Assembly: GCA_964016885.1 (NCBI GenBank)
Contig: OZ024748.1
Span: forward strand, 24,242,001-24,306,000
Direction of reading: 5' to 3'
Length of the DNA: 64,000 nucleotides
Origin: Eledone cirrhosa
Lineage: Eukaryota
Made by a program: the position numbers and the translations under genes. Below are positions 1 through 64,000 of this stretch, piece after piece; within the stretch, counting starts at the first letter, position 1; every line of letters starts with the position of its first letter. The notes below the pieces were generated by a model. The model worked only from the letters and a program-made list of their open reading frames with translations. It searched no databases and was not told where the DNA came from.

Positions 1-291
1 TGTTTAGGAGTTAGTGAGGTGTGATAATGTTTTCTTTATATTTTTGTTTTTCTGCTGTTAAATGAGACAAACCCGACACGACCCCACCTCCTCTTCTCAC
101 ACCATTGGTCGATGTTGTTGGGGTTTATAGCCGTATCAAGGATGCCGTATCAACATTCACGGATTTGATGTGAGGTGTCTTAGCAGCACGTGGATAACGA
201 CGTTTGGGGTATTTCGAAACGAAATATACACATATACACAAACACACACTCACTCACTCACACACACACACATACTCACACATACACACAC

Positions 292-327
<36 letters not shown>

Positions 328-669
328 TCACTCAACACACACACACACACACTCACACACATACAGAGAAATCAATAACACACACACCCTATTACTTAGC
401 TGCTTCACCTCTTTTATGAATGCTAATCAATTATCTTCAATTCTCGCGGCCCGGTCAATGTTCTGTTGTCGGTCAAATTAATCGATTTTCTTCTCTTTTC
501 TTTCTCTTTCTCTCTCTCTCCTTTCTTTCTTTGTTAATCTCTATCTGTCTGTGTGTCGCCCATCTTTTCTGAAGTCAATCAATGTCTTTCAACACTGTAA
601 ATGGCTGGAATGTTGACTGACCAGTCGGCTACGATTGACCGCTAACTTCGCTCTACCCATCCTTCAACC

Positions 670-2050
670 CAACCACCACCACTACACCACCACCACCACA
701 TCACACCACCACCACACCACCCCAACACCACCATCCTACCACAACCACCCACCATCACCACCACCACCACCACCACCACCACCGCCACCACCACAGCACC
801 CCAACACCACCATCCTACCACACCACCACCACCACCACACCACCATCACCGTCACCCCCATCAATACCCCATCACCACCACACTACCCCGCCACCACACT
901 TCTGTATAGCCTTACTCCTATTAAAAATCATTCATCTGAAAAGATTTCAGTCGAATCATCAAAGAATGCCGCCTTCGTGTTCCGGTTGAGTGAAAAGGAA
1001 GCAACGGTCGTCGTAAAAGTTTCTCTGGCTAAGAATGACCTTGAAACATGTCGTCCAAAGCCTTACCAACCACTGACCACAGCACTAGTGACCAATACCA
1101 TCACCACCACGAACCATCAGCACCACCAGCACCACCATTACCACACCACCACACCACCACCACCAGCACTACCAACACCACCACCACCACCACCACCACC
1201 ACCACCACCACCATTACCACACCACCACCACCACCACCACAACCATTACCATCACCACCACCAGCACCACCAGCGCCACCATTACCACACCACCACCACC
1301 ATTACCACACCACCATCACACCACCAGCACCACCACCACCACACCACCACACCACACCACACCACCACCACCACCACCACACCACCACACCACACCACAA
1401 CCACCACCATTACCACACCACCACACCACCACCATTACCACACCACCACCATTACCACACCACACCACCACACCACCACACCCACACCACCACACCACCA
1501 CCACACCACACCACCACCACCATTACCATACCACCACACCACCACCACACCACACCACCACCACCATTACCATACCACCACACCACACCACCACACCACC
1601 ACACCACCACCACCACCACCATTACCACACCACCACCACCACCATTACCACCACACCACCACACCACCACTACCACACCACCACACCACCACACCACCAC
1701 ACCACCACCACCATTACCACACCACCACCTCCACCACCATTACCACACCACCACCATACCACCATCACACCACCACCACACCACCACCATTACCACTACG
1801 CCACCAATTTACAATAGTAATTCGGAGTTGAATACACCAAGATCGTTTCTCCAAATGACCACCGGACATTAGCACATTATTCCTCCACAGCGCCTCCGCC
1901 ATCACTACACTACTACCACATTCCCAACAACCACCGCCACAATTACCACCACCACCACAACTAGCACCATCATCACCATCATCACCACTACCACCACCAC
2001 AACTACCACCATCACCACCATCACCATCACCACCACTACAAACATTACTA
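670..2050. repeat. (CAC)n-rich low-complexity blocks
   Basis: CAC/CACAC/CATTAC repeats interrupted by short unique stretches (905-1090, 1805-1900). Confidence 0.95.
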
Positions 2051-2297
2051 CCTTATATACCTCTCCCCCCCACTCTACCTCACTTATGTCCAGACTAACA
2101 GCTAAGTCAACCACCTCCCTAGGTCCCCCCCCCCCCCCACCCTCTCACATGTCACCTACCGTAACTAACCAGCTCCCACCACCACCACATTCCTGTCCTT
2201 CCTTCCGCAAGACCCCTCCTCATCAAATTCATCTCCAAACAAACCTTGTCATTTGCAAGATACACAACTACTACCAGCAATATCACCCCACCTCACA

Positions 2298-2947
2298 CCA
2301 CTGGTACCCACACAACAAGCACTACTATCCTCCACTCCACCCCACTGGTACCCACACGACAAGCACTACTATTCTCCACCCCACCCACCCCACTGGTACC
2401 CACACAACAAGCACTACTATCCACCCCACCCCACTGGTACCCACACAACAAGCACTACTATCCTCCACCCCACCCCACTGGTACCCACACAACAAGCACT
2501 ACTATCCTCCACCCCACCCCACTGGTACCCACACAACAAGCACTACTATCCACCCCACCCCACTGGTACCCACACAACAAGCACTACTATCCTCCACTCC
2601 ACCCCACTGGTACCCACACGACAAGCACTACTATTCTCCACCCCACCCCACCCCACTGGTACCCACACAACAAGCACTACTATTCTCCACCCCACCCACC
2701 CCACTGGTACCCACACAACAAGCACTACTATCCTCTACCCCACCCCACTGGTACCCACACAACAAGCACTACTATCCTCCACCCCACCCCACTGGTACCC
2801 ACACAACAAGCACTACTATCCACCCCACCCCACTGGTACCCACACAACAAGCACTACTATCCTCCACCCCACTGGTACCCACACAACAAGCACTACTATC
2901 CACCCCACCCCACTGGTACCCACACAACAAGCACTACTATCCACCCC
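2298..2947. repeat. Minisatellite, ~41-44-bp unit, ~15 copies
   Basis: CCCCACTGGTACCCACACAACAAGCACTACTATCCTCCACCCCA repeated. Confidence 0.95.
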
Positions 2948-3998
2948 ATCCCAATCATCAGTGCCACCACAACTATCACCACTGTACAACTAAACACAGA
3001 CACAGCTTCTCTAAACAAGAAGGAATACTCGTCTCATTGTCTTTGAAAAAAAAAACGAAACGACACATTTCCCAATGTAATCCGGAGTCTGAAGGACGAC
3101 TAGATGGAATGGTCATGGCTGGAATGTATTGATCTATTTGATCAGGGCTAATTTGAATGGGTTAAACAAAGACAATAATATCTTGAGCCCTAGCTGGTCA
3201 GAGAGCACTCGCCCACCCCCACCTCGACTTCCATCGTTTGGGTAGCGAGCTTTCAGTACCCTTTTGGAATTACACACCACACAATATATGTTTTCTTCTT
3301 CGACCACTTATTCCTGGGAGGGTCGTGAGGGCTGAGTCCTGAAGCACGTCTTCCAGCCCATATTTATCTACCTATATCTATATTAAACAAATAGTTTATC
3401 GCTCTGCATGGCTGGATACAATAAATGTAATCTGAGTTTTTCGAATATTAATGATAATATTCGATTCGTTTGCAATTATGCAAACAACCTCTTTAAAGCC
3501 ATGTCCGCAGAATGACTCCATCATTCTTAATCTTGTGTTGGCATGTAAACAGAACTGCAGACAGTATACTGCTTACCTGCCAACTGCCAGAGCTAGTGAA
3601 AAGGTATGATATTTTCTAAAATATACAGTGACTGATCGATCTGATTTGCATATTAGCAGACTGCCTGATCAGTCAGATCTGCATATCAGCAGACCGACTG
3701 ATCAGCCAGATTTGCATATCAGCAGATAGGCCAGTCAGTTTCATGTATACGAGCGATTAATGGCCGGCTTTGCCATAAACAAATAACAAACAAATATATA
3801 TATATATATATATATATAAATTAATAAAGTAATGAATAAACAAAGAAACAGTTCTTTATATCAAAAAAATTCATCATTTTACGATCGTTTCTAGGATATA
3901 TATATATATATATATACATATATAAATTTGATTAAAATAACAGGAGGCCGGATTGGTTTTATCCCTTTAAAGTTTTACTGTTGCAAAAAAAAACAAAA

Positions 3999-4061
3999 AA
4001 ACTATATATATTTCAATAGCCTAGTTACGTAAGATAAGATCTTGGCGACATCATCAGGTTC
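3999..4061 (-). ncRNA. Hammerhead motif, family related to 63613
   Basis: GAAC-CTGATGA-TGTCGCC..GGCTATT-GAAA-TATATATA^-GTTT. Confidence 0.55.
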
Positions 4062-4731
4062 GGATTGCATCGTAACTACTCAATCTGTAAAGGAAATTGC
4101 GACACAGACAAACAGTGAATAGAGACAAGGGAAAATATTTGATTTGGAGATGGCTTGCGAAATCGGTGTTATTGTTTCGGCAGACAACTGCTGAAACAAT
4201 AACACCGATTTCGCAAGTGTAATCTGGGATGCTTCAGGATGTTGAGTGCTTACCTCAGGATACTTTGAGATCTACTAATTACAATGCTCTAACTGGACGT
4301 CTACATGCATATTATTTAGCTTTATTTACATTTTAACAACAAATTAGCTTGAAATTATACATACAGAGGTCACACCCCTTAGATATAGATGCATTTTCAT
4401 AAGGAAAAGCATGAGAAAGTTTATGCTAAGAAAGGGAGTATTCAATATTCTTATTTTTAAGCAACTTATGAAAATGCATCTATACCTAAGGGCTGTGACC
4501 ACTGTACCACAGAGATTCTTCACATCATAGACAATAGACAAATAATTATAAATAAACGCTCGGAGATTTTTAGTTCTTGTCTTCACAAATTCAGCAAAAC
4601 TTTTCATAGGTTATTTAGTCAAAATTTAAATAAAGCTAAATAGACTATGAAATAACCAATATAGTTGTATATAGTTTCAAGCTAATTTGTTGTTAAAATG
4701 TAAACAAAGCTAAATAGACTATGAAATAAGT

Positions 4732-4911
4732 AATATAATTGTTTCTAGTTTAGGCACAAGGCCAGCAATTACCCAGTACATTACTGGTACTTTATTTTAT
4801 CGACCCCGTAAGGATGAAAGGCAAAGTTAACCTCGGCGGGATTTGAACTCAGACTGTAAAGGGACGTAACTATGCTAGAAAGCATGGCGTCCGACCCACT
4901 ACCGATACTGC
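4732..4911 (-). mobile_element. SINE family 1 copy
   Basis: Reverse complement of the 57814 element; B-box GAGTTCAAATCCC. Confidence 0.85.
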
Positions 4912-5191
4912 TTCATTATAACTTTAACATCTAGCTTACATATTAAATAGTATCTAAGTGAATTAAATCTAACATAAAATGATAAAGTAAGCTACAATAC
5001 ATACATCATTTCCTTTGAACTAATTGTTTAATCCGGTAACATGATACCCTAGTCAGTTCAAAAAAATAGCAACCCCAAACTGTTAAGTAGTTTTCCACTC
5101 ATATAATATTTACTAAATTTACAATTGTAAAAATAAACAAAGATGAATACGAAATTAGTAACTTAAATTTTTTCTTTATTATATAGTTACA

Positions 5192-5381
5192 TTGTTGGAT
5201 TGGCAGTATCGGTAGAGGGTCGGACGTCATGCGTTGACGCATAGAGTTATGGCCCTTGCCATTCTGAGTTCAAATCCCGCCGAGGTTAACTTTGCCTTTC
5301 ATCCTTACGGGGTCGATAAAATAAAGTACTAGTAATGTACTGGGTAATTGTTGGCCTTGTGCCTAAAGTAGAAACAATTAT
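5192..5381 (+). mobile_element. SINE family 1 copy
   Basis: TGGCAGTATCGG A-box, GAGTTCAAATCCC B-box, same body, ATT tail. Confidence 0.88.
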
Positions 5382-5683
5382 AACTTTAGTATATTTGAAT
5401 AAAATTTTAAATTTCTATAATTTTGATTAGTATCTAATTTAATCTAACAAAAGTGATAAATTAAATAGACTAACAGTCCATACTTGTTTTCTTTTTATTT
5501 ATTTGACCAATCCGGTTACCTCATACTTTAGCCAGTTCAAAAACGCCAACACCAACTGTAATATTTTTCCCACTCATATAATATCTTGTGTCGAGGTCTT
5601 TTCCAGGTATGTGTTTGCCGGTCGGTGAACTGAATAGCTCGTCTGACCGCCTGCATATCAAATGATATCTATATCATCTGTGG

Positions 5684-5758
5684 ATTTTATCTGAAGAGAA
5701 CATGTTTTGACTTATGCTATACATAAGCCATTCATCTTCGAAATACGTAGAATAAAAT
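5684..5758 (+). ncRNA. Hammerhead motif, probably inactivated (U16.1>G)
   Basis: ATTTTAT-CTGAAGA-GAA..CTTATG/CATAAG..TTC-GAAA-TACGTA-GA-ATAAAAT. Confidence 0.6.
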
Positions 5759-5807
5759 AAATAGGGATGGACTAAAGTAAATGTCTTTTTTGTTTATTAT
5801 TATATAT

Positions 5808-5927
5808 TGAGTTCAAATCCCGCCGAGGTTAACTTTGCCTTTCATCCTTACGGGGTCGATAAAATAAAGTACCAGTAATGCACTGGGTATTTGCTGGCCT
5901 TGTGCTTAAAAGTAGAAACAATTATTA
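5808..5927 (+). mobile_element. SINE family 1, 5'-truncated
   Basis: Starts at the B-box; same body and tail. Confidence 0.85.
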
Positions 5928-6180
5928 TATATATATAACAAAGAGGGCGTGGTAAGATACTAGATGGCCCATAACGCACCTGAGTACTCAATACTTAGGG
6001 TAGTAGTGGGATAATATAAAAATAGTCAGGAGCCCGACGGCTGAGCTCCGGCTGTTTCGACAGCAAGATCCGGATCTAGCTGTCGAAACGGCCGGAGCTC
6101 AGCCCTCAGGGTCCTGTTTCTTTTCATATATATAGGGAAAGTGAATGATGGAGAAAGAGCGAAATAGGTAGGCGGTAGGC

Positions 6181-6212
<32 letters not shown>

Positions 6213-6429
6213 TATTTCTTTATTTACCATAAAGGCATAAGAAGAAGGGACAAATACAAAGGGGGAGTTTACATAAAACCGAGTAAAAAGGGTATAAAAT
6301 GAAAATAATCGAAAACAACCTCAAAAGGGAGGGGACGTGATGGGGGTTGCACACACCCCCGAAAAAGTGTGCAATCCTTTTCCCGGGGAGCACATGGAGA
6401 AGGTGCTCCCTTCTCCTTCACTTCTTTAC

Positions 6430-9400
6430 CTACAGGATGGTATACAGAGAAGGCCCATTTACATGAGCCATTCTCGCCCCTATAACCCACCTTTCATAAA
6501 ACTGCCTGTAGCCAAGCACCTCTCTCTCCATTCTTATCCTTCTTCCGAAGTGATATCGGAAGAAGTAGACCAGACTATGGCCAGAGAGGAAGTTGCCTGA
6601 CCTCAGACCTTTCAATCGTGTCCACCAAACAACCTCTTTCAACATGGCTATTACGCACAGAAAAACCGCCTTTGCTTCCTTTGTGAAGAGGGGAGGCGGC
6701 TTGATTGTCATCACGGACTCGGCGGTCAATCGAATCGGCGCCACCCGCGACAGCAGTCGTTCGGCGTAGCCCCACAGATCAGCCACGCCCGGACATTGCA
6801 CCAATGCGTGCGCAACGGTTTCTTCGTGACGCACGCATCTAGGGCAAATCTTTTTCGAGGGATCCCTGCCCGGGCGCCCGTGTCTGTAGAGCCTTTCTCG
6901 AACGGGTAGAGCCCCCCGGTAGCACTGCCAGGCTAATGACTTCTGGAAGTTGTCCATTGGTCCTGGGCCGAAAGTCCTACCGAACAGGCTGGCCAGCTCG
7001 TCCTCTTCCATGTCCAGCGACTCTCCAAGGGTGTCATCGCCCCTGCTAGCCACCAGCCCTCTATAGAATGACGAGGTGGATTCTCCACCGATGGCCAGGT
7101 CCGCTTGCCAGAGAGCCCTGAGCGCCTGGGCACACTCAGTGTGCCAGTCTCCCAGTTTTCCGGATCTTTGCTTGACCCAGGACTGCAGCTCGGTGAGCGA
7201 GACGAGTCTCGGAAAGGCTCGTTTCACGAACGGAGCCCACACCGGTTGACCAGTGAGGAATACATGTAGGTGCCGTAGCCTTAATGCGTGCCTACGCATC
7301 ATCAACCACGGCATCCCCAGCCCTCCTTTCGAAGGTTGTTGGCAGCAGATGGATCTTCTCACCATAGGAGGGCGCTTCTTCCAAAGAAATTGAAAGAGCA
7401 TGCGTTCCATGGTGGTGAGTGTTTCCTTAGGGCAAGGCACGACAGTCAGGCGGTAGTAGGTGACGGACGCTATGTAAATGTTCGCCACCTCCGCCCGACC
7501 TTTTATGGACAGCTTACACTTGGCCCGTTTCTGGGTTAGTGCAAACACCTTGTTCGTAACCTCACCCCAGTTCTTTTCCACCTGGAGGTCCGGTCCAAAC
7601 CAGACCCCAAGCACCTTCACCGGGCCCCCCGTCCAGTGTCCGACGACACCGTCGGGAGGCATCGGTCTGCCTCTCCACGTTCCGAGTTGCAGCTCGATGG
7701 ATTTTTCCCGGTTCAGTTTCGCTCCTGACAACCTTTCGTATTCCTCCAGTAAGGTACCGATCGCCTCGATCTCCGAGTCGGTCGATACCATTACTGTTAC
7801 GTCATCGGCGTAGGCCGACACCGCTTTGCTCAATTCCAGGGGGATACCCTGCAACAACTCCAACTTCCTCAGTAAAGGCTCGAGAGTCAATACGTACAGA
7901 AGGGAGGAGAGAGGGCAATCCTGTCGAATGGATCGTGTGATTTCGAACGGCTTCGAAAGGTAGCCGTTCACCTTGATCCTAGAACAGATGAGGTTGCTAT
8001 GTAAGGCAGTGATCCAGCCTCTGAAAACAGGACCGAACCCAGCCGCCGCTAGCACCGCATCCAGGTAACCATGGTCGACCCTATCGATCGCCTTAGACTG
8101 ATCCAAGTTGATCAGGGCCCCACCGAAGCCGGGTTTGTTGCCAACCCTCTCTATGATGTATCGCATGAGGTGGAGGTTGTCGCGAATGGACCTGGATAGG
8201 ATAGCACATGTCTGCGCATCTCCCACCAGGCCACCCACGACAAGCGCCAACCTCTTTGCTAACACCTTGGCCAAAATCTTTAACTCTGTGTTTAGCAGGG
8301 TTATGGGCCGAAAATTATTTATACTATCCCCCTTGTTCTCGTCCTTCCTCACCAGCGAGACTACGTCCTTGGCTACAGAACAAACAATTCTCCCGTTCTG
8401 TTGCCAATTGCAGTAGACTGCTTCGAGGAGTTCGGAGAAGACCGGCATTGCTAAATAAAGTTCGTAACGTATACCATCGAGACCTGGAGATTTGCGTCTG
8501 CTGCATTGGCTCAGCGCATCCCCGATCTCATCAGCCGAGATTGGTCCTTCGCAGGACTCTGCCTCTTTGCTCGAGAGACGCGGCAGGCCGTCGAGGTATG
8601 GACCGAAATCCACGTCCCCGTCCGGACCTTCGCCTCCCCCGAACTATCGGGCAAAGTGCCTTTGAAAGGCCTCGCACATCTGCTTAGGCTCCCGGATCTG
8701 CCGTCCATCCTCGTCTTGCAAAGACCGGATGGTGGATCGATTTCCACTCTTAGCTTCTGTCACGCGGGCTCAGCCAACGGCTTTGGCCCCCTCATTACCT
8801 AGAGCACGTATTTTACTTCGAATGACGCAGCCTTCGTGCTTTGCATCGAAAAACTGGCTCAAGGCCGTCCTCGATGCCAGCATTCTGGCCACATCTTCGC
8901 TCTTGATTGCCTCTTCTAATTTACCTGTTAATTCTTTCTCGTTCCTATTCCTATCGGCGGCTAACATCTTGCTATAACTTATTGATTCTGTTCTAATCTC
9001 TCTTTTGAGAGATGCCCACCATTGGTTGTTGACGATTGCACCCGTCAACCTCTCCTTAACTAATCTGCTAATCTGGTTTCTGTAAGTCTCTTTTGCTGGT
9101 AAAGACAAATTAAGTTTCCAGTAACCGGGACCCTGTCTATGTGTTTTCTCGAGATTGACTACGCAGGTCACTAATTTGTGATCTGTATAGCCAACCGTGA
9201 GCATTTCTGGACAGCTTAATATGTCTCTATCCTTACTTCTAACTAAGAATCTATCTAAGTACGATCTAGATTGACCACTGTGGTTTCTCCATGTCCAGGT
9301 AGGCACAGTTGGAAAATCTAGTCGATATCTATCGACCAAGTTAAAACGGTCGAGTAACCCCTTGAGGCTGTTACACGCCCCTCTATTAGGACATGCTCCT

Positions 9401-9858
9401 GCATAGTCCCAACGTGCATCTAGGATGTCATTCCAATCCCCCGCTAGAAGCAAGGAACGCGACGTTCCCAGAAAAGTCTCCAGACGCTGGAAGAAGTCGG
9501 GTCGTTCAGCTCCGAAAGGGGAGTAGACGGCGACAAGTCTCAAGGCCGCACCTTCACTACTGCCAACGTCTAGCACCAACAAACGACCCTCCGGGTCCGA
9601 GTGAACAACCTGTACGGCGAGACCCAGGTGTTTTTCCAGCAGTACGACAACCCCACCCCCACCTCCAGGTTGACAGAGAGATGCATGCACCTCAAAGTCA
9701 TCGAAGGTAGGGGCCAGCTGCCGCACGACGCTGATTCGAGTCTTACAGATAACCATTACATTTATACCACGTGACCTGAGGTCATTTAGAAGCTTTGCTT
9801 GCTTCCAAGTTGAGCCCAGGCCACGTGCATTCAAACACCCTACTCTTAACACATCCAT
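6430..9858 (-). pseudogene. ORF2 (APE endonuclease-reverse transcriptase) of copy A, inactivated
   Basis: LNARGL/GDWN/SYLDRF/TDH endonuclease motifs, YADD, CPRC..H..C. In-frame stops at ~8770 (TGG>TGA) and ~8645 (TTG>TAG); ICKTR, KAIDRV and RQDCP replace ICETR, KAFDRV and RQGCP of copy B. Confidence 0.92.
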
Positions 9859-9891
9859 GTGGGCGGCAAAGCCAAAGGAGAGTGTAGAGAC

Positions 9892-11796
9892 CTACCTTTC
9901 TGCTTCCCGGGGTTCAGGTCGCACGACTTCCATGGGGTCGGGGGTGTTGGGTGAAGGGGTGTCTTGTGGTGGTGTGGGGTCGTCAGTGTGTGGTGGGGTG
10001 GGGGTGTTTGGAGTTGTGTTGGGGAGGGGAAGGAGAGGGGGAAAGCTTTTTAGTAGGACGCGGTTTATGGGTTTGACAGAGGGTGGTCCTACGTCCTCCT
10101 TAAAATCCTTTTTTAGTTTTTGGTAAAGGTTCATTGGGATCTTTATTAATTTTAAATGTAGGTAGTTTTCTGAAGAAACAAAGTTTACCCCTTCGGTTTG
10201 TACCGAAGGGTTATTGTTTATGAGTTCATTTAATTTATTATTGTTTCTGTTGATGTAAGTATAGTGTAATGTCTTTTTTTCGGATGGTGTGAGTGTTTCG
10301 AAGAGGGGAGGGGCAGGTTTGGTTTTGTTTGTTGCTGGAGGGGTGTTTTGTGTTTTGTTGGATTGTGTTGACATTTGGGTAGGGGTTGTTTGGCCTTGTG
10401 TGTTTTGCACATGTTTTCTTTTTTTCCTTTTAATCTGTCTGAAGGACTCCGTTTCTTCCTCCGAATTCGTTGGGTTATCTTCAGTGTTGGAGGGAAGAGG
10501 TATGTTTGCTGGTAATGTTTCCGTGGTTTTCTTTGTGGGGGAGATGGATGTCACTATGTTAGACTGTGTTGTGTGTTGTGGCTGCGGTAGTTGTGTTGTT
10601 TTATTGAGTGAGGGGTTGGGTGGGACTGTGTTTTGTTTTTGGGTAATGTGTTGTGTCTGTTTGTGTTGTGGTGGTGGTGTAGTTTTACTGAGAGACGGGT
10701 TGGGTGGGACTGAGTTTTGTTGTTTGTTTATCTTCTGTGGTGGTGGTGGAGCTGCTGTTGGTAGCAGGGTTTTCTTCTTGTTGAGTTGGGGACAAGCCGC
10801 CTTCAGGTGCCCTCTGCCTGCACAGATATGACAGGACGGCCTTCTCCCCTCCACGCTAATGTTTATATACCCGCGGCCCTCTAATAGGATTCTGTCGGGT
10901 ATTTGGGCAATGCGTTCAGGCTTCATTTGCACTACAAGTTCTATACCTGTTCCACTGAACGCATTGCCTGTGGTTTTCCCAATGGAAATCACGTTGTCAT
11001 TCACTGTATCGATGAAGCCAGCTATGAGCCAGCAGTAGTCCACATCTGGCATCATCGCATCTAGCCATATGCGCTGATTTCTTTTACACATATAAGATGG
11101 ATAAAAGGTAAAATTTGTCGAACGAATCGGCGACAAAGCATATTTTTTTGCCGCTGATTCGTTCTTCATAATAATCGCTAGGCTTCCATACAGTCTGTCT
11201 CTTCTTATGAAAGTGGTTTCATTAAGTACTTCTGTAAGTACTGCTTTAATTTCTGCTTGTGTTGGTTGTTGAGGTTTTTTAGAGATGTTGTTGATGGTGC
11301 GGAAAACGACCGTCCGACTTTCAATATCTTTGGTGAGTTCTTGAGGCATTTTTACCGATAAGGTACCATTTTCCCCTTGAGTTATGTATTGTTTGGCGTT
11401 TTTAATTCTTTGTGCTACATCTGAAATATTTTCAGGTATATATGTTAAAGATTTCTTTGTTGTTTGTGCAAATGAAATATTATTGGTGTTGACTTTGTCG
11501 TCTGCTTTGCTTTCTGTTACGATGTTGTTTTCAAATGTTATTTTTGTGTTTGTTGTGTCTTTGTTTGTGGTATTAATATTGTCATGCAATTTTTTCAAAT
11601 TTTTTTTGTTGTTGGAATCAATGTCCAGATTTGTGTTTTCGTCATTTTTCTTCGCACATTCGTCTGTTTTTCTTTCATTTTTTCTTTCCTTCTCTATGAC
11701 GTTAGTTGGGAAGGAATGGGGGGGGACTAAAGCGTGCGAGCTTACAACTCTTACCTCTGTCCCACCACCACTATTTTCGTTAGCTTCGTTTAACAT
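9892..11796 (-). CDS. LINE ORF1 protein (634 aa, nucleic-acid binding, gag-like zinc knuckle), uninterrupted
   Basis: Open ORF upstream of ORF2; CHICAGRGHLKAAC = CX2CX4HX4C; basic KRKKRK patch; homologous to ORF1 remnants in copies B-D. Confidence 0.9.
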   Translation of the reverse strand: MLNEANENSGGGTEVRVVSSHALVPPHSFPTNVIEKERKNERKTDECAKKNDENTNLDIDSNNKKNLKKLHDNINTTNKDTTNTKITFENNIVTESKADDKVNTNNISFAQTTKKSLTYIPENISDVAQRIKNAKQYITQGENGTLSVKMPQELTKDIESRTVVFRTINNISKKPQQPTQAEIKAVLTEVLNETTFIRRDRLYGSLAIIMKNESAAKKYALSPIRSTNFTFYPSYMCKRNQRIWLDAMMPDVDYCWLIAGFIDTVNDNVISIGKTTGNAFSGTGIELVVQMKPERIAQIPDRILLEGRGYINISVEGRRPSCHICAGRGHLKAACPQLNKKKTLLPTAAPPPPQKINKQQNSVPPNPSLSKTTPPPQHKQTQHITQKQNTVPPNPSLNKTTQLPQPQHTTQSNIVTSISPTKKTTETLPANIPLPSNTEDNPTNSEEETESFRQIKRKKRKHVQNTQGQTTPTQMSTQSNKTQNTPPATNKTKPAPPLFETLTPSEKKTLHYTYINRNNNKLNELINNNPSVQTEGVNFVSSENYLHLKLIKIPMNLYQKLKKDFKEDVGPPSVKPINRVLLKSFPPLLPLPNTTPNTPTPPHTDDPTPPQDTPSPNTPDPMEVVRPEPREAER

Positions 11797-12048
11797 TTCT
11801 GTCAGACGATTGAAATTTTATGCCACAAAATTTTTAAAAACAGGTTTTTCACCCCTGGGAGGGGCGAAGATGAGCTGACCCACCGCCTGAGAGTTCAGAC
11901 GGGGGGTCAAGCTACACAATAGTATCAAAATTAAAATTGAACTTACAAAATTTCCGCAATAAATTGGAACAAAACTTCTGCGCGAAGTGAATTACATCTA
12001 CGCTGTAGAACAGACGACAGCTAGATTAATAGATAGATAGATAGATAT

Positions 12049-12126
<78 letters not shown>

Positions 12127-12340
12127 TTCTTTATTTACCATAAAGGCATAAAAAGAAGGGACAAATACAAAGGGGGAGTTTACATACAATCGAGTAAAAA
12201 GGGTATAACATGAAAATAAGCGAAAATAACCTCAAAAGGGAGCGGACGTGATGGGGGTTGCACACACCCCCGAAAAAGTGTGCAATCCTTTGCCCGGGGA
12301 GCACATAGAGAATGTGCTCCCTTCTCCTTTACTTCTTTAC

Positions 12341-15300
12341 CTACAGGATGGTATACAGAGAAGGCCCATTTACACGAGCCATTCTCGCCACTATCACCCA
12401 CCTTTCATAAAACTGCCTGTGGCCAAGCACCTCTCTCTCCATTCTTATCTTTCTTCCGAAGTGATATCGGAAGAAGTAGACCAGACTATGGCCAGAGAGG
12501 AAGTTGCCTGACCTCAGACCTTTCAATCGTGTCCACCAAACAACCTCTTTCAACATGGCTATTACGCACAGAAAAACCGCCTTTGCTTCCTTTGTGAAGA
12601 GGGGAGTCGGTTTGATTGTCATCACTAACTCGGCGGTCAATTGAATCGGCGCCACCCGCGACAGCAGTCGTTCGGCGTAGCCCCACAGATCAGCCACGCC
12701 CGGACATTGCACCAATGCGTGCGCAACGGTTTCTTCGTGACGCACGCATCTAGGGCAAATCTATTTTGAGGGATCCCTGCCCGGGCGCCCGTGTCTGTAG
12801 AGCCTCTCTCGAACGGGTAGAGCCCCTCGGTAGCACTGCCAGGCCAGTGACTTCTGGAAGTTGTCCATTGGTTCTGGGCCGAAAGTCCTACCGAACAGGC
12901 TGGCCAGTTCGTCTTCTTCCATGTCCAGCGACTCTCCAAGGGTGTCATCGCCCCTGCTATCCACCAGCCCTCTATAGAATGATGAGGTGGATTCTCCACC
13001 GATGGCCTGGCCCGCTTGCCAGAGAGCCCTGAGCGCCTGAGCACACTCAGTGTGCCAGTCTCCCAGTTTTCCGGATCTTTGCTTGACCCAGGACTGTAGC
13101 TCGGTGAGCGAGACGAGTCTCGGAAAGGCTCGTTTCACGAACGGAGCCCACAGCGGTTGACCAGTGAGGAATACCTGTAGGTGCCGTAGCCTTAATGCAT
13201 GCCTACGCATCATCAACCACGGCATCCCCAGCCCTCCTTTCGAAGGTTGTTGGCAGCAGATGGATCTTCTCACCATAGGAGGGCGCTTCTTCCAAAGAAA
13301 TTGGAAGAGCATGCGTTCCATGGTGGTGAGTGTTTCCTTAGGGCAAGGCACGACAGTCAGGCGGTAGTAAGTGAGGGACGCTATGTAAATGTTCGCCACC
13401 TCCGCCCGGCCTTTTAGGGACAGCTTACACTTGGCCCATTTCTGGGTTAGTGCAAACACCTTGTTCGTAACCTCGTTCCAGTTCTTTTCCACCTGGAGGT
13501 CCGGTCCAAACCAGACCCCAAGCAACTTTACCGGGCCCCCCGTCCAGTGTCCGACGACACCGTCGGGAGGCATCGGTCTGCCTCTCCACGTTCCGAGTTG
13601 CAGCTCGATGGATTTTTCCCGGTTCAGTTTCGCTCCTGACAACCTTTCGTAATCCTCCAGTAAGATACCGATCGCCTCGATCTCCGAGTCGGTCGATACC
13701 ATTACTGTTACGTCATCGGCGTAGGCCGACACCGCTTTGCTCAATCCTGGTTCCAGGGGGATACCCTGCAACAACTCCAACTTCCTCAGTAAAGGCTCGA
13801 GAGTCAATACGTACAGAAGGGAGGAGAGAGGGCACCCCTGTCGAATGGATCGTGTGATTTCGAACGGCTTCGAAAGGTAGCCGTTCACCTTGATCCTAGA
13901 ACAGATGTGGTTGCTATGTAAGGCAGTGATCCAGCCTCTGAAAACAGGACCGAACCCAACCGCCGCTAGCACCGCATCCAGGTAACCATGGTCGACCCTA
14001 TCGAAGGCCTTAGACTGATCCAAGTTGATCAGGGCCCCACCGAAGCCGGGTTTGTTGCCAACCCTCTCTATGATGTATCGCATGAGGTGGAGGTTATCGT
14101 GAATGGACCTGGATGGGATAGCACATGTCTGTGCATCTCCCACCAGGCCACCCACGACAAGCGCCAACCTCTTTGCTAACACCTTGGCCAAAATCTTTAA
14201 CTCTGTGTTTAGCAGGGTTATGGGCCAAAAATTATTTATACTATCTCCCTTGTTCTCGTCCTTCCTCACCAGCGTGACTACGACCTTGGCTACAGAACAA
14301 GGAATTCTCCCGTTCTGCTGCCAATTGCAGTAGACCGCTTCGAGGAGTTCGGAGAAGAAGACCGGCATTGCTAAATAAAGTTCGTAACGTATACCATCGA
14401 GACCTGGAGATTTTCGTCTGCTGCATTGGCTCAGCGCATCTCCGATCTCATCAGCTGAGATTGGTCCCTCGCAGGACTCTGCCTCTTCGCTCGAGAGACG
14501 CGGCAAGCCGTCGAGGTATGGACCGAAATCCACGCCCCCGCCCGGACCCTCGCCTCCCCCGAACAATCGGGCAAAGTGCCTTTGAAAGGCCTCGCACATC
14601 TGCTTAGGCTCCCGGATCACCCGTCCATCTTCGTCTTGCAACGACCGGATGGTGGATCGATTTCCACTCTTAGCTTCTGTCACGCGGGCCCAGCCAACGG
14701 CTTTGGCCCCCTCATTACCTAGAGCACGTATTTTACTTCGAATGACGCAGCCTTCGTGCTTTGCATCGAAAGACTGGTTCAAGACCGTCCTCGATGCCAG
14801 CACTCTGGCCACATCTTCGCTCTTGATTGCCTCTTCTAATTTACCTGTTAATTCTTTCTCGTTTCTATTCCTATCGGCAGCTAACATCTTGCTATAACTT
14901 ATTGATTCTGTTCTAATCTCTCTTTTGAGAGATGCCCACCATCGGTTGTTGACGTTTGCACCCGTCAACCTCTCCTTAACTAATCTGCTAATCCGGTTTC
15001 TGTAAGTCTCTTTTGCCGGTAAAGACAAATTAAGTTTCCAGTAACCGGGAACCTGTTTATGTGTTTTCTCGAGATTGACTACGCAGGTCACTAATTTGTG
15101 ATCCGTGTAGCCAACCGTGCGCATTTCTGGACAGCTTAATATGTCCCTATCCTTACTTCTAACTAAGAATCTATCTAAGTACGATCTAGATTGACCACTG
15201 TGGTTTCTCCAAGTCCAGGTAGGCACAGTTGGAAAATCTAGTCGATATCTATCGATCAAGTTAAAACGGTCGAGTAACCCCTTGAGGCTGTTACACCCCC

Positions 15301-15778
15301 CTCTATTAGGACATGCTCCTGCATAGTCCCAACGTGCATCTAGGATGTCATTCCAATCCCCCGCTAGAAGCAGGGAACGCGACGTTCCCAGAAAAGTCTC
15401 CAAACGCTGGAAGAAGTCGGGCCGTTCAGCTCCGAAAGGGGAGTAGACGGCGACCAGTCTCAAGGCCGCACCTTCACTACTGCCAACGTCTAGCACCAAC
15501 AAACGACCCTCCGGGTCCGAGTGCACAACCTGTACGGCAAGACCCAGGTGTTTTTGCAGCAGTACGACAACCCCACCCCCACCTCCAGGTTGACAGAGAG
15601 ATGCATGCACCTCAAAGTCATCGAAGGTAGGGGCCAGCTGCCGCACGACGCTGATTCGAGTCTCACAGATAACCATTACATTTATACCACATGACCTGAG
15701 GTCATTTAGAAGCTTTGCTTGCTTCCAAGTTGAGCCCAGGCCACGTGCATTCAAACATCCTACTCTTAACACATCCAT
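12341..15778 (-). pseudogene. ORF2 EN-RT of copy B; 1005 aa open, then a single AAG>TAG stop (12761) just before the C-terminal zinc finger
   Basis: ORF track 12761..15778 and in-frame 12341..12745; EN and RT motifs intact (ICETR, GDWN, TDH, KAFDRV, RQGCPLS, YADD). Confidence 0.92.
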
Positions 15779-15811
15779 GTGGGCGGCAGAGCCAAAGGAG
15801 AGTGTAGAGAC

Positions 15812-16711
15812 CTACCTTTCCGCTTCCCGGGGTTCGGGTTGCACGACTTCCATGGGGTCGGGGGTGTTGGGTGAAGGGGTGTCTTGTGGTGGTGTAGGGT
15901 CGTCAGTGTGTGGTGGGGTAGGGGTGTTTGGAGTTGTTTTGGGGAGGGGAAGGGAAGGGGGAAAGCTTTTTAGTAGGACGCGGTTTATGGGTTTGACAGA
16001 GGGTGGTCCTACGTCCTCCTTAAAATCCTTTTTTAGTTTTTGGTAGAGGTTCATTGGGATCTTTATTAATTTTAAATGTAGGTAGTTTTCTGAAGAAACA
16101 AAGTTTACACCTTCGGTTTGTACCGAAGGATTATTGTATATGAGTTCATTTAATTTATTATTATTTCTGTTGATGTAAGTATAGTGTAATAGGTTTTTTT
16201 GAAGTGTTGTTGATGGTGCGGAACACGACCGTTCTACTTTCAATGTCTTTGGTGAGTTCTTGAGGCATTTTAACCGATAAAATACCATTCTCTCCTTCAC
16301 TTATGTATTGTTTGGCGTCTGTGATTCTTCGTGCCACATCTGAAATATTTTCGGGTATATATGTCAAAGATTTCTTTGTTTTTTGTGCAAATGAAATCTT
16401 GACTCTGTCGTCTGCTTTGCTTTCTGTTATGGTGTTATTTTCAAATGTTATTTTTGTGTTTGTTGTGTCTTTGTTTGTGGTGTTAGTATTGTCATGCAAT
16501 TTTTCAAATTTTTTTTTTTTCCGTTGTTGCAATCTATGTCCAGATTTGTGTTTTCGTCATTTTTCTCCGCAGATTCGTCTGTTTTTATTTTAATTTTTCC
16601 TTCCTTCTCTATGACGTTAGTTGGGAAGGAAGGGGGGGGGGACTAAAGCGTCCGAGCTTACAACTCTTACCGCTGTCCCCCCACCACTATTTTCGTTCGC
16701 TTCGTTTAACA
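15812..16711 (-). pseudogene. ORF1 remnant of copy B (internally deleted, frameshifted)
   Basis: Fragments MLNEANENSGGG.., ..SRTVVFRTINN.. and ..PEPREAER match copy A ORF1. Confidence 0.85.
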
Positions 16712-16965
16712 TTTCTGTCAGACGATTAAAATTTTTTTTTTTTTTTTTTTTGCCACAAAATTTTAAGAAAACAGGTTTTTCACCTCTAGGAGGGGTAAAG
16801 ATGAGCTGACCCACCGTCTGACAGTTCAGACGGGGGGTCGAGCTACACAATAGTATCAAAATTAAATTTGAACTCACAAAATTTCCGCAATAAATTTGAA
16901 CAAAACTTCTGCGCGAAGTGAATTACATCTACGCTGTAGAACTGACGACAGCTAGATTAATAGAT

Positions 16966-19900
16966 GTTTCTTTTATTTGCCACCAGGGCATCAAAAGTGG
17001 GACAAGTACAATGGGGGGAGTTTACACAAAAAGGTGTCCTCAATAAGGAGGAGGCAATAACAAAATATAAAAATAAAATAAAATATAACAAAAAATAATA
17101 TTTATAACAAAATCCTCAATAGAGAGGAGGCGCCTTGGGGGCTCGCACACACCCCCGAAAAAAGTGTGCAACCCTTTTCCTCAGGAGCACAGAGAGGGGG
17201 TGCTCCCTCGTAACTTCCTCTTTTCCACCTACAGGCTTATGTAAAGAGAAGGCCCATTCACACGGGCCATTCTCGCCACTTTCACCCACCTTTCATAAAA
17301 ACGACTGGGGTGGAGCACCTCTCTCTCCATCCTGATCCTTCTTCCGAAATGATATCGGAAGAAACGGACCAGTTGTTGGCCAGAGAGAAAGGTGCCTGAC
17401 CTCAGTCCTTTCAGACGCGTCCACCATACAACCTCTTTCGCCATGGCTATTACGCACAGAAACACCGCCTCTGCTTCATCTTTGAAGGGGGGAGGCGGCT
17501 TGATCATTACAATAGACTCGGTGGTCAACCGGATCGGTCCCACCCTTGACAGCAGTTGTTCGACATAGCCCCACAGATCGGCTACGCCCGAGCAGTGTAC
17601 CAATGCGTGTGCAACGGTTTCCTCGTCGCACACGCATCTGGGACAGATCTTTTTGGCGGGGTCCCTACCCGGGCGCCCGTGTCTGTAGAGCCTTTCTCGA
17701 ATGGGTAAAGCCCCTCGGTAGCACTGCCAGGCCAGGGACTTCTGGAAGTTGTCCATAGGTCCCGGGCTGAATGTCCTACCGAACAGGCTGGCCAGTTCGT
17801 CCTCCTCCATGTCTAGGGCTTCTCCGAGGGCGTCGTCGCACCTGCTGCGTACCAGCCCTCTATAGAATGTTGCGGTGGAGTCTCCACTGATAACCGGGTC
17901 CGCCTGCCAGAGGGCGGTGAGCGCCTGGGCACACTCAGTGTGCCAGGCGCCCAGTTTTCTCGGTCTTTTCTTGACCCAGGATTGCAGCTCGGTGAGTGAG
18001 ACGAGTCTGGGAAAGGTTCGTCTCACAAACAAGACCCACACCGGTTGACCGGTGAGGAATACGTAGAGGTGCCGTAGCCTTAATGCGTGTTTACGCATCA
18101 TTAGCCACGGCATCCCCAGCCCTCCTTTCGAAGGGTGTTGACGGCAGATGGATCTCCTCACCATAGGAGCCCGCCTCTTCCAAAGGAATTGGAAGAGCGC
18201 GCGCTCCATCTTGGTGAGGGTTTCCCTTGGGCAGGGCACTACGGTCAGGCGGTAGTAAATGACGGACGCTATGTAGGTGTTCGCCACCTCCGCCCGACCT
18301 TTCAGGGATAGTTTGCAACTGGCCCACTTCTGGGTCAGTGCAAACACCCTGTTCGTAACCTCCGCCCAGTTTTTCTCCACCTGGAGGTCCGGTTCGAACC
18401 AGACCCCGAGCAACTTCACCGGGCCCTCCGTCCAGCGTCCGACGACGCCATCGGAGGGCATCGGTCTGCCCCTCCACGTGCCGAGTTGCAAACCGATCGA
18501 CTTGTCCCGGTTCAGCTTAGCCCCTGTGAACCTTTCGTACTCCTCCAGTAAGGTGCCGACCGCCTCGATTTCGGAGGCCGTCGACACCATTACTGTCACG
18601 TCATCGGCGTAGGCCGACACCGCTTTCCGCAATCCCGGTTCCAAAGGGATGCCCTGCAACAACTCCAACTTCCGAAGTAGTGGCTCGAGAGTCAACACAT
18701 ACAGAAGGGAGGAGAGAGGGCACCCTTGTCGGATGGACCGCGCGATTTTGAACGGCTCCGAGAGGTAGCCGTTCACCTTGACCCTAGAGCAGATGCGGCT
18801 GCTGTGCATAGCAGTGATCCAGCCCCTGAAAACGGGTCCGAAGCCTGCCGCCGCTAGCACCGCATCCAGGTAAGCATGGTCGACCCTATCGAACGCCTTA
18901 GATTGATTCAAGTTGATCAGAGCCCCACCAAAGCCGGGTTCGTTCCCAACCCTCTCTATGATGTATCGCATGAGGTGGAGGTCGTCATGGATGGACCTGG
19001 ACGGGATGGCGCATGTCTGCGCATCTCCCACCAGGTTGCCCACGACAAGCGCCAACCTCTTTGCTAGCACCTTGGCCAAAATCTGTAACTCTGTATTTAG
19101 CAGAGTTATGGGCCTGAAGTTACTTATTTCGTCCCCCTTGTTCTCGTCCTTCCTCACTAGCGTGACTACGCCCTTGGTCACAATACAGGGAATTCTCCCG
19201 TTCTGTTGCCAGTTGCAGTAGACCGCATCGAGGAGATCGGGGAACAAGTCCGGCATAGCTAGATATAATTCGTAAGGAAGACCATCGAGACCCGGGGATT
19301 TGCGTTTGCTGCATTGGCTCAGCACGTCCTCTATCTCAGCGGCCGAAATCGGCTCCTCGCAGGACTTCGCCTCCCTGTCCGAGAGGCGCGGCAGGCCGTC
19401 GAGGTATGGACCGAAGTCCACGTTCCCAACCGGCTCCCCGCCCCTCCCGAACAGTCGGGCAAAGTGCCTTTGAAAGGCCTCACACATCTGCTTAGGCTCA
19501 AGAATCGCCCGTCCATCCAGGTCTCGCAAAGACCGGATGGTGGATTTAGTTCCACTGTTGGCCTCTGTCACGCGGGCCCAGCTAACAGCTTTGGTCCCCT
19601 CGTTCCCTAGAGCACGTATTTTACTTCGGACAACGCAGCCTTCGTGCTTCGCGTCGAAAAACTGGCTCAAAGCCGTTCTCGACGCTAGCACTCTGGCCAC
19701 GTCGCTGCTTCTAATTGCCTCTTCTACTCTATCTATTAGCTCCCTTTCCTTCCTATTCCTATCCGCAGCTAGAACCTTACAAAATTCTATCGAGACTACT
19801 CTAATCTCTCTCTTTAGAGATACCCACCACCTGCTGTTGACGATCGCTCCAGTCAACCGTTCCTTAACTAACGTACTAATCCGATCCCTGTAGGCTCTAC

Positions 19901-21341
19901 TTGCCGGCAAGGACAAGTTGAGCTTCCAGTAACCGGGGCCCTGTCTATGCGTTCTATCAAGGTTGACCATGCAGGTCACCAACTTGTGGTCTGAATAGCC
20001 AACCATGAGCATTTCTGGACAACTTAAAAAGTCCCTGTCCTTATTTCTAACTAAAAATCTATCTAGGTACGACCTAGATGATCCGCTGCGATTTGACCAA
20101 GACCAGGTTGGCACCGTCGGAAAATCTAGTCGAAATCTATCGGCCAGCTCAAATCGGCCGAGTAACCCCTTGAGGCTGTTGCACCCCTCTCTATCGGGAC
20201 ATGCCCCTGCATAGTCCCAACGTGCATCCATGATACCATTCCAATCCCCCACTAAAAGCAGGGAACGGGACGTCCCTAGAAAAGACTCCAGATGCTGGAA
20301 AAAGTCGGGCCGCTCTGTCCCAAAAGGGGCATATGCGGCTACCAGCCTAAAGGCTCCATCTTCACCACTGCCAAGGTCCAGCACCACCAGTCAACCCCCT
20401 GGGTCCAAGTGAACTATCTGTGTTGCAAGGCCCATATGTTTTTGCAGCAGCACGACAACCCCACCCCCACCTCCGGGCTGACAGAGAGATGCGTGCATCT
20501 CAAAGTCGTCAAAGGTGGGGGCTAGTTGCCGCATGCTGATGATCCGGGCCTCGCAGATAACCATCACATTTATAGATTGTGACCTGAGGTCATTTAGAAG
20601 CATTGCTTGCTTCCAAGATGAGCCCAGGCCACGCGCATTTAGACACCCTACTCTTAGCACAGCCATGTTGGTGGTAAGGAGAAAAGGCACTTACCTCTCT
20701 GCGTCCCGGGAAACGGCCCGCTCAATTTCCATGCTGGTTGGGGATGGGTTGTTGGGTGGGGTGGTCGTTTGTGGAAGTGAAGGGGCATCGGTGTGTTGTG
20801 GGGTTGGGTTGTTTGTGATTGAGTGGGTGTCTGGGTGGGGTGGGGGGTGAAATGTTTTAGGAGGACGCGGTTGATTGGTTTGGCGCAGGGGGGGCCCACG
20901 TCCTCCGTGAAATTTATTTTCAGTGTTTTGTACAAGTTCATTGGGACTTTTATCATTTTCAAATGAGGTAGTCCCACAGCAGTTATAAAGTTTGGCCCTT
21001 CAGTTTGGACCGAAGGGTTTGCTGAAATTGTTTTCCGTAATTCTTTGTTGTCTGTGTTCATGTATGTATATTGTAAGGTCTTTTTTTGTGTAGCAATTAG
21101 TGTTGTGTGACAGGGAGGGGTGGTTTGTGTGTAGTTTGTGTTCTCTTGGGGGGGGGGAGGTTAAAGTTAACATGTGTGTCTGTGGTGCGTCTCCTCTTCT
21201 TTCATTTTACTTGTTGGAAGGGATCTTTTTCGTCTTGCGACGAAAGGGGTTCGTCTTCCTTGTTGGGTGGGAGGGGTATGTTTTCTGGTAGTGTTTGCGG
21301 TGCGTGTGTTTTTGTATTTGTTTTGGGTGGGGAGGGATTGG
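16966..21341 (-). mobile_element. Tx1/L1-clade retrotransposon, copy C (second subfamily, 5'-truncated within ORF1)
   Basis: Divergent from A/B but colinear; 3' end fused to B's 5' end through only TAGAT; 5' truncation abuts (GATA)n 21342-21382. Confidence 0.93.
17229..20666 (-). pseudogene. ORF2 EN-RT of copy C, 1146 codons with one in-frame TGA (20391, likely CGA>TGA)
   Basis: ORFs 20391..20690 and 17229..20387 are in the same frame; motifs ICEAR, GDWN, SDH, RQGCPLS, YADD, CPRC..H..C. Confidence 0.92.
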
Positions 21342-21383
<42 letters not shown>

Positions 21384-21384
21384 C

Positions 21385-24300
21385 TTTCTATTTATTTCTA
21401 TTTATTTGCCACCAGGGCATCAAAGATTGGGACAAATACAAGAGGGAGAGTTTACATACATTTCAAGGGACGTGTAAAAATATATAACAAATCAAATTCA
21501 AAAATCGAAGTCCTCAATAGGGAGGGGCGTTGACGTGGGTCGCACCCCCCACCCCCGAAAAAAGGTGCAACCCTCCTCCTCAGGAGCACAAAGAGCGGGT
21601 GCTCCCTTCCTCTCCTCCTTCCTCTCCTCTCTCACCTACAGGCTGATATAGAGAGAAGGCCCATTCACTCGGACCATTCTCACCACTTTCACCCACCATT
21701 CATAAAACTTGCTGGGGTAGAGCACCTCTCTCTCTCCATTCTGATCCTTCTTCTAAAATGGTACTTGAAAAAAAGGACCAGTTGTTGGCCGGAGAGAAAA
21801 GTGTCTGACCTCAGCCCTTTCAACCTCGTCCACCATACAACCTCTTTCGTCATAACTATCACACAGAGGAAAACCTCCTCTCTTTCGTTTTTAAAGGGGG
21901 GAGGCGGTTTGATCGTGACAACGTACTCGGTGGTCAACCGGATTGGTCCCACTCGCGACAGTAGTCGTTCCACATAGCCCCACAGGTCAGCAACGCCCGG
22001 GCAGTGTACGAATGCGTGCGCGACGGTTTCCTCGTCACGCACGCATCTCGGGCAGATCTTCTTCGAGGGGTCCCTACCCTCGCGCCCGTGTCTGTAGAGC
22101 TTGTCCCGAACGGGTAGAACTCCCCGGTAGCACTGCCAAGCCAGGGACATTTGGAAGTTGTCTATCGGTCCCGGGCCAAACGTCCTTCCGAACAGACTGG
22201 CTAGCTCGTCTTCCTCCATGCCCAGAGCCTCTCCGAGAGCATCGTCGCACTTGATGCGCACCACCCTCTATAGAATGTTGAGGTTGAGTCTCCACTGATT
22301 GCCGGATCCGCTTGCCAGAGGGCCGTGAGCGCCTGGGCACATTCAATGTGCCAGTCGCCCACTTTTCTCGGTCTTTGCTTGACCCAGGATTGCAGCTCGG
22401 TGAGTGAGACAAGTCTCGGAAAGGCTCGCCTCACAAAAGGGGCCTCAACCGGCTGACCAGTGAAGAATACCTGGAGGTGCCATGGCCTTAATGCGTGTCT
22501 ACGCATCGTCAGCCACAGCATCCCCAGCCCTCCGTTCGAAGGGTGTTGACCCCTTACCAAAGGAGCCCGCTTCTTCCAAAGGAATCGGAAGAGCGTGCGC
22601 TCCATTTTGGCGAGCGTTTTCGCAGGGCAAGGCACGACGGTCAAGCGGTAGTAGATGACGGACGCTATATAAGTGTTCGCCACCTCCGCTCGACCTTTCA
22701 GGGATAGTTTGCACTCAGCCCGCTTCTGGGCGAGTGAAAACACCCTGCCCGTTACCTCATCCCAGTTTTTCTCCACCTTGAGGTCCGGTCTGAACCAGAC
22801 CCCGAGCAGCTTCACCGGTCCCTCCGTCCAGCGTCCGACGACGCCGTCGGAGGACATCGGTTTGCCTCTCCACTTTCCGAGTTGCAAACCGACGGACTTG
22901 TCCCGATTCAGCTTGGCTCCTGTAAACCTTTCGCATTCCTCCAGTAAGGTGCCGATCTGCCTGATTTGCGACGCGTACGACACCATTACTGTCACGTCAT
23001 CGGCGTAGGCCGACACCGCTTTCCGCAATCCCGGTTCCAAGAGGATTCCCTGCAACAGCTCCAACTTCCGCAGTAGTGGCTCGAGAGCCAGCACATACAG
23101 AAGGGAGGAGAATGGGCATCCCTGTCGGATGGATCGCGCGATTTGGAACGGCTCCGAGAGGTAGCTGTTCACCTTGACCTTCGAGCAGGTGTTGCTGCTG
23201 TGCATTACAGCAATCCAGCCCCTGAAAACGGGTCCGAAGTCTGCCGCCGCGAGCACCGCATCCAGGTACCGATGGTCGACTCTATCGAACGCCTTAGATT
23301 GATCCAAGTTGATCAGGGCCCCACCAAAGCCGGGTTCGTTCCCTACCCTCTCTACGATGTATCGCATCTCTGCGCTTCTCCCACCAGGTTCCCGACGACA
23401 AGCGCCAACCTCTTCCCTAACACCTTGGCCAAAATCTTTAACTCTGTGTTTAGCAGAGTTATGGGCCTGAAGTTATCTATGTCATCTCCCTTGTTCTCGT
23501 CCTTCCTCACCAGCATGACTACGCCCTTGGTCACAGAACTGGGAATTCTCCCGTTCTGTTGCCAGTTGCAGTAGACCGCCTCGAGGAGATCGGGGAACAA
23601 GTCCGGCATCGCTACATAAAGTTCGTATGGTAGACCATTGAGACCGGGAGATTTGCGTTTGCCGCATAGGCTCAGCACTTCCCCTATTTCAGCGGCTGAA
23701 ATCGGCCTTTCGCAGGACTTTGCCTCCCCGTCCGAGAGCTGCGGCAGACCGTCGGGGTATGGACCGAAATCCATGGCCTCACCCGGCCCGCCGCCCCTCC
23801 CGAACAGTCGTACAAAGCGCCGTTGAAAGGCCGCGCACATCCGCTCAGGTTCAAGGATCACGCGTCCATCCTGGTCCTTCAAAGACCGAATCGTGGACTT
23901 GTTTCCACTTTTTGCCTCTGTCACTCGGGCCCAGCTAACAGCTTTGGCTTCCTCGTTACCCAGAGCACGTATTTTACTCCTGACAACACAGCCCTCGTGC
24001 TTCGCGCCAAAGAACTGGTCTAGGGCCGTTCTTGACGCCAACACGCCGGCCACGTTTCCCCTCCTAATCGCCTTTTCTACTCTATCAATTCCCTTTCAGT
24101 TCTATTCCTATCTGATGCTAATTCCTGACTAAAACCTATCGATTCTATTCTAATTTCTCTCTTGAGAGAGCCCCACCACCTGCTGTAGACAATTGCCCCC
24201 GTCAACCGCTGCTTAACTAGATAATTAATCCGCTTACTGTAAGCTTTGTTTGTCGGTAAGGACAAGTTTAGCTTCCAGTAACCGGGTCCTTGTCTATGGG

Positions 24301-27090
24301 TTCTATCAAGGTTGACCACTCCGGTCACTAGCTTGTGATCCGAATAGTCAACCATGAATATTCGTGGACAACTTAATATGTCCCTATCCTTATTTCTAAC
24401 TAGGAACCTATCTAGGTACGACCTAGATTTCTGCTGCGATTAGTCCACGTCCACAGTGGCACAGTCGGAAAATTTAGTCGTTATCTATCGTCCAGATCAA
24501 ATCGGCCGATTAACCGTTTGAGGCTGTTACAGCCTCCTCTATCGGGACATGCCCCTACATAGTCCCAACGTGCATCCAGGATACCATTCCAGTTCCCCAC
24601 TAAAAGCAAGGAGCGAGACGTTCCCAGAAAAGTCTCTAGGCGTTGGAAGAAGTCCGGTCGCGGTGTCCCAGATGGGGCATACGCTCCCACCAGCCTGAAG
24701 GCTCCACCTTCACTACTGCCTACGTCTAGAACCACCAGTCGACCCTCCGGGTCCAGGTGTACCTTCCGTGTTGCGAGGCCCAGGTGTTTTCGCAGCAGAA
24801 CGACCACCCCGCCCACACCCCCAGGCTGACAGAGAGATGCATAGATCTCAAAGTCGTCGAAGATGGGGGCCAGTTGGTGCTCGCTGCTGATCCTGGACTC
24901 GCAAATAGCTATCACATCCATTCTGTGCGACCTGAGGTCATTTAAGAGTTTGCCCTGCTTCCAGGACATCCCCAGGCTGCGCACATTTAAACATCCAACT
25001 CTTATAACAGCCATGGTGAAGAGTTTAGAGTGGAGAAAAAGGAAAAGACACCTACCTGTCCTCCTCCTGGGGATCAGGCTGCACAATTTCCATGGAGGTG
25101 TCGTCGGGGTTGTTTGGTGGGGTGGTGGTTTGGGATGTGGTGGGGGACATCAGTGTGTGGTGAGTGGGGTGTTTGGTGGGGGGGATGGGTGTCTGGGGTG
25201 GTGGTGGGGAAACATTTCAAGAGGACGCGGTTGCTATGTCTAGTACAGTGTTCCCCATGTCCTCGGGAAAGTTATGCTTGAGCATTGCGTAGGTGTCCCT
25301 TGGGACCCTAATCATTTTAAATGCGGTTTAGTCGCCGCGTTGGTTAACATTTTCCCTTCGGTTTCCACCGAAGGGTCTTTGTCTATTGTTTGCACAAGTG
25401 TTTTGTTGTTTGTGTTGATGTATGTATACTGTTTTTGTTGTTTGGTTTTTGTTTGTTGTTATTGTGTGTGTTTGCGTTTTGTAGTATGTGTTATGTTTTC
25501 GGGAGGGGTGGGTATTTTTGTTTGTGATGTTTGTTCTGTTTGTGCTGGTGGTTGTGTATTTGTTGCATTTTTGTTAATGTGGTGCCTTCTTTTCTTTCTT
25601 TTTACAGGTTGAAAGGGTTCTCCCTCGTCGTCACTGGGTGACGTTGATAAGGGGTCCTCGTCCGTGTTGTTGGGGAGGGGTATATTTTGGGGTTTTGTTG
25701 TGGTTGCTTTTGTATTTGTTTTAGGTGGAGAGGGGATGGGTGGGACAGTGTCTTGTGTTGTTATTTTTTCGTGTTGTTGTGGTGGTGGTGGTGGTGGTGG
25801 CTGTGTTGTTGTGTGTGGGGTGGGCAGAAGCTTCTTTTTTGGGGGGAGGGGGCATTTAAAAGGGGACAGGAAGCCCTCAGGTGACCACTTCTTGAACAGT
25901 GGTAGCATGAAGGCCGCCTGCCCTCAACAGAAATGTTTATGAAGGCAACTCCATCCAGAGACACACGCTGCGGTATTCTTGCTATCCGTTCTGGTCACAT
26001 CTGGACCAGAACTTCAAGGTTATTGCCGCCGAATACGCCCCCGGTGGATTCGCCTATCGAAAGGATTGTGTCTTCATCTTCTAAGAATCCCGTTAGCACT
26101 CACCAAATGCTCGCATTTGGCCTGATGCCCGAGATTCTTATCTTTTGAGTTCTTTTCCCCAAATATGTGGGGGAAAAGGTGTATGCTTTGGATACAATTG
26201 GCGACACAGAATATTTCCGTGCCGCCAATTCATCTTGCATTAAAACAGATATGCTTCCATACAGTTTCCCTTTCTGTATGAAAACGATATCCTTCCAGGC
26301 ACTACTTAGGACCAGCTCAATTTCGCTTTGGGACAATTGAACCGGTTTCCTAGTCGTGTTCGAAACTGTCCTAAAAATTACAGTCCTGAAGACTGTGTCC
26401 CTTCTAATTTCTTCGAGGGAAGTAATTGTAAATTCCCCACTTCCCCGAAATTTACACAATTCCTTGCTTCTTTCAGCAATTTCTTGGCATTCGAGATGTC
26501 CAGTGCCTTGTATGTCTGCGTTTCTCGGACTGCCTGTGCGAAGGAGACTGCAGCTGTGGGTCCGTTTTCTTTCGTGTTGTTATCATTGTTGTTGTTGTTA
26601 TTCGTGTTGGCTTGCTTTTTTCCTTTGTTGGTGTTGTCATTATTGCTGTTGTTGGTTGTGTTGTTATTGTCATTGTTGCTGTTGTTGGTTGTGTTGTTAT
26701 TGTCATTGTATTCTTGTTTGTGTAATTGTTACTTTTGGGGTTTTCACCCATTTCCACAATGTTTTCTTTTGATTCCGTGGTATCTTTTGCGGGAGTGAGG
26801 ATGGAAGGCTTACAGCGTTGTGCTGCTACCTTCTCTCTATCACTTTCCTTGGGGGGCGTGGCATGCGTCGTATTAATGGCGTCCATTGTCACTAAACGAC
26901 TTTTTATCGACAACTTATAACTATTAAATTTCGCCCTAAAATGGGGCGAAATTTATTTTACCCAACGTCTGCAGGCCCAGGCGAAGGGTTAAACACAACA
27001 AATAACAAATTACTTAAACAGACCTACCGCTTCTCGTAATAAATTCCGACAAAATGCAGGAGCCAAACAAAAACACGTCTATCTTCTCCG
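21385..27090 (-). mobile_element. Tx1/L1-clade retrotransposon, copy D (third subfamily, near full length, most decayed)
   Basis: Frameshifted ORF1 (~26886-25052, CYHCSRSGHLRASC knuckle) and ORF2 (~25014-21636, YADD); (GATA)n at both ends (21342-21382, 27091-27108). Confidence 0.92.
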
Positions 27091-27494
27091 AGATAGATAG
27101 ATAGATAGAGAAAAATAAATAGAGAGAGAGGGAGAGATAGGTTGAGGGAGAGGGAGAGAGAGAGAGAAACGGGGGTGTGAATAAAGGGAGAAAGTGTGTA
27201 GGGTGGGGTTGTGAGATATGACGCAGGAAGTAATTCTCGTAGTTGTGTACAGATCCATAATTATCAATTTAACATCGATAGTATTGAATTAGTAGATGAA
27301 GTAGCTAAGATCAAACACGCCGTGTTGACATAGTGTGTTGATATTGGTTGAGTATATAGTCAGATGTTGACCAAATGTTTATATATACATACATAATATA
27401 TACATACATAATCTATATACTTAAGAAAACAATATGAATATACATTTAGCTTTGCATTTTGTTGAAGGGTTGGGTCATATGATGAATATATATA

Positions 27495-28003
27495 TATTTA
27501 TTAAAATAACAGATTAAAGTTTAAGAAAAGAATCGCTGCTTTCACCCTTAACAGGATCTTCTGAAACTAACAAAGTCAATCTGTGAACGCAGAAGTGAAT
27601 ATTTCAAAAAACGTTGCAACCGGAGGAAGACAGGAAGACGATACTTTGGTTCGTGGAAACGTTCCCTGGCAAAGAACGGGAAAAAACGAATATAATACGT
27701 CATTAATAGGAGCGGTGAAAAACAATTACACCCAAAGACAGAACCACGTTTATGGTATAAAAGAAGTCGTAGACTAATGTTCTCTTAGGTGGTTCATAGA
27801 GACGTTCTCAGGCAATGAACGGAAAAAACGAAGATAATACGTCATATGTGGAGCGTAGAGAACAATTGCACGCAAAGACCAATGCAACGTTTTTTGAAAT
27901 ATTCACTTCCGCGTTCACATATTGACTTTGTTAGTTTCAGAAGATCCCGTTAAGGGTGAAAGCAGCGATTCTTTGCTTAAACTTTAATCTATTTTAATAA
28001 ATA
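27495..28003. mobile_element. Inverted-repeat element (~120-bp arms) in (TA)n; Penelope-like terminus with a variant hammerhead
   Basis: Arms ~27495-27618 and ~27883-28003 are reverse complements; the same sequence forms a tight hairpin at 31875-32023. Confidence 0.7.
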
Positions 28004-28018
28004 TATATATATATATAC

Positions 28019-28143
<125 letters not shown>

Positions 28144-29276
28144 CATATATGTGTGTGTGTATATATATGTGTATAGACACACATACTGATTAAATAGAAA
28201 GTGCACGTCTGGGAGATACGGAGTTCTGTCTTACGTAGCAGCCGCTGTCAACATTTTTCTGTCTCTAAGGGTCTTTACTCGATCTTTATAAGCTATTTTA
28301 TAGCAACTGGCTGTAATTGCAGTTATTACTGTCTGAGCTTCTTACATCTTATAAGTTTATTTCCTCAGCTCTTCGTAAGTTCGAAATTTCGAACTTCACA
28401 CAGGATGTTTGTGTATGAATGTACGCACCGCATCTCCCGGCGTCGATGACGCTACTTTTTTTCCTAAAATATGTCTTTAAAATCTACCATGCGTCCTGGA
28501 GACCGAAGGTTGGTTAAGGCCAGTAATACACTGGGATAATTGCTGGCCTTGTGCCAAAAGATGAAACAATTATTATTTTTCAAATTTTTGCTTAGGGTGC
28601 GTCTCGAGATCGAAGCGGCTTCGGCGCCGGGAAAACGGTATGTATGTATGTATGTATGTATGTATGTATGTATGTATGTATGTATGTATGTATGTATGGT
28701 ATCCAACGATGTTGACTTGTTCTTCTTTTTGGTAAATATCATCTTGGTTAAGAGAGTGGGACTGGCTTTGTGCAGTGCCTTTGCTCACTATAAAAGCTTG
28801 ACGGCACAGGCATTGCTTTATATCTGGAGATCTCTCTGCACTTGTCGTCACATGGTACCATGGGCCCAGCACTATGCGTCAGTAATTGTCACAAGTGTAG
28901 TCTTTGTACCAGAGTTTTCAAGTCGCTGGCTGGACTCGTTCAGCGCATCGGTAGGAATTCTCCTACATGGATATAAAGTAGTAGCCGTACTCGAAAACGA
29001 GTTGGCAGCCACCATGTGTGTATGTATGTACAAAAGGCAGAGGAACTCAGGAAAGTCAACGGCCATCCAATAATTTTTTTTTTTTTTGTGTAGACATTTC
29101 TCTAGGATATAAAACCTGCGACTCCGTTTGCATTTAATGATGTAGACTAGTCCTTATTGGGTAAATTCATTCCATGTTCAGAGGGTGGGATTGGCCATAG
29201 GCAAGTCCCTAGCAGGACTAAAAAGCCACGTCTGTGATGCTCATGCTTAAATATCAAAACTCGAAATCGAGTTGCA

Positions 29277-29363
<87 letters not shown>

Positions 29364-29594
29364 AATATGAGAACAAACGTGCTGCGTGGTTGCAAATGGG
29401 CTACATATGAATAAAGTTAGTCCTTCATCAGTGATCTTCCAACCATCATTGGTATTTCATCGCTTTAAAGACCATATACCTCCGGTTGGTGCGAGCAACG
29501 GCTAAAGAAAGTCGTTGGGACACGTAAATAAGGGGAACGAGCGAGATATATATATATTTTAATAAATATATATAAATTGTAATAAATATATATA

Positions 29595-29658
<64 letters not shown>

Positions 29659-29803
29659 TGGAAGCTTAGTAAAATCGAAGCTTTGGCTGTGGCCAAGCAA
29701 AGTCGACCTACAATAAGGAATGAGTTAGCAAAACACTCAATAAGGGTAGGTCCTTAGAGTAATAACATTACGTTTAAATACCTTGACAAATTGAAAATTG
29801 CGG

Positions 29804-29834
<31 letters not shown>

Positions 29835-29856
29835 TATATATATATTATATATATAT

Positions 29857-29923
<67 letters not shown>

Positions 29924-30001
29924 CCATACTCTACTACCTCAAGTATCGAGTACTCTGGTGAGTAATGGTCTAACCAGTTATAAACTGATTCTATCTTGAT
30001 T

Positions 30002-30135
<134 letters not shown>

Positions 30136-30140
30136 TGTGT

Positions 30141-30203
<63 letters not shown>

Positions 30204-30259
30204 CGTACACACACAAAGTAAATCATAAAAAATTAACCGAAAGAAAGCGTGAATGGACG

Positions 30260-30545
30260 GTGTTGGTGTTGGAAATCCGTCGTTTCCGGCGACAAGGGAT
30301 CCAGTTGATCCAATCAGCCGAACTTCCTGCTCGTGAAATGAACGTATAAGTGGCTGATCTTTTCATAGACACGTGTATCCTTATCGTAGTTCTCAGGGAG
30401 TGTCAGCGTGACAAAATGTGCTACAAGGTTTGCGCCATGAATTACTGGAACAATGTGAAATAAAGTGTCGTCCGGTTCGAGAATCGAATTCACGACTTTT
30501 CAATCTTGAACCGAACACCCTAACAACTAAGCTACGATGCGCTTT
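30260..30545 (-). mobile_element. SINE family 2 copy
   Basis: Reverse complement of the 48.7-49.4 kb modules; tRNA-like head near 30480-30540. Confidence 0.65.
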
Positions 30546-30956
30546 CACGCATGAATGATAAAGGGAAAAAGAAACGAAATTTAGTTGTTCAAATTATTAG
30601 TGTCACACATGTTAGGGTTTGTTTGTTTTTTTTGCTTTTTTTATCGATCTCGGCATGATGAAAGACAAAGTGGGATTTGACCTCGGTGGGAGGTGACCTC
30701 GGAGGTATTTGAACTCAGAACCTAGTGAATCGAGATGATTACTATACAGCATTTCATCCCATACTCTACCGACCTGACCAGTGCGATGTCTTCATACTAT
30801 ATATTACACACCATATATTACATAAACAATTTGATCATGAGTGAAAGAATAAGAGAAAAAGATACGAAATTTAATTGTTCAAATTAGCTATTGAGTTATA
30901 CCTCAAGATTATATTTCAAAACTTTAATAACATTCTATTGAATAGTGTTTTACTGT

Positions 30957-31015
<59 letters not shown>

Positions 31016-31740
31016 TTTCTCTATTCCTGCTATATATATAGCGATATAAAGCGATGAAATACCAATGATGGTTGGAAGATCACTGATGAAGGACTAACTT
31101 TATTCATATGTAACCCAATTGCAACCACGCAGCACTTTTATTCTCATATTTACACATATTTTTTCCCCCGCTGTGACCCGTCTATTTCGTTCTTACTGCT
31201 TCCTCTTTCTCTGTATTTTTACCCTCTCTTACAGTCACTTTCTCTGTTAGCCTCTTCCTCACCCTTCACTCACTCACTCTCTGTTACTACCTCTCCTCCT
31301 CCTCCTTCTTCCCGTTTGACCTGTGCGTAATTCTTTTCTTTCGCACGCTTGGTCAGGCTGGTTCGCTTTTTTCTCTCTCTCTCGTCTACGATTTCACAGA
31401 ACTTATGTTCACCGAATTCACAGACTAGATTCCTTCTTCCTCCCGTTAGACCTGTGCGGAATTCCTTCCTTGCTCACATTCCAACCAGGTTTGATGGTCT
31501 TTATTCTCTCTCGTTCACGATTTCACCGAACTTATATTCATGGAAATTTGGGACTTGACTCGTTCTTCCTCACTTTTCGTTGCTTCACCATCTTTGTTTG
31601 TTTACACTCTCGTGTCCCCTTTATTTACGTGTCCCAACGACTTTTTTTAGCCGTTGCTCGCACCAATCGGAGGTATATGGTCTTTAAAGCGATGAAATAC
31701 CAATGATGGTTGGAAGATCACTGATGAAGGACTAACTTTA

Positions 31741-31791
<51 letters not shown>

Positions 31792-31874
31792 ATAATAATA
31801 AATTTGAAGACTAAAATCCAAAGAGGGCTCGATGAGGATAAATATATATCAAATATATAAGAACCGTAGAGCAA

Positions 31875-32016
31875 ATATTTATTAAAATAACAGATTAAAG
31901 TTTAAGCAAAGAATCGCTGCTTTCACCCTTAACGGGATCTTCTGAAACAGAGTTTCAGAAGATCCCGTTAAGGGTGAAAGCAGCGATTCTTGCTTAAACT
32001 TTAATCTGTTATTTTA

Positions 32017-32023
<7 letters not shown>
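31875..32023. repeat. Near-perfect ~70-bp-arm palindrome (same family as 27495)
   Basis: ..GGATCTTCTGAAAC-AGA-GTTTCAGAAGATCC.. Confidence 0.9.
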
Positions 32024-32053
<30 letters not shown>

Positions 32054-32203
32054 CAATGAGTTCTTTAATTTGTTGATTATTCAACAAATTTAATGTATAA
32101 CATATTAGAAGCACTCAACATATTTCTTCTGGAGTATAATATCAATAATATTAATAAATGGAAGCTATCTTTATAAAACCATATTTATTTCGTTATATAT
32201 ATT

Positions 32204-32331
<128 letters not shown>

Positions 32332-32374
32332 GAAAGGTATAGAAAACATTGTAGCAAAAAGCCAACAGTATTCC

Positions 32375-32450
<76 letters not shown>

Positions 32451-32949
32451 CGTGACGTTGTATTATATAATATAACCGTCATGTTAAACTTACTATGCAG
32501 AGATTTATAAATGACCATACATGCTCCGACTGCTGCAGGTTGTCTGATGCATATTTAAAACTTCCATGTTATAAACTTCTAGTCAGATATACAGGCGCCA
32601 CTCTCAGCTTTGTGTTGTATTATAGTACCCCCCCCCCTCTCTCTCACTCTCACTCTCACTCGAGCTCACTTGCTCGCTCTGTTTATTCTCTTTATCTCTT
32701 TATCTCCCTATCTCTCTCATCTCTCTCTCTTGTACTTTCCTGTATATATTCTATCCTGTTACCCTCCTCTACCTCTTCCTACCCCCAGCCACCCCCTCAG
32801 CCCCCTCATATAATGCCACTGCTGCAGACGTGACTATATTCATGTTAGTCTATGTTGCCGTCTAGAATTGCATAGTTGAAATACTGTAATTTGCTTTAGC
32901 TTGTTTACAGCCATAAAGGAAGGACTCAATGCTGGTCGCACAATTTTAA

Positions 32950-33157
32950 AATAATAATAATAATTGTTTCTACTTTAGGCACAAGGCCAGCAATTACCCA
33001 GTACATTACTGGTACTTTATTTTATCGACCCCGTAAGGAATAATGGTTTCTGATTTTAGGCACAAGGTCGATCAAATCGACCCCAGTGCGTTACTGGTAC
33101 TTTATTTTATCGACCTCGTAAGGATGAGAGGCAAAGCTCGGCGGGATTTGAACTCTG
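32950..33157 (-). mobile_element. Two nested or truncated SINE family 1 fragments
   Basis: Two copies of TTACTGGTACTTTATTTTATCGACC. Confidence 0.8.
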
Positions 33158-33221
33158 TTACAAAGCGTAGTGTTCAACCCTCTACAGATACTCCCTATCT
33201 ATAATAATAATGATAATAATA

Positions 33222-34350
33222 ATTTCTTTATTAACCAAAGGGTTTACATAAAGGAAAACATTAAGGACGGTACAGGACGGCACAGGACGGCACAGGACGG
33301 CACGGTACAAATATGGGTTTCTGCGAGTAGAAAAGGAAACACATTAACAATAACAAAAGATGTAACCAAAAAAAAAAAAAAATAGAAACAAAAACAAATT
33401 CCCCAATCGGAGGTTACTCGTGGAGAAAGCCCTCAAAAGTCACGGTCACCCTGACCGCTAGGGCATGCGCCCTCTCCCAGTTGTTCTCCCTCAATACTAC
33501 TGGCAGGCATACGCTCAAGGCAGGGTCCATTCACATGGGCCATTCTTGCCTCTCTCACCTACCTTTCAACAAACTGGCTGGAAAGCAGCACTTCCCTCTC
33601 CACCCTGATTTTCCTTTTCAGGCGAAACCTAAAAAAGTTAATGAGAGCATCGTCGAAGAGGAAAGTGCCCATCTTCAACCCTTTCAAACGTGTCCACCAT
33701 ACGACCTCTTTCACCATGGCCACCAGGCAGATAAAAACTGGCTGCCCTTCCTGGTGGTGGGGCAATTTTCATGCTAGCCGGATCATCCTACACGCGACAG
33801 CAGATGTTCAACAAAAACCCACAAGTCAGCGATACTCGAACACTGGACGAGTGAGTTCAGGACAGTCTTATCGCCCCGCGCGAATCTCGGACAGGCCCGG
33901 CTGACGGCACTTCCATGCCTGTAAAGTTTATCTCGAACTAGCAACGCTCCTCGGTAGCACTGCCAGGCCAGAAACTTCTGGAAGTTATCCATTACCCCGG
34001 GACCGAAAGTCCTCCGGAAGTTATAGCTAATTGGCTTTGGAGACACCCAGAGTTCCACAAGGTCGTCATCACTCTTACCCTCTACTAGCCCTCTATAGAA
34101 AGCCAAGATGGAGTTTCTACCGATCAGTGCCCGGTTGGCAAAGGCAGTAAGTGCTTGAAGACATTCCAGTCTCTAAATGCTCCCTCTCAATCTCCGCTTG
34201 ACCCAGGATTGCAGCTCCGTGACGAGCTGGGGAAAAACGTGCCTAGCGAAAGGTGACCACACCTGTTCACCGTCTAGGAAAATCTGAAGATGTCGTAGCC
34301 TCAGCGCATGTTTGCGCATCATCAGTAACGACATGCCCAGTCCTCCACGC
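33222..34350 (-). mobile_element. 5'-truncated, degenerate Tx1-clade LINE of a sister family, ending in an (ATT)n tail
   Basis: GGLGM..MRKHALRLRHL, MDNFQKFLAWQCYRGALLVRDKLYRHG, KEVVWWTRLKGL; 3' end TTAATAAAGAA followed by (ATT)n. Confidence 0.88.
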
Positions 34351-34356
34351 TGGTTT

Positions 34357-36110
34357 CTATGTCATTGCCTCCCCATAACACTGTCTGTAACACTGTCTGT
34401 AACACTGTCTATATCATTGTCTCCCCATAACACTGTCTATAGCACTGTCTGTAACACTGTCTATGTCATTGTCTCCCCAAAACACTGTCTATAGCACTGT
34501 CTGTAACACTGTCTATGTCATTGTCTCTCCATAACACTGTCTGTAGCACTGTCTATGTCATTGTCTCCCCATAACACTGTCTGTAGCACTGTCTGTAACA
34601 CTGTCTATATCATTGTCTCCCCATAACACTGTCTGTAGCACTGTCTGTAACACTGTCTATGTCATTATCTCCCCATAACACTGTCTATAGCACTGTCTGT
34701 AACACTGTCTATGTCATTGTCTCCCCATAACACTGTCTATAGCACTGTCTGTAACACTGTCTATATCATTGTCTCCCCATAACACTGTCTATAGCACTGT
34801 CTGTAACACTGTCTATGTCATTGTCTCCCCATAACACTGTCTATAGCACTGTCTGTAACACTGTCTATGTCATCGTCTCCCCATAACACTGTCAATAGCA
34901 CTGTCTGTAACACTGTCTATATCATTGTCTCCCCATAACACTGTCTATAGCACTGTCTGTAACACTGTCTATGTCATTGTCTCCCCATAACACTGTCTGT
35001 AACACTGTCTATATCATTGTCTCCCCATAACACTGTCTATAGCACTGTCTGTAACACTGTCTATGTCATTGTCTCTCCATAACACTGTCTGTAGCACTGT
35101 CTATGTCATTGTCTCCCCATAACACTGTCTGTAGCACTGTCTGTAACACTGTCTATATCATTGTCTCCCCATAACACTGTCTGTAGCACTGTCTGTAACA
35201 CTGTCTATGTTATTGTCTCCCCATAACACTGTCTGTAGCACTGTCTGTAACACTGTCTATATCATTGTCTCCCCATAACACTGTCTGTAGCACTGTCTGT
35301 AACACTGTCTATGTCATTGTCTCCCCATAACACTGTCTGTAGCACTGTCTGTAACACTGTCTATATCATTGTCTCCCCATAACACTGTCTGTAGCACTGT
35401 CTGTAACACTGTCTATACCATTGTCTCCCCATAACACTGTCTATAGCACTGTCTGTAACACTGTCTATATCATTGTCTCCCCATAACACTGTCTATAGCA
35501 CTGTCTGTAATACTGTCTATGTCATTGTCTCCCCATAACACTGTCTATAGCACTGTCTGTAACACTGCCTATGTCATTGTCTCCCCATAACACTGTCTGT
35601 AGCACTGTCTGTAACACTGTCTATATCATTGTCTCCCCATAACACTGTCTGTAGCACTGTCTGTAACACTGTCTATGTTATTGTCTCCCCATAACACTGT
35701 CTGTAGCACTGTCTGTAACACTGTCTATATCATTGTCTCCCCATAACACTGTCTGTAGCACTGTCTGTAACACTGTCTATGTCATTGTCTCCCCATAACA
35801 CTGTCTGTAGCACTGTCTGTAACACTGTCTATATCATTGTCTCCCCATAACACTGTCTGTAGCACTGTCTGTAACACTGTCTATACCATTGTCTCCCCAT
35901 AACACTGTCTATAGCACTGTCTGTAACACTGTCTATGTCATTGTCTTTCCATAACACTGTCTATAGCACTGTCTGTAACCCTGTCTATGTCATTGTCTCC
36001 CCATAACACTGTCTATAGCACTGTCTGTAACACTGTCTATATCATTGTCTCCCCATAACACTGTCTGTAACACTGTCTATGTCATTGTCTCCCCATAACA
36101 CTGTCGGTAA
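34357..36110. repeat. Minisatellite, 52-bp unit made of 12-bp subunits
   Basis: GTCATTGTCTCCCCAT-AACACTGTCTAT-AGCACTGTCTGT-AACACTGTCTAT repeated. Confidence 0.95.
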
Positions 36111-37911
36111 CAATATCTATGACATTGTTATTTATTCCATTCCCGCACCACCAACATGATTCAACATTGAAGATGGATGAGTTGCATAACGTCGAGTTAT
36201 GCAACTCATCATACGTCATGATTAACATTGCAGAATTACCAATTCTACCCAGTGGCAAACCACCAAATTCAAACATATATATATACATACATATCTGTCA
36301 GTTGTGTTGACTGTCCTCTTTGTCTAACTCTTCAGTGATCAACAAAAAGCCAACCAGTGGAAATATTCTATACCAAACTGTTACCATAGTGACCCAAAAC
36401 AAGCCAATATGTCTCTTCGCAACCCTACCCCCGCCATATTAATATTTACGTGAAATAAGAAAAAACAATTTTTCGAAAATTTATAAAATTATTGTTGACT
36501 GTTGCAGGGCCGTGCTGATTGTCAAACCACATTTATTTGTTCCAGAATAAAACATACGAGGCTGTTTAGTTTTAATGTTGTACTGTTGGAGGGTCATGGC
36601 TGGAATGTCTTTCGTCATAGATAGCAGTTGAGAGAAACTGTAAAAAAATTCAAGGAAGAAGAAAGGACACATACAGTAGGTAATGTTTTATGTTGTAGAC
36701 AAGATGGCGGCTTATGGCTGAAGTATGTTGTTCTTGATTGGTCAGATCGATTGAGGAAGTTTGAGCCAAACAACGAAAACATGAGATAACAAGATAACAC
36801 CAAATAGACAGTACCACCACCACCACCACCGCCGCCACCAACCGCCGTTGCCGACACCACAACCACGACAACCACGGCCACCACGACCACCACCACCACC
36901 ACCACCACCAACCGCCGTTGCCGACACCACAACCAAGACAACCACGGCCACCACGACCACCACCACCACCACCACCGCCGCGATCACCACCGCCACCACC
37001 ACCGCCACCACCACCACCACCAACCGCCGTTGCCGACACCACAACCAAGACAACCACGGCCACCACGACCACCACCACCACCACCACCACCACCACAACA
37101 ACAACAACAACAACAACCGCCGTTTCGGCCACCACCACCGCCGCCGCCGCCGCCACTACCGCCGCTGCCACCGTCGCCGATGCCGCCACTATCGCCACCG
37201 CCGTCACCACCGCCGCCACCTCTATCACCAGTCGCCCCTCTCCTCGCCATCAATGTCGTCCAAGGTAAAAAAACAATAGTTGATACATTTTGACACCAGT
37301 GACGTCGCAACTCATTTCTAAAGCTGAGTGAGCTGGATCAATGTAAAAATTGAGTGTCTTGTTCAAGAACAACGCATCACTTAGTCTGAGAACCGAACTC
37401 ACAGCCTGATGATTGCGAATCCAACTATCTAGCCACTAAGCCACAACTCTTCACCGAAAATATTAGTCACGAAACCTGTCCTGCCGCGAGCCATAAAAAA
37501 GTAGTTTACGGGCCGCGTGTTTTAGAACCCTAATCTAGGACAAGGACATCACTATCTTCTCTGGCCTTTCTTTACTTCAAAGGGTCTGTGTTGTTAGAGG
37601 TGGTGGTGGTGGTGGTGGTGGCGGCGGTGGCGGTGATGGTGGTGGTGGTGACGACGGTGTGGTGGTGACGGTGTGGTGGTGGTGACGGTGTGGTGAAGGT
37701 GATGGTGGTGGTGGTAGTGATGGTGGTGGCGGTGGCTAGAATATATTGTGCCGACGGCGATAGAAGTAGGTAGGTCAATGTACTGTAGATCTGCAGATGG
37801 TGTTAAGAAAGGAGTCAGACGATATGCAAAGGCAAGAGATGTTTGGTATGTTGTCAGCTAGACAGGTTAGTAGGGGCAGTGGTAGGTAGAGGGTGGGCCT
37901 ACACATCCGTG

Positions 37912-38458
37912 TGTGTGTTTATATGTATATATATTTATATATATATATATATTAACAGACATATATATATATATATATGTGTGTGTCTGTGTATATTTAT
38001 GTATAAATATATATATATATATATTAACAGACATATATATATATATATATGTGTGTGTCTGTGTATATTTATGTATAAATATATATATATATATATTAAC
38101 AGACATATATATATATATATATGTGTGTGTCTGTGTATATTTATGTATAAATATATATATATATATATTAACAGACATATATATATATATATATGTGTGT
38201 GTCTGTGTATATTTATGTATAAATATATATATATATATATTAACAGACATATATATATATATATATGTGTGTGTCTGTGTATATTTATGTATAAATATAT
38301 ATATATATATATTAACAGACATATATATATATATATATGTGTGTGTCTGTGTATATTTATGTATAAATATATATATATATATATTAACAGACATATATAT
38401 ATATATATATGTGTGTGTCTGTGTATATTTATGTATAAATATATATATATATATATAT
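37912..38458. repeat. 72-bp tandem repeat of a compound (AT)n/(GT)n unit, ~7.5 copies
   Basis: ATTAACAGAC recurs at 37951, 38023, 38095, 38167, 38239, 38311 and 38383. Confidence 0.95.
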
Positions 38459-38580
38459 GCAGAGGTTATATTTAATTTGTTGGGATACAAGCTTAAAAAT
38501 ATTTTTATAACTGATATAAAGCACTCAACAATTTATTGGAGTAAATATACAATATATTAACATATTTATAAAACCATATT

Positions 38581-38646
38581 TATTTTATTATACATATTTC
38601 AAGGGCCACCAAGGCAAATTATGGTGCGCTTTCATCAGATAAAATA
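38581..38646 (-). ncRNA. Type I hammerhead ribozyme motif
   Basis: TATTTTAT-CTGATGA-[AAG.GCACCA..TGGTG..CTT]-GAAA-TATGTATA^-ATAAAATA; 8-bp stem I, minimal near-palindromic stem III. Confidence 0.78.
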
Positions 38647-38900
38647 CAATACAGATTAGATTTATAAATAAATATTGACATACCCTGAAAAAAGACAACC
38701 TTGACGGTTGGAGCTTCCTAATGATATTAAATAAATGGAATATATATATATATATATATATTTAGTTATGTAATAAACAACATAAGATAATTATTTCATT
38801 TAAATGAAATAATTATCTTATGTTGTTTATTACATAACTATTAAGCTCTAACCTACATAGAGCACTCTTTTTTCCTGGACCTTTCCGACGGAATTACTTC

Positions 38901-38934
<34 letters not shown>

Positions 38935-38977
38935 GAAAAGTATAGAAATTATTGTAGCAAGAAGCCAACAGTATTCC

Positions 38978-39013
<36 letters not shown>

Positions 39014-39090
39014 GTTGAAAAGGTAACACACTTTCCCTGTTTTATTGATAGAGCACTGTATATCTCTCTCTGGTGTGTTACCTTTTCAAC

Positions 39091-39159
<69 letters not shown>

Positions 39160-39469
39160 GATATTAAATAAATGGAAACTATATTTATAAAACCATATTT
39201 ATAAAACCATATTTATAAAACCATATAGTTTCCATTTATTTAATATCGTAAATATACTCCAAATACTTGTTGAGTGCTTTTATATCAGTTATAAATATTT
39301 ACTCGTTGTAACCCAACAATTTAAATATAACTTTCCATGTATATATATATATATATTATGGAATACTGTTGGCTTCTTGCTACAATAATTTCTATACTTT
39401 TCATTTATATATATATATATATATATACGATATATTAACAAATGGAAACTATATTTATAAAACCATATT

Positions 39470-39534
39470 TATTTCATTATACATATTTCAAGGACACCAA
39501 GTCAAATTATGGTGCGCTTTCATCAGATAAAATA
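39470..39534 (-). ncRNA. Type I hammerhead ribozyme motif (same family as 38581)
   Basis: TATTTTAT-CTGATGA-AAGCGCACCA..TGGTGTCCTT-GAAA-TATGTATA^-ATGAAATA. Confidence 0.75.
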
Positions 39535-39922
39535 TAATATAGATCAGTTTTATAAATAAATATTGACATACCCTTAAAGAATGCTCTGTGTGTGTGTCCA
39601 CACACACACACACATATATATATAAAGGAGAGAGAGAGAGGCGGTGGGGATAGCAAACGCAGAGATTGGAGGGATGAGAGCTGATGTAATTCAGACGAGA
39701 TGCAATCACTTGCTGCACTACTGGCCTAATTTGATGTCTATACACACCCCAACCCCCTGTCAACCTGCCGCCCTTACCTCCCGCACCTCGTCCTACCAAA
39801 CACTTTGCTGCATGTCAGACACCCCACCTCCCTCACTGCATCCGGCACCACAACACTCACATATTTTATAAGGTAGGACATTGACATGGCTCTCTTTTCT
39901 ATCTATTTGACTATACGTGCCA

Positions 39923-42900
39923 TGGTGGTGGTGATGGTGGTGGTGTAGTGGTGGTGGTGGTGGTGGTGGTGGTGGTGGTATGGTGGTGGTGTGGTGGTGG
40001 TGTGGTGGTGGTGGTGGTGGTGGTGGTGTGGTGGTGGTGGTGGTGGTGTGGTATGGTGGTGGTGGTGGTGGTGGTGGTGGTGGTGGTGGTGGTGGTGGTG
40101 TGGTGGTGGTGTGGTGGTGGCGGTGGTGGTGGTGGTGGTATGGTGGTGGTGTGGTGGTGGTGGTGGTGTGGTATGGTGGTGGTGGTGGTGGTGGTGGTGG
40201 TGGTGTGGTGGAGGTGGTGTGGTGGTGGTGGTGTGGTGGTGGTGGTGGTGGTGGTGGTGGTGGTTGTCGTCGTCGTCGTCGTCGTGGTAGTGTGGTGGTG
40301 GTGTGGTGAGGTGGTAGTGGTGGTGGAGGTGGTGGTGGTGGTGGTGGTGTGGTGAGGTGGTAGTGGTGGTGGAGGTGGTGGTGGTGGTGGTGGTGGTGGT
40401 GGTGGTGGTGGTGGTAGTGGTGGTGTTGGTGGTGGAAGGTGACATCGGCGGCGGCGATAACAGTGGCTGTAGGCGTGGTCCTGTTTGTTATAGTTGGTGG
40501 TGGGTTTGGTGTCGGCGTTGGTGTCAGTATAGCATTTGTTGTTGTTGCCGGTGGCAGTGGCGGTGGTGGTGGTGGTGGTGGTGGTGGTGGTGGTGGTGGT
40601 GTCTTTAGTAATGGTAGCAATGGTGGTGGTGGCGGCGGCGGCGACGGTGTTGGTTGTAGTAGTGATAGTGATAGTGGTACTAGTGGCCTGTGGTATAAGT
40701 GTTGGTGTTGGTAGTGGTGGTTGTAGTGGTGGTGGTTGTGGTGGTAGTAGTGATAGTGGTGGAAGTGGTAGTGGTGGTTGAAGGGGTGGTTGTTGTGTTG
40801 GTGGTAGTGTTATAGTGGTGGTAGTGGTTGTAGTGGAGGTAGTGGTGGTGGTGCTGGTAGTGGTGGTAGTGCTGGTGTTGGTTGTGGTTGTAGTGGTGGT
40901 GGTGTAGTGGTAGTGGTGGTGGTGGTGGTTGTAGTGGTAGTGGTGGTGGTGGTGGTAGTGGTGGTAGTGGTAGTGGTGGTGGTGGTTGAGGTGGAAGTAG
41001 TGGTAGTGGCGGTGGTGGTGGGGCTATGGGTAGTGGTAGCGGCGGTATTGGTTTTGGTGGTGATAGTGGTTGTGGTGGTGGCGGGGTTGGTAGTGGTGGT
41101 GGTGGTAGTGTTGTAGTGGAGGTAGTGTTGGTGGTGGTGGTGGTGGTAGTGGTTGTAGTGGTGGCGGGGTTGGTAGTGGTGGTGGTGGTGGTCGTAGTCT
41201 TGTAGTCGAGGTAGTGTTGGCGGTGGTGGTGGTGGTGGTGGTTGTAGTGGTGGCGAGGTTGGTAGTGGTGGTGGTTGTGGTGTTGTAGTGGAGGTAGTGT
41301 TGGCGGTGGTGGTGGTGGTAGTGGTTGTAGTGGTGGCTGGGTTGGTAGTGGTGGTGGTGGTATTGTTGTAGTGGAGGTAGTGTTGGCGGTGGTGGTGGTG
41401 GTGGTGGTTGTAGTGGTGGCGGGGTTGGTAGTGGTGGTGGTGGTAGTGTTGTAGTGGAGGTAGTGTTGGCGGTGGTGGTGGTGGTAGTGGTTGTAGTGGT
41501 GGTGGGGTTGGTAGTGGTGGTGGTGGTAGTGTTGTAGTGGAGGTAGTGTTGGTGGTGGTGGTGGTGGTGGTAGTCTTGTAGTGGAGGTAGTGTTGGCGGT
41601 GGTGGTGGTGGTGGTGGTTGTAGTGGTGGTGGGGTTGGTAGTGGTGGTGGTGGTAGTGTTGTAGTGGAGGTAGTGTTGGCGGTGGTGGTGGTGGTAGTGG
41701 CTGTAGTGGTGGCGGGGTTGGTAGTGGTGGTGGTGGTATTGTTGTAGTGGAGGTAGTGTTGGCGGTGGTGGTGGTGGTAGTGGTTGTAGTGGTGGCGGGG
41801 TTGGTAGTGGTGGTGGTGGTAGTGTTGTAGTGGAGGTAGTGTTGGCGGTGGTGGTGGTGGTGGTTGTAGTGGTGGCGGGGTTAGTAGTGGTGGTGGTGGT
41901 AGTGTTGTAGTGGAGGTAGTGTTGGCGGTGGTGGTGGTGGTAGTGGTTGTAGTGGTGGCGGGGTTGGTAGTGGTGGTGGTGGTAGTGTTGTAGTGGAGGT
42001 AGTGTTGGCGGTGGTGGTGGTGGTGGTTGTAGTGGTGGCGGGGTTAGTAGTGGTGGTGGTGGTAGTGTTGTAGTGGAGGTAGTGTTGGCGGTGGTGGTGG
42101 TGGTAGTGGTTGTAGTGGTGGCGGGGTTGGTAGTGGTGGTGGTGGTAGTGTTGTAGTGGAGGTAGTGTTGGCGGTGGTGGTGGTGGTAGTGGTTGTAGTG
42201 GTGGTGGGGTTGGTAGTGGTGGTGGTGGTAGTGTTGTAGTGGAGGTAGTGTTGGTGGTGGTGGTGGTGGTGGTAGTCTTGTAGTGGAGGTAGTGTTGGCG
42301 GTGGTGGTGGTGGTAGTGGTTGTAGTGGTGGTGGGGTTGGTAGTGGTGGTGGTGGTAGTGTTGTAGTGGAGGTAGTGTTGGCGGTGGTGGTGGTGGTAGT
42401 GGTTGTAGTGGTGGCGGGGTTGGTAGTGGTGGTGGTGGTATTGTTGTAGTGGAGGTAGTGTTGGCGGTGGTGGTGGTGGTAGTGGTTGTAGTGGTGGCGG
42501 GGTTGGTAGTGGTGGTGGTGGTAGTGTTGTAGTGGAGGTAGTGTTGGCGGTGGTGGTGGTGGTAGTGGTTGTAGTGGTGGCGGGGTTGGTAGTGGTGGTG
42601 GTGGTATTGTTGTACTGGAGGTAGTGTTGGCGGTGGTGGTGGTGGTGGTGGTGGTTGTAGTGGTGGTGGGGTTAGTAGTGGTGGTGGTGGTAGTGGTTGT
42701 AGTGGAGGTAGTGTTGGTGGTGGTTGTGTTGTAGTGGAGGTAGTGGTGGTGGTGGTAGTGGTTGTAGTGGAGGTAGTGTTGGCGGTGGTGGTGGTGGTAG
42801 TGGTTGTAGTGGTGGCGGGGTTAGTAATGGTGGTGGTGGGTAGTGTTGTAAGTGGAGGTAGTGTAGGCGGTGGTGGTGGTGGTGGTTGTAGTGGTTGTAG

Positions 42901-43910
42901 TGGTGGTGGGGTTGGTAGTGGTGGTGGTGGTATTGTTGTACTGGAGGTAGTGTTGGCGGTGGTGGTGGTGGTGGTGGTTGTAGTGGTGGCGGGGTTGGTA
43001 GTGGTGGTGGTGGTATTGTTGTACTGGAGGTAGTGTTGGCGGTGGTGGTGGTGGTAGTGGTTGTAGTGGTGGTGGGGTTGGTAGTGGTTGTAGTGGTGGC
43101 GGGGTTAGTAGTGGTGGTGGTGGTGGTAGTGGTTGTAGTGGTGGCGGGGTTGGTAGTGGTGGTGGTGGTAGTGTTGTAGTGGAGGTAGTGTTGGCGGTGG
43201 TGGTGGTGGTGGTGGTTGTAGTGGTGGCGGGGTTGGTAGTGGTGGTGGTGGTAGTGTTGTAGTCGAGGTAGTGTTGGCGGTGGTGGTGGTGGTGGTGGTT
43301 GTAGTGGTGGTGGGGTTGGTAGTGGTGGTGATGGTAGTGTTGTAGTGGAGGTAGTGTTGGCGGTGGTGGTGGTGGTGGTGGTTGTAGTGGTGGCGGGGTT
43401 GGTAGTGGTGGTGGTGGTAGTGTTGTAGTGGAGGTAGTGTTGGCGGTGGTGGTGGTGGTGGTGGTTGTAGTGGTGGCGGGGTTGGTAGTGGTGGTGGTGG
43501 TAGTGTTGTAGTCGAGGTAGTGTTGGCGGTGGTGGTGGTGGTGGTGGTTGTAGTGGTGGCGGGGTTGGTAGTGGTGGTAGTGTTGTAGTCGAGGTAGTGT
43601 TGGCGGTGGTGGTGGTGGTAGTGGTTGTAGTGGTGGCGGGGTTGGTAGTGGTGGTGGTGGTAGTGTTGTAGTCGAGGTAGTGTTGGCGGTGGTGGTGGTG
43701 GTGGTGGTTGTAGTGGTGGTGGGGTTGGTAGTGGCGGTGGTGGTGGTGGTGGTGGTGGTAGTCTTGTAGTGGAGGTAGTGTTGGCGGTGGTGTTAGTGGT
43801 TCGGGTGGTAGCGGGGTTGGTAGTGGTGGTGGTGGTAATGTTGTAGTTTAGGTAGTGTTAGCAGTGGTGGTGGTGGTGGTGGTTGTAGTGGTGGTGGTGG
43901 TGGTGTAGTT
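39923..43910. repeat. (GGT)n-derived region including an ~83-bp minisatellite (~41070-43860)
   Basis: GTAGTGGAGGTAGTGTTGGCGG..GCGGGGTTGGTAGT..GTT; period 83 at 41744 and 41827. Confidence 0.93.
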
Positions 43911-44107
43911 GATGTCTCTACGTTTTCTGTTAATATTGCATCCGGGCAACTGTCCTCTTTTGCATTATGCAATCTAATGCTTCACTATTAGCTTTCATCT
44001 GGTTATTGTGTTTGTTGTTGTAGTAGCTGCTGCTGGTGAAGAGATCTTCGTACTTGTTGTTTGTTGTTGTTGTTGTAGCTGCTGTATTGTTTTAGTGTTG
44101 TTATTAT

Positions 44108-44145
<38 letters not shown>

Positions 44146-44222
44146 AGAAGAAAAAGAAGAAAAAGAAAAAGAAAAAGAAAAAGAAGAAGAAAAAGAAAAA
44201 GAAAAAGAAAAAGAAAAAGAAA

Positions 44223-44256
<34 letters not shown>

Positions 44257-44759
44257 AGAAGAAGAAGAAGAAGAAGAAGAAGAAGAAGAACTACATTGGC
44301 AAATGTACCCTTCGTTTCCTTGTTTCCTTGTTTTAAAAAGAGTAGGGTGGAACGAGGAGGATTTGGCTGCTATCCTCAGCAGATCGAGTGACCGTGTAGA
44401 GGCTTCTCGTTTCTAACTGTGATGACTGTTGTAGTTGTTGTTATTGTTGCCGCCATGTTTATTGTTGTTGTGTTGGAAGCAACATGGCCCAATGGTTGCA
44501 GGAGATTGATTCGCACGCAATCGTTCGGGGCTCCATGTTCAATCCCTGTAGATGACATCTTGGGCAAATGACAAACACCACAGCTTCAGCTCGACCCATG
44601 TGTTGTGAGTTGTTGGTGTTGCTGCAGTTGGTGCACATGAGAGAATGGTGCAGCTCGTCAGAAAAGACACAAACTGCAAATGTTTCACTTCAAATATCTA
44701 TACATGACTGGTTCATTCGACTGCAACATTATCCAGCTGTAGTTATGCAATTCTATCTC

Positions 44760-45950
<1,191 letters not shown>

Positions 45951-45958
<8 letters not shown>

Positions 45959-46072
45959 TGTAATAAACAACATAAGGCAATTATTCCATTTACCAGTGGT
46001 TTCTTAAAAGCAATTTTTTGCTTTTAAGAAACCACTGGTAAATGGAATAATTGCCTTATGTTGTTTATTACA

Positions 46073-46080
<8 letters not shown>
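45951..46080. repeat. Perfect fold-back palindrome of a hammerhead-bearing terminus, in (TA)n
   Basis: Right arm matches ~51162-51224; the centre lies in the stem II loop. Confidence 0.9.
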
Positions 46081-46148
<68 letters not shown>

Positions 46149-46259
46149 ATCTGTTATTTTAATAAGTATTTGCTCTACGGTTCTTATATATTTGATATTT
46201 GATATATATTTATCCTTATCGAGCCCTCTTTGGATTTTAGTCTTCAAATTTATTATTAT

Positions 46260-46300
<41 letters not shown>

Positions 46301-46577
46301 AATACATAAAAAAGGTTTCAAGAAACTAGACGATCATTGCAGAACCGTCCGGTTCGTACATCAGATGAAATAATTATATTTTGGATATAAACATAACCAT
46401 TTCTGATGAAAGAGCCGGACGTTTCTGTAAGAATCGACGAGTTTCTTAAAACCTTTTGGTAATGGAATAATTATCTTGAGTTGTTTATCACGTAATTAAA
46501 TAGCTCTGTACTATATATAGAGCACTCTTCTTTCCTTTACCTTTTCTCAGGAAATCCTTAACATATACATATACAGC

Positions 46578-46623
<46 letters not shown>

Positions 46624-46641
46624 TGTGTGTGTTTGTTTGTG

Positions 46642-47990
46642 TACCGCTGAACCAAGGTTTAGGTCCCATGTGAGCACTCTACCGCTGAACCAAGGTTTAG
46701 GTCCCAGGTGAGGACTCTACCGCTGAACCAAGGTTTAGGTCCCATGTAGAGCACTCTACCGCTGAACCAATGTTTAGGTCCCAGGTGAGGACTCTACCGC
46801 TGAACCAAGGTTTAGGTCCCAGGTGAGGACTCTACCGCTGAACCAAGGTTTAGGTCCCAGGTGAGGACTCTACCGCTGAACCAAGGTTTAGGTCCCATGT
46901 GAGCACTCTACCGCTGAACCAAGGTTTAGGTCCCATGTAGAGCACTCTACCGCTGAACCAAGGTTTAGGTCCCATGTAGAGCACTCTACCGCTGAACCAA
47001 GGTTTAGGTCCCATGTGAGCACTCTACCGCTGAACCAAGGTTTAGGTCCCATGTAGAGCACTCTACCGCTGAACCAAGGTTTAGGTCCCATGTAGAGCAC
47101 TCTACCGCTGAACCAATGTTTAGGTCCCAGGTGAGGACTCTACCGCTGAACCAAGGTTTAGGTCCCAGGTGAGGACTCTACCGCTGAACCAAGGTTTAGG
47201 TCCCAGGTGAGGACTCTACCGCTGAACCAAGGTTTAGGTCCCAGGTGAGGACTCTACCGCTGAACCAAGGTTTAGGTCCCAGGTGAGCACTCTACCGCTG
47301 AACCAAGGTTTAGGTCCCAGGTGAGCACTCTACCGCTGAACCAAGGTTTAGGTCCCAGGTGAGGACTCTACCGCTGAACCAAGGTTTAGGTCCCAGGTGA
47401 GGACTCTACCGCTGAACCAAGGTTTAGGTCCCAGGTGAGGACTCTACCGCTGAACCAAGGTTTAGGTCCCATGTGAGGACTCTACCGCTGAACCAAGGTT
47501 TAGGTCCCAGGTGAGGACTCTACCGCTGAACCAAGGTTTAGGTCCCAGGTGAGGACTCTACCGCTGAACTAAGGTTTAGGTCCCAGGTGAGGACTCTACC
47601 GCTGAACCAAGGTTTAGGTCCCATGTGAGGACTCTACCGCTGAACCAAGGTTTAGGTCCCAGGTGAGGACTCTACCGCTGAACCAAGGTTTAGGTCCCAT
47701 GTGAGGACTCTACCGCTGAACCAAGGTTTAGGTCCCAGGTGAGGACTCTACCGCTGAACCAAGGTTTAGGTCCCAGGTGAGGACTCTACCGCTGAACTAA
47801 GGTTTAGGTCCCAGGTGAGGACTCTACCGCTGAACCAAGGTTTAGGTCCCATGTAGAGCACTCTACCGCTGAACCAAGGTTTAGGTCCCAGGTGAGCACT
47901 CTACCGCTGAACCAAGGTTTAGGTCCCAGGTGAGGACTCTACCGCTGAACCAAGGTTTAGGTCCCAGGTGAGGACTCTACCGCTGAACCA
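46642..47990. repeat. Minisatellite, 38-39-bp unit, ~35 copies
   Basis: CTCTACCGCTGAACCAAGGTTTAGGTCCCAGGTGAGGA with CATGT(A)GAGCA variants. Confidence 0.97.
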
Positions 47991-48042
47991 ATAAGGTCCG
48001 TTTCAACAAGTATGTGCTTCCATCATTTCTCGGTATTGTTCT

Positions 48043-48075
<33 letters not shown>

Positions 48076-48242
48076 TTCACGTGTGTGTGTGTCTCTGCGT
48101 GTGTGTCTGTGTGTGTCAATGTGTGTGTGTGTGTGTGTGTCTGTGTGCCTGTGTGTCTGCCTGTCCGTATGTCTGTCTGCGTGTATGTGTCTGTGTGTGT
48201 GTAAGCGTGTGTCTGTGTGTATGTGTCTGTGTGTGTGCATGT

Positions 48243-48303
<61 letters not shown>

Positions 48304-48464
48304 GTGTTGACAATGTTGACAATGTTGATCCGATATTTCGGGTTTCAAATGTACACTTACTATTTTTCTACGACGTCACCGTTTAAATGACATTCATGTC
48401 TCTAGGTCTATATACACTGGTTGCTGTTAAGAATAAACACTTACACACACCTACACACTCATAC

Positions 48465-48509
<45 letters not shown>

Positions 48510-48744
48510 TACACACATACACACACACATTCACACACAGAGACACACACACAGACACACACACACACACACACATACCCACATAGACATACACACACAT
48601 ACACATATACACACATAGACATACACACATACACACACACACACATACACACACAGAGACACACACAGACGCACACACATACACACACACGAGAAAAACA
48701 ACAAAAATCAGTTGACATATCAATCAAACCAGTCGTTGCTCTCT

Positions 48745-49380
48745 CAGTGGAGGTGTATGGCCTTGTAACCACGACGTTCGGCTTCTGATCGTAAGGCCAA
48801 GAGCTGGATTCCAGGCAATGTGTTGTATTCTTGAGCAAGACACTTTATTTTCATTTCTCCAATCCACTTAGCTGACATGAAATATTTGTCTATGTAATTT
48901 AAAGGGCCAGTCATTTCACACTTGTATCACACTGAAATTTAGATTAAAGCTACACGTGTCTGGAATGCTCAACCATTTTCACTATTATACAAGACGGACT
49001 GCACCTGTATTCAAAGTGTCAGACTTGTCAGACACTGTCACGTTGAATCTCCCTGAGAACTACGTTAAGTGTACACATATCTGTGGAATACTCAGCCATG
49101 TATAATAAAATTGCTTCTACTTTTGGCACGAGGCCAGCAAATATCCCAGTACATTACTGGTATTTTATGTACTGGGATAAAACAAGAGGGACTGCACTTG
49201 TAATTCAAAGGACCAGCCAGAGCACACATACAGTTTGCTGGAGCTCCCTGAGAATTACATTTAGTGTACACGTGTCTGTAGAATGCTCAGTCATTTGCAT
49301 GTTAATTTGGTGAGCAGGCTACTTCGTTGTTTGAACAACTGGAACTCTGGTCGTCGTAAGCGACGGAGGTCCAACAGAAC
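48745..49380 (+). mobile_element. tRNA-derived CORE-type SINE (family 2) with repeated 3' modules
   Basis: tRNA-like head, then TTGTATTCTTGAGCAAGACACTT (CORE-like); the CCCTGAGAA.TAC...GTACAC.T.TCTGT.GAAT.CTCAG module recurs. Confidence 0.65.
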
Positions 49381-49954
49381 ACATTACTTTCTTACTGCTG
49401 TATAAAGACTTTCGTCACTACATCTTTCATGAATTTCACCCATCTCGAATTTTTCTCGAATGGTAAACACCATCCAAGAGGTTATAAGGATTGTGTTTAC
49501 CATTATTCCTTTATTATATAACTATTATGCAATAAACACCTGATGATGTCACCAGGAATTTCCTAATGATTTATTACGAATAAAACATGTTTAGTCCTGC
49601 AGAAGTCATTTCTAGAATAAAATGAATATATTTATATATATACACGTGTGTGTGTCTGTGTGCGTGTATGTATGTATGTATGTATGCATTTATGTATTTA
49701 TGTATGTATTTATGTATTTATGTATGTATGTGTGCGTGTGTATATATATATATATATATATTTTTTCTCCATGCATCTCTCTCTCTCCGATATTTCTCCA
49801 CGTTTTTTCTTTCTCTCCGTCTTTTTCTAATTGTCCTTAACACTATGACTTATTAAAGTAATATAAACAAATCACTATCCGGATTACTTCCAAAAACAAT
49901 GGTTGTATTTTAATAGGGTACGCCAACGCTTATTTGTAAAACTGTTATATATTG

Positions 49955-50019
49955 TATTTTGTCTGATGAAGGCATACCATAATTTAATTTGGTATCCCTG
50001 AAATATGTATAATGAAATA
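49955..50019 (+). ncRNA. Type I hammerhead ribozyme motif (same family as 38581)
   Basis: TATTTTGT-CTGATGA-AGG.ATACCA..TGGTAT.CCT-GAAA-TATGTATA^-ATGAAATA; compensatory stem II changes relative to 38581. Confidence 0.75.
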
Positions 50020-50147
50020 AATATGGTTTTATAAATATAGTTTCCATTTATTAATATCGTATATCTACTCCAAATACTTGTCAAATGCTTTATATCAGTT
50101 ATAAAAACATTTACTTGTTGTATCCCAACAATTTTAAATAGAACTTT

Positions 50148-50217
<70 letters not shown>

Positions 50218-50412
50218 TTGTATCAGGTATCTATATTTTCAATTTTTGTTAAATTTTGATTTGATATGGTACAGTAACGAACTATGTATTCTTACCTTCT
50301 ATACAGATTGTCTCTTATTAAGGTTTTGATATGTTCTATTGTACATTTATATCATTAGATATTTATGTATATATATATGTCATTCACTGTTTTGTAATGA
50401 TATATAACGTAC

Positions 50413-50467
<55 letters not shown>

Positions 50468-50850
50468 CTGTGTGTGTATAGTTTGCGTTCTCAGCTATTT
50501 TGTCCACATGTGGATGTGTCTAGACTAGTTGCATGTGTCAACGTTGTTATAACCTTCACTGTTCATATATTATTTAGTTTAGTATATTTTAATTGTTTTC
50601 TATCTAACCTATCCCACGATATTCCAAGCATAACGCGTCCGTCTGTATATTGAATTGCTCTTAGAGCATTTGTTAGGATCCTTGTCACGTTTCATATTTC
50701 CGCACCTCAACAATTATTTTTAGATGACGCATTGGTTGTAAAGTCCGTCTATTAACTCTTAACATACTGTATTGATTTCTTCTTCTTCTTCTTCTTCTTC
50801 TTCTTCTTCTTCTTCTTCTTCTTCTTCTTCTTCTTCAGGAAGCCCTGATG

Positions 50851-51112
50851 ATTTCTCCCAAATGAAACAGTTCTAGTACCGTAGAAGGCCTTTTCTATAT
50901 TAAATATTTACACTGCTTTATATTGAGTACCTTACTTGCTGTGGTTACACCCGATTGAACCCGGGATAAACTTTTATATATATATATAAAAGTTTATCCC
51001 GGGTTCAATCGGGGGTAACCACAGCAAGTAAGATACTCAATATAAAGCAGTGTAAATATTTAATATAGAAAAGGCCTTCTACGGTACTAGAACTGTTTCA
51101 TTTGGGAGAAAT
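50851..51112. repeat. ~125-bp-arm palindrome centred on (TA)n
   Basis: Arms are reverse complements with 2-3 mismatches; left arm preceded by CTGATGA..GAAAC. Confidence 0.88.
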
Positions 51113-51133
51113 TCAATAAACAGACCAGGATTT

Positions 51134-51193
51134 TTTCATTCTGATGATTGAAAGCAAAATTTTTTGCTTTTAAGAAACCACTGGTAAATGGAA
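51134..51193 (+). ncRNA. Type I hammerhead ribozyme motif (Penelope-like terminus)
   Basis: TTTCATT-CTGATGA-[TTGAAAGCAAA..TTTGCTTTTAA]-GAAA-CC-ACT-GGTA^-AATGGAA; all three stems pair; GUA cleavage site at 51184-51186. Confidence 0.82.
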
Positions 51194-51293
51194 TAATTGC
51201 CTTATGTTGTTTATTACATAACTATTAAGCTCTGTTACCTACATAGAGCACTCTTTTTTCCTGGACTTTTCCGACGGAATTACTTCATTCATT

Positions 51294-51395
<102 letters not shown>

Positions 51396-51597
51396 TTACA
51401 ATAATCAAAGTTCAGTTTAAATCATTTATTTGCTTACAATTGTTTCCTCCAAACCGAGGTTTGGATTCTTCGGAGCAACTATTTAGACCTCCTTTTCAAC
51501 ACAAGAGACATATAAAAACATATGCATATATTGACCCACAGTGGGATGACATCCATCATAATGATATAGCATGGCAATTTACATATAAAGGTTAAAG

Positions 51598-51768
51598 GAT
51601 AAAAATAAAAATAAAAATAAAAATAAAAATAAAAATAAAAATAAAAATAAAAATAAAAATAAAAATAAAAATAAAAATAAAAATAAAAATAAAAATAAAA
51701 ATAAAAATAAAAATAAAAATAAAAATAAAAATAAAAATAAAAATAAAAATAAAAATAAAAATAAAAAT
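51598..51768. repeat. (AAAAAT)n microsatellite
   Basis: Direct reading. Confidence 0.97.
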
Positions 51769-52621
51769 GAAACATTGGCAGTTTATGAAGATAAAGCAAG
51801 AGGAAAGTTTAGAGAAGTCAGTGTATGAAACAATCTCACGCGTAGCATGCATGCGTGTCTTATTTATACAGGATTAGAGTGCGGCAGATTGTTACTTGTA
51901 GGATCAGGCAGTTAAAGCATGCAATCGATAGTATTATGCGGGCTGTATTGTTAAATCATTTTTTCGCATACACCTGTATGATATACAATCCCGAATGTAG
52001 AGAAACACCAAAATATCAAAAATATCAAACATATTATAAAACATATTATAACATAGGCAAAACAGTACCACTGTCTTCGCGCACACCACCACTCACATAA
52101 TCCATGAAACGCAATATATAGACTACAGGTCTATCATACAATCCACGATGGTTCAGCATAGAACCAAGTTATAAACCATATCTTGTCGATTTTTAATTAA
52201 TAGATCATGTTGTTTAGTTTTGTGAGATGATATTATATTCCGGAAGTATATATATATATACGTCGTGTAGACGCGTTCTTGAGACTAGTAAAATGAGGTA
52301 TCCTCTTGATAAGTCGGCAGACCTCGCAGGGACTCTATATCTTTATGATGTATTGTTTTTGTTTATGCCACGAAACTACGTAGTCGAGGAATCTAGGAGC
52401 AGTTTAGGTATGATACATTTTATTACTAATTATATCTAAATGTTCCTTCTCTCTTCATAATGTATTTTTAACTCTGATACTGGTTCAGTCTGGTTCAACC
52501 GGATTGGTCTGTCCCAGTCATTCATTGAGCAACATCGGTGAGGTTGGCACCCTTAACTCACGGTTGGGTGTGGATGCATTCATGTATATGTGTGTCCCCG
52601 CATGTTTCTGTGTGTTTCTAA

Positions 52622-52718
<97 letters not shown>

Positions 52719-53287
52719 ATATAAATATATATATATATAATATATATAACAAAGGAAGTGAGGTAAGGAACCAGGTGGACTATAACGCACCAGAGTACTC
52801 GATACTTTGGGTAGTAGAATGGGTAATAGGAAAGGTTCAGGACCCCGACGGCAGAGCTCAAGCCGTTTCGACGGCTATATCTGAACTATATTTGGACTGA
52901 GTCCAGATAAAGCCGTCGAAACGGCTTGAGCTTTGCTGCCGGCGGGTCCTGAACCTTTTCCTATATATATATGTATATATGTACGCATTTGTGTGAGGAT
53001 GTATGTGTTTGTTCGTGTATGTGTGTGTATGCATGTATATATGTGTGTGCAGGGGTTGGGGTATAAATGCTTGAATCACTCGAAGGCGTAGTCTGTCAGG
53101 TGATATTATATTACATTGATTGCAATTCAGCTTTTCCCACCTTAATCCATATCAGTTTCTCCAGCAACACACCACCATACACACCCACACCACTACACGA
53201 TCGCACCACCACAACACCACACCAGACCACACACCACCACACCACCGCACCACCGCAATCCTGTATAGTTTATTGATACTCTATCAA

Positions 53288-53306
53288 CAACTACTACTAA
53301 CACCAT

Positions 53307-53345
<39 letters not shown>

Positions 53346-53424
53346 CATCACCACCACCACTACTACTACCATCACCACCACCACCACCACTACTACTACC
53401 ACCACCACCACTACCACCACCACC

Positions 53425-53459
<35 letters not shown>

Positions 53460-53607
53460 CATCACCACCACCACCACTACTACTACTACCACCACCACCA
53501 CCACCACCACCGCCACCACCACCACTATTACTACTACTACTACTACTACTACCATCACCACCACCACCACCACTACTACTACTACCACCACCACCACCAC
53601 CACCACC

Positions 53608-53642
<35 letters not shown>

Positions 53643-53694
53643 CATCACCACCACCACCACTACTACTACCACCACCATCACTACCACCACCACC

Positions 53695-53726
<32 letters not shown>

Positions 53727-53868
53727 CATCACCACCACCACCACTACTACTACTACTACTACCACCACCACCACTACCACCACCACCACCACCACCACTA
53801 CTACTATTACTACTACCATCACCACCACCACCACCACCACTACTACTACTACCACCACCACCACTACC

Positions 53869-53909
<41 letters not shown>

Positions 53910-53912
53910 CGC
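53288..53912. repeat. (CTA)n/(CCA)n compound microsatellite
   Basis: Direct reading. Confidence 0.95.
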
Positions 53913-54485
53913 CATGACAACATGCATTGATTACATACCGATTATATAATATTCACTGCCGTTGCTTTGATTGTTTCTGTTGTTTAGCCTTAGGTCATTT
54001 CTCCACCCACAGACAGACCTAGGATAAATGACATTCCAGCTCAGACAATGCCTCTGTTGTTGTTTCGATATACATGGTGTCCCTTAATTCTGGACTTGGA
54101 CGTTTTTCCCCTTTATGTCATTCATCTTAACATGTAACAATGTACGTTCTATTACATTAACCCTTTCCTTATATTTTTAATGAAACACACTCTCTCTGAC
54201 CTTCAAATAATTTTGAAAAGAACTTGGATAGATTTAGTAGAATAAATTTCTCTTTAAGCTGATGTTTTGGGGCATAACTCAACAAAAGTACTTACGTAAA
54301 ATTATGATTGATTGTTTTTAGATAAATATAAATGTTTTAACCCCCTTGTTACCATATTTATAATGACTGGCACTTCCTAAGGTTTATCAAATAGCTTTGA
54401 AAATAATCAAGGTTTCGTAAAATAATTAATTTTTTCATTATTAAGTTGGCGTTTGGAGCATAACTTAACATGGTTTCTGGTATAG

Positions 54486-54600
54486 AATAATAATTGTTTC
54501 TACTTTTGGCACAAGGCCAGCAATTACCCAGTGTATTACTGGTACTTTATTTTATCGACCCTGTAAGGATGAGAGGCAAAGTTAACCTCGGCGGGATTAG
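54486..54600 (-). mobile_element. SINE family 1, 5'-truncated
   Basis: Same body; AATAATAAT on both sides. Confidence 0.82.
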
Positions 54601-55612
54601 AATAATAATGGAAAGGATTTAAGGTAAATATAAACCCGTTAAAATACAAGGACAATTGTATCATACACAATGACTGTCAAATTGAATATTTATTGTGAAA
54701 GAAACGTTAAATACTGTTTTGTTAATAGATTCAGATTTATGGGACACTTTATATTTTGGACTAGAGAGAAAATACAAAACATTTACATGTGACAATATAT
54801 TGACTTGAGAAGAATTTACTGTTTGAGACACTCTACTGTGGTTTACTACCTCTGGTTCATAAATCTTGTCAAAAAAAGTCCGATAACTTTTAGTGGGGGG
54901 GGGGGGGGCATGTGTGATTGAGTCGCTTCTACTTTAGTAATTTGATTGGGTAAGTCGATTAAATGAACCCAGTACTTTTCTGGGATTTTATTTTATCAAT
55001 CCTGGAACTATGAAAGTCAATGTTGACCTCAGTCAAACTTGATCGCAGAAGGTCGTTACTAAATATTGCAATACAAACGTACGGATTCGCTCATTCATGC
55101 AGTGGAATCATGCAATAAAAATAAGACTACTAAAAATTAATTCTTACAAAGCTACAAAACATGAACAAAGGAAAACAGAAAATAATATTTTTTGTCTTGA
55201 GAGAAGTGAACAAATATAAAAGAGGGGCTGTTTGTTAGGAGCAGAAGAGAAACAACAGGAATTGTGAAAACGTTAGAAATTTAGTTAAATATGAGACTAC
55301 GAAATGTCATAGTGAAATTATGACAAAAAGAATCCCTTAAATGACCAATAACCCCCAAAACAAAAACAAAGACGGAAAAGGGTGGAAAGGAACAAAAAAA
55401 AAAAAAATCACTGCACTGGTTGAGAAGTGCAGGGTTCAAAGTTATGATTGAAATGTTCTTGAAAATGGAAAAGAATCGAAGCGTTCCCATCAGACACTAG
55501 GGAAAGCATGTAATGAAGTATAAAGAACTAATGAATTACAGTCTTTGGCTGCCCTGTCATTACCAAACAAGAAGACATCTTTAGACATGGCCGAATTACA
55601 GCTTTCATACAG

Positions 55613-55807
55613 CAGACCTGTCAACTCTCCCCGCCCAACGGGGAGATCTCTCACCCACTTTGGGGTGGGTGAGAGATGTCTTCTCTTGTGAAAATGGGTA
55701 TAGCTTTCATTATGTAAAATCTCTCCATTTTGCCTCATTTTACCCCATTTTGGGGCACCTTTTTTCATGGTACTCCCTGTTTGGGTTTTTAGAGATTGGC
55801 AGGTCTG
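55613..55807. mobile_element. MITE-like element with imperfect TIRs CAGACCTG(T/C)CAA
   Basis: 5' CAGACCTGTCAACTCT, 3' AGAGATTGGCAGGTCTG; internal hairpin ATCTCTCACCCAC/GTGGGTGAGAGAT. Confidence 0.65.
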
Positions 55808-56899
55808 TCTTTAGGCATGGCCGAATTACAACTTTCATACAGTGTAATTTATGCCAGCGTTATGAAATAGCACAAGAAAAGATTTTATCATAGCATGCCA
55901 TAGGCTGGACATTTCAACAGCCAGCGTTTGTTGACAGGTAATGTGATTCTCACCAGATATCTGTCGATAGCTAATGTAGTACTCAACAGATGTCTGTCGG
56001 TCACCGCATTTCAGTTGGTTGATGACCTCTCTCTTTGTATTTCTTCGTTGTTTTGTATCACATACTCCATTTATATAGCGTTCGTTCACCTTTCCAAGAT
56101 TTTCAGAAACTGAAGATTGTCTGTGCGTTGGCGTTTTGGCTGTTTTGTTATTTGTTTTATTTTTTTCTTTTGCTTTAATTTGTTTTGCTGTGGCTGTTGT
56201 TACTGTTCTTTTATTTCTTGTTGTTGTTTAAATTCTGGTGTTTTTGTTGTGCTGGTTTCTGGAGGTGGGGTGGGGGTTGTGTGTTATTGTTGTTGCTGAA
56301 ATGTTGGTTATAATGGAGGATAGCTGTTTGTGTTTCTGATCCAGTTTCGTTGTTTTTAGACTAGCCACTGGATGTTCAATTCAACACCTTCACCTTTGAC
56401 ACTCGTCAGCCCATATATATCGGAATGATGGTGAAACTCTCACTCTTGTAGGGAATAATAATGTGCGTCTGAAAGAAATTTCGCTGCTACCCTCTTATAT
56501 GTCGTGGCATGAATGACGAAGTTTATATCACATCATATGAGTCATTGCCTCCAAGAGCTACGAGGGAGGTAGGCTAATATGGCCCCTGTGTTCTATCATA
56601 GATTTGACTCTCTTACAAGGCATAGGCGACCTGGAGGCTATGGTAACATGACATTTACTCAAGATATCGCTCGTGTAATGGGATCAAACCCGGCACCGAA
56701 TGACATCAAGACAAAATGCCTAACCCTTCGACCATGCTATGTGTACTCTCAACAGTAGAACAATATTACATATATTGTTCTCATGCACCACAAACCAACA
56801 TTTATCCGGTGCTACTGACAAAATAGAATTCCAACTTTTGCCAATAGTGAACACCGCCATCCCCACCACCACAATGCCGGCAAGCACATCCAACACCGC

Positions 56900-58500
56900 T
56901 AACACCACCTCCTCAACAACAACAACTGAAACAAAAAAACAAAATTAAAACCAACACAGAGAACTGCGAGAACACAAAAGAATAAGACCGTAGACAATAA
57001 CAATCACAGCACCAACAATGCAACAAGAAGCAAACATTAAAAATAACAGGAACGTCGACAAGAACGACAACACAAATGGCAACAACTATAACATGAACAA
57101 CAATAACAACAACAGCAACAACTGCAACAATAAGAATAACAACAACAGCAACAGCAGCGCAAGACCAACCGTCTATTTTGCGACAGCGGCAAATGAAACA
57201 GTCACAGTGACCGACGAAGAAATGGATGAGGCCAGGCAAATGGTTAAAAAAAAATGGATACAGGGTCAGTTTCACTCCTCCATCAAACACCATGGAATAC
57301 CGGCGGCTATGTACGGTATCATACCGTACAATTACCACAGAAACACGCCGAGTGGAGCTTCCATCCGAGTCCCAGATTCAAAAGGCTTTGGGACATGTGT
57401 GGGATCAAAAAACCCACATCACACGTGGAAAAGGGGCCGTGGAGGTGTTCTTTGCATTTCCACCGGAAGTCAGAGAACACTCCACTAAAGAATAATGAGC
57501 CCACTCTGGTCCCAAGCTACTGTGGACAAAGGCTCGTGCGAGTAAGAACGACCCAGGTTCCGCCGGCAATAGAAATTTCCTGGCTGATAGCTGCCGTCCT
57601 CGCCCACATCGAGGACAACACAAAAATCATCGAGATAGCGAAAATAAAACAAGAAAACGGGTAGGATGGATCTGGCTATCAGCTGAGTCCATCATGAATA
57701 TTTTAATCTGCCTGGTGGCCATGACGAAAGAGGTCGTGTGGTGGACACGTTTGAAAGGGCTGAAGACGAGCACTTACCTGATTAACTTTATCAAATATTA
57801 TTTGAAAAGGAAAGGGCGGTGGATTGGCAGTATCGGTAGAGAGTCGGACGCCATGCTTTGAAGAAGAGTTACGGCCCTGTACGTTCTGTGTACAAATCCC
57901 GCCGAGGTTAACTTTGCCTTTCATCCTTACGTGGTCGATAAAATAAAGTACCAGTAATACACTGGGATAATTGCTGGCCTTGTGCCAAAAGTAGAAACAA
58001 TTATTTGAAAAGGAAATCAGGTTGAAGAGGGAAATGCTCTCTTCCCAGCAATTTGTTGAAAGATGGGCGAGAGAGGCGAGCATGGGTCCGTGTGAATGAG
58101 CCTGCTCTCAGTATGCGCCTGTAGATTGGAGCTGGAAAACTGGGAGAGGGCACTTTCTGGCAGTCAGGGTCACTGTTGCTTTTTGTGGGCTTTCTCCACG
58201 AGTATCCCTCGGAAGTCTTCCTCCATAGTGGAATCTTCCTTTGTTTCGATTTTTTGTTACATCCTTTGTTTTTGTTTTCTTTATACACGCAGAAACCCAT
58301 ATTTGTACCGTCCTTAATGTATTATTTTGTAAACCCTTTGTGGTTAAGAAAGCATTATTGTTTGAATTTTTTTTTTTTTTTTTTTTTTTACACATTTCTA
58401 TCTTTTTACACGGCCAAAACCCACTTTGTATCGTCGTGTACCGTTCTGTGTCGTATGTAATGTTTTTCTTTGTGGCCAATAAATAAACCATTGTTATTAT
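56900..58500 (+). mobile_element. Internally deleted Tx1-clade relic: ORF1 N-half joined (~57705) to the ORF2 C-terminus and 3'UTR
   Basis: TVSYRTIT..LVPSYCGQR..EISWLIAA resembles copy A ORF1 (TVVFRTIN..FYPSYMCKR..DYCWLIAG); then ICLVAMTKEVVWWTRLKGL; 3'UTR related to the 33-kb copy. Confidence 0.75.
57814..57999 (+). mobile_element. Full-length tRNA-derived SINE (family 1) with a 17-bp target-site duplication
   Basis: A-box TGGCAGTATCGG, degenerate B-box, body CTTTGCCTTTCATCCTTACG.GGTCGATAAAATAAAGTACCAG; TSD ATTATTTGAAAAGGAAA at 57797-57813 and 58000-58016. Confidence 0.9.
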
Positions 58501-58540
58501 TATTATTATTGTTGTTGTTGTTGTTACTATTATTATTATC

Positions 58541-58920
58541 AGTAGAGTGTCGGACACCCTGCTTCGGGGCATAGAGTTAAGCCCCTTTACGTTCTGAGTT
58601 CAAATCCCGCCGTGGTTAGCTTTGCCTTTCATTCTTACGGGGTAGATAAAATAAAGCACCAGTAATGCACTGAGGTCGATTTAATCGACTTTCTCCTCCC
58701 CCAAATTGTCTGGCCTTGTGCCTAAAGTAGAAATCATTATTAGAGAGTCGGACGCTATGCTTTCCAGCATAGTTACGTCCCTTTACGGTCTGAGTTCAAA
58801 TTCCTCCGAGGTTTACTTTGCCTTTCATCCTTACGGGGTCGATAAAATAAAGTACCAGTAATGCACTGGGTAATTGCTGGCCTTGTGCCTAAAGTAGAAA
58901 CAATTATTATTATTATTATG
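58541..58920 (+). mobile_element. Two tandem SINE family 1 copies inserted in the (ATT)n tail of the Tx1 relic
   Basis: Two B-boxes and bodies (58541-58742, 58742-58920), ATT tails. Confidence 0.85.
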
Positions 58921-59213
58921 TGCCAAAAGTAGAACAAATTATTATAGCACGTGCTGTTGCAGTCATTGACTTGTAGATGTAGAAGCTAAGCATCAACCGT
59001 ATTAGTGTCACCAATCTGGAGATTGTGGAGGTTATGGGCGTAACCTCGTCCTATTAACTAAACCATAACAAAAAGAAAATGTTTACTCGGCAGGAACTGT
59101 AAATCTAAGAACTGCCTAGTAAACATTTCAAAGACGCGAAGTTGAGAAAATAATACTACTAAAAAGTATCAATATTTCTGTAGAAATTAAATCGAAAAAC
59201 AATTTGGACTAAC

Positions 59214-59900
59214 GTGGAGAGTTTATTAACAGTAGTCATGACACAACTGGTAACATATTTCAAGACCTGGATATTGAAGTTGAGTGTAGCAAAGCCGACT
59301 GTAACGGTATCCCACCTAAATATAAAAGAGGGCCATCGTCAGCTCACCATTAACCTCGATGGCACATCCCTTCCATATAACGCCACACCGACCTATCTTG
59401 GAGTAAAATTGAACCGACAGCTGACCTGCAGGCAGCACCTCGAGTCCTTACGTGCAAAAGTGTCCACGAGGAACAACCTTCTATGTCGCTTGGTAGGTTT
59501 ATCATGGAGTGCTGGCACATCCTCCCCGCCATGCAGCCTTGGTCTACAGTGTTGTGAAGGATACCTCCCCTGTGCGGTGCAGGAACTCCCACACTAAGAA
59601 GCTAGATGCAGCCCTGGACAACTCCTTAAGGCACATCTACGGATGTCTCCGTCCTACATTAAATGAGTACCTACCAACCCTCTCAGGCATTGCTACTGCA
59701 CTCTTTCGTAGAGAGCATCACACAGATGTATCGGTAACCAAAGCACCAATAGACCCAAGTTATCCACTCCATGACATGGCTGAGGATTATCAGCTATTGG
59801 GCCAACATCGCATGATGTCAAGTCGTCCTTTCTCACGTCACTAAGCAAATCTTTGATACTCAGATTTAAACAAGCTTCAGACGTGGGGAGCTAGATGGCA
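59214..59900 (+). pseudogene. LINE RT C-terminal/thumb fragment, I-group (Ingi/Vingi-like), frameshifted
   Basis: YFKTW.LKLS..K, PTYLGVKLNRQLT.RQHLESLRAKVSTRNNLL.RL.G.SW, ALVYS...SPV, GCLRPT..EYLP.LSGIA; clade assigned from motif recall only. Confidence 0.7.
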
Positions 59901-60925
59901 GCAGACATCTCGACCCACCAACCTGTAATATCTGTCTATTCCAGTCGTAGTAGAATATATATATATTGTGTGTGTGGGGGGGGGGGGGCGTATATATATG
60001 TATACACGCTTGTATTTTTTTGGTTGTAACTTCTCTGTTTTTTAGCCTAGGAAAATATATATATATATGCCTATGTATATAATTACATGCATATATTTAT
60101 TTTCTTTTATTAATTGAGTTCTTTACACGAGGAATTAATATTGGTTTTGAAATAACTAATTAACCCGCGTGTGTTTTATATTTTACTCTTAATTCGGCCG
60201 GAGAATTATATTCCCATTTGCCCTTTATAGCATAACTTTCTGCATTTACTGCGGTTATGAGAAGCGGTTCTTATTCGGGTACAACTTCTGATTTAGCCTA
60301 AGAAAATATCTATATGCGTGTGTAATTTATACAAGCATATATTTATTTTTTTTATTTTCAATTGAGTTCTTAAACACGTTGGATTGATAATGTTTTCAAA
60401 AAAACTAATTAACCCGCGTGTATATTATTATTTTTTTCCTCATTTCGTGGATCGTGGGTTGTCTCCCCTTCCCGCTTCGTGTCGCTATGATACTTCCTCA
60501 GTCAAAAACTGCTGGAATTTCAAATTTGGCGGTCATTCGAGGCGAGAGAGAGCAACTTTACGGGCACGATTTTTGACAGCGGTAAGAAATTATTTTCTTA
60601 TATCAAAGTTTAACGGGCTTCCACTGGTGATTTATAAGTGCCCACCTAAATATATTCTTACATGAATATATATTAGGCTTCTACATAAACTGGAAACATT
60701 CTCCCAACTTGTAGAAAACTTATAATGAAACAATTGTTTGGAAAGAGAGATATACTTTAACTTTAATTATATCTCATAAAATAATACAACTGGTTTTTCC
60801 ACATTATACATATTGTTAGCACCCCAAACACTTATATTGGGTTTATATTTAAATATAACCTAATGTTTGTTGAGTGAGATGGTTACCAGTCAGAGTTTAG
60901 CTTTAAACTATCTCTGTTATTGTAT

Positions 60926-61000
<75 letters not shown>

Positions 61001-61244
61001 TCCCGACCGCGGCACCAATTGGTTTGGTCTTGTGTGTATATATTTATAATCCAACGATATACATACATCTCTTTTAAGATCTTTGCATCTGTCATTTTAT
61101 CAGCTGAAAGTGTTATGGCGATGGAGGAGTGGTGACATGAGCAGACTTGATCAGTTGGAAGCACACAATTTCAAATCTACACATAGGCGTCAAGGGTCTT
61201 ATTACATCGTTGTTGTGCTTTCCTGGGACTGGGGTTAACTCCGG

Positions 61245-61305
61245 TGGTTTATCTCGAACCGGCAGTGCCCGCCGGTAGCACTGCCAAGCGAGAGATTTAA
61301 ATCCA
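61245..61305 (-). mobile_element. Short Tx1 ORF2 relic
   Basis: FKSLAWQCYRRALPVRDK matches ORF2 of copies A-D. Confidence 0.7.
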
Positions 61306-61694
61306 CCACTTTCACTTTTGTTCACGTCCAGGACCATCGATTTACTGGCCGGGTCCCTAAACAACGAACTTTCCTCGAGATCCAGGCCTTTATCTATATA
61401 TATAAAACTGTAGTTGTCTGTGTCTATGTCCTCATTTTTGCAAAGTCTATACAAATCCAGATTTCTACTCCGACTGACTTGCATTTATGTATTCCTTGCG
61501 GTCTAAAGATATTAACTGCAGCTTTTATTTTTCAATTTTCTTTTGTTAAAGGGGTGTTAGGCGCCGGTTATCGATCTCCGTCGAGCCCTTATAATATCTG
61601 TCTGTATGTCTGACTATCTGCATTACGACATTATGACGAACACGTCATTGCTGACGTATTATCTTCGCTACACACACATATATACATATATACT

Positions 61695-61734
<40 letters not shown>

Positions 61735-61874
61735 TACATATACACACACATATATACATATATACATATATATATAATAGGAACGATCGACTTTCGTCAA
61801 ATCGGACCGAGGGAACAATGTTTCCGTTGGTCTTTCCAATTGCTAATACTATCTATCGTTCGCAACTTCAGGTA

Positions 61875-61996
61875 GAAGGAACAACGTGAAATAAAGTGTC
61901 TTGCTCAAGGACATAACGCATCGCCTGGTCCAGGGATCGAACTTACAACCTTACGATTGCGAATCCAATTCTCTAACCACTCAACCACACGCCTTC
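61875..61996 (-). mobile_element. SINE family 2 head plus CORE fragment (similar fragments at ~37310-37455 -, ~44475-44570 +, ~56640-56740 -)
   Basis: TGGTTGAGTGG A-box, GTTCGATCC B-box, TGTCCTTGAGCAAGACACTT. Confidence 0.72.
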
Positions 61997-62039
61997 ACTA
62001 TACATATATACATATATATATATATATACAAACACATAT

Positions 62040-62073
<34 letters not shown>

Positions 62074-62189
62074 TCACATATACATATATATAAATATACA
62101 CATAAAAATATATGTATACACACACACACACACATATATATACATACATACATACATACATACATACACACACATATATATATATATAT

Positions 62190-62229
<40 letters not shown>

Positions 62230-62231
62230 TC

Positions 62232-62293
<62 letters not shown>

Positions 62294-62962
62294 AATACAT
62301 TGTAGGTCGCTTTAACCAGTCTTTTATTATTCAAAAAACTTCTTCCCAATAAACATTAACCCTTTGTGCGCCATTCATCTAACTGTAGACCAACAAATAC
62401 CAAGTAAACGGAGCGTTGACAAGAACGATGGCGAATGAATCTTCGAGGTAAGCAGTTTCCTCCCAAGCTGTTAGTTCACGCGGGATTCTCTGCTACACCT
62501 TTTCGTAATAATACCGAACAGCATACTGCTGGTCACTCCTTCCCCCAAAAGCCGTACAAAGCGGACATGTGCATCGGGTAGATGGATCGGGTGCAAATCT
62601 ACACCAGGCCTACGCGACAAATTCGCAAGGGACTGCACCGAGAGGGATAGAATGAACTTTTGAGGTAAGTAGCCTACGCCTTACTGCTATGACACTGGAA
62701 CCTTCTGCCAACTTAACCTGTGACTTTCTCTTTCACATTTACTCCAAAAGGCCAAAACAGAGGAGTATGAAAAGAATATTTCTATGAACAATGCACGTAA
62801 AAGCTAAACTGAACTTTCAACTTCTTAATTTTCTCCAAATAAAACAAGTTTCATGTCGGTATATTTTCGTGAGTTTTTAACAGGCACTCACAAATAAACA
62901 TTTCTCATTAGAGATGCTATTACCAATGTTCTTACCAGTGCAACGCCGAGATATACTGCTAG

Positions 62963-62995
<33 letters not shown>

Positions 62996-63018
62996 GTGAA
63001 CAACACAATATATAACTA

Positions 63019-63086
63019 CTCCATTACCAAAGGTTTCAGGATACTAGACAAAATTAACATACGTCTAGTTCGTTCATCAGATAGAG
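63019..63086 (-). ncRNA. Type I hammerhead ribozyme motif
   Basis: CTCTAT-CTGATGA-[..ACTAGAC/GTCTAGT..]-GAAA-CC-TTT-GGTA^-ATGGAG. Confidence 0.75.
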
Positions 63087-63119
63087 GGATTATCCCTTTG
63101 CCTTTTCTTCGGAAATACT

Positions 63120-63205
<86 letters not shown>

Positions 63206-63612
63206 ACACACACACTCACATACACACACAAAGACACTCACATACACACACAAAGACACTCACACACACTAATACTCACACACACACACACACATATATA
63301 CTAATATCTGTATATTCCTGTGGTAGTATATATCTATCTATCTCTCTCTATATATATATAGAATAAGGAAAGCGAAGTAGTTTCAGATGTTCAAGTCTTT
63401 TAATAATAATGCTGTGATATATATTTCAATGGTGACAGTGGCCACACTGTTCTGTGCGCCAGTGTCGCGACATCATCAGACAGCTTGTTACATAATAAGG
63501 TTATGTGTCCGATGCAAGGCAACGGATGAAGAACCCAAAAGCACACACTTCGTCCGTTCCCATGTCGATTCAATTTGGATTGCATCGGAAACATAACCTT
63601 ATTATGTAACAA

Positions 63613-63686
63613 GCTGTCTGATGATGTCGCAACACTGGCGCACAGAACAGTGTGGCCACTGTCGCCATTGAAATATATATCACAGC
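63613..63686 (+). ncRNA. Type I hammerhead motif with long stem II (inverted twin at 63411-63484 on the minus strand)
   Basis: GCTGT-CTGATGA-long hairpin-GAAA-TATATATC^-ACAGC; palindromic ATATATAT stem III. Confidence 0.7.
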
Positions 63687-63699
63687 ATTATTATTAAAA

Positions 63700-63800
63700 T
63701 CCCGCCGAGGTTAACTTTGTCTTTCATCCTTACGGGTCGATAAAATAAAGTACCAGTAATGTACTGGGTAATTGCTGGCCTTGTGCCTAAAGTAGAAACA
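63700..63800 (+). mobile_element. 5'-truncated SINE family 1 copy with a 13-bp TSD, inside a palindrome arm
   Basis: TSD ATTATTATTAAAA at 63687-63699 and 63801-63813. Confidence 0.85.
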
Positions 63801-63944
63801 ATTATTATTAAAAGACTTGAACATCTGAAACTACTTCGCTTTTCCTTATTCGATATTTACTCCGTCACTCCTATGTGGAATAAGTACGTTGAGTGCTTGA
63901 ATTGAATTGCATCAATATTTACCCTAAGTATATATATATATTAA

Positions 63945-64000
<56 letters not shown>

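Follow-up and report, generated by a model that had tools for sequence, protein, structure and literature searches.

A conserved splice-donor motif on the ORF1 stop codon of octopod LINEs and the possible removal of ORF2 as an intron

Copia-type LTR elements make a spliced gag RNA, as described for Arabidopsis EVD and Drosophila copia (intron of ~3 kb) in the excerpts of PMC5580714 that we drew on; in EVD a short intron is removed, with early termination. The LINE family reported here resembles these elements in having a donor close to where the structural gene ends, in a predicted subgenomic RNA that would encode the structural protein, and in a possible second role of U1 at the donor, the blocking of early termination (PMC5580714, same excerpts). 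It differs in that copia-type elements are LTR elements with a gag-pol polyprotein, whereas the present elements are bicistronic LINEs and the predicted intron, read from DNA, is all of ORF2. Splicing control of this kind is known from LTR elements, and we did not find it for LINEs in the literature searched. Working LINE splice sites, with spliced RNAs re-copied into the genome, are documented for human L1 in the available parts of PMC5860796 (SpIREs) and PMC2896524 (SpORF2). In L1 the donors sit in the 5' UTR, and splicing removes promoter or ORF1 sequence and leaves dead-end products; the donor of the present family, in contrast, sits on the ORF1 stop, its use is predicted to remove ORF2, and one putative fossil product founded a subfamily of more than 2,400 copies. 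The Tx1 LINEs Kibi and Koshi share with our family an endonuclease-RT ORF2 and insertion into microsatellites (PMC4494074, in part), but the present family inserts at (ATCT)n/(AT)n in an octopod genome, and the excerpts of that paper mention no splice site for them.

The window, a 64,000-nucleotide stretch of Eledone cirrhosa (GCA_964016885.1, contig OZ024748.1, 24,242,001-24,306,000 of the forward strand), contains four copies of the family, A to D, all on the minus strand and none of them intact. Copy A (6215..12028) is a full-length element of subfamily A/B. Its ORF1 (9892..11796) is open, encodes 634 aa with a CCHC knuckle and no Pfam match, and ends in Arg-stop. A donor overlaps this stop (9890..9898, cut 9896/9895), followed by a pyrimidine-rich spacer (9859..9889) and by ORF2 (6430..9858), which carries two internal stops and whose final TAG, at 6430, is the candidate acceptor. 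The 3' UTR (6215..6429) has a poly(A) signal near 6224 and continues into (ATCT)n at 6184-6212. Copy B (12127..16960), of the same subfamily, has lost ~1 kb of ORF1 and has a stop of its own at 12761 in ORF2, which starts at 15778; its donor is at 15810..15818 and its candidate acceptor, the ORF2 stop, at 12341..12343. In copy C (16967..21340; subfamily C, 5'-truncated, ORF2 from 20666) the donor is at 20689..20697 and the candidate acceptors, the ORF2 stop and an AG 7 nt upstream, at 17229..17238. Copy D (21383..27090; subfamily D, decayed, ORF2 from 25014) has its donor at 25050..25058 and, as candidate acceptors, the ORF2 stop and a CAG 7 nt upstream at 21636..21645. An (ATCT)n tract without strand separates B from A (12029..12126), and a similar one separates D from C (21342-21382); each may be target or tail.

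The encoded ORF2 protein matches PF03372, PF00078 and PF13966, that is, an N-terminal AP endonuclease, an RT and a C-terminal zinc domain (zf-RVT), and its closest solved relative is human L1 ORF2p (E 5e-50). Together with a separate upstream ORF1, a 3' poly(A) signal and no LTRs, this is the layout of the L1 group. The family may belong to the Tx1 clade, as the earlier note proposed; no named Tx1 element was among the reference matches. All seven A/B 5' ends found at 14 loci examined adjoin an ATCT-like tract or the tail of another element, and 3' ends of the family continue into ATCT-like tracts, a preference for microsatellite targets that is often Tx1-like. Subfamily A/B has ~1,000-1,300 genome copies, mostly full length (1,027 5' versus 1,325 3' candidates), and the whole family has more than 18,000 3' ends, with head-to-tail arrays common. 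A minority 3' UTR variant was present in 29 copies.

All eight splice-like sites listed in the earlier note read as described on the minus strand, with predicted introns starting at 9895 (A), 15815 (B), 20694 (C) and 25055 (D). Its claim of a near-consensus U2 donor kept across subfamilies now extends to 13 subfamilies and two reading phases: in each of the 13 sampled, which share ancestry and so are not independent, 8-9 of the 9 positions agree with the 5' splice consensus. Ranked with a weight matrix, the donor came first or second among 255-318 GT sites (~280 per element) in each of 17 sequences, including A (2 of 279), B (1 of 318), C (1 of 298) and D (1 of 277). ORF1 ends in G-K-stop in F, F', J and L (phase 1) and in R-stop in the remaining subfamilies (phase 2), and the donor has persisted through two frame shifts. 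Its five protein-free positions are invariant, against 31% and 37% of four-fold sites in two groups (rough p 0.004), while the spacer between donor and ORF2 differs in length and sequence among subfamilies. None of 23 distant L1/Tx1-like controls with both ORFs has a donor on the ORF1 stop. At one locus that has lost the GT, the loss is specific to that copy: of 15 loci related to it, 9 still have the donor hexamer complete. The motif is thus conserved beyond chance, and a conserved donor closes the structural gene, as in copia-like subgenomic splicing; it is quite likely used by the spliceosome. Elsewhere, the ORF1 homologues P0100 and P0109 (from Argonauta) end in G-K and G-K-S, the residues of a phase-1 donor; word-based searches returned no ORF1 relative besides P0100. 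P0100 comes from a contig of 2,209 nt, a length that would suit an ORF1-only RNA, but its tail agrees with the unspliced form.

The AGs of the ORF2 stops lie at 6430, 12341, 17229 and 21636 in A to D, giving spans of 3466, 3475, 3466 and 3420 nt, in agreement with the claimed intron of ~3.4 kb. Joining donor to acceptor regenerates Arg-stop in A, B and D as proposed; in C, the anticipated short extension turned out to be a tail of 42 residues, and of 79 in another C copy. A second AG said to lie 7-9 nt upstream in C and D is present, at 7 nt, in frame in C and C'; since the extra AG of C and D is in the ORF2 frame, its use would let ORF1 end two codons later, at the ORF2 stop. As the earlier note had cautioned, we found no clear branch point. 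Among AG sites, the ORF2-stop AG ranks 9 of 263 in A and 5 of 261 in B, the paired candidates rank 10 and 26 of 265 in C and 6 and 4 of 268 in D, and the rank is also good in G and H; it falls to 29 in I, 47 in L and 68 in J. A check of site conservation across the family had been suggested: the donor is kept in 13 of 13 subfamilies, but the AG is missing from E', and from E, the largest subfamily. A single loss of the AG is within the ordinary range, since no more than one change is seen at 55 of 137 four-fold sites. No pyrimidine excess was seen at four-fold sites of the last eight ORF2 codons (36/75 versus 720/1543), and the polypyrimidine tract there is dictated by the protein sequence. 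The acceptor is weak, and these comparisons did not set it apart from chance as they did the donor. In 8 of 13 subfamilies, an in-frame stop lies within two codons past the ORF2-stop AG in the donor's own frame (4 of 4 phase-1, 4 of 9 phase-2). In E, E' and I, the stop after ORF2 is in a frame that their donor does not use, and the stop may thus be a relic.

HAL1 (half-L1) elements consist of ORF1 and the 3' end without ORF2 and exist as genomic families. Here, by contrast, the search for retrotransposed spliced copies that the earlier note had proposed came back empty: no ORF1-only copy, with ORF1 joined to the 3' end, was present among 77 donor-variant loci, which cover A/B, C/C'/G, D, F and E, nor among seven acceptor-variant loci. 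Exact unspliced A/B donors number 860 in the genome. The predicted junction matched none of the 15 joints listed (289 further exist) for contigs of four runs, of unknown kind, on B and C. One of these runs yielded a 505-nt contig continuous across the B acceptor; its contig depth has its maxima in the C 3' UTR and at 16442-16749, places in different subfamilies, and contig depth cannot rank gene parts. These observations on contigs weigh neither for nor against splicing.

Two subfamilies are chimeric. In subfamily E (2,459 matches), J2-type sequence ending at the J2 donor cut is followed by E'-type sequence that begins right after a CAG; a J-directed search for spliced copies was dominated by E, to which all 30 loci examined of the 2,459 belong. 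In subfamily N (two loci), the upstream part stops at the counterpart of the D/I donor cut and the downstream part starts after a CAG in G; the upstream parent is inferred and was not found among the sequences examined. In both, the CAG lies 23 or ~43 nt ahead of the next element's donor and the ORF2-stop AG is bypassed. These arrangements suggest joins that resemble fossil splice products, with both parents identified for E. Template switching may instead be their origin. The E' CAG scores poorly (-8.7), and at one further locus the E donor cut is joined to ORF2 with 3-nt microhomology and without an AG, so joins other than splicing also occur at the donor cut.

The reading that we put first, at a little under an even chance, is that some transcripts lose ORF2 by splicing at the donor, with an ORF1-only mRNA as the predicted product; that the whole of ORF2 forms the intron, as the earlier note held, is put forward with similar reserve. 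The donor half of that proposal stood up (13 subfamilies, absence from the controls, two joins at the cut). Its pairing with the ORF2-stop AG did not fare as well, given the AG lost in E and E', an ORF1 stop that returns in no more than 8 of 13 subfamilies, the lack of spliced copies among the variants read and joins that bypass the AG. In these transcripts the donor would join an AG that is part of the ORF2 stop or closely precedes it, presumably its usual partner, and the resulting mRNA would raise ORF1p over ORF2p; a weak acceptor would spare sufficient unspliced RNA to sustain transposition, and through cis preference the ORF2-less RNA would stay out of the genome. Alternatively, though this is rather unlikely, the donor is a landing pad for U1 snRNP that is rarely spliced, shields nascent RNA from poly(A)-signal cleavage in the A-rich ORF1 and so favours full-length transcripts, the chimeras being rare splicing accidents. 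This would account for a selected donor with an unselected acceptor and for the missing spliced copies, it suits the mostly full-length A/B family, and it has precedents in EVD (PMC5580714) and in major donors of HIV-1 or foamy virus (PMC12789967), both in excerpts. A poly(A) hexamer lies within 500 nt upstream of the donor in 16 of 23 sequences, but shuffled sequences contain hexamers at least as often, this 500-nt stretch lacks one in D, I, L and two of three J copies, ORF2 has just 0-2, and the in-frame stops past the ORF2-stop AG are left unexplained. A role of the donor in HUSH evasion was rejected, as HUSH protection did not need splice sites in the part of PMC8770142 drawn on.

The motif might also have nothing to do with splicing and be an inherited Gly-Lys-stop/Arg-stop context for termination or ORF2 reinitiation, its donor likeness incidental. 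We consider this unlikely. The donor consensus does contain a stop codon, a purine after the stop codon favours termination, and the agreement among related subfamilies is not independent; SART1 and L1, moreover, make ORF2 by reinitiation (PMC5972666, in part). Against this stand nucleotides that persisted through two frame shifts with wobble positions fixed, the two chimeras whose joins coincide with the cut site and follow a CAG, and the 23 controls without the motif. Splicing of the donor mostly to other acceptors, either inside ORF2 or at a cryptic CAG before the next tandem element's donor, strikes us as quite unlikely. Both chimera joins use such a CAG, arrays are common and a site ~1,870 nt beyond the donor ranks first in 9 of 17 sequences; yet that internal site falls in conserved RT codons, no copy spliced to it occurs among the variants read (A/B included), and rare exon shuffling is weak ground for selection on every lineage. 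Highly improbable is a mini-intron from the donor to an AG in ORF2 codon 5, which would take out 42-61 nt and create an in-frame ORF1-ORF2 fusion. A pyrimidine-rich spacer and compatible phases in A, E and F speak for it, but usual intron sizes exceed 42 nt, and an RNA that keeps ORF2 should be copied in cis; the absence of spacer-less copies from A/B, C/C'/G, D and E largely refutes it.

Returning to removal of ORF2, we suggest, more tentatively still, a copia-like two-RNA programme in octopod LINEs in which the donor can also join ORF1 to the next element's ORF2 across arrays, founding successful subfamilies and providing a mechanism for ORF1 swapping. The excess of ORF1p over ORF2p in bicistronic LINEs is usually ascribed to inefficient reinitiation. 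A donor under selection at the ORF1 stop provides a way to control the ORF1p:ORF2p ratio through splicing or U1 and, besides, a switch by which the host can act on this very large family. ORF1 swapping is common and poorly explained in LINE evolution, and the two chimeras point to splicing across tandem arrays as a possible way of exchanging ORF1 between lineages.

The window holds four LINE copies, A to D, arranged head to tail on the minus strand, with (ATCT)n tracts bordering three of their four 3' ends. ORF2 has endonuclease, reverse transcriptase (RT) and zf-RVT domains and its closest solved structure is human L1 ORF2p; the named relatives of ORF1 are from Octopus species and Argonauta, making an octopod host probable. 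Genome-wide, approximately 1,027, 1,175 and 1,325 A/B candidates were found with the 5' part, middle and 3' part of the element, respectively, and the other subfamilies account for a further 17,581 ORF2 ends. By the 5' and 3' counts, approximately 78% of A/B copies are apparently near full length, which is unusual for an L1-type element. Mixed head-to-tail arrays, with subfamilies inserted into each other's (ATCT)n tails, were seen at L115, L117, L118, L160, L194, L322 and L323. The window also contains minisatellites with units of 52, 38 and 44 nt (34356-36078, 46642-47991 and 2288-2942), a 4-kb (TGG)n-rich array (39923-43905) and a SINE-like short interspersed repeat shared by two places (5820-5900 and 32959-33124). 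In X4, an unclassified sequencing run, depth peaks at 16442-17365, across the 3' UTR of C and the 5' part of ORF1 in B, and this peak is absent from the three larger runs; contig depth is unreliable, and a host transcript or an antisense promoter might account for the peak.

An earlier note had read the whole of ORF2 as an intron running from a donor at the ORF1 stop to an acceptor at the ORF2 stop, and all four donors and all four ORF2-stop AGs lie at the coordinates it gave. Its claim that the donor is conserved while the adjoining sequence changes extends to all 13 subfamilies for which a single locus supplied both ends (A/B, C, C', D, G, H, I, F, F', E, E', J, L): of the 9 positions of the 5' splice consensus, the site matches 8 or 9, with position +4 changed in A/B and D only, and both flanks have diverged. 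The main branches are only 49-68% identical at ORF2 four-fold sites (tree length 3.0 over 13 rows, two of them from F and none from E'). Ranked with weights taken from vertebrate splice sites rather than trained on the host, the donor comes first or second among the 255-318 GT sites per element in 17/17 rows. A second perfect donor is present in J and L (L285, L299), approximately 310 nt past the first, in the endonuclease region.

The donor occurs in two codon phases. ORF1 ends in G-K-stop in F, F', J and L, where the donor is set one base inside a Gly codon; in the other subfamilies it is set two bases inside an Arg codon and takes in the stop. The ORF2 tree implies that the phase shifted twice, separately. 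The donor positions free of protein constraint (+1, +5 and +6 in the Arg-codon group, +2 and +5 in the Gly-codon group) are all invariant, as compared with 31% and 37% of four-fold sites in the two groups. The chance of this is approximately 0.004 as a product, a rough figure because ORF1 ends recombine and some sites are two-fold. Among 80 distant relatives taken as controls, the ORF2 start was recognisable in 27 and ORF1 in 23 of those; none of these 23 has a donor scoring at least 8 on the ORF1 stop, and one control relative has a site scoring 8 in the spacer. Because two ORF1 proteins from elsewhere end in G-K and G-K-S, the site may be old in octopods, as these ends suggest; other relatives end differently. 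A complete 603-aa ORF1 relative (P0100) lies on an ENA contig of 2,209 nt, a length that an ORF1-only RNA would be predicted to have.

Whereas ranking and comparison across the family upheld the donor (rank 1-2 in 17/17 rows), the acceptor fared less well. The ORF2-stop AG ranks 1-11 of approximately 260 in A/B, C, C', D, G and H and 5-16 in F and F', but only 29-68 in I, L and J, and it is absent from E and E'. The tract before it consists of codons for Pro, Ser/Thr and Leu, with no pyrimidine excess at its free positions relative to the rest of ORF2. Regeneration of the stop on joining, as claimed earlier, stands in 8/13 subfamilies, where a stop follows in the frame that each donor needs, and fails in the remainder. 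This counts for a whole-ORF2 intron, as do the one-base move of the stop after ORF2 in a branch with changed donor phase and the in-frame AG 7 nt before the ORF2-stop AG in C and C'. Against it, I, E and E' keep the post-ORF2 stop in an unused frame, so that only one of the two phase shifts is matched. The ORF2-stop AG is an unproven candidate for the partner acceptor. Another acceptor-like site, in the RT region approximately 1,870 nt past the donor (near 8020 in A) and in the ORF2 frame, is top-ranked in 9/17 rows.

The genomic spliced ORF1-only copies that the earlier note proposed to look for did not appear among the loci examined. Exact donor-side patterns, allowing any base but the usual one after the donor and covering only A/B, C/C'/G, D, F and E, gave 77 loci, all examined, of which none joins the donor to the 3' UTR; an exact acceptor-side pattern gave 7 loci, none of them spliced. 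As only a few copies of this kind are to be expected under cis preference (PMC5860796), their lack weighs only lightly against a whole-ORF2 intron. It weighs heavily against a mini-intron whose splicing from the donor would fuse ORF1 to ORF2 in frame, which we consider highly improbable.

Two chimeric subfamilies carry joins at the donor cut. Upstream of its join, E is 89-96% like its parent type J2 over 1,800 nt, and downstream it is 89-97% like E' on the ORF2 side; seen from J2, the join coincides with the donor cut, and seen from E', it follows a CAG within the end of ORF1. The two sides have only AG in common, and this CAG scores poorly as an acceptor. N (L149, L330) combines an ORF1 related to that of D with an otherwise G-type sequence; an extra 23 nt end where the D and I donor cut aligns and are then joined to G after CAG, the upstream parent being inferred only. 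By our estimate, the chance of two joins within 3 positions of approximately 60 is near 0.003. We infer that both match the trace expected of read-through splicing across a tandem pair followed by cis retrotransposition. An alternative source, a template switch to a severed 5' exon, would likewise require cutting at the donor. A limit on the splicing reading comes from one E copy (L385), in which the donor cut is joined to ORF2 435 nt downstream, with 3-nt microhomology and no AG.

The arrangement, for which the earlier note gave no precedent among Tx1 LINEs (the putative Tx1 label is its own), also lacks a LINE precedent in the literature searched: no donor on an ORF1 stop or ORF2-spanning intron was found, judged mostly from listings and with subscription papers and Repbase reports largely outside the scope. 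Passages of PMC5580714, PMC5860796, PMC2896524, PMC4494074, PMC5972666, PMC8770142, PMC12789967 and PMC13282606 were compared; those of the last describe 13 L1-Tx1 families of O. vulgaris with recent activity and do not mention splicing. Family consensus files in paper supplements could bear on novelty.

The leading explanation, held tentatively, is that U1 would bind the donor at the ORF1 stop; a fraction of the RNA would be spliced to the ORF2 end and yield ORF1p only, and the rest would stay whole for ORF2 translation and copying. Next in rank, and rather unlikely, is that U1 shields the RNA from early polyadenylation, with splicing rare. Partial splicing and a U1 shield would be compatible, since EVD, an Arabidopsis copia-type LTR element, combines both (PMC5580714). 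On comparative grounds, the donor itself is evidently real, selected and lineage-specific, with apparent fossil signs of use.
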